Positions 1 to 64,000 of a stretch of DNA of 64,000 bases are shown here, piece after piece (within the stretch, counting starts at the first letter, position 1; every line of letters starts with the position of its first letter). A program made the position numbers and the translations under genes. Location of the stretch: the NCBI RefSeq assembly GCF_004010195.1, contig NC_057746.1:27538374-27602373 (forward strand), given 5' to 3'. Under the pieces are notes generated by a model. That model did not search any database. It saw only the letters and a program-made list of their open reading frames with translations, and was not told where the DNA came from. This DNA is from Chiloscyllium plagiosum (lineage: Eukaryota).

Positions 1-319
1 AGATTACTTAAACCGTCTGCAGCTTCGGTGTCTCGGCCGTTCAAAGGCGCATTCTTCGGATGTTGACAGAAATGCCCTGACTAAGAAAATTGTGCAATGA
101 ATGGATCCATTTCCATAATGTATGTTATATGCGTGTTTCAGACAAGGGAGAACTGGGTAGAGTCTGAAGAGCGTGAAGATATAAGGCTACTAAGTGGCGG
201 CTGTAAGAATAGATTCCTGCAATGTGCCCTCACAATCAGGACTATGGCTTCTCTGCGCACTATTGTGTAGGAGGTTTCAAACCATTGACGCTTCTTTCAT
301 TAACGTAACAAATTGAAAT

Positions 320-750
320 TTTAGTTCTGCAGGAGAAGAAGCGGCGATTGTTCTCCCTCCAGCAGAGACAGGTGCGGGGAAATTTAATATGACTGTCAAA
401 AGCATGAAGCACTCTGCTCTAATAAAGAGCGAGAAACACTTCCCACTCGGGCAATAATCGCGTACTGGCCGACACCGATTAAAGGTATTTGAAGCAGCGT
501 CGGTGATGAAGTTGTTACTGTTTTAAAATTGCGCAGCGAGTTACCACGGTCTGGAACGCTGTGCCTGTAACGAGGATGGAAACAAAGTTCACAATAAAGT
601 ACCTAAAAGGGAATTGTGAAACGCTTTGGAGACTGAGGGGGACACGGCGGAGGGAAGGCAGGCAGATTGGTTCGAGAAGACGAAGTAGGAACTGTTTCAA
701 GCATCCAGTACGGTCAAGCCGGACCGAATGGCCTCCTTTTGCGGCCACGA
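320..750 (+). mobile_element. Highly decayed CR1-type LINE 3' end
   Basis: Remnants of GLFSL-like and VWNALP-like ORF2 C-terminal sequence; CCGAATGGCCTCCT 3' motif. Confidence 0.5.
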
Positions 751-1476
751 AGATGATGAAAAAGTATAGCTTGGCGCTCTATGACAGTTCAATGATGGAC
801 GTTTTGATGAACATTCAGAAGCGACGCAATTCGTTCCTGTGAGTGTAAGGAGACGGAAAGGATGCACGGTTTGAAATGAGTGGTCTGCTGGGAAGGGAGA
901 GAGGGCGAGTGAAATTGGGGAGTGTAAAGGTGGGGAGAGCAGTCTTGTTTTTCACCGAAGCTGAATACAGTAGATACTGGACATGACAATCCTGAGGTTG
1001 AGCGGGATGGGGATAGTAACTGTCAATCCTTGCACTACCCTCCAACCCCACCTATTTCCGTCCACAATCCATCGCCGGTTCCACTCTTTAGTGGACAGCG
1101 AATCAGAAACCTAACGTGCATAAGCGATGGAAATAATGAAACCGAGTATTCCACTCCGCTATATAACGCGTGGATTTACCGCTCCGCCCCGGATGCATTG
1201 GGCTTGGAGAGATTATGTTCCATTTCCATGTATGGGCGGAACGAAAGTCGCCGGTAGGTTAAACTATACCAGCTACTGCTTTATTCCACCCACACAGGGA
1301 GGAAATCGCGCGATGATGTACAATTATTTTCCCTGACAATCAATCTGAATGACACACGCCTCAATTCCCTCCTCAACGGCTGTTACTTCAGATACCGCCG
1401 TGGGCCGCAGCGGATGTGCTACTGTGGTGGTTGAAGAAATCGTAAAGTTATAAAGCTGGACACTCCGGCGTTCAGC

Positions 1477-1896
1477 ATGGCTTCAGGCCACACCACCCTG
1501 AACCTGGAAGATGAACTAAACTGTCCCCTTTGCCTCCAGCTCTACGCAGATCCGGTCATACTGGACTGCGGGCACGACTTCTGCCGGCACTGTATTACGA
1601 AATACTGGGAGAAGGAGAATCGAACTGCCTGCCCCGAGTGCGGCCAGGTCTTCCCGGACAGAAGCCTGAAGGCGAATCGCGCGCTGGGAAAACTGGTTAA
1701 AAAGAGCCGGAATCATTCCCTGAATCTCAAACTCAAGGACAACAAACCGTATTGCATCGAACACGAGGAGGAGCTGAAATTGTTTTGTGAAACGGACAAG
1801 AAGCTGATCTGTGTGATGTGTCTGGACAGGAGAGACGGAAGAAGCCATAAAACCCACAACTTCATGTTGATCAACGAAGCGGTGGAGATTTACAAG
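1477..1896 (+). CDS. TRIM-A exon 1 (RING + B-box2)
   Basis: ATG in AGCATGG context; [17 protein letters not shown]; CIEH..CETD..CVMC..HKTH; donor AAG|GTAAGG. Confidence 0.93.
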
Positions 1897-4800
1897 GTAA
1901 GGGAGTAAATGGAAAGCTTTGGGGCTTGGAATATTGCGTGAAATTCTGGTCTCTTTCCTATCGGACTGATGTTGTGAAACTTGAAAGGGTTCAGAAAAGA
2001 TTAGCAAGGATGTTGCCAGGGTTGGAGGATTTGAGCTATAAGGAGGTTGAATAGTCTAGGGCTGTTTTCCATGGACCGTCGGAGGCATCGGAACGTGCAG
2101 AAGCGGTTAGATTACCAGGATGTCTATGCCATGCTGAAGGTCTTATAGAGGTTTATAAAATCATGAGGGACATAGATAAGATAAATAGACAAAGACCTTT
2201 CCTGGGGTGGGGGAGTCGAGAACTAGAGGGTCTAGGTTTAGGGTGAGAGGAGAAAGACATACAAGAGACCTAGGAGGCGACTTTTTTCAGTCAGAGGGTG
2301 GTGCGTGTATGGAATGAGCTGCTAGTGGAAGTGGTGGAGTCTGGTACAATTGCAACATTTAAAAGGCATCTGGATGGGTATATGAATAGGAAGGGTTTGG
2401 AGGGATATGGGCTAAGTGCTGGACTAGATTGGGTTGGGATATCTGGTCAGCATGGACGAGTTGGACCGAAGGGTCTGTTTCCGTGCTGTACATCTCTATG
2501 ACTATGACTCTATAACGGTGAATGCGCAGGAACACCTTAAAGACTCCCACACCACCGCCACTAAGAATCTCGACTTTAATTGCAGGAGAAAATAAAATTG
2601 AGCCTCAATTCCCTCAAGCAGAAAAAGTCTTATTACCAAGAATTCGAATCGAAACAACAGGAAAAGATCACAGAAATCAAGGTAACGACTCAGGTGCCTC
2701 CGGGATTTCTTTCAGAAAGCTCCTTCGCATTGAGTTGTACTGACCATGGTTTGTGTTTGCAGGATCAGTCGAATAAGCTGCAGAACCACATCACGACGGA
2801 GTTTTCCAAAATGCGCAGCGTGCTGGACGAAAAGCAGCAGAATCTGTTCTCGGACCTGACGACGCAGGAAAACGACGTTCTGTCAAGAATGGAGAGCAAC
2901 CTTCGCAAGATTCAGGAGAACCTAAATCGCACGCAGCAAATGCTCTTGAACGTGCAGAAGCGGTTAGATTACCAGGATGTCTACGCCATGCTGAAGGTTA
3001 GCGGTTGGTGAACAAAGAACATAAAATAATTGCACTACTGGCCTCCCAGCCACTTGTTGGCTTCCTCCTTGCCCCTCGCTCTTGTTTCAGCAATACAACC
3101 GCGGCGCAATTTCCACGCCATTTTCACTTTTTTTTTTGTGAACTAAGATTAGGTTTATTCACTCTGAACAAAACATCAAAACAACACTCCCAGCGCCTGG
3201 AGAACGAAGCAAGTTGTCAAAATTTGTTCGGTTTGACGAAGTTTGCGTTCGGGATGATGCCTACAGCGACCCCAGGGACCCACTTTGTTTCCTCACGGAT
3301 TATATTAATTAATTTGGCCATTTGTGGAATTATTCTTAGAAAGTCCAGAATTGAGGTTTTGGAGGACGGGGAATGTTGGAAAAGGGTATGGGCTGTCAGC
3401 TGAGGTGAAATGATCGCTAAATCCATTCGAATTCATAATTATCATTATGAGGGTGAGAACAGGAGTGGAAGAGGGGTTCACATTTATGAAATTGTCCAGG
3501 TTAAAATTCTGGTGCTCTGCCCGGAAGCACCGATGGTAGGTGCACTTACACTATCCCTCCCCATATTTCATAAGCATACTGCCTTCCACGGAATCTGGAG
3601 AACGGCGATAAATTAGTCGTTTGTAGCCATTCCAGACGGAGTGAGGTGCAATAGGGGCAAAGACGGTGAGCACTCTTTTCTTTCTATTCCGGCAGGCTGA
3701 CGAATGCTTTCATATAGTCCCGAAATTGTCCAATGTCAATTTACTCATGTTCGGCCACTTGACATGTAGATTCCTGTAAAATCATGGGAATTACTTTATC
3801 ACAACCTAGAAACCTAATTTGACCTTAGAATGCTTGCAGATATATGTACAGGTATTGTCACACGAAGGCAGCGTTAAGGGCCAGACAATGAAAGTGGAAG
3901 GGCCCACTAATCATTCATTGTCCCTTTTGCTACGCTGTGGTTTCAAACATGTTCGTTTCTACACGACTTTGATTTGGTAGTCTAAGTTAAGTCGGCATGA
4001 GGACATGGCATCTTTTTTTTCTTGAGTGGCACCGAACATGTGCCTTTTTTGTATTTGTTTTTGAGATATGTGCATCCTAGGCTAAAATTCATTCTCTATC
4101 CAATATTATTATCGATGATGGGAGTTACCTTCTGGGACAACTGCATTCTTTGGAGTGTAGGGGACACCCAAGGTGCCCATGAGATGGGAGTTCTGGGATG
4201 GTTGCCCCGGAATGTTGCAAGAATGGCTATATATTCACAGGTCAGGAGAGGAGTGTGCCTTGAAATGGAGCAATTGGTTGGTAGTTGCAAAGTATCTGCT
4301 ATTCTTGTATCTAAATGGTAGTAGTTGTTGGTTTGCAAATATTGTCTAGGAAGCCTCAGTGAGATGTTACAGTGCATCTTGTAGAGGTACACACTGCTGC
4401 CACTGTCCTTTGATGGTGAAAGGGTTATGCATTGAAGGTGGTGGAGGGGAATGCCAGTCAAGTGCGCTGCGTTGTCCTGGATGGGGTCAAGCTTCTTGAG
4501 TGTTCTTGGAGTTACACATGTCCAGGTAAAATAAGAATATCCAACTGCATGTATATGGGAAACATGAAATCACTCTCCTGACTTGTGCCTTGTAAATGAT
4601 GAACAATCTTTTTGGAGACAGGAGTTGACCTCTGACCTGCTCTTGTAGTGATGGTGTTTATATGGCCGATTGAATCCCGTTTCCGGTTGGCCCCGGATCC
4701 ATTGTTGGTAATGCCATTTAATTTCAAAGGGCAACGCTCAGATTCTTCATTGTTGGAATGGTATTTTTTTCCCTGGCACTTGCATAGCCTGAATTTTCAT

Positions 4801-7800
4801 TGCCACTTATCAGCCCAAGCTGGGATACTATTCAGGTCTGTCTCCATAGGTTACAGAGATACACAAAGAGAGGTCTCCGGGGCAATGTCTGGCTTATTTG
4901 CATGACATTAGAAAACAACGGTCCGTTTTCTGTCGAGGTCTATTACTTGTTATGTTGCGACAATGTATTCTTTCAGACTAATGTAACTTGACATCGATCT
5001 TCTGTGACTTTAATACCCATTTTATTTTCCTTTTAGGACCCTCCACTCGACGAGAAGAGGTATGGCACGCTCTTCATAAAAATTACATAGCATAATCAAA
5101 CAGTTAATTGGAGTGTTTGTTGTGTGCATTGTAGTGCTAACTTTTGTCTATACTTACTCTCAGCACTGAAGACGACTACCAACCTACGATAGCAGAGGGC
5201 AACCTACCAATCGGAATTTTCCAAGGACCAGTCCAGTATAGAGTGTGGAAACAAGTAATAGACGTAATAAATCCTGGTAAGGAAGTCTTTTTACACCCAT
5301 GAAATCCTCAGTAAGTATAATTATCTGCGCAATATAGGATGCTTAAATTTGAACCTGGACAATGGTCTGGCATTCCTTAGGATTATCGTCAGTCTTCTAC
5401 CATTACCTCTGTGATAAGATGGATGGAATGTCTGAAAACTGTGAATTCTGCAATTTGCATTCAGTCTAGTATTGAAGCAATCCTGGTGATATATGGTGAT
5501 ATGCCACTGGACAATCACAATCTCATGAAATGTCGAATCAGATTTGAAGGATTAATCAGCTAACTTCTGTTTGTCCTGTACAGTGGGTGACACACGGTAA
5601 CTCAAAACATTTCAAGACCAGAGCGTTGAAACTTTTATTCATTTAAATTACCACACGGTATGAGATAGCTGGAATAATAGTTTAGGCTAACTTAGCTTCA
5701 ACTATTAAGTGAGGTATGTTACCAAAGACTGGCAACTGAAACTTTCAGCTTCCGACAACAAAAGGGAGAGGGCCAATCGAATGTATAAAACACAGATTAA
5801 ATCATATCTTCCAACTGTTTGGGACACAAATTGAAAGCAGGTTCTTTAAACCCACAAATGAATGCATCCTGTAAGTATTACTTCCTATTTGGAAGTTCAG
5901 AAGTTGAATCCAATTTTTTTGGGGGTAGTGTTTTCTGTTTAAGTGATAGTGAAGACGTGAATGAATATTAAAATTCGGTGTTAATCGAATTGCTTGCTTA
6001 AATCAATAATTTCAGTTAATATTTGAATTTGCTGAAATTCCCAGGGTTGGTTCAGTGTAAATACACCACAAACAAAATGTTAATTTGAAAGAATTGCCCC
6101 ATAACCAATTTGAAGAAAGCCTTCTATTAACAAACTGCAGTGGGACAATTTCCAGTGCCTTTTGCTTTTATCGCAGTGTTGAATGCTGACAGAACAGAGA
6201 TTTATATGATAAACTGTAATTGGAGTAATTCTAGATAGGGAAAGAATAGATGATGCAAGTTCAGAGGACTTATAAGGTTAATCCTTCTCCAGCCCATAAT
6301 AAAACCTGAGATGCTATTGCCCTCCGTACTCTTCATTCCTGGAATATGATTGCCTCTGGCAATACCCTACCTGACAACAACTCTCCAATGGCTGGCTCCT
6401 TTTTTGTGAGATGTGGGCATTGTTGACAAGGTCAGAATTTATTGATCAATTATAATTGCCATTGGGAAGGTGGTGGAGAGCTGCATTCTTGAAATACTGC
6501 AGTCCACTTCATGTAGGTCCACATGCAGTGCTCTGCATGGAATCATAGAATCCCTACAGTGTGGCAACAGGCCATTTGGCCCAAAACGTTCACACCCATG
6601 CTCTGAAGATCATCCCACCCAGACCCATTACCCAACCCTATTAATCTATATATACTCTTGACTAATGCACCTGACCTCCATATCCTTGAACACTGCGAAA
6701 TTTAGCATGGCTACTTCACCCAACCTACACATCTTTGGATTGTGGGAGGAAACCATAGCATTCGAAGGAAACCCACACAGATATGGAGAGAATGTACAAA
6801 CTCCACTCAACCCTAGGCTGGAATCAAACCTGGGTCCCTGGCGTTGTGAGTCAGCAGAGCTAACCACTTAGCCACCATGCAAATCCAGGATTTTGGCCAA
6901 GTAATGGACACATTTCTAAGTTAGAAAGGTGTGTGGTTTGGACAGGTTCTTACAGGTGGCCGTGCTTTTATTTGCCCAGTAGGTATTAGAAATCGTGGGC
7001 TGAAAAGTGCTGTCGAAGAGGTTGACGAACTGTTCCTTCTCCTGCCAGAATTCCTTTTCATGGCAATAGTGCCTGTTTGGGTCCTGGAAGGACACCCTGC
7101 CTTAAATGTGATAACATTGCTGGTCAGCTGGGCCTTTCAAGTGAAAGTGGTTTATTTGATGATATTTGTCGGTACCTTGGTTAATAATTGGGAAACGACA
7201 TTCATGAATAACAGACTGAAACATCAGCCTCTTGTTTGTAACTTGAAACTATGGCAATGAAATTGGAAGAACATTGTTGGAGCCCCAGAACCCACATGGG
7301 AAAAAAATTCCGTAGCTTAGTACTTTAAGGCAGGTAAAAGCTACCTGGTCAGCTACACGCCCCCCTACAACCCACCCTCCCATCCTGGCACCTTCCCCTG
7401 CCACCGCAGGAATTGCAAAACCTGCGCCCACAACTCCTCCCCCACCTCCATCCAAGGCCCTAAAGGAGCCTTCCACATCCATCAAAGTTTTACCTGCACA
7501 TCCACCAACATCATTTATTGTATCCGTTGCTCCCAATCGGTCTCCTCTACATTGGGGAGACTGGACGCCTCCTAGCAGAGCACTTTAGGGAACATCTCCG
7601 GGACACCCGCACCAATCAACCACACCGCCCTGTGGCCCAACATTTCAACTCCCCCTCCCACTCTGCCGAGGACTCCCCCTCTCACCTATTGTACTCTATG
7701 CTACTTTCTCCCCACCCCCACCCTCCTCTCAATTATCTCTCCACTCTTCAGGCTCTCTGCCTGTATTCCTGATGAAGGACTTTTGCCCGAAACATCGGTT

Positions 7801-10800
7801 TTACTGCTTCTCGGATGCTGCCTAAACTGCTGTGCACCACTCTAATCTAGACACTAATACTTTAAGGCAGCCTAGGCCCCTTATTCGCAGAGATTCAGAT
7901 CATTGTTACAATCTGGTTTCTTTGTAAATTATGGAAGAGATGGGGGAAAACAGATGATTCCTCAGAATATGTGCATTACCAGCAGGGTTAATTCTTCACA
8001 TTTGTCCCGTTCTCTGGAGCTACTTTTATCTTTGTGCAGAGATACACTGAGGATTGAAGGAAATTTCATTTTGCATGGCATTCAAATCTCATGATATGAA
8101 CAGTTGGTATGGTGATTAAGTAGGTATTACCCGTTATATACCAGCTGGGAAATCCAATGGCTGGATCAAATGCCAGTTTTATATTTTGGCCAAATGTTAT
8201 CATTATAAAAAAATCATTCATGGGATGTTTGCCACAGCTTAAGCCAGCTTTTATTACCCACCCTAATTGCCCATAGGGCAACTAAGAGCTTACTTCATTG
8301 CTCTGGGTGTGGAGTCACTCATAGGCCAGACGAGTTTCCCTCCTTAAAAGACATTCATGAGCCAGATGGGCTTTTGGCTCCTGCATTGGGTACAACATTA
8401 GAATTTAATGCGATGTCCTCAGATTCCAGTCAATGGTTCATTTAACATATGTCTTCCTGTAGGTCGCTTGTTAGTTGAGGTTGGTTACTTGAGTTGGCTG
8501 GAGGCTGGTTTGCAATTTAGAGTGACACCATCACTGCAGGTTCAATTCTCCACCTTCTCAACCTGAGACGTGATGACCCTGAGGTTAAAACTTCACCACG
8601 TATCTCTCTTTCTGATGAATCCTTAAGTATCGTGCTCTGTGTACAGCATTTTCTTTGACAGTTCTATCAGCTGTAGCCATTATTCCCTTTATAATATGCC
8701 AAGGAGCCAAAGATTGGGTGGAGGGCTCTTGGCAAAATCGTTCCTATTGCACTACCAATTCTCACGAGTTTCCACATCTTCATCTCGGAAGGAGAAGATA
8801 GAAAGCAAGTAGGCCCAATTGCAATTCCAAAATCGCTCTCAGTGAAAACCTCAGTGTACTTGTGTGAAACCTGTTGGGTTTAGTTGTTTAGTTCCAGCTG
8901 TAAAACAAGTCGATACCGAACAAGAGTAAGTTCACATGAGGAGAATGACCTCGTCAGTGAAGCAGTAAATGCTATTAGCCATTTCTTGGCTTCATCAGAG
9001 CTATGAAGAAAACAATTTGACGAAAATGGCAACGATCGATTGTAAAGTTACCTCAACAGGAAAAGGCCGTCGATATAATTTTAAGTAATATGTAAGTCTT
9101 GGAAGTTTCAAGTTAACGTAGTTTTATTAAAAAATTGTGAATTCACTGAAATATTTGAAACGAGAAACCATAGGTTAGCGTTTTGGATACAGACTCTTTT
9201 CCAGAATTGGAATGTAAAAGATAAGCATGCCCTTCATAGGACTGAACAAAATGGACATTAGAGGGGACAATAGATAAAAGCCAACTGTCAGCTTTTAATT
9301 AATGATCACAATGAAATTATTAAAATATGTCTTCAGTTGAAATGGTCCGATCTAATCCTCGATTTGTTTCTCCATCCTGAGGAAATAGTACCTTAACCTG
9401 TGAATGCCACACATCAGACTACTGTTTTGATGTAGGGGTGGTTTTAATGCTAAGATACAAAGGATTTTTTTAAAGCTGATGATCTAAAACTTGCAGGTGA
9501 GGATAGCACTAATGGACTGCAAGGCTAGTGAGGTACGCAGGTAAGAAGCAAGTAGAATTTAAAATAAGGAAATGTGAAGTGATGTATCATGTCAGAAGGC
9601 AGTAGAGACTAAATGGCACAGGTCTAAAGTGTATGCAGGTCTCGAGAAACTTTCGGATCCATGTGCACATAATTTGACAGCACGTATTGTGAGAGTAGTT
9701 TGCAAAATCTTTCAAATTATTGGCTTCATCAACAGTGATGCAGAGTGAAAAAGGCAGAAGCTAATATCGAACTTGACAAAGTGCAGGTGACGTCTCAACT
9801 AGAATAGTGTGTCATCGAATCTTAGGGAGGATGTGAGGATTTTTGAGAGGGTGCCGAGTGGATTTATGAAAATGTTTATCGAGCAATGACGAATATTAAC
9901 TACAAGTTAGGTCGAAAAGGGAAGGGTTGTTCACCTTGGAGAAAAGGAGATTTCTTAGAAGTGTACACTTTATGACATGTTTGGACAGCATAGACAAGAA
10001 AATGTTGTTCCCATTCCCTAACTGTATAAAGCCAATTAGAACATAGTTTTAAGCTTGCAGTCTGAATATAGAACATGGTGTAAATGAAAACAAAGCAACG
10101 ATTCCTAAAGGAAATTGGCTGAGCTATTGGGAGAATTGATCTTGCAGGGCCATTGGGATAGAACAGCGGAATGAGACTGACAGCATTGTTCCACAGAGAG
10201 GACCTCCAGTGTTGGTGGACAGAAAAGCCTCTTTTAGTGCCTTTTCACTCCTGGAATTCATGAAAAAATGAAAATAATATGTTGCTGACCTCTTGCAAAT
10301 GATCAGAAAAATTCTGATTGGATTAGGTTCTAATTTAATTCAAAAATCTCAGCAATGTTTGATAGATGGGCTTGATGCTTTGGTAAAGCCAAAGGGATAA
10401 AATACAGCTTCATTGGGAACTGATTAATCACAGGAGGTACCAACTTGGAAATCCCCTCTGACATTCTGTATACAGTCTAAAGTCAATACCTTGGGAAATG
10501 AGGCACAGTATGCAATGGGTTGAGGGGTGTCTAATGGCTACGGACACCTTCCACCCAATCCTAAATCGTATTTTGCATTCTTTTGGTGTGTCTCAGAGAA
10601 GAGAGGTAGTGAAGGCAGTGCTCTGACAGTGACATTTTTCTACTCTCCAGTTGCTCCTAAGCCTCTTTGTAGGTCATTAAGCCCATTAGAGATTTAATTT
10701 ACCAAGTTAACTAGGAAGCACCCTGCGTGACCTTTACCTGTTGCTCTCCCGTCCTCAGTTGCATTTGATCAGTCTTAGAGGGGCCCCCTTATCTTGAAGC

Positions 10801-13800
10801 TTCCCGTCTCTAACCAAAACTTTAACCTATCTTTTTCCTTTTCAGACGCTGAAGGACCCGATTGGCTGAATTCTCCTGCTGGTGGCAGGTTAGCGGCTGG
10901 GTGGGAAAAGCACCCGGCCACGTAACTCCGCTGCTGAACTTTGACCCCAAAGCCTTAATAAACCTTGCAGCCTCATTAGGAGCGCTGACTTCAATTCTCA
11001 CGCGGGGGTTGATTGTTGCCGCAACTGTTACCGGGTTGGAACTGGAAATGCAAGGTTCCGTTGAAAGCCAGTGGGGGAGGGCAGGGCTGGAGAAACTAAC
11101 ACGAAGTCAATAAGATTCTCAAAAAACTTTCGCTCAAGCGTGTCAGTCGAGGTTCCAACATAGGATATCTTATATTGCAATGGTGTGGTTATAGGTGATC
11201 GGAGGGTGTTGGGACAAAACAAGTGAATGAGTTACATGTTTAATACAGACAGAGGTAAGCTGAAGATATGCTATTGAATACAGATTAGCCACTGTCTCAT
11301 TCAATAATGAAACAGGCTGGAGGGGCTGAATGGCCTACTCGTATTCCTATGTTCGTATGACTTCGACATGAGCAAATTCAGGTGGGAGAACTGTCAAGGT
11401 AGACTTTCTCTGGGTCAGTAGGACAACCATGCGCATACCAACACTTGAAAGCCGAGGAGCTGTCTAACAAGCCTAAAGGAATTACCCCAATAACTTAGAC
11501 TTCGGTGACTATCTAACTATTGCATCATTGCTAATTCTATGGCCTTTTATCTTAAAAGAAAAACTATTCCATTGTCAAAAGTTAGATGCCAGAAATACTT
11601 TAACAAAGCTGGAATGGTGTGAACATCAAATTAACTTAGATAGCCTTGATATAAGGTTCACTTTGAAATACCAGGGACATTTCATTGAAAGGGGCAACAT
11701 ACATTTTCCCATAAGGCAGGCACTCAGATGCAGGGTTCTATTCCAAACTGATCCTCTCTAGCTGCCTCCCTCTGTCTGCATTTTGCATTGTTTTGATATG
11801 TGTGCATGCATGTTATGAAATGTGGCGCTTTCCCTCCCCTCCCGTGCTCGACCCCATGCCCCCCAACCCCAGTTGCATATTCTTGCTGGTGGTTGTACTC
11901 CGCCCCAATCTCTTTGGAGTGTTGGAACTAATGTTCTGAGAAAACGTGATAGTCCCGATCTCACATTATACGAAAATTGTGCAATCGTCGTTTCAGTTAA
12001 TCGCGTTATAGCCAAAACATGTAAGGAGAGTCCGCGTTCCACAAATAAGGGCCTAAATGCTTCAATCGCGTTAAAGCCAAGTCGCGTTGAAGAAACACGC
12101 GTAATGGTAGAACCGACTATATGTTTCTAAAGCTTTTCTCGTCCAGTGGACCTCTTCAAGCATTTTACAATCAATTTGACGGATGAATCAGTCATTCACA
12201 GGTAATGGCAAATAAGGCAAATGGTTTCGCTTTTTCTCTTGAATGCTGCTTTTTTGAGTAGAGTGACTGTGACTTTGTAGCATTGAGTCATTTACAATTT
12301 GCATGGTCAAAATGTCGTCAACGTACTTTAGATTAGATTAGATTCTCTGCAGTGTGGAAACAGACCATTCGGCCCAACAAGTCCACACCGACCCTCCGAA
12401 GAGTAACTCACCCAGACCCATATTTATCTCTGACTAATGTACCTTACACTATGGACAATTTAGCATGGCCAATTCACCTGACCTGCACATCTTTGGATTG
12501 TGGGAGGAAACCGGAGCACCATGAGGAAACCCAGACGGGAGACTGCAAAATTCTATCCTATAGAGAGAATAGGGAAAACATTTAAACACATTTGTTTTGA
12601 TGGCTTGCACAGGATGGCGGCAAATTAGTTAATGAATCAATTAATTAAGTTTAGATCCTGGGTTGCGAGCTCAGCTCTTTCTCAGGGCAGTGATGCAATC
12701 TTCTTTCCTGGAAAGCCTGTTCTTATGCTATGAGGTTGGACGCACATTTTTCTTTTTATCCTAATCATTCTTCCGTCTTCCCGAAGTAAAAGGTCCATTG
12801 GTGTGATCCAGAACCAAGCAATTGACAGTGGTAGGAGCGGCTTTCACCTGCATTGCAGGCCTTGTGCAGTGACCTCAAATGATCACTCAGAATTCCTACA
12901 CCACCAGAAAGCTAAGGTGATGAGTGGGAAAATATAATTAATCCACAGGTGTAGCAATAGCAGGTTGTATTTAATTCAACACCTACATAGACATTCGATC
13001 CAGTTTGGAACTGAGACAAGGTGAGGGTCTCTCTCTGGGATGGTGTTGGCTCTCTCTCTCTCTCTCTCTGGGACAGGGGGAGGGTCTCTCTCGCTTGGAC
13101 AGGATGAGGATGTCTTCTAACACAGGGTGAGGGTCTCTCTCTGTCTTTGGGACAGAGTGAGGATCTTGATTATACAATCAAATAGTGCAGAAGAAGGCCT
13201 GCGACTTAACGATTCAGTACCCACTCATAAGCTACACTAGTTGCTCTTTCCAATACTTGGCACATAGCCTTGAATGTCATGACATTTCAAGTGCTCATCC
13301 AAGTACAGCACTTTTTAAAGGTTGCGAAGTTTCCCGCTTGAACAAACCTCCCATTTCAGATTTATACGATGCGTGATAAAGGGTTTATTGTAAGCTTCCT
13401 GCTTTTCATCTTACATTATACCACCTTGTTATAGACCCTTAAACTAATTTGAAGTGGATGTTAAATGGAAGCGGTGGTTCATGATTCATGCTGGATACCT
13501 GGATGACAGTCGATGTGTGAAAGATAATCCGACAGGAGTATTCTCCACTTCACCCTTAACCCCTACCCCGTCTGAAGACAGACACTGAATCAAAGTTTAA
13601 AAAATCAGTCTCCAGTGGCTCATCCAATGAGTTTGCTTTTCTCAAACAAAACCTTTCAAGGCTTGCCGAGCTTGTTGCTTGGTTTTAGAGCAAACAATGT
13701 GCAAGGGAGCCATCACACACCTGGAAGGTAGAATATAGCTGCAAGTTCTCCTCATGATCTCCAGACTAGCTTCAGCAGGGGTGTAAAACCGGCGAAGCCT

Positions 13801-16800
13801 TTAACCGACTCGTTAGTCATAATACACAATGACAAGTTCGATTACAGTACAGAATGATGATAGCAAATTAGCCATAGTTCCAGAAGGCTACATCCTCATG
13901 AGAGAGGGACGACTGGTCCGGGAATTTAATGTGACCGTCACCGCATCTCAGGTGAGAGCTGAGGTCGAGAAGGCGGGGCCTTCATCGTGACCCTAGCCAC
14001 CATGGGAATTCATAGGGCAGAATTATTGGAGTGCAGACGGTGGTCGTTCGTCCCATTGTGTTTGTACCAAGTCTTCAAATGAGCACCATGACTCAGTCCC
14101 ATTGTTCCGGCCTTCTCTAGATACTTCTGCACGCTGTTTGCATTGAAATAATCATCAAATGCCCAGATGAATGTTTCAACTTGGGCCTGAACTGTTGGTA
14201 TCACTCTGCATGGCAAGCCAGTATAATGAGGTAACCTACACCCAAGGTAAATGAGTGATCCTTTGGGAACTACCAACCTTGATTTTTTTGTTGCTCATCT
14301 TCATCATCCTGAACAAATTTGGTGCCAATTTTAACCGATTAGAGCTTGCTTTGAGTTTATTACAGTGGCTTAAATATTAACAGTCGCTGTTTCTCTCAAT
14401 GTGAGTTGGTGGTGGGCAATCGTGATTAGTTTGGACGTTAGGGTCGAAAACGAACCTTGCTGCATGCACCTACTTGCTGTCCTGTGATATCCACTAGAAT
14501 ATGGCTTGTATGTGTTCCTGTGTGTACTGGAAAATACTCATCTGTGAAATTACTGGTAAGAATGATAACTTCCTAGAAGTACCAAATAGTTGAGCAGGCG
14601 TCCACAAACAGGAGTTATTTCTTCCCATGGAAATATTTACAGATTTCTCACATTTGACTTCGAGCTACTTTGGTGAGGTTCATCCCTCCCATAGTCCGGA
14701 AGAGTATCAGAGCTTGAATCTAATAATGGTAATAGAAACTTTAAAATATTCAGAACGCTTCTATGTAGAAAGATTAGTCGTCCTTTTGTAGAATGCTGTG
14801 CGCTGTATCTGTTTCGCACACTTTATATGCAGACAACCTAAAGCTTCAGTTACACTGTACTAACGCAAGTCGTTGATTTTATTTTCCATCGGAATTGGAA
14901 AATCTCCAGGGAAACCCTCGTTTAAATCGTGTTCAGCCCCCTTCGCTTCCAATATGCATCCCTTTGAGCAGCTAAACCCATTATTATTGACACATGCAAG
15001 ATTCGAGGGAATGTGACGTGTTTCAACACGGTGTTTCCGCTCTTGTGTAATTTAAATAAATAAGGCCTCTTCCGGCTAAGACGGAGAGGAGGGGAAATTC
15101 TTCTCAGCGACGGTCTTTTGTAGTCAGAATTCTCTCGCTGTACGTGTAGTGGATGCTGACTGAGTTCAACAAGTGTTTGATTGGCAATCATGATTTGGAG
15201 ATGCCGGTGTTGGACTGGGGTGTACAAAGTTAAAAATCACACAACGCCAGGTTATAGTCCAGCAGGTTTAGTTGCGAGCACTAGCTTTCGGAGCGCTGCT
15301 CCTTCATCAGGTGGTTGCGGAGGACTATAACCTTGTGTTGTGTGATGTTTAACTTTGATTGGCACGGGAGTCAGGTGTCGAATGACGTACTGTACGGTAA
15401 AAGTTCTGTGATTCTATAATTGGTTATGGGAAACACATATGAAAATGGAGTTCAAATGACAATCAGATTAGTCCTAAACGGGGGTGGGGGGAGGGGGCGG
15501 TTCGGATGGGGAGCAGGTCTGGTTGGTAGAATAGCCCTCTTCTGCCCATTTTATGCTGTTACAATCTTAAACAATGGTCCAGGGAATTAAATAAGCGATG
15601 TTACGATTTCCGATAGCCAGCCAAGGCTCACATTCCAATGGAACTGTATACAGCCGTCCTTTGAGATTTTTGGGAATGTTCTCTTTCTTTAGAAAAGCAA
15701 AGGTAGAGAAGTCTTCCAGGAGGAAAAGAGTGTCCCTGGCACAATTTCAGTGCTCTAGGAGGCATTAAGCTCAGAGCTTGTACCAAGCAAAAAAAACGTT
15801 GAGCATGCTCATAGAGGCGTGAACATGGCACATGTTACGATAAAGCCCATGTCCTGCTTCTTTCAGGAGGCACACTTCGCGGTATGACTCCGAGCCACCG
15901 CTCAGTTCAGCGGCTCAGCTCAGTTCCAAAATGAAACCAGACCTGAAAGGGGGTCGCGTATAAGCCGTTGATATTAGACTGAAACGTGAATTATACTTTG
16001 CAATAAAATGATTATTTTTAATTTCTTGCTCCGTTATTCTATAGATTATAAATATGCAGGCTGCACTGAACCAGCCAGTAACCCTACTTCCCGAACTGAT
16101 GCGAGCGAAGACACGCCAAGGAAACGCTCCTTTAAAAATAGCAGCGAAGAGAATAAAAGAAAATGTAATAAATTATATAATGATATCATACAATATAATA
16201 GATAGCAAGGATCTTTATAGTTTTTCGATTTTATTTTCGGGGGGGAGTCGATTTTCACTCCAGTATCTCGGAGCTCTAGAGCGCCGAGGTTCCTCCAAGA
16301 ACCGTCAGCAAATTATAATGTTAAATCATCGCATGCAGCATGAAATAGCCTGTCCTTAAGTTAATAACGTGCTTTGAAATAACTCATTTGCTGATCGTGC
16401 GTTTGTTTCCTTCTTTTCTGTTTTGTCAGTTCCAACCTATCTGACCCTGAACGCGAACACAGCTCATCCCCGGTTAGTTCTGTCCGAGGATCTGACCGTG
16501 GTCACCTACGGAGACGTGAAACAAGAGGTCAGGGACAGCCCCGAGAGGTTCGACACCTGCGTCTGTGTCCTGGGCTCCGAAGCGTTCACCTCCGGCAAGC
16601 ACTACTGGGAGGTGCAGGTGGGATCCAAGACTGAGTGGGACCTGGGTGTGGTCAGGGAGTCCATAAACAGGAAGGGGCACACCACGGCGACGCCGGAATC
16701 CGGCTACTGGATCGTGTGGCTGAGAAATGGGAACGAGTACAAGGCAACCACTGTTCCGCGGACCCGCTTGAACGTACCGAGAAAACCCCGAGCGATTGGG

Positions 16801-16983
16801 GTGTACCTGGACTATGAGGGCGGACAAGTGTCTTTTTACAACGTGGACAATATGTCCCATCTTTACACTTTCATTGACACTTTCACCGGCAAACTCTTCC
16901 CTTACTTCAGTCCAGGCATTAATGATGACGGAGAGAACTCTGAACCACTCAAAATCCTTCCAATCAGATGTCACGAGGAATAA
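1477..16983 (+). CDS. TRIM-A: RING-B-box2-coiled coil-PRY/SPRY E3 ligase (A33/NF7/TRIM69/TRIM35-like), 6 coding exons, 479 aa
   Basis: Exons 1477-1896, 2586-2681, 2763-2996, 5037-5059, 5164-5276 and 16430-16983 all have GT-AG introns and join in frame (1440 nt). Motifs seen: C3HC4 RING, B-box, GPVQYRVWK linker, [23 protein letters not shown] motifs. Confidence 0.93.
1927..2511 (+). mobile_element. CR1 LINE 3' fragment in TRIM-A intron 1
   Basis: ORF2 C-terminus ([19 protein letters not shown]); 3' UTR GGACCGAAGGGTCTGTTTCCGTGCTGTA; CTATGA tail. Confidence 0.88.
2586..2681 (+). CDS. TRIM-A exon 2 (coiled coil, 96 nt)
   Basis: TTGCAG|GAG...AAG|GTAACG; same 96-nt size in all three paralogs. Confidence 0.9.
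2763..2996 (+). CDS. TRIM-A exon 3 (coiled coil, 234 nt)
   Basis: TTGCAG|GAT...AAG|GTTAGC; encodes [28 protein letters not shown]. Confidence 0.9.
4310..4830 (-). mobile_element. Decayed LINE (CR1/L2 superfamily) ORF2 fragment
   Basis: Reverse complement resembles the KKLDTIQDKA / VYLYKMHC segment also present at 49985-50440. Confidence 0.6.
5037..5059 (+). CDS. TRIM-A exon 4 (23 nt)
   Basis: Polypyrimidine tract, TTTTAG|GAC...GAG|GTATGG; 23-nt exon as in both paralogs. Confidence 0.85.
5164..5276 (+). CDS. TRIM-A exon 5 (linker, GPVQYRVWK)
   Basis: CTCAG|CACT...CCTG|GTAAGG; in frame with flanking exons. Confidence 0.88.
6541..6880 (-). mobile_element. HE1-type shark tRNA-derived SINE
   Basis: Minus strand shows A-box GGTGGCTAAGTGGTTAG, B-box GGTTTGATTCC, a TCCCACAATCCAAAGATGT core and a CR1-derived tail. 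Confidence 0.85.
7334..7857 (+). mobile_element. Penelope-like retroelement 3' fragment (GIY-YIG endonuclease + pLTR with hammerhead motif)
   Basis: Translates to [17 protein letters not shown]../[19 protein letters not shown] with a frameshift; flanked by 13-bp TSD TACTTTAAGGCAG (7321-7333, 7858-7870). Confidence 0.85.
9500..10260 (+). mobile_element. Old decayed CR1 LINE fragment
   Basis: Degenerate RT C-terminal sequence ([14 protein letters not shown]-like) followed by a 3' UTR. Confidence 0.6.
11940..12122. mobile_element. Probable pogo/Tigger-like DNA transposon end (solo)
   Basis: Repeated CGCGTTA(T/A)AGC subterminal motifs ending in AGAACCGACTATA, reminiscent of a CAGTCGGTTCT-type TIR plus TA; no partner end found. 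Confidence 0.4.
12329..12549 (-). mobile_element. HE1-type SINE, 5'-truncated
   Basis: (TTAGA)n tail and ACCTGCACATCTTTGGATTGTGGGAGGAAACCGGAGCACC core. Confidence 0.85.
13012..13168. repeat. Degenerate minisatellite (GGGACAGGGTGAGGGTCTCTCTCT-like) with a (CT)n run
   Basis: About 4-5 imperfect tandem copies are visible. Confidence 0.7.
15187..15353 (-). mobile_element. Short Penelope-derived element with inverted pLTR ends and an intact hammerhead motif
   Basis: Inverted arms CAAAGTTAAAAATCACACAAC..GGTTATAGTCC / GGACTATAACC..GTTGTGTGATGTTTAACTTTG; 11-bp TSD TTTGATTGGCA (15176-15186, 15354-15364). Confidence 0.8.
15279..15313 (-). ncRNA. Minimal type I hammerhead ribozyme motif (PLE-associated)
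   Basis: CAC-CUGAUGA-A-GGAGC(AGC)GCUCC-GAAA-GC-UA-GUG: intact core, stem II, palindromic AGCU, stem I CAC/GUG. Confidence 0.72.
16430..16983 (+). CDS. TRIM-A exon 6 (PRY-SPRY/B30.2)
   Basis: Long polypyrimidine tract, GTCAG|TTCCA, phase 1; encodes [36 protein letters not shown]; TAA stop. Confidence 0.93.
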
Positions 16984-17394
16984 CTTGACTATTTCTTCAG
17001 TGTTTGCCTTTCCTAGGGCCTGATTATTTTGTCACTTAAATGCATTGCCTTTATTTTTTGTTCTTTTTTTAAACCTGAGCAAACTTTATGTTCCATTTTA
17101 GATTGTTTGCTAATCAGCGCTTGATTGCAGGTATGGTGCCACCCTGCATGGGGCCGTCGTGTTATTGTACCAACTTCCATATTTCAATCTACTGCGTGTA
17201 TGTTTGCATGTATTCACCACTTCTTTGCTAATGTTGACAATGCTACTTGGTAGGAGAGGCAAGAGTGATTTTAGAATGACACTGTTGAGGAGGTAAAAAC
17301 TCTCCAGCACGGTGTACTTTATAATTTTGTTTGGACTCCTCCTCAAACATTTATTTTCATCTGCTTTTCTCGAAATATTGTAATGATGAGAGTT

Positions 17395-18135
17395 TGGTGC
17401 GGTGGCAGGGCATCGTGAGAGAATGGCAAAACATACCTTGAGCTTCCTAAATAGAGGCAATGAGTGCAAGAGCAAGATAGTTATGCTGAACATGTATGCA
17501 ACCCTGGTCAGGATGCAACTAGAACATTGCGCCCAGTTCTGGGCACCAACCTTTAAGATAGACATGAAAGTTCTGGAGATGGGGACAAGGAGTTTTATCA
17601 AAATAGTATCAGGGAAGGAAATTTTAGCTGCATGGTTAAACTGAAGGAGCTGAAGCTACTCCCCTTAGAGTAACAGATATCAAGTGGTAATTTGCTGGGG
17701 ACGCAGAAGGTTGTGACTATTGTGGTTAGGGTACACAAGAAAACGTTTTTTATTGACCTAGCGGATTGCACCATTCTCTGGGACACAGATGAAAACTTTT
17801 GGACAACAACGCATGGAATTGTGAGATAGAAAATTGCTTAACACAGTGAATGGTAGTGAGCTGGAATTCACCATCCAGAATCAATTATTTCAAATGGGTT
17901 GGAGGTTTTATGACACATCTCAGATGGGGCTTGAACCCAGGCCTCTTGGCTCAGAGGTAGGGACACCACCACTGCGTCACCAGACCCTAATTGGATGGAC
18001 ACTAGAAGGAAATAAGCTGGCACGACTACGGAGTTAGAACAGGGGAAAATGGATTGACTATGTTGTAAAGAGAGAGTTAGCATGGCTCTGAGTAGCCGAA
18101 TTGCTTCCATATTCACGGAAGTGACTCCATGAGTC
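17395..18135 (+). mobile_element. Decayed CR1 fragment, interrupted by a tRNA-derived SINE head, in the putative TRIM-A 3' UTR
   Basis: LNMYATLVRMQLEHCAQFWAP motif; minus-strand tRNA-like head at about 17920-17982. Confidence 0.7.
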
Positions 18136-18941
18136 CATGAAATGCCTAGTTTGACACCTTTTCTTCCATGTTCTGAACTGGGAGGGGTGTGGTGACGTCG
18201 GGTGGAGAATTTTTGTTACTTCACTGGGAACAGTGGATCTGTTGCTCTCCATAGCCATTCCAAGAAATAGAGATGAGAACGTGTGTAAATCATTAAAGTG
18301 ATTTATACAAATTTCTGTTTACCCCAATGAACAGACTCGGACAAACTCCTTTAAGGATATGTGACAGATGTTCCCGTGCAATGAAGTCAATGTGTAAACG
18401 ATAAAAGATGATGTGATTTATCTATAATCTCCAGAACCAGACAGATTTGCCCAGAGAACAATTGATGCATGACAATTCTTTGCCAGCACTTGGTTAGGTT
18501 CAGGAAATAGGAGCAAATTGTGGCGAATCCCAACTTTATCCCAATACATGATGCACTTTTTTTCAGCAGTCAGCACTGGATAAAGTCAGGAGTGTGAACT
18601 TGGGTTCGCACCTTCTTGTTTCAGAGACATTTGCGGGTGGGCAAATCGAGTAATGGTCATGTTTGATAGTTTCGTGACACATCGTTCATACATTTGGCCT
18701 CATAACCATTGGGAATAGTCTCTAACATTTCTTCGGAGTCAGGTTTCTGTCAGTAATGTTAACTGTTTTACGGAATATCGTTGAGTCTTCAGTTCCTGTA
18801 AACCAACATGACTCTGCAATTATTCCAAAGACGACCTTCACTGAAGGCTTAAATGTTGCACCTTCAGCCTGTTGAACGGATGTTTGGATATTCTTAGCGA
18901 TTGAATGATGTACGATTTATTAAATTTGTAACAAATGTTTA

Positions 18942-18947
18942 AATAAA
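18942..18947 (+). promoter_or_regulatory. Candidate TRIM-A polyadenylation signal
   Basis: First AATAAA I found downstream of the TRIM-A stop; implies a 3' UTR of about 2 kb. Confidence 0.35.
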
Positions 18948-19711
18948 AAGCCTTCAGTTAAAATAAGCTCAGTTTCCTTTTAACTGGCTACATTGAACAA
19001 ATATCAGGAAGTGAAGTTGATATTTCAGTTACTGTGTAAGAAAGAATGTCGAAATCTCGAGCATTGTGTAACAAATCAGCACCAAACGGTATTGTGGGTC
19101 AGCCGAATGTTCTGCAACTGAATTTAATAGACTTCAAAACCAGGTCATCTAAATCTATTTGCAAGACCGGCCTCAAATTCTTTCATGAATGCTGTAAATC
19201 CGGTGGAGGGCTGCGACGATGACAGTGGGAGGAATTATCGCCTCAATTTTGGCAATATTTAACTGTCCTTTTTTAAAAGGCGTTTTGCCAATTTTTACTG
19301 AAATAAAAGTGGCACATATTGAAGTATCTTAAAACTGGTGTGGGTTGACGTTAAAATAATTCTAGGGTGAATTATCATATCGCTATTCGGATGCCAAATT
19401 CGTTTGTTGATCCACCCTCTTTTCCACTGCGCTTTTCATTTGAGATTAAAATTGTGTAGTGCCTGTAAGGGACAGTTGCTCAGCTATTCAGGTTTTATCA
19501 TTGGACGTGAAAGCCATAGAACTCGGATCACGTTCTGTCGTGAATATATTGAGAGTATAATGGAGTGCTTGTTCCTCACTTGGTCTCTGGAAAATACATA
19601 ATGAGATATGTAATGAAATTCACATAATTAATCAATCTGTGCGTACTGATTTCTAAATGAGCTATTGATTCTTTAATTTGCTGTTTATTTCCTTTTTCAG
19701 GTAACCGACAA

Positions 19712-20165
19712 GCACTTGGAAGGTTTAAGCTATAAGGAGAGGCTGAATAGGCTGGGGCTATTTTCCATGGAGAGTCAAAGACTGAGGAGTGACTTTACAG
19801 AGCGTTATAAAATCATGAGCATGAATAGGGTAAATGGACAAAGACTTTTCCCTAAGTAGGGAGTCCAAAACTAGAAGGCATAAGTTTATGGTGAAAGATT
19901 ATGGTATAAGAAGGGAAAGATTCAAAACGGTCGTAAGGGGCAACTTTTCGGGCAAAGGGTGCTGCGTGCATGGAGTGCGCCGCCAGAGGAAGTGGTGGAA
20001 GCTCGTACAATTACAACATTTGAAAGGTATCTGGATGGGTATATGAATAGGAAGAGTTTAGAGTGATATGAGCCAAATGCTGGAAAATGGGACTAGGCCT
20101 ATTTAGTATACCTGGTCGGCGTGGACGAGTTGGACCAAGGGGTCTGTTTCTCTCTATGACTCTAT
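19712..20165 (+). mobile_element. CR1 LINE 3' fragment
   Basis: LSYKERLNRLGLFS motif; GGACGAGTTGGACCAAGGGGTCTGTTTC 3' end; CTATGA tail. Confidence 0.85.
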
Positions 20166-20809
20166 ATTATTTATTCTTGGGTGTACAGTGTACTGAATAC
20201 TTGCAGAGAAAAGTACATTATCCTTGCAGTCAGGGCAATCTTGTTGTCTGGAAGTGCTGTGACTAAAAGTGGATTTGGAACTGTATGGAAAATCAGACCG
20301 TCGTGGTTTGATCGCCAATTACATACCTTGTCTAGTTTTATATTTCCTTTTACCACAAGATCCACATTAATAGAATGGCCTCTTACACCTATGTATTTAA
20401 TGGATAGGGTTCCATGTAGGAAGTTATGGACTTAAGCAGGGGTTTTGGCAATATTTCCTGCTCACGCGTGTTAACTAAGCAGCTGTCGGTTTCTTCCATT
20501 GCCCTTTTCTCCCGTTTGCACTCAAAGTTTCAGGCTTCATGGGAAGTTAAAGTTCCCTTAAGAGATCTAATTTCCTGAAGAAACAAGGACACAAATGTAA
20601 TAGATTTTCGTCTATCATTTGGATATGAGGGCTGTTGGAAATAAGGGACCCATCACTTATTGTCGTTGGGAATATGGTGGTGATATGCCTTATTAAATGA
20701 TAAATTGAACTGGGCAATGAAGATCATTCCTTTGTTCTTAAGTTTAGGAAAATACATGTCTAAATTAGACCAGAGGTATTTGTTTGTTTTGAGTTCAAAA
20801 GTGTGACTC

Positions 20810-20912
20810 ATGTTCCTCGGATGCTGCCGTTGTGAAGTGTGCATTTTTGCATTTTTCCAGCGCCACATTTTTCGACTCTGATGTCCAGCAACTGCAGCCC
20901 TTACTTTCTCCT
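20810..20912 (+). mobile_element. Penelope pLTR-derived fragment
   Basis: CCTCGGATGCTGCC..TTCCAGC..CCAGCAACTGCAGCCCTTACTTTCTCC; same family as 24444 and 62594. Confidence 0.55.
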
Positions 20913-23900
20913 TTGCTTTGACCGACTCAAACTCCAGTGAGGAAATGCAATAAAACATTGAATGTTTCGTTAACCGGGCTATTACTTTTGTTTCTTTCCA
21001 TTGGTGCTAGATGATTCCAAGTCTCTGTTATTCACTACCATGCATGCTTATCACATGATCAATATTATATTAGTTGCCCATTAACTGGTGAAATTGTAAC
21101 ATCTTCCGAAAATTATATCAGAGTTCAACAAAGGATATTTTCAAACAAGATCTTTTTCAGGGATGTGGCAGATATATTCTGCAAGGAATGATTTTTAATA
21201 TTGTTAATGCGAGAACCCCACTCCTGTGTTGTGAATTCCAATAAAAAAAAACCTATGCAACGGTAGATGTTTCATCAATTAACATCAGCTATGCGCAAGT
21301 TGAATTGGAAATAACCATCATATCTACATGACATTCGGTTTCCCTCCTTTGCCTGAAAATGACGTATAAATTAACTTAAAATGTTGAGTTTTCTCGACCT
21401 TGGAGATTTTGTCCAGAAAATTCATAGCTAATGATTTAACATCTAATAAAGGCGATTTTTATTTTCGTTTAAATCCATGTTTTATAAATATAAATTCATT
21501 TCACATTATACCTGTTACATATTCCCCTTTGGGAAGAAGCAGGTCAAAGTAACTCCTAAGGAATCGCCCAATATATGAAGATAATTCAGAAAAGTGAAAG
21601 CCAGCATTTTAATAAAGTTAATGCGATTTCTGACAAGGATAAGGAGGATAAATTGATAAATTGTCATTAAATCATAAGAATCAACACACTTCATTTCGTT
21701 TTTTAAAGGAGAATTTATTTTTAATCTTTAAGCTCATAAATTGCCTGAATGTCTGAAAGTTATTGTTTTTGCTTTTTGATTGTAGTAACAATTATCTCCA
21801 ATTCACACCCGCAACATGTATTTGTATAGTTTAAACTCTAACTAATAACATGCCACAAAGTGCAACAGAAGAGAATAAACATTTGACATTGAGCAGCTGA
21901 GGATGGAGGGGCATACTGTTGCTCTACTACACTATTACACAGATCACGACATACAATAATAGTATTTTCTGAGTGACAAATTTACCAAGAATTTTTAAGA
22001 ATCACATATGTATCTTCAGAAATTATCTTCCTGAAGCCAAGAACACACACTTTGGCCAATGGATTAAAGTTGTTGTCAAGAAAAAGTTTGGACATGAACG
22101 TTCATACTATCTTCTGGTCCTTTGTATGGTTACTTGTAGACAGGTCACTAATTAAATGTAGTTGCCTCTGAAGTTTTGGCAGACACGGTTTGCTCAGGAA
22201 ATATAATGTTGAGATGTTCCTACAATAACCCTTCCAGGAGAGCAGATGGCCTTTACTCTGCACTAAAATAATGTTGTTTCCCGTCTGAAATTTGTTAGTT
22301 CTATCCTCAAAGGCTTTTAACCCCAGCTGAAGAACAAAACAAACATCAAGTCAAAGCAAGGTTCAAACAGCCCCAACAGGAGAGCTACAATGAAACAAGC
22401 AATTATAATGTCATGTCATTCATAAGAAGCCTTAATAAAAAGAAATATTCCAATCCCCACAGTGAACGTTCAATGAACTCTTTAAATAAACCAATCCAGG
22501 TGTCCACACAATATAAATTTCTCACAAGCCTTCAACATCTCAAATATGTCTCAAATATAATATTCATTCAGGTGCTTCTCAGCAGCCACATCAAAGTAAA
22601 AGCTAATTTGGAAAGAACACTAAATAAAGCAGTACGTTTTATAAAATGTAGAAAAGAACTGACAGGAAAAGAAGAGAAGTGGTGTAAAAACTTGGTGACT
22701 GAAGCTACAGCTGTCAATGGGGAAGTAAAGACAGCAAACCAGGTTAGCATTCAATTCTGTGTTCTTATACAGATGTAGGAATGCTGGAAATTTTAGTAAT
22801 CAGGGAAGGTGGGAAGAATTTGAAGCTGAGGATGAGACTGATTAAATTAAAGTGTTTATGAAATAACAGCAAATGTTAGAAACAAGCTCAGAGATCAGAA
22901 GGTGATGCAAATAAAGATACTGGCAGCAGAGATTTAGATAGGCTGAATTAATGGATTTTGGATGGCCAGTCGACACAGTGAGGCATGATTTCAAGCAACT
23001 CAGTTGTAGAAAAACAACAAAAAACAAACTTCAGAACTAAGTGAAATACTGATTTCAATGAATATAAACTGAGACGTTTATCTCAATTCAGTTTCTTAGC
23101 CTGAATTACCTATGCATCACACTCAGGCACAGGAATGTTGTGTTGCCATCTAGTTCTTGTTGTGCTGTTGAATTTTGTGATCCCTTTGGATGAACACCTT
23201 CTATGGTGCTTTTTGGAAACTGGTTGACAAATCTGAACCAGAATACCATGGTCTGTCTGCAACAGCCAGTTGAGATAGATATAAAGTTTCCAATTGACGC
23301 ATTTGGAGGTGTCATTACATACCTCAGGAGCAGATCGGATTAGAACCCAGAGCATCTAATGAGAGATATTGCCAGTGGACTACAAGAGCCTTCAGTTGAG
23401 ACATATGCACTTAGAGGAAACATAGAATTGCAATGTCTAAGGCACTTAGTTATGAACCAACGCAATAGGCAACAATAACAAAGTGCATTTATATAAATCC
23501 TCTTATATATGTAATGTTGATACAAGCCCCACGAGTTTAATGGAAGCAGTGACGAGCACAAATTGACACCAAGCCACTTGAGGAGACTGGAATTAAAAAG
23601 ATTGTTTAGATGGTTAGACTTTAAAGAGCATCTTAATGGGAAAGCAGGAGCCTGGGAGTTGGGGATATTTAATGATAGAATTCCAATACTTAGAGGCTTA
23701 GGTGGCTGAAGAGAAAGTGACAAATCGTAGTTCAACATGAGTCAAATGTTGCAGGAGGATTGAATGTGAAGAGCGATGGATCACAAAGGTGGAGGAGCCA
23801 CAAAATCATTATTGTTAAATTACTGGCGATCACAGCTGCTACTGGATTTAAACAGAGAGAGAGAAGCTGAAAGAAGACTTTTCAAATGATATGAAATGTT

Positions 23901-24443
23901 CTGCACACATAGGGCTGTGAAAAGGCTGTGTCATACAAAATAACTGAGTTTGTGATGTGAATCAAATGGATGTGTTGTTTTCTGCTTGTTTCGTCTTATT
24001 CAGAATATTGTTACAAACCTGAGTTGAGGCTTTTGTTTCAAGTGCATAACAACAAAGTTATACAGTCAATGTGATTATAGTAACTAAATGTCCAAAGCAA
24101 CTGTACTAATGGTTCTAATGTCCTATTAACGTTGTTAAGCTGAGGTTTGACAGTTTTTTTTTGGTGGAAAGGGAACATGTTGCTCAATGAGAGGAATGAA
24201 GTATCCTTGCAAAATACCCACAATGTAACAGCTAGACAGAAAGCAAATTCAGTCAATTCATCTATGAGCATTATTCTCAGATTACTGTATCTGAAATACA
24301 AGGATGTTCTCATTGTCCAGGCAGGCTTCAGCAGTTCAGATGTGAACCAAAGGGTCTTTTTTGGCTATTTTCATACCGATTCTGTTGGCTGTGCTCATGT
24401 TGGCATGGCTTACCTGACTCGGAGTTAATTTTACTGAGCACAG

Positions 24444-24601
24444 GGCGAAAGTGAGGACTGCAGATACTGGAAATTAGGCTCTAGAGTGTGGTGCTGGAAA
24501 AGCACAGCAGGTCAGGCAGCATCGGAGGAGCAGGAGAATCGACATTTCCTGATTAAGGACTTTTGCCGATAACGTCGATTTCCAGCACCACACTCTCATC
24601 G
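24444..24601. mobile_element. Short Penelope-derived inverted-repeat element with a degenerate hammerhead
   Basis: Inverted arms GAGTGTGGTGCTGGAAA / TTTCCAGCACCACACTC; CTGATTA..GATAACGTC remnant; 12-bp TSD TACTGAGCACAG (24432-24443, 24602-24613). Confidence 0.78.
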
Positions 24602-27600
24602 TACTGAGCACAGCCTAATGATCGGGAGTCACTGATTCAAACATGCCATGACAACAAATCAACGAAAATCTGAACGTGGAAGCAATTCACCATAAGAATA
24701 ACTCTAAAACCAAAATAGCTTGCTGCAAAATGTTGATCTGGTTCATTGATACCCTTGAAGGAAGGAATTCCTTACAGAATCTGTTCCACAAGTGAAAAAC
24801 ACTATGACGTCCTCTAAAAGAGTCGAGTAAATCATTTGGTTCATGCTGATAATAAGTGGGCAACAAATCTAACCTTGCCAGCAACGCCTATACACATTAA
24901 ATAAACGTTTGCATTGATGCAGTTAGCATGTTCCTCTGTTGATACTCATTTGTTTCCATTTATATTGACATTATAATGCAGTGTGGCAAAGTTTATGTTG
25001 CTTTTAGCTTTGCCCAATTCACATTGCATACTGCGACTGGATTTCCAGTGAGCGTAAAGCAAAACTGAAATGGAAAAAAACCTACACATACGTCTTATTC
25101 ATTTTAGTTCATCTCTCTTTTATGTGTAAATGATAACAAGGGAATAATGACTAACCATTTACTGACAGCGACCGTTTGAAATGGGGCAAGTAAAGAACCA
25201 ATGTGTTTGACTCCTGGAATATTGCTTTATGTCGACCAACATTGTTCATTTGCAAGCATTGCCTTGCTGAGGGTTTTATGATACTATCAACAGAGTTTCC
25301 TGGAAAGAAAGGGAAATGAGTGTTTAAGTAAACTTGGCAGGATTGTTGAACTTATGAAGAAGTATCTGAAAGGGATACCAGGTCACACACAATTTTGGGG
25401 GAGACGGGTAGATCTCGAACTGTGAATAGTAAGTTAGCAGCTGTGGCACAGTAAGGATTGATGGGAGAGGATGAGGCAATAAATGCTTTGTCAGCTTGAT
25501 ATGCGTGCATGTGGATGCTCAATTATGTTGGTGAGTTAAAGGCCCATATTGGCGTAAGAAAATAGATTTTGTAGCTATAAACATAGATCTCACATAACGA
25601 GAGAGGAGGACTGGGTGTTAAAGGTCCCTGGAAGCAAGATGTTCTGGAAACATAGGAAAGGTAGAAAAGTAGGAGCATATTACGTAGAGAACATTACAGC
25701 ACTGGAAATAAAGTATGTTCTGGGGCATCAAGGACAGAAACTATGTAGCTAAAGCTAAGGAACAAAATGCAATATGTTGGTAGAGCAGTAAGTAGACTAT
25801 CAACTAGTGAAAAGGAATTAGAGGAAGAAACCTGAAAGGGCTTTACAGAACAGTACAATAATTGTAGAGTGGTTTAAATGGGAGACTTTAAGTAAAAATT
25901 CAAGCTGAATGTGCCAATGGGTAAAATTCAAGTCAACTTTGCCTTCTGCCGCTATTTTATAAATATGGCTTTTGAAACTTTTCTTCTCGCCCCAAGCCAG
26001 CCCTTGGCAGCGCCTCACCTCACCCTAACCCCATTAATCCTAGTTAGAAATAAGACTGGCAGTGACCGTGGACGGTGTCAAAGAAAAATCAATGCAACCA
26101 CAATCACAAATCGTCTAGAGTTCCTATGTTTGAAACAGTCGCATCTGCATTGGATCTTAAAATGTTACTACAGTGACAGAGAGAAAAGGACGCTGCCAAT
26201 TTGGACATCTGTCTTTCGCTATTTCAACCCAAACCCCATTCAAATCCAATTCCTCAGCTCTTCAGCATAGCCATTTTAGCTTTAGGTAAACTCTACCACC
26301 CACCTTTACCACACTGTTTGCTATAATGCACAGATATGTCTGTTTCCAGATAAGGTTGCAATACACAGTGCACCAAACAGCTGGTCAGCAGTGCCTGGAA
26401 CGGAACGGTGGGCGAATTGGGGAAAGAATTGCAAGGCAGCGGGATGGAAGGCGACATCGGCTGAAAAATAATTGGAATTGCATTGATCATTAACCTCAAT
26501 GGAACTGACTATTAGCTCAAGTGCAGGGTGTTGTAGTCTTTCGCCTGAGATTGATTACTATGAACCCATTGATACCAAGTTAAAGAAACTGCCCTAATTC
26601 AAAAGTGGTGTAAAGGAGTCATTTTCCATATGCGAAGACTCATCTACATGCCAGTTGAAGTCAACCACCGTCTCATTGTTGCATTGAAGCGTTTTAGATG
26701 ATCAAAGGGAGTCAAGATAACGAAACTTCCGGTCCTCAGATGGGGATGCAAGCTGACATGTTACTACGGCAGATCACCAGGTACCCTTGTTTACTGGAAC
26801 ATTCATTGACATCAGAATGAGGACGTAGGCTAGTCGATGCCTCCAATGAGTGCCTGTAATAGCAGTTGGATACTCACTTGCAAATGTAAGATTCTGATCA
26901 TGTCCCATCCCAGTACCTGAACATGAAACTCAGGACTGGCAATACTGTCTTGTTGTGAGAGACTTCTGCTGAGCATTTACATACCCTCTCTCTTAAATAT
27001 AAGAAATTTCACAGCTATAATTTGAAGAATATCAGGGATTTACTGCTCTCACGGGCAATATTTAACACTCATCTAGGACCACTAAAACAGATCATTGTCT
27101 CGTTGCGGATTACGAATCCTAGACTGTCGTGTTTTCTACAGTTACACTTTAGAGGGATTGCATATCAGGTGCTGGTGCAGCGTGATATAAATCCAAGTTT
27201 TATTTTTTAAAGAGTTTTGAGCAGGGAAAGTCCTGCCGAAGTTTGGACGTCTGCTTTCCCGCCCAATTCCATTTTCAGGCAGGATTTCACATGGTTGCTC
27301 TGACTTTAACCCACAATAACTTTCTGAATTGCAAATAATGTCCGAGAGGTGTTGATAATTTGCAATTTGGGTTCATTTCCTCGATGTGTTCAGCGCCTAA
27401 CAAACACTGACTACTTGAGGATGCTCAGGAAATGTAAACATTCCCATTGCTCAACACTTTTTTTTGGTTTTGCGTGGCCACAAGAAACACTAAAAACTTT
27501 GTGTTGGCACTTTATTGCCAATCAAATTTCCCGCAGTAAATTAGCCTTTTGGCATCTGTTTTGAATTCAGAATCTGCTCCAAGCATCCACATGTGGGAGG

Positions 27601-29145
27601 ACATCATTCCAGTTGTCAGTGGTGAGGGCGAAGATGTTTTGAATACCATTTCCCATTGGTTTGTGTGATCTTGTGAAACTGCAGTGACCAGCTGCAACAC
27701 CCAGCCACTCACCCTGGACAGAGGCCATGAACCTTTTTGGACTGTTTGAAAAGGATTCACTTTGTCATTGACATGGTTGATATGCCATTGCTTATGGGAA
27801 ACGGCTGGATGTCTTTCCTCTGGTGCTGCTCAGGATTATGCACACACCGCACTACTGTTTTCAGTAAGAGCCCGTCCTGCAAGCTCTTTCGAAATCACTT
27901 GTCACTGGATCAAGGCCCAGATCTGATGAATACAGGTGATCTGAATGCAACCACCACCCACTTACAAAAGAAAATCACACGCAGGCATCTAACATTCATC
28001 AAAAAATATATCCAACAAATCAGATTTGACGAAAGCTGACCTCAATCCAAGGAACTTCCTATGATTTCTAAGAGCCTTAAGGGATCAACTAACTTCGCAC
28101 AAAACGGAAAACAGTCGTAATTCTTGAAATTAATAACTATAATTAAAGTAAAATTCTGCGAAAATTTGTCTGAAAAGCGTCGTATCGGGCTTCCAACGGC
28201 AACTCTGGTGCTCTCTCCATATTAGCTACCAGATCTGCTGAGTTTTCCAGCATTTTCTGTTCTTGTTTGTGAATGAAAAATAAATTGTGCTGAGGTAGAC
28301 TACATATTTTGTATATTGATATTAATTATATCTTGTCCAAACAGAGTAGGAAACTATGCAACACAGAAAGCCGATTTGTCAATAAGCACCGTAATGCCGT
28401 AATGGTACGTTGATACTTTATTGTTCTCTCCTATGTTTATTCCATAAATCTTTCCTTTGAAAAACAGTTATCCTTTCAACTTGAACAAGTAAATAATGAA
28501 AAGACGTATACTTTGAGGAATTATCCCTTGTCCTAAGAGTCAGTATTTAAAAGCCTAACTTCCGATTAAGTGGAGACCTTAATTTTGTACTCTGGTGACC
28601 AAGTTACTGGAAAATCGATATTCTTGCAAACTTTATCAAAGTAGCTCATTTTCAATATCTCAATCCAAAGTAAACAAAAAAGTCAAAATATGCCTGTCAC
28701 CAAACAAGTAAAAGAAAACAAAAAAATCATAAATTGTATAGAGTGTGTTGTGCCATAATATTTTTATTGTTCTCAATACAATCACAAGCTTAAGGTATCA
28801 TCAAACTAAATAGTAAATTGTTCCTTTATTTTAAGGGTTGATATGACATCGGCAAAGTGCTGCTAATTTCAGAGTTCTGTGTCGTAGTGTTAATATGAAT
28901 GTAAGAACCACCTTACCCGTTTGTCAGATTTTTGTTATTACGTGTATCTGCACTACTACAATGTGCATTCCCTTGAGAATAGTCCATGGAAATGAAGATC
29001 ACAATAGGCTTATCAACCCAGATTAACATGTGTGGTGAATCTTTTATCGGATCAATTTTTCCAGCAACGGATAACCCACTCTGTTACACTGTCCGAATAA
29101 CTCCACTTGCAAGAGAAGTGCTTTCTGAAGGGCATCTGGTTCAGT

Positions 29146-29446
29146 GGGCGGCACGGTGGCACAGTGGTTAGCACTGCTGCCTCACAGCGCCAGAGACCTG
29201 GGTTCAATACCCGCCTCAGGCGACTGACTGTGTGGAGTTTGCACGTTCTCCCCGTGTCTGCGTGGGTTTCCTCCGGGTGCTCCGGTTTCCTCCCACAGTC
29301 CAAAGATGTGCAGGTCAGGTGAATTGGCCGTGCTATAATTGCCCGTAGTGTTAGGTAAGGGGTAAATGTAGGAGTATGGGTGGGTTGCGCTTCGGCAGGG
29401 CGGTGTGGACTTGCTGGGCCTGTTTCCACACTGTAAGTAATCTAAT
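29146..29446 (+). mobile_element. Near full-length young HE1-type SINE
   Basis: GGGCGGCACGGTGGCACAGTGGTTAGC A-box, GGGTTCAATACC B-box, conserved core, CCTGTTTCCACACTGTAAGTAATCTAAT tail. Confidence 0.92.
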
Positions 29447-30950
29447 AAAAAGAGACAATACTTTCAAGGCAGATTTACATTGAGTGGAGTGTAAAACCAA
29501 TGGTGAAATCCATCGCGTTAGTTTCACGACGCAACAAGTTAGTTCAAATTCTAGCCCCAAAGTAACACTCCCCAGGCCTACTGGAATTTCATTTGTTTAA
29601 GCTGGAAATGGTGTAGAATGTTGTAATATTCGGAAACGTAATCTTAAGAATACTTCCGATAATTCCCTGTTCTGACATATTAAACACCTCCATGCAGTTT
29701 TTAGACAGGCATTTCCCGACTGAATATTTTCCCCAAAGCAGCACTGAATAATTTGATAGTCAGGCTATTTTAAAAATAATGTATTTAGGTTTTCGGTGGA
29801 AAAATGGAGAGAATGGATCTTTATCAAACGTTTATGGACACAGCTACCGGAGGGACACTGAAAAATCTACCCTAACAACACCAGGACGAAATATTGTAGA
29901 TGCTCTTACATAGTGGCAATGACTTGTGGACGTAAATCAATGTTCCCGTAAATGAATTACTAGAATCCCAAATTGAACTAAAATGTGAATTTCTGCTACT
30001 TATGCTGAAACGTTTTAGCACCAGTACTAAAATCCTGGACAGAAGAATGTCAACTGTTTCAATGCTAATTTCTGGTTTTACAATTTCTGCGATCATGGAT
30101 TTTTATGAATAAACACCCATATTCGGTGGCCTGTAATAATGAGAATAACAAGTATAACCAATAATACCAAACGCTAGAAGGCAGGCATATGGCTTTCTAC
30201 AGAGGAGCCAAGAGTAACTTTCATAGGCTTATGTAGTTTATCAACAGTGTTGATGATCAAGAGGCGGCTACAAACTATACAATTTCTATTGACAATTTCC
30301 CCTATTGGACTTCAGATTTTGCGTGAAATCACTAGTGGAACTATTTTGAAGCTCAGATGAGGGAAAGAAAAACTTTAAAGAGGTGTATCGATACTTAAAG
30401 CAGGTTCTAGTGGCGCAGTTGGTAGCGCCCTGCCTTAATCCAACCTCTCTGGGACCTAGACACAGCTCAGAACTTGATGAACAAAGAAGGAGTATTGATA
30501 ATGGAGCCAAGCAGGTTGTTTATCAATAGCCACGTGATGGGAAGGACCAAGGCAAGTTTGCAAGCATTACCTAAAGCTTTGGACTGCAACACCAACGCGC
30601 ATTACCCGAATGAGGTATAGCACGCATCACCATGGATAGGTGATGAAGGCATTCAAACAAGAGACAGCTATGAAATAAAAGGAAACTGAATCTACATTAG
30701 GAGGGAAGGTGGGATGAAACTAGAGATGCAGATAACCAGGACAACACAGATGTGCTATAAAATAGTGGAAGGAAATAATAGGAAGAATAGTGGAAGAGAG
30801 ACACCAGTATAATATGTAGGGAGGATGTAACAACATAAATCATGGAAGAAAGCAACATCTCTAGGTGACCGTGGGAGAAAAAGTGATTTGAACTCTATAA
30901 GTGAATGGGCGTTGCCATGAGTTTTTAAAAAATGCTTTAGAGAATAAATA

Positions 30951-31035
30951 GCTGATGAAGAAGCAGTGCTCAGAAAGCTAATGCTTCCAAATAAACCTCT
31001 TGGACCATAACCTGGTGTTGTGTGACTTTTAACTT
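30951..31035 (+). mobile_element. Penelope pLTR fragment with a degenerate hammerhead
   Basis: CTGATGAAGAAGCAGTGCTCAGAAAGCTA..GGACCATAACCTGGTGTTGTGTGACTTTTAACTT; same family as 15187. Confidence 0.72.
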
Positions 31036-31271
31036 AGTAGCGTAGGGAGTCGCATAGCAGTAGGAGGAGACTGTTAGAAAATTCAGCCTCCATTGACCTC
31101 ACTAATACGGTGGTGGAGACGGTGAAAATGAAGCATGGCCCCCGGAGACAAGCATGTTCGAACCGTATAAGTTAAAAACCTATCTAAAATTGAGCTTATT
31201 ACACATAAATATTCGAGAGTAAAACCTGTCTACAATGGGCTCTGAAGAAATAAATACCACGACCGTGCTTA

Positions 31272-31816
31272 TTAAAGGTTTCTGATTTGATTGATTGTTA
31301 GAGGATCCGAGTTTTTCCTGTCATCGTTAGAACCAGGGCTGAAGTAAGGATACATTTTGCCAGAAAATGAGTCAGTGAAAGTAAACAGGGTGGCCATGTT
31401 GGCTGCATTGTAGAAAGACAGCTGTCCACCTTCGTAGTCCAGGTACACCCCGACCTTCTTGGGCTTCGCATTTATGGATATACGTGTGGGATTGGCTGTG
31501 GAAGCCCAGTACTCACTGCCATTTTTCATCCCAAAAATCCAATATCCTGCATCTTGTGCCGACCTCGACCCCCGTTTTCGGAAGGTATCTTTAACTACGC
31601 CTAAATCCCACGCTGTTTTGTTTCCCACGTTCACCTCCCAGTAGTGTCGCCCTGACGTGAATCCGACGGATCCCAGGACACTAAGCTCGCGATCAACACT
31701 TTCCGCAGGTTCCGTGACAGCCCGCGCTTTTTCCATAAGTTTGACACTGGCCCGGTCCTCGGAGAGAACCAGCTGGGGATGCGCTGTGCTCGGATCCAGA
31801 GTCAGGGCAGCAGGTG
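31272..31816 (-). CDS. TRIM-B exon 6 (PRY-SPRY/B30.2)
   Basis: TCTCAG|CACCT; encodes [40 protein letters not shown]; TAA stop. Confidence 0.92.
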
Positions 31817-34800
31817 CTGAGAGAAAATGAAAGAAAATAGCTCGTCAACGATTTTGTAAAGAAGCGTGTTACCGTGCATTGAGGAAAAAAACCCAGTAAT
31901 TTCTGGAAGAACCCAGCAGGGAATCTAATTTTACACAGGACACACTCTTGACTGTCCGAAATTACCTGATACTCATCGGGAGGGTAGTTGCGCGGGTAAA
32001 CTATTTAAATTGTCCTTTTAAATAAAGTTTTGAAATTGTGGCAATTCTAAATTTATTGATGTGAATGCGTTGGAGGTTGGGGTCGACGGTATTGGCAGTG
32101 GGGCGGCTGTCGTGCACTATACTGGAGAGGCTCAGGCGAGTAATCTGGTCACGTGGGTTGAAATCCATCACTGCAGCTGGCGGAGGTTGATTTCGACCAC
32201 AGCAAGTCTGAAACTAGGACACTTATCGCACAGTAGTAGTGTCCCTACTGCTGAGCCAGGACCATCGGGTTCAAAATCCACTTGCTCCAAAGGTCTGTAA
32301 TCTCATCTAAGAACACGCTGATTACATTTTTTAAAAAAACTATGGAATTAAAAATTAGTCTTAATAATGGCGACTATGATGGCTGACATCCATTGATTTA
32401 AAAAATAGCAGCTGCTTTTCTTTAGAATAGGGAAACTGCCGTCCTTGCTCGGGTTTGATCTACCTATGATACCGGACACACAGTTATGTAGTTTAATGTT
32501 AACTGTCCACTGAAATGGTCTGATAGGTCTCTGAGTTTAAGGGAATTGGGGATAGAAACAGTTGTTGCCCTTTCCAGGCATGCACATGTAAAAATGAAAA
32601 TAAATGTAAAAATTGGTCGTGGGCAGTAGCTCTGCATTCAACACAATGAGAAAGAAAGTCGGGTTGAGCCTAAAGTCTTATAGCTGTTATTTTCAAAGGC
32701 ATTCCCTTCAAGTCCTTCAAGACCTTCAAGATTCCTTTCAAGTCTTGAGCACCCCAAGCACTACAACAGTCGAACAAGTTTGGTTCATGTGTAAGGCCAA
32801 TAAGTAATGGAGCAAAACTCCGTGAGCGGGGAAGCAGACAGACTGATATTCCAATTTCTAACCTCTACAGAACTCATGGTATATTCAATGACATAGCGGT
32901 CAACGTCACAGATTTTGGGACCAGATCTAAACTGAATACATCCAAGACGAGTTGGACTCGCTATGTTTCTATAGGTAACTGAAAAGGGCCGATAGTACCG
33001 AGGATGGAAGCTTGGCTTCTTTTCCCTTGAAATATTAACCTGCGGTGGCTTTTACCTTCAGCGGTGACGCACATATTCGTTTCAGTTGGCGGGAGACTAG
33101 AAGCCATTCTTAGGGATTGACACTACTACCGTGCTTCCTATACTGTTCCCATGTCGAACGTGCGTTCGTGTGCAACATGGCTTCTCAGGGTGAACCAAGC
33201 ATCTGAAAGTCCAATAGCTGTGCTTGGTAGCTCCGCGTAAAGGGAGTGAAATCTCCGAACCTGAGCGAGTCTCGATATTTTCTGTCCAACTGGAGGGGAT
33301 ATCCCTGCGCTTTCTGGTTTCACTGATATTAAACAAAAAGTTTCTCTCCCATGCTTTACCAACTGCTCCATACTGATATCCACTGACAGAGTCGCATGCT
33401 CCGTCCACTCGTCATGGAAATGGCACCAAACTTCAAGGTACAAAACAGGACTGCCATTTTCAGGCGGGAATCTGGTTCCTAACTGATTCGGGTCAAGTCT
33501 TAATCTTAGGAAATATGGCGCCTTCTGGAACGGACAAGAAATAGGGAAGCAATTATAAACACATTTCCCACCAGGCTTGGACGCTTACAATATTCCTTGT
33601 CGATTCCACAAGGCGCCAGTGGATATGTCACGCCCGTTCAAGGTTTCATCTGAAAAATAAAATTCGGCCACTTCGACACCATCTTTAGTCCCAAGCTGGT
33701 AAGTCTTTAATAATAGGTCTCTGAGAGAAAGTTAACAATTATTATTCAAATAATGTAACGCACGTTTCTGATTCTCAGATCCTCTTTACTGGCTATTGTG
33801 GTAAAAGCCGTTTTGATTGGTGTCAGGAAGCAGGCAACAACAGGTTGGCCTCTTCATTCAGCCATTTACTGTGCAGGAAGATTCAACATGTTAGGGATGT
33901 GCAAAAAGCAAGTGTAGAATGGTCTGACTAAACAGCAAAGGTGTTTATATAATAAATTGATATAATAATTGTTTGCATTTACAGAAGTTCTTAAATCGGG
34001 GTGACAGAAATAGATTAATTCAAGTGAAAACGGTTACGGACTTGACAGCGACCATTTGAGTATCGCTCAATTCACTGATCAGTCAAACGTTAAAATTATC
34101 CTTTAGATACTGGACAGCACGTTTTCTGATGACCAGCAATCCTGCTTTTTGTAGATGCTAATCTAATCAGTTTCCTTTTCGCACGCCCAAGATATAATGT
34201 ACGAACGTCATCGGTGGTGCAAAAACAAATTCTTGGCGTTACAGTACTTTGTTTGCGCGACTACTCATGTAATTAAACAGGTTTGTGTCCAGTTCTTCTT
34301 CAGACGCAGGGCAAAACGGACAAGAGCAAGTCAGCAAACTGTTTTGCATTCTTGTTTCCCATTAACCAACACTTCACCGCAAGCATAGATGCCAAATTTT
34401 GTATCAGGGATAAACCTCGGAATATAACAATGCCTGAGGAGGTAAAAGAGTTCAGGGGTTCACGGGAAGGCCGGCAAAATGGCAAGAATGCGGTAGATTC
34501 AAATTTAACCCAAAAAGGGGCTGGTGATTTGTTTTTGAAGGTAGCATAAGATGTCATAGAAACGGAATTGTCAAAGATTAAGAGGGAGTGTGGCCAGAGC
34601 AAAGCCCAGAAATGCAGGTACAAATGTCTTTAAAAACGGGAGGGTAATCCTTTTAACAGCTTGGCTTTTAAAACAGAAATATGGGGCACAAGTGTGCTCA
34701 ACCTCGGAAAATCCCTGGTTTGGCCGCAGTTGGTATTTTACGTCCAATTCTGGACAGCACGTTATGAGAAAGATGCCAAGGCCTTGGAAGGGTTTGATAG

Positions 34801-37800
34801 TTGCATTGCAAGAGTGACAGTCAGAGGGGTGATCAGCCATACAAAGAGACCAACGCTGTTTGGTTGCTTTCGTTAAGACAGAGACGGTTAGTTTGGAGAG
34901 AATTAGAAAGTGTACTCAAATCGTAAAAGGGCCTTCCCGTGAACCCCTGAATGAAAAACAAATAAAGAGAGAACTTTAATATTTGTAGAAGGTTTAATAA
35001 CCAGCTTACACAAGTTCTAATCCAATAACAAAAACACCTGAGGAAAGGAGAGATATTTGTTTTAAATCAATATATATTTCAGCGATGGAAACAGAGTCTA
35101 TGTTGTCTTTCAAAAACAAATTGTGTCAAACTTGAAGGGAAAACCCATGCATACTGACAAAGGCATCTTGAAATTGAGTTCATTAATCTTTCAGCAGTTC
35201 GACCCTGTTAAGATAGTCCGAATTTGCTGTGCCATTGCATTGGTCTGTTATGTTCCAATTTTTGCAAGAAATTGAAGCAGAGATATTTATTTTGCATCAA
35301 CTAGCTAGTTATTCCCCAAGTGAGGAAAAACTTGTAGATTGCATTCCATTGTGTTTTCTGTTTCCAAAAACCTTAAGGCTGTTATACTTTAATCTTGGAC
35401 TCTAGATCTCCATTTGTTTTCCCTTTGTGCTATGCTCTTCTACTTACTGTGTGTCTTTGCATGTCGGTCCTTTATATGCCTGTTTTAAGTTAAATATACA
35501 GGTTTCAAGAAGTCATGTTCAATTTCCATTGCCTCGTGTATTTGAATTTACTGCACTCACTGATCGTTTTATTTTTTTGGCAACAAAATGCCAGCTTACC
35601 GGGGTTAATAACGTCCATTATATCTTTCCACACTTTGTACTGGATAGGTCCTTTGAATGACCCCAGAGGAAGTTTGCCTTCTGTGACCGTATTCAGATAA
35701 CTCCCTTCGCTAATAATGTAAAAAGAAAAGGTTAGGTACTGAAAATATGAAGTAAAATTTGGAACTGTTGTTCATAAGTCCACGAATTGAATAGAATGCG
35801 ATGCATACCTCTTCCCTTTATCTGGATCCTCCTGAAAGTAAACAAACGACAGATGACAGTGATGAGCCATGCAAAACCTTACCTCTGCCTTTCATACTTA
35901 CAGTCCCAAATAGCTTTAAGGAATCACTTCTCCACATTTGAAATAAATTTTGCAAATGTCTAAGCAGCTAGACTGAGAGTAGGCTTGATGCATGTACTCG
36001 AATTAACGAGGGAGCTGGGCCGTAGAGCACGTGGTGTAAGTGAAATTGTCAATAACTCACCAGCCCAGTTAATAAACTCCCAAGGGATAGAAACGTGTTC
36101 ATGAAAACAAAATGTTAAGGACAAATATTCCAATTCGAACGCTCTAGAATAGTTGCTTTTGTTATTCATGGACAAGCGGGTATTGGATTCTTCAGTTTCT
36201 TAATTTAACAGATGCCAGAATTTCAGCTTTATTGGAGTGACAAAGATAAACCCAACATCGATGAGTTAATCGGCCATCCCCTCGGACAAACAGTCGTGAC
36301 TTCAATGCTATGGCCAGAAATCTCCTCTGACCCACATGTCTTACACAGATAGAGTTCGTTGATTTCCTTGTAAATTTGCTTTAAAAATTTTCAAAGACTG
36401 ACAAGGGGGAGCAAATATAGTCACTAAGTCGCACAACTGAATCTGGGGTGGAGAGGAGCCCGGGCGGGATGTGGGGGAGAGGGGGCGCGGAGTTGGGGAG
36501 GAGCGGAAACAGAGCTAGAATGTGAGAATAGAGCAATGGAGTTGTTTCTACATTCCTCCATCTGTATTCAAGCTCAGAATCGGATGGATTCCCTCTTCTT
36601 TTGTGGCAAACTATTGTTATTCTAAAACCCGCTATTCAGCTGAGCGGCGAAAATTAAGAGCCACACATCGAGAATATCATACTTGAGTTATTGTTTTCGA
36701 TCTGATATCTTAAATTCAATGGCAGCAATGGAGAAATGCAGTGACCGGAGCAAAGGGATATTTCTGGGTCTTTTCAAGCTCTCTGTTGACTTTAAACCTG
36801 AGTTATTCTTTAAGTCAGAGAACGCCCTGGGGAAAGATACCACAACGTCATGAAAGCTATGATAGATCTTCAAAGACTGCGTTTGAGGGTTGAGTGAATT
36901 TGAATTATATTGATCTTACCACTGGGAGTATTTTCAAAGGTGGAGAAAGGACCTCTTAAAGCAATTTGGGACTCTAAGTGTGAAAGGCATAGATAAGGAT
37001 TTTAAACGAACAGAATTGAACTGAGAGATGCAGCCAGAATTATAGTATGTCAGGAGAAAGCCATTCTCGAACATTCCGGCTAGAATTCAGTGTGAACATC
37101 GGAGAAATTGCCCAAATGGCTAAGCAGCTAGACGGGGAGTCGGTTTGACGCATGTACTCAAATTCACTAGGGAGCGGAGCAGAGCAGATTGAGCGACATT
37201 GTCTCCATTCATGCAAGGATGGAAAATGTGACGGAACAGATTTAAAGGAATTGGTAAAAAAAAGTAAAAGCGACATGTGGGGAAAAAAAAACTTTGCAGA
37301 CAGGGAGTGATACGATTTGGAATTCACCACCTGAGACGATGGTGGAGGCAGCTTCAATAGAGGCATGGTAAAATAGTTGTCTCACAAGGAAAGGAATTGG
37401 ACAACATCACTAACTGAAAGGCAAACGCCAAAAGCCGGTGCAGCAGCGATGAGCCGAATTGTCTCTTACGCTGGAACAATTCCGTGATTCTGTGACATAT
37501 CTCCCAAGCCCCCATTTCAACTTCCGCCAATTTCTTTTAGCATATAATTTCCAATAGACCTGAACTGGAACTACTGTATTCTGTTCCATAGTTGCAAACA
37601 TTGAGCACTCTTAACGAGTCAGAAAAATCCCGTGAAAGGAATTAAAGAAATAATAATCTCAAATATTGAAAGCCTTTACATGTTGTTCGTTAACAACGTC
37701 ACCCTGACTTCCACCAGAGTTCCCCTTAACCATCTGGGACACCCTGACAATTCACATTGACTTGGCTAGCACCCGTAAGGATTCTTACCTTGAGCAAGGA

Positions 37801-38739
37801 AAAGGCATCTTGTTGATTTAATTGTGACTGGACACTCGATAGCTTCTCATCTGTTTCATTCAGATGCTCCTGAATGTCCCGAAGATTGGACTCCATTTTC
37901 TTTAAGATGTCCTCTTCTTGGTCCCCCAGCTCTTTGGCAAGAGCCCGCTCTTTTTCTTCCAAGACCGTGCGCAGTTTGGTAAATTCTGACGAGATGTGCT
38001 TCTGCAGAATGTTGGACTGTTCCTGCGTCAAACAAAGAAGAGGCAACCATGCCCTGTGATTCTGGAGTGAACACAACAGAACCCCACCCGAGCAATTCCA
38101 CAGGGTAACAATGTTACCTGGATTTCCGAGATACTTTGCTGCTGCTTCAGTAAGACATTTTGGATGGAAGTTTTCTTCTGGTTCAGCGCCTGGAGGTTCG
38201 CTCTCATTTTCTCCTGCAGCAGAAAGACGGGGAGGAAGGGACTCGTGAAATTGCACATAATGAACAAATCATCGAATTTAGAACTAAACCATCAACCTTT
38301 CCTCCCTTACCTTGTAAATCTCGACCGCCTCATTTATCAGCATAAAGTTGTGTGATTTATGGCTCCGTCCATCTCTCCTGTCCAGACACATCACACAGAT
38401 CAATTTCTTGTCAGTTTCACAAAACAGCTTCAGTTCTTCCTGATGCTCGTCACAGAAGGGGTTGAAAACTTTGCTGGTCTCCACTGTCTGCTTAATGTTC
38501 AGGCTCCGAATTTTGTTGGACAGGACTCCCAAAGCTCGGTTGGCTTTCAGGTTTTTTTCACGGAACACCTCCCCGCACTCTGGACAGAAGGCTTTTTTCT
38601 CTTTCTCCCAACACTGTAAGATACACTGACGGCAGAAATCGTGGCCGCATTCCAGCATCACTGGATCGACAAAGATATCGAGGCAAATGGGGCAATTCAG
38701 TTCATCTCCTAAGCTTAGACTTGATGATCCGGAAGCCAT
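31272..38739 (-). CDS. TRIM-B: RING-B-box2-coiled coil-PRY/SPRY E3 ligase (paralog of TRIM-A), 6 coding exons, 478 aa
   Basis: Minus-strand exons 38739-38311, 38213-38118, 38022-37789, 35831-35809, 35709-35600 and 31816-31272 have GT-AG introns and join in frame (1437 nt). Start codon in GCCATGG context. Confidence 0.92.
32090..32590 (+). mobile_element. Decayed, nested tRNA-derived SINE(s)
   Basis: Two B-box-like heads (GGGTTGAAATCC, GGGTTCAAAATCC) and a LINE-like 3' tail. Confidence 0.5.
34520..35250 (+). mobile_element. Old CR1 fragment in TRIM-B intron 5
   Basis: LVWPQLVFYVQFW..DAKALEG motif (a degenerate LVRPQLEYCVQFW). Confidence 0.65.
35600..35709 (-). CDS. TRIM-B exon 5 (GPIQYKVWK)
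   Basis: TATTAG|CGAA...CCCG|GTAAGC; homologous to TRIM-A exon 5. Confidence 0.87.
35809..35831 (-). CDS. TRIM-B exon 4 (23 nt)
   Basis: TTTCAG|GAG...GAG|GTATGC. Confidence 0.85.
36720..37495 (+). mobile_element. Old CR1 fragment in TRIM-B intron 3
   Basis: Degenerate ORF2 C-terminus and a GAGCCGAATTGTCTC 3' motif. Confidence 0.5.
37789..38022 (-). CDS. TRIM-B exon 3 (234 nt)
   Basis: ACGCAG|GAA...AAG|GTAAGA; encodes HISSEFTKLRTVLEEKE. Confidence 0.9.
38118..38213 (-). CDS. TRIM-B exon 2 (96 nt)
   Basis: CTGCAG|GAG...CAG|GTAACA; encodes EKMRANLQALNQKK. Confidence 0.88.
38311..38739 (-). CDS. TRIM-B exon 1 (RING + B-box2)
   Basis: MASGSSSLSLGDELNCPIC..CGHDFCRQC..CPEC..; donor AAG|GTAAGG. 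Confidence 0.92.
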
Positions 38740-41700
38740 GGCCGGCTCCACTGCTTCCTGCCTCCAATTGCATTCACCGTCGCTGTTGCTGCGCAATGAT
38801 GGCCGCCCCGCCGCTCTCCGCTCTGGTATCAGAGATAATAGTTGCTTGGCCGAAGAGCTTACAGCTTTCAGCAAGAATTGCCAGGGAAGAACTGGCGCTT
38901 ATCTCGCGACTTCTCCAGCGCGTTTGTGAGGGGGTGGGGTTGGAGCGATGGTGAAGGGAAGGACATGGCTCCTGGTCTTGACTCAAGCGAATTGCGCATT
39001 TTTTTTCATTCAAGGCAAGGGGTGTGGTTGGATTAACGGCGCTCAGACCGAGTTGGTTCGGAAACAGGATTAATCCAAGTTAAAAAAAAATCCAGATCAT
39101 TGATTGACCTTCCCCAAGCTAGTAATGTTTGAAGAAATAAAATTTCAAATTGCCTCGTTCATGTTATACAGGTATAACTATACTGTGTGAACTTCGTTGG
39201 TTTTCCTTTATATTTTAGATATTCTCAAATCACCCAATTCATGATGTTATGATACATCACTTGAACAGGTCGGACATGAACCCACGACGCGGGGTCAGAG
39301 GTAGGGACACTACCACTAGCTCGTGTTTACATCATTCCTGCATTTATTGGAAATGCCAACAGTGGTGTTAAGTTTAACTTTGACGTTACTCAACAGATCG
39401 CAATTTCGGGGAAATAAGCTCGTTCATCGGATTTCCTGGTTGACCTTTGAAGGACTTAATTTTACTGAGAGAGTTTGTAATGTCCCATTACTTTAGCTTG
39501 TTTTGTTTTGAAAAAACACAATAGCCATCTAATTTCTGCAATGGCTCATATTTTGCTGACTGTGGTAGTGAATTTCAGCCTTGCGCTCGCCAATACTTAC
39601 GATTTTCAGGAGCCGTTACTCCTAAAGCATGTGTACAATCGGGAAGCTCCCCTGTCGAAAGGATGCTGGGGCGGTCGGTTTTGATTTATTTTGCCCCTCC
39701 TTATTGCCCTAGAGCTCATGGAGCTTGTTGAGCCGGGTTTTGAGATAATTACGTTGCTACGAGCATGATTTCAGATGCAGGCCAGGCCAAGTAGTTTGCT
39801 CCCATCCCGAAAGTTCATCAGAGAACCAGATACGTTGTCCAGATGTGTTGGCTTCACTACAATCCATGGTATTTATCACTGAGATCAGCTTTCAATCCCT
39901 TGCATTTTGTTATTAATATGAATATAAATCCAGTTGAAGTGATCGGAATTGAGTCCGTGTCCCTAGACGATTGCAGGCAGAGTCTGTGCAGCACTAGTCA
40001 AGTAATGTTGCCAACACATCACCATCAATTTTTACCCTGACAATTTGGCACAAATGCTAAGGAATTTATCAGCTCCTTACTTGCCGTCCATGCTGGGAAA
40101 ATCTGGCTCAGCTCATAGCCTATTTCGTGAGGCTGCCACTCCAGATTGTCTTCATATAGCGCATACAACCAACAGCCTGCTTGCAAGAACAAGGAGAAAG
40201 ATCAGTTCACTCCAATTTCTCCAGTTTTCCTCTCTAAGATACACACATCTGTGCAACTGTGATCAATGTTTTCTCTTGTCTGCAAGTCCCTGAGGGATTT
40301 ACAGAAAGGAAGTCTTGGAAATATTTCCTCTCATTGACCCTTCATATACAAGCTTACTTCGTTTAATTTGTTTCTCCTAGGGGATTTTTGTTTGGCTTGG
40401 AAGTTTGGAGGAAAAGTGTAAAATGTGTTGTTACATTTATTCCTGTTATTCTGGTCATCTTGTCTGAGGCTGCACTCATTGGCCGGCTGTTCTATCACTA
40501 CCTGCTAATTTCAGATAGTCCAATGTCGATGAACAGGGGCAGGAAACGGGGCAAGGTTCTTTTTCTTCCCACTTGGTTCGCCTGTCAAATTGACCATTGA
40601 CCACCAGTTCGGCACCACGCCATCCGTTGATCGCAACGGAACTGAATATCGACGGGACGATTAACGGGCCTTCATTGCCGGACAATCCTTTTGCATTCCT
40701 TGACAAGAAAAAAAGCCAAGACCTGGATTCTGCCATATTTTCTAAAACGGAGAACCAAAACCACTGGGTTAACCATGCACCATAACGTTGGGCGATTACA
40801 TCTGTCGTTTATTCACAAAATCGTAAGACTGGCGAGAATTGTGGTGGAATGCTCTGGGCTTGGTCTCTGAGCTATCCTACTGCTCAATCTGCGATAAGCC
40901 AAGTGTCTAAAGTTGCAATGGCCTATAACGTCTTACGAATATTTAAAGCATATTGCAGAAGCAATGGACAAATTCAATTACTTTCTTAGCAGTCTACAAT
41001 TTTTGCTTGATCTGGAACTGAATTCACCAATGATTGCTATAGATGGAATATAGTTTACAAAAGAAGATTGCTGCTGTGCCAGTATATGCCACACGATTAG
41101 CATGACTTTTCAAAAATATCTTTCAAGTTTCCGGTTCTAGCTGGGACATTGGATTTGGAGAAGTTTAAGTAAACATTTAACAGACATACTCACAATAATG
41201 AAGGATTCTCATGGAGTAACTCGGAAGACCCAACAATTTTAAAATTCATCCATGGGACTGGGCATCGCTGGCCATGCCAGTATTTATTGGCCCTGCCTAA
41301 CTGCCAAGAGAGCAGCCATAATGCTGTTTGTCTGGATCAGATGTAGGCCAAACCCTGATCCCGGGGGCATTACCTGTATTTCTAGATCAACAGTCTAGCG
41401 ATAACACCAATAGGCCACCGGCTGCCCCAACAAAAGCAATTAGCAAAAGACCATTGACATGTGCGGGGCATAGATTTTACATGGTGTTAATATGATTTAC
41501 AAATTGCTGCCAGAACTGACGGCGGAGGCCAATTCAGTAGTAACCTTCTGAAGCTTTTGCACAAAATACTTGGAGAGGAAGTGCTAACTTATGGTGAACG
41601 CGAATTATAAAGGGCGGAATGGCTGGGCGTGTTGGTATTTTGTCTTGCTTTCGCAAACAACGGTGACGATCTGGATGGGTTGAATAGACTTCTTCCATGA

Positions 41701-42480
41701 TATTTAGATCTCGAGTGTTGGATAAGATTACGTGCTTCATTGTTGCTTCAAACAAATGACTCCTGACCCTGCTGATGCAGATAACTTGCTCAGCAAGGTC
41801 AGCACAGTCTCAAAGTAACTGAGTGTTGTTACAAAATGCCTGTTTAGAATTGCAACATTGCATAGCGATGGTTACTTCAAAATCGCAAGGACGTTTAGAG
41901 CCAAGCTCTGGTCGATTACCAGCGCTTATGGCCATTCTTTGCACTAAATTAATAAACCTACTTGGAACGTAGAAGTAGATTATTTTGCTGAATTCAGTAC
42001 TCAACGAAAATGCTCCTCCCACTGAAATTCCGATAAGGTACAAAAAAAAAATGCCTTGACGTATTTACAAAGGACATTTCTGTAATTAAATTGCACATTG
42101 AATTAAAATTACAAATAACATACATCTTTCTATTCAAATTTCAAAGTAAATATTCTTCCAAAAAAACTCCTTAAATTTTGCTTCGAAATCTCTTTTTTAT
42201 TATTATTACTTCTAGAAACAAGTGAACTCAGGACAGAGCTTTAGATTCCTGAGTCCAACACCATTGAGGCTGCTCCTGAATATGTCTGTTTGACGGACAG
42301 CTCTGAGTCGCACCAATGATTCATCTACTAAAGTACCACTGGTAACTCAATTTTCCAGATTATCTGCGAAATTATTCTGATTCGAACCCTGCCCCCCAGG
42401 TTGTGCTTCCGCACAGCGTGGGGCAAAGTGTACGATGAGAGAGAGAGGGGGAAAAAATAATTAATTTCCTTACTGAAGCT

Positions 42481-42605
42481 TACAGGGATAGGGGCTAAGT
42501 GCTGGCAAATAGGACTAGATTACTTTGGGATATCTCGTCGGCAAGGACGAGTTGGACGGAAGGGTCTGTTTCCGTGCTGTACATCTCTGTGACTTTCTGA
42601 CTCTA
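42481..42605 (+). mobile_element. CR1 3' UTR fragment
   Basis: GGACGAGTTGGACGGAAGGGTCTGTTTCCGTGCTGTACATCTCT. Confidence 0.8.
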
Positions 42606-43270
42606 CTAACTCGTCAAATATACTCTGCTATTTCATTGGATGCTGGCGAGTGTTGAGCGTCAACTGCATGCGCTCATGAGAAATTGTCCGATCTAGGTCT
42701 CACCATCCAATTCCCGAGCTATCCTCACAAATTGGACTAGATTTTCCAGATTAACTAACATCTAGGGACATTGATCCGAAATTTCTGCAAAAGGGAGGAT
42801 CATGCACTCTTGGGTTAACAGGGTGGGGTAGCAGTAGAAATCTCGGCAGTGAAATGGTTAGTGTGAAAGTGAATCTGTAAGCAATTTGTCGAGGAGTTTT
42901 TCCCGGGTCCAGAGCGGAAGCGGATGGATAAACCAGAGGAACACTGGCGGTACTTGAGGGCACTCGGCATGTTGCTGGTATCCACCTTGCTAACAGGTGA
43001 TGTTTATCCCGGGAATTCTATCTCCCCCATCCCTTGTCCTGTCTGCGCAAAGACCTTCAGAAGTCGGGAAAAAGCAGCTTTCCCCCATATTCCCTCTGAT
43101 GCTTCCCTATTTTCCAGCATCTCTGCATCGCCGATATCGAGGAAATTTCAAACATTTCCCGTCCCTCTGTGTGTTTCCAATTCAATTCATTTCCTCTGGG
43201 AGTGTAGAATTCGCTTCATATTGAGCACAGGTGCTGATAATCTCTTTTGCCTATTCTCACGTGGGCGATA

Positions 43271-43460
43271 GGGCGGGGTGTGAAGGGACATTACAGAAGC
43301 ATTTTCACCAGAGTTCTACCGCGGATTCAATCTATGTGCGTTAAACCCATTGGATCAGGCATTTGACAGTGATTCCAATCAGCGCATTGCTCCTCCCCTC
43401 AGATGCGCCAGGGGTAGCTTATTGGCATTTCCAATATGGAAAGTTGCCAGTTTTATAAAG
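43271..43460 (+). promoter_or_regulatory. Candidate TRIM-C core promoter (GC box, CCAAT boxes, TATA)
   Basis: GGGCGGGG at 43271; CCAAT/ATTGG at 43349, 43375, 43421 and 43431; TATAAAG at 43454-43460, about 140 nt upstream of the ATG. Confidence 0.55.
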
Positions 43461-43599
43461 ACAGCCAACGATCTAAATCACTCATGCGCAGAAGAGCAAA
43501 AACAAAATCACCACACTGGTAGCAAATCTACGCTCACTTCGTCCGCAGTGCATAAGTTTGATAGACCAGCGGCCACCAAAGGTGAAGACAGTTTGAACG

Positions 43600-44022
43600 A
43601 TGACCTCTAAGTACCCCAGGAAGAGCTTGACAGTTGACCGGGACTGCCCTGTTTGCAATAAAATGGTTACGGATGGGGTGGTCCTGGAGTGCGGACATAC
43701 CGCCTGCGTCGACTGCTTTGCGTCCAACAGTCAAAGGGAAGGGCGTATTTTCTGCTCGAAATGCTGGACGACTGTTGAGCAAAGAAAGCCGCAGTCCAGC
43801 CACCCACTGGAAGATCTGGTTGTGAGAGGCGTGGATCCGAAAGAAGAGAAGAAAGGAAAAAAGGGACAGCACCCGTTTTGCCAGGAGCATCAGGAAGAGG
43901 TGAAGTTGTTCTGTGAAACGGAACGGAAACTAATCTGCGTGAACTGTCTCGATAGGAGGGATGAAAATAGCCATACGTCCCATAATTTCATGCTGGTGAA
44001 CGAAGCTATTGACATGTACAAG
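43600..44022 (+). CDS. TRIM-C exon 1 (divergent RING + B-box2)
   Basis: CPVC..CGHTACVDC..CSKC; CQEH..CETE..CVNC..HTSH; donor AAG|GTAAGC. Confidence 0.88.
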
Positions 44023-46021
44023 GTAAGCACTTTGAGTCGCATTACTAACAGAAATTTCCCCTGTCTTTCCTCCTTTAACTATGTCTTCATGTCGATTTCA
44101 TTTCCTCAGGAAAAAATCAACACAATTATATTTTCTCTGAAGCAGAAGAAAACCTCTTTTCAAGATTTTGAACTTAAGCAACAGGAAACCATTTCTGAAA
44201 TTAAGGTAAAAGTTAAACTGTAATACCTGTACCGGTGGTGTATTGGACACTCCATGTGTCCACACCTGAACTCCTCCTACGCGCTATGTGGCCATCAATG
44301 TCCTGGTGACCTCGGATAGTTTCTGCTCGTCCCTTAACAAATCAGTCTTCTCTTTACAGGAGCAGTCGAACAAGTTGCAGGCCCTCATCTTCACTGAATT
44401 TTCCAAATTGCGGAGCCTGCTGGACGAGAAAGAGCGCATCTTGGTCAAAGAATTAAACGAGGAAAAGGACGACATTTTAGGCAGAATGGAGACAAACCTA
44501 AGAGAGATCCAAGGCAACTCGCAGGACACTCAGCAAAAGGTGTCAGACATCGAGATGCAATTGAATACGGATGACGGAATTACTTTACTCATGGTAAGAT
44601 CGCTAATTGGGTCAAATGTGCTCTCACTGAATACACGCAGTTGTCTAAAAGTAGGTTCCCTTGTTGCTGGTCTTCACTATGTTTTCAGTCCCAGTGCATG
44701 CACTGTTCATGCTATGGTTCCTGCTCCAAACCTTCTGCTACCTTCATTACTGGCTTCAGAACTCACTACCATCAGGGCAAGGTGTGCGTTGTTTTCCCTC
44801 TTTTACTAAGAAAATGGGCAATGAGGCAAACTTGGAATACATAAAGCAAATTCAGCACTGCTTTGGAATCAATTTGATTGGTGGAAAGAGGCACTGACAT
44901 CAGAGTAATTCAAAGGCAATATAATGTAAATGGTGGAACTTTGGAAAAGAAAAACAAACTGCTGGAAATGCTCAGCAGATCTGGTAGCATGCTTGCAGCA
45001 AGAGAGCGAGACAGACAGATAGAAGAAAATAGAATTTAAGTTTCCAAATGCAACAGTAATTCTGCAACTGATACACGAAGATGGGACAAGGAAAGTAATA
45101 TATGGTATGTGATATGGCGGATGGCGGGTGGTGGGAATAAGAGAGAAAGGTTTGTGGTGCAAGAGTGGTGATGACAGCAGTGAAGATGCCAAAGATCTGT
45201 CTCGTGGGCAGTATACCTGCCAGCCCAATGCAACTTAAGGGTAATAAAAGAGAAATGAGAAAAAAAGCAAACACAAAACCAGAGGCAAACATGGGGGCAG
45301 AGGTACGATCTAAACTTGATGAACTTATCATTGTGTTACAGCCTATTTTCCCATTCCTCTTTCATTTCTTCATTGAGTAAAATCCAAGCCAATTTAGTCT
45401 GGCCTCACAATGTGCAGTTAATCTTACAGTTGAACATTATATCACCCTAAAGATGCACATAATACGAACTGTATTAAGAGATTAATTGGTCTATTCCTGA
45501 TTTATGTTCTTATGTTTACATTTTGATGTGGTACTTTCAACGTCTTTACTATTCTTCTTTTTGCTTGTACACTTTTCTATTATTTTACAGTTTGATTACT
45601 TCCTAAACACATTCCTGTTTCTTGCTGACCCTATTCTTGCTTGCACAAATTTCTGTCGCAGACATCCATTGACACATCTGTGATAACAATTGCCATCTTA
45701 CCACCAACTTGTGTCTTGTTTATTCTGCTTGTGCATTGCCATCGGGCTGTTGTGTGCTAACATTTCTGTTTTTGTCTGTTTCAGGAGAATATGTCCGTGG
45801 ACCAGAGGTATGACATGACCTCACCCCTTCCCCAAAATAACATTATGATTTTGCATGTTGAAATGTTTGTTTTATATTAGAATGTTAAATATTTTGCATT
45901 CCTAGTAATAATGAAGAAGACTACCAGCCAAAAATAACAGAAGGCAGTCTGACGTTGGGAGCATTTAAAGGACCGACCCAATATCGAGTGTGGAAACAAG
46001 TAATAGACATGCTTAACCCCG
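43600..46021 (+). CDS. TRIM-C: RING-B-box2-coiled coil TRIM paralog, exons 1-5; terminal PRY-SPRY exon not found in window
   Basis: Exons 43600-44022, 44110-44205, 44360-44593, 45785-45807 and 45906-46021 have GT-AG introns and join in frame with no stops. No SPRY-like ORF in 46022-64000. Confidence 0.88.
44110..44205 (+). CDS. TRIM-C exon 2 (96 nt)
   Basis: CCTCAG|GAA...AAG|GTAAAA. Confidence 0.86.
44360..44593 (+). CDS. TRIM-C exon 3 (234 nt)
   Basis: TTACAG|GAG...ATG|GTAAGA; encodes EFSKLRSLLDEKE..METNLREIQ. Confidence 0.88.
45785..45807 (+). CDS. TRIM-C exon 4 (23 nt)
   Basis: TTTCAG|GAG...GAG|GTATGA. Confidence 0.83.
45906..46021 (+). CDS. TRIM-C exon 5 (GPTQYRVWK)
   Basis: TCCTAG|TAAT...CCCG|GTATGG; homologous to exon 5 of both paralogs. 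Confidence 0.86.
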
Positions 46022-46064
46022 GTATGGAGGTTATATGTTCTATGTCTTAGCTTTCAATATCCTC

Positions 46065-46070
46065 AATAAA
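46065..46070 (+). promoter_or_regulatory. Candidate intronic polyadenylation signal of TRIM-C
   Basis: AATAAA begins 15 nt after the in-frame TAG (46048-46050) reached by reading through the exon-5 donor. Confidence 0.35.
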
Positions 46071-46184
46071 TATGTATATGCTCAGAAAACCAGGTCGGAG
46101 GATAAAAATTTAAATATTATTCAGAACCACATTAAAGAAGAGTAGCATGTATTTGGTGAAACTCATTGTTTGTAACACAACCGG

Positions 46185-47190
46185 AATCATAGAATCATTA
46201 ATACAGAAGAGACCTTATGTCCATGGAGGAGGTACCACCAAAGGTATGCTACCACCTGCATTAGTCCCACTTTCTAGCACTGAGCCCATACCCTTAAATA
46301 TTATCACATTTCAAGTATTCGTCCAAGAGCTTTTTAAATGTTGTGAACTTCCCCGCCCGAAATAACCTGCCCGGCAATGCATTCCAGATTCCTTCAACGC
46401 TCTGGGTGAAAAACAAACCTTTCCTCAATTTCCTTCTAAAGCTACTGGCCTTCGGTTTAAAATTATGCCACTTGCTATTGAACTTTCAACTAAAGGGAAC
46501 AACTGCTTTCTATTCACCTTACTACACCCCCCATAAACTTCGACATCTTTATGAACCTCTTCCCTTCAACTTTCTGTGAACCAGAGGAAAGAATTGGAGC
46601 TTATCCAGTTTTTCTTTATAGATTAAATTTCCTTCCCAGGCAACATCCTGGTATATCTCCTTCATATCTCCACCAGTACAATTACATCTTTCCTATAGTG
46701 TAGTGCTCAGAACTACACACAGTACTCCTGCTGTGGCCTAAGTATAATTCTGTACACCTCCAATACCACCTCCCTGATCTCAAAGTCTATGCCGTGACTG
46801 ATAAAGGCAAGTACCCCGTATTTATTTTTAACTACCCTATCAACCTGGGATCCGTGGACAAGTATCTAGAGATTCCTCTGTTCCTCCGAGCTTCATAGCG
46901 TCTTGGTCCTTTTTGAGCATTTGCTTACCTTGCTCTTTCTGCCAAAATGTATCACCTCTCATTTTCCATGACTAAGTTCCAACTGCCAGCAATGTGCCCA
47001 TCTGACGAAAATATTTATGTGCTCTTGTAACCTACCAGCTTCCTCCTCACTGTGAACCACCCAACCAATCTTTGTATTATCTGCAAACTCACTTATCGTC
47101 GGTTCCATTCATGCATCCCATATTCTCATTTACTTTGCTTATATATCTCAAACAATAAAGGACACAGCACTGATCCCCGTGGAATGTCAC
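46185..47190 (-). mobile_element. CR1 LINE 3' fragment
   Basis: ATCATAGAATCAT tail; reverse-complement RT motifs (IPRGSVLCPLLF, LQIIQ-like, EYCV.F). Confidence 0.78.
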
Positions 47191-47509
47191 TGCATGTCAT
47201 TTTAATACTCAAAATTATAATTAAAAATCTATCAGTTTTATTAATCCATGGATAGGAAAGATTAATCCATTCTTCAAATCTGTCGTTGTGGGCGAGGAAG
47301 CGAAACAAAAAGTGTCACATTTTCGAATGGTAGGAAGAAGCTTTAAGCACGAAATATCTGTATCTGTAATTGAAGGAATGATCATAAAAATGTGCGCTTA
47401 AACTGGAGAATGCGGGGCAAAAGTGAAAATATTTGCCAACAGAATCATGTTAAAACACTCAATACTAGTAGCATTTTGTTTCCAAAATGTTTCCAAAATG
47501 CTACTAGTA

Positions 47510-48670
47510 TTTATTAAGGTAAATATTCTGACTCCAGATGCTCAGGAGAAGTATAACTGGTCGTAGCAATCACATACTTCCAGTTAAACTAAAAAGAGAT
47601 CAGTACCCAATGTAGTTGGGGCAATACAGCACCATAGATGGATGATTGAGTAGGTAGTAGCAACAGCATATTGGGTCACCTTCAGGTTGAGGAACCAACT
47701 AGTGTAATGCCACCAAGGTCAGTGTTGGGATCTTAAATATTTACAATTTATATTAATACCTTTTTTAAGGGGTCAAACTTTCTGCTGACACATGCATAAA
47801 TACAAAAAGAAAAGCAAATTGTGAAGAAACAAATAGTTGCCAAATGGATATCGATTGGTTCAGTGACTGGGCAAACAAAACTTGGTCGATAGAATTTTAT
47901 TCTCTTTGGTGAGATCATAAAAGCCAAATATTATCTAAATGAAGGCAAACTGCAAATATGTGGTACTGAAGGATCTGGGTGTCCTTGTGCGTGGATAAGA
48001 AAGTGTTAGAATGCTGGTATATCAAACATTTAGAAGACAAATGGACTGTCAACCTTTATTGCAAACTGAATGGATTATAAACGTAGGTAAACCTTACTAC
48101 GAAGTATAGAGGATTGGTGAGATCCCAGTTAGGGTATTGTGTACCAGTTTGATCTCCTTTCTTAAAGAGCGATCCATTTGCATTGGAGGCAGTTTAGAGA
48201 AGTTTCACTCAGCTAATTCTTGAGATAAAAGGGCTAGCTTATCTAAAGAATTATTCAGTTGGTTGGGCCTATACCTTTTGGAGTTCAGAAGGATGATAAG
48301 TGTTTTTAGTTGAATACGTCTGACTCTGAGGTGACTTGACATGTAAGATGCTGACAGACCTATCCTCCCAATGAGGAATCTCAAGGTAGCACAATTTGAA
48401 TGTAAGTGGTCGCCAGTAAGAGATGAAAATGAGGAGCATTTTTTAAAAATCTCAGAACGTTGAAATTTTTGAGTTCTTTTCTTCAGACATCAGTAAAGGC
48501 GGGACATTGAATGTTTTCAAGGATGCGGTAGACAGATCTACGATCTACAAATGAGTTAAGGATTTCTGGGTGCATTCAGAAAAATAGGCCGAATGCCAAT
48601 TCCTGATCAGCTGTAATGTCATTGAACGAGAAAGTGGACTCAATCGGACGAATGATCTTCCCCTGTTTTG
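47510..48670 (+). mobile_element. Old CR1 LINE fragment
   Basis: QGQCWDL/GSVLG-like and LVRSQLGYCV-like degenerate RT/ORF2 motifs. Confidence 0.65.
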
Positions 48671-49984
48671 TTATTGTGAAAGTAACTGCAGCTGCAGCTC
48701 AATTTAAAACGTGCAACAGATGAGAAATCTCACTTTCAAGTCAAATGCATTGAACCAACTGTTCCTGTACATGGTGTTTATACCAATAGAAAGAGGCGCC
48801 CTTGCCTTGTAACTGCAACGACGGCTACATGGTGTGTGCAATGTTTAAAATTAATTGCATCGGTCTGTAACAAGCTAATTCTTTTCTTTCATAGACTGTG
48901 CAAAGATGACGAAATGAAGCACTTTTGATTTGACTTGACCCCATTCTGACTTTGTAAAGCATAACAATGTCCTGAACACGATACGCTATCCAGATGGCCT
49001 TTCAGATGCAGTTGTCCATTACCACGCATTAAAGAACCATATAGAATTTTAGTCCCATCCTATCCATCCGTATGTAGTCTACACAAAATCACCCCGGAAT
49101 GCCTGTTCAAACCTTGCATGCTAACTTCAATAAAGAACGTGGGTGATATCCGCGCTTGCAATCTCGTTTTCATTTGTTTTATAGTAAAAGTATCAAATAG
49201 TAACCGAAAACTTTAGGATTTTGTGATTCGTCTCGTCGACGAATTCGTAAGAAATGTCAACGTGATGCACGACATCTCAATAGTTTGTACTATGGTGAAT
49301 ACTAGTTAAAAATGAGCTGTCAAATCATCTACAGTAATCAATTAAAGAACCAATTCTTAAAATGAAATTGAAAAATGAAAATTTGTCAAGTTAAATTAAC
49401 ATTTCGTGTTGGGAGGGGCTGGGGAAGTGAGAGACGGCGGCACCCACTGAACCCGTGACCTAATCCGCTTGGAAGGGCTAGGGCAGCAGATGGTTCGGAA
49501 CACTAACCTCAACAAGTTCCTCTCCAAGCCACACATAATCTTGACTTGGAAATGTATCTTCAGCATCAGTGGGTCAAAATCTTGGAACTCTTTTGCTAAC
49601 AGCATTCTAGATCTAAATGCATCCCAGGGATTCAACTGCCTTCTTCTGAAGTGGTGGGTCGCCGGTTTGGAGAGTTGTGTGACAGATGAATGACACCCTG
49701 CTGCCATGCTCCTTCAGTGGCATTAGGAATACATAAGTGCTGAAACTGGTACTGGTGGTGCCAGTCAACGAGATATTTTGCCTGGATGCTGTCAAGATCC
49801 TTGAATGCTGTTGGAGCCGAATTCCTCCATTCAAGTGGAAAGTATTCCATCAAAAGATGAACTTCTGTTTTGCAGGACTGGACAACAAATATTGACTTAG
49901 CCAGCAACGCCCACATGCCACGAATAAATAAAATAAGTTTTCCCGGAGTGTTTATTACTTTGATTCACATTTCGAAATATTTGC

Positions 49985-50815
49985 AAAGTGTGATGGAATA
50001 CACCACACTTACCTGGATGGATACAGCTTCAACGAATCTCAAAAAGCTTGACACCATCCAGAATAAAGCAGCTCTCTAGATTGGTACCACTTGCCACAGG
50101 CATCCACTCCCTGCACCACCGACACTCAGTAGCAGCAGTGTGTACTATCTACAAGATGCAATGCAGAAATTCACCAAACATTCTCAGACAGCACCTTCCA
50201 AACCCAGCACCATTACCATCTAGAAGGACAAGAGCAGCAGATACATGAGAACGTCACCATTTGCACGTTCCCCTCCAAATCATTCACCATCCTAACTTGG
50301 AACTATATCACCGTTCTTTCAATGTGGCTGTGTCAAAATCCTGGAAAACCCTCCCTAGGGACACTTTTGATCCAGCTGCATCATGTAGACTGCTGCATTT
50401 CAAGAAGGCAGTTCACCACCACCTTCTCAAAGGCAACTGTATAGGGTGCTAGGTGACTCAGTGGTTAGCACCATTGCCTATCAGCACCAAAGACCCGGGT
50501 TCGATTCCCGCCTTAGGTAACTGTTTGTGTGACGTTTGCCCATTGCAGTTTTCTCCCACAATATAAAGGTGTGCAGATTAGGTGAATTAGCCATACTAAA
50601 TTGCCCAAAGTATTCAGGAATGTGTAGGCGAGGTGCATTAGTCAGAGACAAATAACGGGTAGCGGAATTGGTCTGGGCGGGTTACGCTTCGGACGGTCAT
50701 TGTGGACTTGTTGGGTCAAAGGGCCCTGTTTCTACACTAGAGGGATTCTAATACCTAGGGACTGGCAATGCAATGTTGGGCAGCCAGCGGCGCCCAAGTC
50801 CCACAAGGAAATAAA
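49985..50815 (+). mobile_element. LINE 3' fragment (CR1/L2 superfamily) split by an HE1 SINE
   Basis: SVMEY..LTWMD..LKKLDTIQNKAA / HSLHHRHSVAAVCTIYKM; the 3' end resumes after 50752. Confidence 0.75.
50443..50752 (+). mobile_element. HE1-type SINE nested in a LINE
   Basis: GGTGACTCAGTGGTTAGC A-box, GGGTTCGATTCCC B-box, TGGACTTGTTGGG..CTGTTTCTACACT tail. Confidence 0.85.
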
Positions 50816-51624
50816 AGAACTGAAAGCATGTTTCAATATTTCAGCAACACTATGAGAGTCAGTCAGGTGTGTACACGCCTATCAACTGACATTGCTGTCG
50901 TTCAACAGTTGATGTGTTGATGCACATTTGCTCTCCTGCTGAAGCTCCTGTTAGGAAGATGGATAATGCAATTAAAGCGAGAATTTGAGTGAGATTTAGA
51001 TGCGAATTTTCAGTTGTGATTATATAATTGGAAAACACTCAGGGACAGCTTATGGCGAGTATCTCTGCCTCTAAAGCATGAGTTCTATAGTTGTGACTCA
51101 CCCCAAGACCCGAAGAATTTGCGCTAATCGCAAAATTAAAGCCAGCTGAGGGTCAAACCGCAAACCTTTTTAGCAAATGCCAATAACAGGCGGTGATGGG
51201 AATAGGAGGGAGATTTCTGCCATTGGAGCCTTCACTATCATTCTCCCGATTATACGTCGCATGTTGTCACAACAATTCGAATTCCCGGAGCAGACTGGGC
51301 TCATCTCTACCATATCTACTATTAAACGCCTCCCGCAATCATGCTTCCTTACCTCAGTCCACTCTTATTTCAAGCCACAGGACAGGGAGTCTCGGATATC
51401 AAATGACAGAGCACTTGATCGAATGATTCCACTGTTTTGCACTATCTTCTTGTCCATTAAGTAAATTACTGCGCGGTCTTCAGGTTAGGTTTGGTACGAA
51501 ATTTCTCACCCCTCTTTTCATAGAATCCCCGTGGAAGCAAATCCATCGAGTGGACACCGATTCGTGAAATAGTATCCCACTCATACCCACCACCCCCACC
51601 CTACTCTATGCCAGCAGCAGTTGC

Positions 51625-52112
51625 AAAGCATGAAAACAGAGCCTTCAGTCCAACTAATGCACTCCGGCCATTTCCCAAACTAAACTCGTCCCGCTTGCCT
51701 GCGTTTGGCCATCATCCCTCCAAACCTTTCCTGCTCATGTACTTAGCCAAATGTATCTTAAATGTTGTAATTGTACCTGCATCCATAACTTCCTCTGCCA
51801 ATTCATTCCACAGACAAACCATCCTCTGTGTAAAATAAAGTTACCCACCCCCGTGTTTGTTTCTCCTCTCATATTGAAAATATGCGCTGTAGCTTTGAAC
51901 TCCCCCACCCTAGTCCCTTGCTACTCACCCTATCCATGCCCCTCACGATTTTATAAATCTCTATAAGGTCACCCCTAATCACCTACGCTCCAGTTAAAAA
52001 AACATCCCAACCTATGCAGTCTATTTCTGTAACTCAAACCTCCATTCCTAGAAAAATCCTGATCAATTTTTTTCTGAACTTTCTCCAGTTTAATGATATC
52101 CTTCCTGTAGCA
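51625..52112 (-). mobile_element. CR1 LINE 3' fragment
   Basis: Reverse complement of CR1 ORF2 C-terminus and 3' UTR. Confidence 0.75.
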
Positions 52113-53489
52113 AATCTATCTTCCTTCTCAGTCTACCTGCATTGCAGTCTACTTGGGTTTCAGCATCGACAATGAATGGCTCTTTTTGAAATGTAAGGCT
52201 TGTGCTTTGTTTGTAGTGTCATCTTCAGTGCAGTTAGTGCAATTAAACCTGTTGGACTAAAACCTGGTGTTGCGTGATTTTTATCTTTAGTGCAATATCC
52301 ATTGAAAGACGTCAGGCCAAACCGTTCTCCTGTTGCCGAACTCTCTAAACAATCCAACAGAGCAGTCAGATATATTCCATCATCTAACTCCCCACTAATA
52401 CGGCGTTACTATGAATGTCTAGTTCCCAGATATTGTTAGACAGCAGCCAACCAACCGTGGGACTGCTGATTTCGCTCCATGTCTCGCCTAATGCAAATCC
52501 TTAGTTACGAGATTGAGGGCTGCTTAGGTAGGGCAAACTACATCCCCAACTGTTCAATCCGAGTGACACAACAAATTTACCCCATAGCCTACTCAGCATC
52601 CTACCAACATGGCAAAGGCTGAAACACCAGTGTAAACTCTATTGTCATTTCTTGGTGACTGTGACGTAGAAGGAGCGAAAGAATTCGGGAGCGATGAGCT
52701 GTGATAGCCGCTATCAATATCCAGAATCTGAAGTTCAGTGCAGTTAAATGCATTAAATCATGCTTACACAGTGGAAATTATTTAAGATGATTATGATTTC
52801 GTCAAAAGGGATTTTTTTAATCGGAGCAGTCGGGCAAAGATTCAATTCAAACACGATGATGTACCGCCACCTTAAGGCTGTTTCTCGACACTACAGCTAG
52901 CATGGAACGGGCATAGAGCCGGCACAGATACAACGACAGATTACTCGTAATCTCCTTTTGCGCTCGTTCCATCTTCTGATGCATGGTGGGGCAGGATTGG
53001 GTGGGGGCGTGTGGAGACGTGTTGGGGGCGTGTCTAGTGGCGCTCAGTGTGTGGTGACTCTTACAAATACAGTTCTGTACAGATGCAGGATGGTAGGCAT
53101 AGCGGTGAGGAATGAGGTCAATTGCTCCGCCCCCCCCCCCCCCCCCACTCCCCCGACTGATTTGGTGCAGCCGCAGTCTAGCAGTTGTGTCCTTTAGGAC
53201 TTTACCAGCTTGGCCAGACAAGACGCTGCGGGGCTACTCAGTGGGAATTAATGTTCCCATCCAAAGTACATTCTGTGCCCCTTGCCACTCTCAAATTGTG
53301 TTCAATATGAAGGAGTATTGATTCACAAACTGAAGTGGGTGGAGTGGACATCAGTGATAATCAACACAATGTTTCCCTTCTTTTGTTAGACCCTGATGTC
53401 ATAAGACTTCATAGGGATTGAGAGTCAAAGTCAATTCTCTGAAGCCAACTCCCTCTCAACTGTACATCCTGACAATACGATGCTGCAAG

Positions 53490-55591
53490 ACAGGATCTGA
53501 GGAGCATAAGTTGGGAGCATAGGCTGTCAGGGAAGGATGTCGTTGAAATTTTCAAGGAACAGATACGACGTGTCCTTGATATGTATGTACCTGTCAGGCA
53601 GGGAAGAGATTGTCGTGTTAGGGAACCTTGGTTGACGAGGGAGGTTGAGTGTCCTGTAAAGAGGAAGAAGGAGGCTTACATAAGGTTGAGGAAACAAGGT
53701 TCAGACAGAGCGTTGGAGGAATACAGGATAGCCAGGAGGGAGCTTAAGAAAGGGATTAGGAGAGCTAAGAGAGGGCATGAAAAATCCTTGGCGGGTAGGA
53801 TCAAGGATAACCCCAAGGCTTTTTATGCGTATGTGAGAAACATGAGAATGACGAGAACGAGTGTAGGTCCGATCAAGAACAGTAGTGGGAGACTGTGTAT
53901 TGAGTCGGAAGAGATAGGAGAGGTCTGAATGAGTACATTTCTTCAGTATTTATATATGAGAGGGACCGTATTGTTGAAGAGGAGAGTATGAATCGGACTG
54001 GTAAGCTAGAGGAGATACTTGTTAGGAAGGGAGATGTGTTGGGCATTTTGAAAAACTTGAGGATAGACAAGTCCCCCGCGCCTGATCGGATATATCCTAG
54101 GATTATGTGGGAAGCAAGAGAGGAAATTGCAGAGCCGTTGGCAATGATCTTTTCGTCTTCACTGTCTACAGCGGTGGTACCAGGGACTGGAGAGTGGCGA
54201 ATGTTGTCCCCCTATTCAAAAAAGGGAATAGGGATAACCCAGGGAATTACAGGCCAGTTAGTCTTACTTCGGTGGTAGGCAAAGTAGTGGAAAGGGTACT
54301 GAGGGATAGGATTTATGAGTATCTGGAAAGTCACTGCTTGATGAGGGACAGCCAGCACGGATTTGTGAGGGGTAGGTCTTGCCTTACAAGTCTTATTGAA
54401 TTCTTTGAGGAGGTGACCAAGCATGTGGATGGGGGTAGAGCAGTGGATGTAGCGTACATGGATTTTAGTAAGGCATTTGATAAGGTTCCAAATGGTAGGC
54501 TTATGTGGAAAGTCAGGAGGGATTGGATAGTGGGAAATTTGGCCAGTTGGATAGAGAACTGGCTAACAGGTCGAAGTCAGAGAGTGGTGGTAGATGGTAA
54601 ATATTCAGCCTGGAGCCCAGTTACAAGTTGAGTTCCGCAGTGATCGGTTCTGGGTCCTCTTCTGTTTGTAATTTTTATTAATGACTTAGATGAGGGAGAC
54701 AAAGGGTGGGTCAGTAAATTTGCAGACAATACGAAGATTGGTGGAGTTGTGGATAGCGAGGAGGGCAGATATCGGCTGCAAATGGACTTAGATATGATGC
54801 AGAGCTGGGCTGAGGAGTGGCAGATGGAGTTCAACACTGTCAAGTGTGAGGTTGTCCATTTTGGAAAGACAAATAAGAATGCGGAATACAAGGTTAATGG
54901 TAGGGTTCTTAGTCAGGTGGAGGAACAGAGGGATCTTGGGGTCTATGTACATAGATCTTTGAAGGTTGCCACTCAGGTGGATAGAGTTTGTAAGAAGGCC
55001 TATGGAGTATCATCGTTCATTAGCAGAGGGATTGAATTCAAGAGTCATGAAGTGATGTTGCAACTGTACAGGACCTTGGTTAGGCCACATTTGGAGTACT
55101 GTGTGCAGTTCTGGTCACCTCACTTTAGGCAAGATGTGAAATTTTTGGAGAGGGTGCAGAGGAGATTTACCTGGATGTTGCCTGGAATGGAGAATAGGTC
55201 GTACGAGGATAGGTTGAGTGTGCTAGGCCTTTTCTCATTGGAACGGCGAAGGATGAGGGGTGACTTGATAGAGGTTTATAAGATGATCAGGGGAATAGAT
55301 AGAGTAGACAGTCAGAGACGTTTTCCCTGGGTACAACAGTGTTACAAGGGGACATAAATTTAAGGTCAAGGGTGGAAGGTATAGGGGGGATCTCAGGGAC
55401 AGGTTCTTTACCCATAAGAGTGGTGGGGGCATGGAATGCGCTGCCTGTGGGAGTGGCAGAGTCAGAATCATTGGTGACCTTTAAGCAGCAATTGAATAGG
55501 TACATGGATAGGTGCTTAAGCTAGGACAAATGTTCGGCACAACATCGTGGGCCGAAGGGGCTGTTCTGTGCTGTATTGTTCTATGTTCTAA
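53490..55591 (+). mobile_element. 5'-truncated CR1 LINE (~2.1 kb) with broken ORF2 reverse transcriptase
   Basis: PGNYRPVSLTSVVGK, SQHGFVRGRSCLT, YMDFSKAFDKV, KFADN and LVRPHLEYCVQFWSP motifs with frameshifts and stops; TTCTATG tail. Confidence 0.95.
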
Positions 55592-57839
55592 TACTTGTAT
55601 TGCAAGTGGGAAAGAACATCATCAGGAATGTGATGGTGTTGCCTGGGCCATGGTGCATGAGATACGATTCTGTAAGCATGACAATGTCAATCGTTTGCTT
55701 GAGAAAATTTTCACGATTTTGGCACTGGCTACAGATGTTGGTAAGGAGTATTGTGCAGGAACCACAGGACTGAGTTTGTTATTGCCAGGATCGATGACCA
55801 GGAGGCTCATCCAGGTGAAATACATATTTTTGGAGCTGTCTTAGTGATTTCATACAACTGAAAGGTGTGTGGAGCACTTTAAGATGGCAATTAAGAGTCA
55901 GCCATATTGCGGTAGGTCTGGAGTCACATATGGTTCAGTTTACCTTATCTTAAAGGATAATAGTGAACCAAACAAGGTTTTCGAAGAATCTACAATGATT
56001 TTCAGTGTAATTATTAGATTTTCAATTCGAGATTGTTTTGAATTCCAATTCCACTGTTTGTTATGGACGGAGTTGAATCCTCAACATGGGTCTCTGGATC
56101 ACTAATCTAGCGATCACTACATCATCACCTCCCACTATCTAACATGATCCCGAGGGGTCTTGACATGTTGGATATGTAGAGTGAGTTTCCTCTTTTAGAA
56201 GATTCTGGAACTAGGGGTCTCTGTTTAAGTGATGAATTGCACTCATAAAACGAAACCGTTGGGACTTTTTTTGTCTCAGAGAGTCTGAACGTTAGTCCGT
56301 TGGCAGGTATTGAAAGCAGCCATCCGTCATATGCATAAGACATGTTCTTGATGGGGAAAAAAAAATGGAAGGTTTCCTGCGGTTGACAGGAATGTAGAGT
56401 AATCACGTCGTCTACATGTGATCTCGTTTCAGAAAATCAAGGCCAATCGCGCACGACTTTCCTGTGAAATCACTCAATGTATGGAATTAATAAAAAGAAC
56501 AATGCTGGAGATCTGATTTTTTTTAAATCCCAGGAATTTCTAGTTGAACTTAGCAGGTTAGGAAATTAAGTGAGAAGAAAACAAAGCTAGCATTTCGGGT
56601 CTGCTGTTAGTTCATCAAAATCTTTCCAGCCTGCAGATCTGTCAAACCTGCTGAGTTTCACCAACAATGTCTGTTTTTTGTTAGGGATATAAGGAAGCTG
56701 GATTTCTTACTGAGAGAAGTTCTAACTGTAAAACAGCTTCTTGACTTTATTCCACTGCTATGGCATTAAACATTTGGGAAACTAATACCCAATAAACTTA
56801 AAAATCATTAATAATTTCTGCAGTCGGAGCAATAAAATGATTTTAAAAATCACGAATCCCAGGTAGACCGGTGGAGAAGGAAGTCAACTTAAAATTCCGG
56901 CTGTGCACACGGCACCTAGACTAAGAGGCCGTTAGATCGACAAAGAAAGCAACGAGAACAGAAGTTCAATTGGCGACAGTGTTTTGCAAGATTAAATGAG
57001 CTGTAAAGTGCAGGAACCCGGGTATGTTCCTGTCTGTAATATTTCTCTACAGGCGCAAAGTGCCGCTACATCACGGTGTTAGAGATGAATCAACTCAACC
57101 CCAGTTATTTCTCGCAAATGGGCATTACATTGTTGAATTTTTTCCTCATTAGATAGTGGAGATTGGATCTTTAAATTTATCCATGGTCAATTTAAATATA
57201 TTTTTGAAAGTATGATTGGGGCGACAACCACATCAACAATGACTATTGAATTTTGAAGGATGCTCGAATGGACCTATGGCACTTATACCTCGCTCTTATG
57301 TTTTACAGAAACTCTTTTGAAACTCCAATTATATATATAGATTGGAGAGGTTAGGAATGTTCTCCTTGCAGAAAAATGAGAGGATTTGACAGTTAGTCAA
57401 AACCATGAGACAGAATGGATAGGGATAAATGCTTTTACTGAGGGGACGACTAAACATCAAAGGACATAGATTTCAGGTAATCGGCAAAACAAAATCACGA
57501 GCGACATGAAGAAAATCCTTTCCATGCTGCTAGTGCTGGGAATTAAAATGCACTACCTGAGATTTTACTGCAAACAGATTCATTTGAGGCAACAGGGAAT
57601 CGCAATAATATTTGAAAGGAAATGCATGCAGTGCTTCACTGAAAGGCGGTTGATTGGCACTTAGAAATCTGTTCCACCAGAAAGCCAGCTGGGCACGATG
57701 ACAAAATCCCCTATTTCTGTAATGTAACAATTTTATGATTCGATAAAATTACAATTTTATGATAATTCATTAAAAGTTTTGACAGCCTCCAGCACAACTA
57801 GTTACTATGTCATCAACAATTCGGGGACACATCTCATGC

Positions 57840-58360
57840 CCACGTGAATATATCCTTAACCGCCCATCCACCACCACATCCAATCAAATCAAGGGTACAT
57901 TGCAGTCCTTCAACAACCTGTCACTCCCAGTTTCATGCTTCTCCTTTCTGTAATTCCACGTCTATTCTCAACCTCATCCTCTCCTCTGTGTATACCTTTC
58001 AGCCTTCCCCAAACTCTCATCTATTTCTTCCTCTTCCTGCTCACAATTCCTTATCCTCTTGCTTTTATTCTCTTTTCCTCCTTGTCCAACATCGAAGTGG
58101 ATGTCTTTCCCATTCCAAAGCACTCTGTGATACTGTACCCCTTCCTAATTCCCATTGACTTCTTAGCACTCATCCCCATTCTGCCTCGCCTATGCTTCAA
58201 ATTTTCTGTCTCCTCTTCACCCTCATCCATTTCCCCACCTTGCATTACTTAACCTGCTCAGGTCCATCTCCTCTCCTCCACCTCCAGATAACTAACAGCC
58301 CTCATACTCTAATCCTATCCTCCACAGGCGCACTTCTTTTCCTTATCCATTCCTTCATTC
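57840..58360. repeat. Pyrimidine-rich low-complexity tract
   Basis: Strong C/T bias on the + strand; continues beyond the CR1 insert to about 58980. Confidence 0.6.
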
Positions 58361-58867
58361 ATAGTCATAGAGTCATAGAAATTTACAGCACGGAAGCTGA
58401 TCCTTCAGTCCAACACATCCACGCCGACCAGATATCCTAACCTAATCTAGTCCCATTTGCGAGCAATTGGCCCATATCCTTCTAAATCTTTGCTATTCAT
58501 ATACACATCCAGATACTTTTAAATGCTGCAATTGTATCAGCATCCACCACTTTCTTTGGCAGCTCATTCTGTACATGCACTACCCTCAGTGTGAAAAAGT
58601 TGCCCCTTAGGTCCCTTTAATGTCTTTCTCCTGTCAGCCTAAACCGGTGCCCTCTAGTTCTGGACTCCCCCACCTCAGGGAAAAGAGCTTGTCTACTTAT
58701 CCTATCCATACCCTTCATGCTTTTATAAACCTCTCTAATGTCACCCCTCAGTCTCCGATGCTCCAGGGAAAACAGCCCCAGCCTATTCAATCTCTCCCTA
58801 TAGCTCAAATCCTCCAAACCCGCCAACTCCTGACCCCTGAAGTCTTTTCTGAACCCTTTCAAGTTTC
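58360..58867 (-). mobile_element. CR1 LINE 3' fragment (same subfamily as 1927-2511)
   Basis: LEDLSYRERLNRLGLFSLEHRRLRGD on the minus strand; (ATAGTC)n tail. Confidence 0.9.
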
Positions 58868-59929
58868 TCTGCTTTCTTTCTATTCCCGCCTTAAATATCA
58901 TTGTTCATTTTGCTCATCCTTGCTCCTTGCCCACTTAGTCTTCCTCATCTACATCAGTCCTCCTCCTCATGCCCAATTCTTGACAATGTGCCCCATTAAT
59001 TTGCACAGCTCACAGATTGCGGTATCACATTTTAGGCTAACACAAGATCATTTTACGAATTAAACCTCATCTGATATTCAATTTGATATTGGTTGATTTC
59101 TACCTTAATTTCATTTGTTTTGGGTATGAAGGGCTTCATTTCAAAAGTTGTAGATGACACACGTTTGCAAATGTAACTAGTGTGAAAGACAGTAACTGAC
59201 TTTAGAGGGACATTGATAGACCGGTGAGACACAAATGCTAGGTACAATTTAACATATATACCTGTGAAGTTGCATATTTTAGTCACTGTGATGAGGAGAG
59301 ACAATATGAATTAAATGATACCAATTTGATGTGACACAGATAGAACAAATGCCAACAATCCTTGATAATGGAAAAGCTGCACAAGGTGTCAGCTAGAAAG
59401 AATGAGATCTACCTGGCCAAGTAAAAGCAAGAAAGAAAAGAAAAAGGGATTTAAAAAAACGCATATAAAGGCAAGACAAGCATTCAAAACTTTAATAAAT
59501 ATGACAATAAATAATGTGTATAAACATATTTGAAGATGTCTGGACAAGTTGATAATGTATGATAATATATTACAGTATATAGAGTGACTTTAGATTTATA
59601 AACAATGACATCGATCATAAAAGCCAGGAAATTGTGTGAAATGTTTCTAAATGTTTAGTTAGATCGCCGTTGCAGCATTGTGTCAAAAGTTTGGAATACA
59701 TTTAGCAAGATTTGCTTTTATCCCTTCATGGGATGGAGATGTCGCTGGCTAGGTCAGCATTTATTGCCTATTCGAAAGTTGGGGCAGTGAGCAGCCTTCT
59801 TGAAATATTGCAGTTCATGGAATGTACGGACACCAACAATACCATTAGGAAGAAAATTTATTTTAAAAATTCCTCATTGGATCTGAACATTGGTGGCTAG
59901 CCAGCACTTACTCGCGTCCTTAGTTGCCT

Positions 59930-60470
59930 TAGAAGTGCGGTTGTGAGTTGTCTTCTTTAACGAAGCTGTAGGTATATCCACAGTACTGATTGGGATGCAG
60001 TTCTGAGTTTTACCCCAATGACAATAAAGGAACGATAGTATACTTCCAAGGCAGTATGGTGTTCAAACGGGACAGAACTGCAAGTTCATGATAGTTCCAT
60101 GTACCTGCTGGTCTGTCTTTCCAGATGGTATCGATTTTGCATTTGGAAAATGCTGTCTGATGAGCCTTGGTGATTTACCATAATGCATCTTGGGGTGCCA
60201 TTCACCGCTGCTACTGCATGGTGAAAGGATTGAGTGTTGCTTGTGGAAGATGGGGTAGTTGATTTGCTGTGCATGTGATTGAACTTGCTGAGTGTTGTTG
60301 GAGCTGCTCTTATTCAGGCAAGCATGGAGTAATCCATCACACTTTTGACATGTGCCTTGCTGACAGGCATAGGGGAGTCTGGACGTGGGTTACTCGCTAC
60401 AGAATTCATATCTTCTGACGAACTCCTGGAACCACAATATTGTTATTATGGCTAGTCAGTTAAGATTCCA
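59930..60470 (-). mobile_element. Decayed LINE (CR1/L2 superfamily) fragment
   Basis: Reverse-complement similarity to 49985-50440. Confidence 0.55.
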
Positions 60471-60617
60471 TGGCCATTGCACTCTATTCTTGTATAACGT
60501 ATCTTGAATTAACTAAGTTTGCAACTGTAGATACCACAAATGTCCATGCTTGTTGGCGTAGCCCTTCCAGACAAAACACTGATAATTGCCTGTTTCAATG
60601 AAATTTTTTGCAGGGCT

Positions 60618-60901
60618 GGGACAGCACGGTGACAAAAATCCTCATAGTGCCAGGAACCTGAGATCAATTCCAGCCTTGCATTACTGCCTATGTGGAACAT
60701 GTTCACACCAGGTGCTCCGATTTCCTCCACACAGTCTAAAGATGTGCAGGTTAGGTGGATTGCCCATGCTAAATTGCCCCATAGAGGTGCACAGGCTAGG
60801 TGATTTAGTGATTGAAAATGCAGAATCAAAGGTATAGTGTGGCGGGGTGGGATGCACTTGATTCAGAATCGATGGGCTTTCTGCACTGTAGGAATTCTAT
60901 G
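60618..60901 (+). mobile_element. Decayed HE1-type SINE
   Basis: CACAGTCTAAAGATGTGCAGGTTAGGTGGATTGCCCATGCTAAATTGCCCC core. Confidence 0.75.
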
Positions 60902-61544
60902 TGTGCGATGTTGTTAGCCATATATTAGTTGAACACTGATGAAGATGAACCCCAAAATAATGAATAGTTCTTTACACCACTGGCTCTCATATCAGATAAA
61001 TAGACAAGTGGACCTTATAACTCCATACCAAAGGCCGCCACATTGACTTAGCGGAAAGCTGTTAAGATGTAATGGTAGGCAAAAGAAATGTTGTAATGAA
61101 AAGGTGCAGTTTCACAATTTTAATGCCTACCTCAAGTACCAATACGAATTGACATAAAACAACATTTGGAGTTAACTGCCATTTCTGAAGAAAAAGATCA
61201 AATATTGATTATGTCCGATCTGAAGCAGAGTTGTGGGAACACCACTGATTATGAGCATGCGCTGTGCAATGGAATGTGCCAGAATAAAGACAGAGCCCGT
61301 GCCAAGGGCGAAATACTAAGTCATATTCGACAAGATATTGCAAATATTTTGTAACCAATCTTTTTAGAAATATTATTACATACCTCTTGAGTACATAGGA
61401 CTTGAACTGAGCCTTGCTATTCAGAGGTCGGAGCTACAAGTAGGACAGAGAAATGTGTCAATTTATACCTAAGATTGATTGGCAATGTAAGACTAGCATG
61501 AAGATATATTTGGTGGCTATTGTTTCACTAAGTAAATTTTTCGC

Positions 61545-62280
61545 ATGATGAACAGTAGGACCCTGGGAAGCACTGAGGATCAGAGAGCCGTTTTAGTGCA
61601 TGCATGTCAGTCCCATTAGGTTCAGGACAGGTAGATCAAGTGGTTGAGAAGGCATTTGGTGTGTGTGCCGTTATTAGGCAAGGCATACAGTTTAAGAGCA
61701 GGGAGACTTTGCTGGAAATGTATAAAGCTGTAAGGCCACAGCTCGAATATTGTGTGCAGTTCTGGAATTCAAATTCAAGGGGGGATGTGATTGCACAGGA
61801 GAAGGTGTAAAGGAGACTTACCAGGACGTTGCCTGGGCTAGAGAGTTTTAGCTACGAAGAGAGATTGGACAGACTGGAGTTGTTTTTGTTAGAGCAGAGG
61901 AGATTAAGAGGTCACATGATTGAGATGTATCAAGTTATGAGAGGCATAGATAGGATAGACAGGAAGACATTTACCTGTCAATGAAAGGATCTGCGATCAG
62001 ATGACATAGATTTCAGATAATGCGTGAGACATTTAAAGGGATGTGAGAAAAAATACATTTTTAGCTGGAGGATGGTGCGAAGCTGCAACTCACTGCCTCA
62101 GTGGTGGTAGTAACAGAAACTTGCATAACATTGAAACAAGCATTTAAATGTGCACTTGTAATGCCAAGGCATACAAGGCTATGGGCCAAGAGTTTTAAAA
62201 TAGCATTGGATTAGTTAATTGAATGTTTTTGACTGACATGGGTGTGATGGGCCAAAGAGCTTTTTTCTGATCCTATGACT
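61545..62280 (+). mobile_element. CR1 LINE 3' fragment
   Basis: VRPQLEYCVQFW motif, FSYEERLDRL motif and 3' UTR. Confidence 0.85.
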
Positions 62281-62593
62281 TTTGATATTGAATAGCTAAT
62301 ATCTTCACACCAGGTTATTGCTTATACATGTATGATTATGGTGTCATCAGGAGATATTATATGAAAGGGTGAAGATTTACCAAGCTGAAGTTATAAAGCA
62401 CAAAACTTTAACACAGGCAGGTTTCTGAGAATGATCACTTTCCATGCTATGTGGCCACCTCTTTGGCAATACGGCTTGCTATCAAATGGAAGTATTGACA
62501 TTCAAAGCAAGATACGATTCTATGATCGTGTGAGGTTTCTCATCTGAAACAAATGGTCATTCATGCGGCCTTTTTGCTGACCATGTCTAGGTG

Positions 62594-62802
62594 GTCGAGA
62601 GTGTGTTGCTGGAAAAGCACAGCAGGTCAGGCAGCACCCGAGGAGCAGGAGAATCATTGTTTCAAGATATGCCCTTCATCGGGAAGGGCTTATGCCCGAA
62701 ACATCGATTCTTCTGCTCCTTGGATGCTGCCTGACCTGCTGAGCTTTTCCAGCAACACACTCTTGACTCTGAGCTCCAGCATCTGCAGTCCTCATTTTCT
62801 CC
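62594..62802. mobile_element. Penelope pLTR head-to-head palindrome
   Basis: Imperfect inverted arms of about 85 bp (62594-62677 / 62683-62766) meeting at the hammerhead stem II sequence GAAGGGCTTATGCCCGAAAC. Confidence 0.8.
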
Positions 62803-63087
62803 TATATCTAAGGACAACTGAATTACCAGGGTGAATTTTGGATTCTTTGAATCATGCAATAAACTCAGGACGGATTAGAAAAGGATTGAAAGTTTAAAAA
62901 GGTGTAAAAATAAAACAAACACAAATTTTAAAAAATGTTTATTGGATTTGATAAAGGAACGATTCCTCACTTTAAAAAAAAAGAAAGTGAATTCATTATT
63001 TTATGATTTACTAGCTCAGAGGCTGGGAATCCTGCAAGTGAATAACTCAGCCTTGTGACATCTCAAACTCTATTCACAAGAAGCCAA

Positions 63088-63432
63088 AGTTAAAAATCAG
63101 ACAACGCCAGGTTATAGTCCAACAGGTTTACTTGGAAGCACTAGCTTTCAGAGCAATGCTCCTTCATCAGGTAGCTGTGGAGCAGCACCGTAAGACACAG
63201 AATTCATTGGAAAAAATTGCAGTGTCATGCAACTGAAATTATATATATTGAACAAACCTAGATTGTTGTTAAGTCTTTCATCTTTTAGAAGGTGTTCCAG
63301 GTTTTTGGGCATTAATATGTAAATTCCAGAACGTCTTTTAAGTCACATTCTCAAGATAACTTGTTGGATTATAACCCGGTGGTATGTGATTTTTAACTTG
63401 TTCCACCCCAGTCCATCACTGGCTCCTTCATA
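63088..63432 (-). mobile_element. Penelope-derived element with inverted pLTR ends and an intact hammerhead motif
   Basis: Same terminal arms as 15187; 12-bp TSD ACAAGAAGCCAA (63076-63087, 63433-63444). Confidence 0.8.
63139..63173 (-). ncRNA. Minimal type I hammerhead ribozyme motif (PLE-associated)
   Basis: UAC-CUGAUGA-A-GGAGC(AUU)GCUCU-GAAA-GC-UA-GUG; core intact, G-U wobbles in the stems. Confidence 0.65.
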
Positions 63433-64000
63433 ACAAGAAGCCAAGTAAGAGGCATCATAGGAAATGCTCCACGTGCCTGAATATCAAGAAACTTAATATT
63501 ATTCATGAGAAAGTGAATGCTCAATTCACCAAGCAAATATCACTTACTCTGTCAGCAAGCCACTGTGTCTGGTGAATTAACAAACTGTATCATGCACTTA
63601 GCCAACTTATGAAATCTTCAACAGAATCTTTCAAACCACATACTGCCACGTGTAGGACAAAGGCAGTAAATTCTTGGGATCACCTTTGTAATGTCCCTTC
63701 CAAGATACACACTATCCCTATCTGGAACTACATCTCCACACCTTCACTAACACTGGATAACATCAATAGCTGCCCTACCAATCAGGAGTGTGGGTGCCCC
63801 TCCACCACAAAGACTGCAGCAGTTCATCAAGGCTGCTTGCCAGCACCTTACTAAGTTATGCTGACCTTGCTAGTGACAACCACATTCAGTGAAGGAATAA
63901 GTCAGAACAACGTGAACGATGTTGCACAAACAACAGGATGTAGTGCCACCTTCCACCCGTAGAGGAACATTTCAGGCAGGAAGATCCTTCGGTTCCTGAA

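Follow-up and report, generated by a model that had tools for sequence, protein, structure and literature searches.

In the window (the whole 64,000-nt stretch of Chiloscyllium plagiosum DNA analyzed here), TRIM-C appears to encode a TRIM protein that has neither a PRY-SPRY domain nor a CaaX box and that would end in a short last exon, exon 6, at position 48895; on balance, we lean toward the explanation that this protein is a damper of its SPRY-bearing neighbors. The first-pass annotation had instead read through the exon-5 donor into intron 5 and proposed a SPRY-less isoform made by intronic polyadenylation, in which a C-terminal CaaX box supplied a lipid anchor. Its statements about the sequence, the absence of a SPRY exon, and the plausibility of the motif as a prenylation site all held up, whereas the other two elements of the proposal were not supported: the exon-5 donor is intact and a homologous tail exon lies at 48895, which argues against an origin by intronic polyadenylation, and the non-CaaX tails of the orthologues, together with the predicted spliced exon 6, argue against the anchor.

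TRIM-C lies on the forward strand. Exon 1 (43600 to 44022) encodes a B-box and a C3HC4 RING with a diverged surface and 8/8 zinc-ligand positions kept; exons 2 (44110 to 44205, 96 nt) and 3 (44360 to 44593, 234 nt) encode coiled coil and match those of the orthologues. They are followed by a 23-nt exon 4 (45785 to 45807) and by exon 5 (45906 to 46021, 116 nt), which covers the linker-2 region and ends in an intact phase-1 donor, CCG/GTATGG. Every junction among exons 1 to 5 is GT-AG, and 297 codons are open. Pfam places zf-C3HC4 at 16 to 55 and zf-B_box at 91 to 130 of TRIM-C, both above their cutoffs, and TRIM_CC at 166 to 269 with an E value of 1.7e-5, below its cutoff. The PDB matches are coiled coils of TRIM5, TRIM69, and TRIM72, and exon 5 aligns with the end of the coiled coil in the TRIM69 structure 4NQJ. 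The predicted protein thus has the RING, the B-box, and the coiled coil of a TRIM (RBCC) protein in their proper order and, as predicted, lacks the PRY-SPRY that would place it in class IV.

Read-through of the exon-5 donor (46022 to 46050) adds (G)MEVICSMS to the frame and meets a stop at 46048 to 46050, giving, as the first-pass annotation stated, 306 amino acids ending in NP-GMEVICSMS. An AATAAA lies behind this stop, at 46065 to 46070, where it had been placed, 44 nt into intron 5. The corresponding read-throughs of the paralogues, GKEVFLHP-stop in TRIM-A and one ending in LNMTS-stop in TRIM-B, are likewise confirmed. Contigs of the public runs X1 and X3 cross the TRIM-C region unspliced, and both are identical to the window around 48895. 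The X3 contig that spans the CSMS motif (45646 to 46445) differs from the window by a single letter, at 46372, so that the motif is no assembly error, with the proviso that one of the runs may be the source of the assembly itself. A joint in X3 between 45789 and 49512 was ruled out as a splice junction by its TA..CA ends and its 21-nt side. Of two single-cell poly(A) RNA runs from one sample, sampled to about 2% and 6%, X5 yielded 3 reads, which fell on a repeat near 47149, and X6 yielded 0, so that TRIM-C itself received none.

Very likely, exon 6 at 48895 is the last exon actually used, as judged from its sequence context and from the tails of the orthologues. The predicted acceptor (48875 to 48894) has a CTAAT branch-point-like motif, a pyrimidine tract, and TAG, and the predicted coding part (48895 to 48917) reads (D)CAKMTK-stop and is homologous to the orthologue tails. 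Splicing of exon 5 to this site, across a GT-AG intron of 2,873 nt, would give 304 amino acids ending in CAKMTK, with no CaaX. When the downstream AGs were scored as acceptors against the orthologue tails of four genera, 48895 scored 13.25 and ranked first of 1,227; it also ranked first of the 55 acceptor-like AGs, the next of which scored -1.75. Because the filter for acceptor-like context rejects two of the six true acceptors on which it was tried, the rank without filtering is the more trustworthy of the two. Across the background, 2 of 8,110 AGs reach 13.25, including an acceptor-like one that lies upstream of TRIM-C; a background site upstream of TRIM-C, at 42400, outscores 48895. The CSMS read-through tail scores -10.75 against the same orthologue tails. 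Candidates at 57423 and 50389 were rejected for want of acceptor-like context. The idea that exon 6 is a decayed SPRY exon was also rejected: its DNA scores were 42.5 and 42.0, values that 14% and 29% of the 300 shuffles attained, respectively, and the SPRY exons of TRIM-A and TRIM-B score 398 against each other.

Eleven TRIM-C orthologue records from eight species were gathered from protein searches and cluster lookups, and seven of them extend through exon 5. Of these seven, six records from five species finish in a shared tail of the form x-C-xxxx-K-xxxx, which is not a CaaX: GCAAFNKGTTS in Heptranchias, GCAAPKKKPTS in Pristiophorus (two records, isoforms), DCTLLKKGNTS in both Scyliorhinus canicula and S. 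torazame, and NCRPPTKGYHV in Leucoraja. Tails that start with D or N are likely to be spliced, since by the genetic code read-through of a phase-1 GT donor must give Gly. A Cys at tail position 2 and a Lys five residues on are invariant in every tail, in the sharks, the skate, and the window; a role of this Cys in S-acylation or in a disulfide is a guess. The tails after linker-2 measure 7 to 11 residues in the six records and the predicted window exon, and the homology of exon 6 rests on 7 to 11 residues, the window tail being four residues shorter than the others. The exon-6 stop stands where most orthologues have Gly, and the codons behind it read S-T-F, resembling the orthologues' N/T-T-S; the tail has therefore likely been shortened in this lineage.

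The seventh record, the C. punctatum model GCC33691.1 (P0001), ends in CSMS and is identical to the window read-through at 305 of 306 residues. For Scyliorhinus torazame, the model GCB72599.1, whose accession is of the same type, breaks off after exon 4 although the complete tail is present in RefSeq, from which we infer that the 3' ends of such GCC and GCB models are unreliable; the CSMS-ending C. punctatum model is probably a read-through error. The other four records, none of which has a Cxxx end, leave TRIM-C before that point: exon 3 or 4 is the last one in three of them, and in the Amblyraja model (P0008) TRIM-C is fused to EHMT2. The congener model is thus the one record in 11 with a Cxxx end, and conservation of CSMS-stop, which the lipid anchor proposal called for, fails outside the genus in these protein records, with five of the six other species that reach this point ending in a different, non-CaaX tail. 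EHMT2 is a gene of the MHC class III region. A search did not find it in the window, and the Amblyraja fusion hints at a TRIM cluster adjoining EHMT2. In addition, the TRIM-C models of Leucoraja (P0012) and Amblyraja begin just before the B-box, without a RING, which could be a true loss or an artifact of short contigs.

The statement that no PRY-SPRY exon follows 46021 in the rest of the window was confirmed. A tblastn search that used the window's two SPRY exons as queries gave, among the matches listed, none better than an E value of 0.12 outside those two exons, and local DNA alignment of 46022 to 64000 to either exon scored within the range of 20 shuffles. A PRY or SPRY domain was found in 0 of the 11 orthologue records (precomputed Pfam lists, with seven rows rescanned), and a search for longer proteins showed no SPRY-bearing form of TRIM-C among its 10 matches listed. 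The orthologue records, from eight species, indicate that TRIM-C is SPRY-less and does not merely appear so because the window ends. TRIMs of RBCC plus a short tail, with no C-terminal domain, form a known class, and TRIM-C, with its orthologues built likewise, would fit it. By eye, fragmented LINE-like reverse transcriptase frames occupy 53473 to 55354 of the forward strand, with shorter related pieces elsewhere, including 46630 to 46772. Protein searches found no RefSeq TRIM-C for Chiloscyllium, Hemiscyllium, Stegostoma, or Rhincodon, and these same searches returned their TRIM-A and TRIM-B. No new TRIM-C candidate above 50% identity was found among the 150 matches listed, mostly unnamed, from a search of 1.84 billion representatives, and a metagenome scan for orthologous DNA gave 127 pattern matches, 0 of them confirmed.

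How often a motif such as CSMS arises by chance was gauged against a null drawn from both strands of the window, namely the 2,059 distinct stops that are met on reading through GT[AG] sites, the TRIM-C site included. Cxxx ends occurred at 75 of these stops, Cxx[SMAQC] ends at 16, and an AATAAA 5 to 60 nt behind the stop at 88; a CaaX-like end and AATAAA occurred jointly at 1 of the 2,059, and the product of the two frequencies comes to about one site in 3,000. Such a combination is uncommon, but since a vertebrate genome has on the order of 10^5 introns, tens of chance sites of this kind are expected per genome. ZAP-L, GBP1, and OAS1 p46 are antiviral proteins that are prenylated. CSMS is predicted to be prenylated, as CVIS and CTIS are; unlike the motifs of these three proteins, however, that of TRIM-C sits in intron 5, and orthologues from other genera do not have it. 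Three of four predictors call CSMS a substrate (supplementary file 7 of PMC9231725), which bears out its plausibility as a farnesyltransferase motif, yet this is not in itself a sign of selection, since each method classes some 17 to 42% of the 8,000 possible Cxxx motifs as substrates (PMC9231725, supplementary file 7). SVM-ESM-1b predicts that CSMS is not cleaved and that CVIS and CTIS are, and the accessible part of the main text of bioRxiv 2023.02.06.527295 holds no in vivo yeast value for CSMS. On prediction, the read-through form thus carries a CaaX box and the spliced form, ending in KMTK, does not. Because TRIM-C most likely ends in a spliced exon without a CaaX, the lipid tag that had been proposed probably reflects read-through of the intron by chance, and we have little doubt that CSMS and its AATAAA are a chance feature of intron 5. 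Among the matches listed in a literature search on TRIM and CaaX, judged by title and the start of the abstract, no prenylated TRIM was found.

The surroundings of the two poly(A) signals differ. The candidate signal in intron 5 has no upstream TGTA and is followed by A-rich sequence, while the AATAAA behind exon 6 (49129 to 49134), 211 nt after the stop, is preceded by a TGTA at 56 nt, is followed by a GU/U-rich region, and is the predicted main poly(A) signal. GT, TG, and TT steps downstream number 6 at 46065 and 16 at 49129, against a median of 11 for 110 sites; by context score, 49129 is in about the top 15% and 46065 in about the bottom 19% of these sites, neither value being significant alone. 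Scored by matches to U1 over nine positions, the exon-5 donor has 6 of 9, equal to three of the other four TRIM-C donors, and the matching donors of TRIM-A and TRIM-B have 7 of 9. U1 has been reported to protect transcripts against cleavage at proximal intronic poly(A) signals (PMC5499120). In S. torazame, one TRIM-B isoform listed by RefSeq (P0027) ends in NP-GN, as read-through at the equivalent donor would give.

Two full-length paralogues share the window with TRIM-C, both of the order RING-B-box-coiled coil-PRY-SPRY: TRIM-A (1477 to 16983, forward strand) and TRIM-B (31275 to 38739, reverse strand), the latter head to head with TRIM-C, with the two ATGs 4,861 nt apart. Over their SPRY exons, TRIM-A and TRIM-B match C. 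plagiosum proteins at 184/184 and 181/181 residues, respectively, and depart slightly from C. punctatum, which points to the white-spotted bamboo shark as the likely source. In a phylogenetic tree, seven TRIM-C rows, one from each of seven species, formed one clade (100/100) beside TRIM-A and TRIM-B; these were 7 of the 11 records, the remainder (P0004, P0008, P0015, and P0024) having been assigned by cluster or identity. The three paralogues make up a well-supported group of their own, apart from the six other shark TRIMs in the tree, and TRIM-C is about 46 to 49% identical to TRIM-A and TRIM-B.

The domains of the three proteins are conserved to different degrees. As means of six pairs among four sharks, with Hemiscyllium as the carpet shark row for TRIM-A, identities for TRIM-C, TRIM-A, and TRIM-B, respectively, are 45, 78, and 92% in the RING, 85, 93, and 95% in the B-box, 72, 78, and 87% in the coiled coil, and 74, 86, and 83% in linker-2. 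All eight RING zinc-ligand positions are kept in 6/6 shark TRIM-C rows. The Trp of the RING helix has a role in E2 binding; it is present in 2 of 6 TRIM-C rows versus 16 of 16 rows of TRIM-A and TRIM-B, and Chiloscyllium TRIM-C has lost both this Trp and the RING Pro. The residue after the last RING Cys varies in TRIM-C (W, K, G, S, K, and S) and is Gly in 16/16 rows of TRIM-A and TRIM-B and Arg in 6/6 outgroup shark TRIMs. A division into an inactive TRIM-C and active TRIM-A and TRIM-B is not established, since TRIM-C keeps its zinc ligands and TRIM-A and TRIM-B also are without the basic linchpin residue; given their Gly, the ligase activity of the whole trio may be atypical.

Some features of the paralogues stand apart from the question of the TRIM-C tail. 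The C terminus of TRIM-A (16969 to 16983, forward strand) is a conserved Cxxx, CHEE here and CHEE, CHDE, or CQEN in shark, ray, and skate orthologues; it is predicted not to be prenylated, with CHEE and CQEN called by 0/4 predictors and CHDE by 1/4. TRIM-A exon 2 (2586 to 2681, forward strand) is 96 nt long and open, with AG/GT ends and a weak pyrimidine tract, and it is skipped in three Chiloscyllium models (447 amino acids) and included in that of Hemiscyllium (479 amino acids). A Pristiophorus TRIM-C isoform (P0015) skips the equivalent 96-nt exon, and an isoform with a shortened coiled coil may thus be recurrent.

Going by these comparisons, selection seems to keep the parts of TRIM-C that serve assembly and to relax the catalytic part, with no target-binding domain present. 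The kept assembly parts, the relaxed RING, the missing SPRY, and the head-to-head position with TRIM-B together suggest a regulatory subunit. Under this proposal, exon 5 would be spliced to the short last exon, the resulting RING-B-box-coiled-coil protein would co-assemble with TRIM-A or TRIM-B, and within such heteromers it would dilute the target-binding activity of their SPRY domains and the ligase activity of their RINGs. A prediction of the TRIM-B/TRIM-C complex lends weak support to co-assembly: it scored 0.54 versus 0.00 for the best control, with a pLDDT of at least 74 and at least 80% of contacts agreeing between runs. In a benchmark, only 5 of 78 solved complexes and all four mismatches that passed scored in the range of this prediction; since mismatches score alike and TRIM dimers have already been solved, the prediction may reflect likeness only.

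Precedents for such a damper have been described in other TRIMs. TRIM5 gamma and delta, which like TRIM-C consist of a RING, a B-box, and a coiled coil without B30.2/PRY-SPRY, are reported to be dominant negative on the full-length form, presumably via coiled-coil heteromers (PMC1906832); these two forms arise by splicing from a gene that does have a SPRY, whereas TRIM-C, for which no SPRY exon was found, is a gene in its own right that sharks and skates have kept. A truncated TRIM5 allele is a further reported precedent (PMC3304089). TRIM51 and TRIM49, described as an inactive:active pair involving RING pseudoligases (PMC11992055), resemble TRIM-C and its neighbors in that a paralogue with a diverged RING sits beside a close relative, and the reported repression of TRIM49 by TRIM51, which binds through the coiled coil, is the mechanism proposed here for TRIM-C. 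TRIM49 and TRIM51 share 75% identity (PMC11992055), compared with the lower figures for TRIM-C given above, and TRIM-C has no SPRY. Judged by analogy with TRIM5 gamma and delta and with TRIM51 and TRIM49, regulation of TRIM-A and TRIM-B by TRIM-C is, in our estimate, an evenly balanced proposition. Cartilaginous fish have been reported to carry an expanded set of TRIM69-like genes (PMC7677710). The shark genes of that expansion, labeled TRIM69-like, "zinc-binding protein A33-like," or "nuclear factor 7-like," have family labels, exon sizes, and linker-2 in common with TRIM-C, whose linker-2 matches TRIM69 4NQJ with an E value of 1.9e-11; TRIM-A, TRIM-B, and TRIM-C differ from them in forming their own group, and TRIM-C in having no SPRY.

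Other explanations have to be weighed against the damper. TRIM-C might use exon 6 and lack a CaaX and yet act independently, as a homodimeric scaffold or an E3 ligase that finds its partners via the B-box, the coiled coil, or the Cys/Lys tail. The complete set of zinc-ligand positions in all six shark rows and the Cys and Lys that are invariant across sharks and a skate would suit such a protein, as would the antiviral activity of its own reported for SPRY-less TRIM5gamma (PMC6996557). The 45% identity of the shark RINGs, against 78% and 92% in the paralogues, and the two skate models that begin just before the B-box point the other way, and we consider an independent TRIM-C somewhat unlikely. 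In this lineage, alternatively, selection on TRIM-C may have relaxed or the gene may be almost silent, and neither tail would then matter much: the exon-6 stop comes four codons early, the RING Trp and Pro are lost in Chiloscyllium, and a RefSeq protein was not found for carpet sharks. This reading is at odds with 297 open codons between splice sites that are all GT-AG, with the conserved B-box and coiled coil, and with the 305/306 identity to the congener, and we regard it as improbable. That TRIM-C is an ordinary full-length TRIM with its PRY-SPRY exon beyond 64000 would be allowed by a window that stops 18 kb past exon 5; it is scarcely credible next to the 0 of 11 orthologue records with a SPRY, some on contigs of 21 to 229 Mb, and the 10 matches of the longer-protein search.

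The farnesylated form deserves the same scrutiny. In its original version, a regulated CSMS isoform would arise by intronic polyadenylation and be directed to membranes, at least in bamboo sharks. It can claim a combination of CaaX-like end and AATAAA seen at a single null site in 2,059, the same nine residues at the end of the C. punctatum model, an exon-5 donor one U1 match weaker than those of TRIM-A and TRIM-B (6 versus 7 of 9), and the TRIM-B isoform of S. torazame whose NP-GN end fits read-through at this donor. Against this, a CaaX is absent in five of six other species that reach the end of exon 5 and in three models that stop earlier, and a proper last exon is present at 48895. The signal at 46065 lacks auxiliary elements, and an intact 5' splice site, near which U1 is reported to suppress cleavage (PMC5499120), is 44 nt away; 17 to 42% of all Cxxx motifs are predicted substrates, and a match to a congener whose protein is 99.7% identical tells little about selection. 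We consider this version very improbable. An inducible second 3' end, in which polyadenylation at 46065 would yield a farnesylated CSMS isoform that draws TRIM-A or TRIM-B heteromers to membranes in the manner of an OAS1-p46-like switch, seems more doubtful still. The reading we retain is a SPRY-less TRIM-C that probably ends in exon 6.

With this, a tempting and probably false lead to a prenylated TRIM is removed, and the gene model is corrected to include a likely last exon at 48895. Searched by title and the start of the abstract, and with most subscription journals outside the scope, the literature on shark TRIMs gave no description of a SPRY-less TRIM-C. As judged from the orthologue sequences, the loss of the SPRY is real and old, a SPRY-less TRIM in a gene of its own being common to sharks and skates, whose split has been estimated at 306 Ma (95% CI, 252 to 387; PMC3692497). 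TRIM-C would have been kept in this form since that split, and the gene with which it stands head to head is a paralogue of full length. If TRIM-C is indeed a built-in damper, then the regulation of TRIMs by truncated partners would be very old and could be hard-wired as a gene rather than as a splice form.
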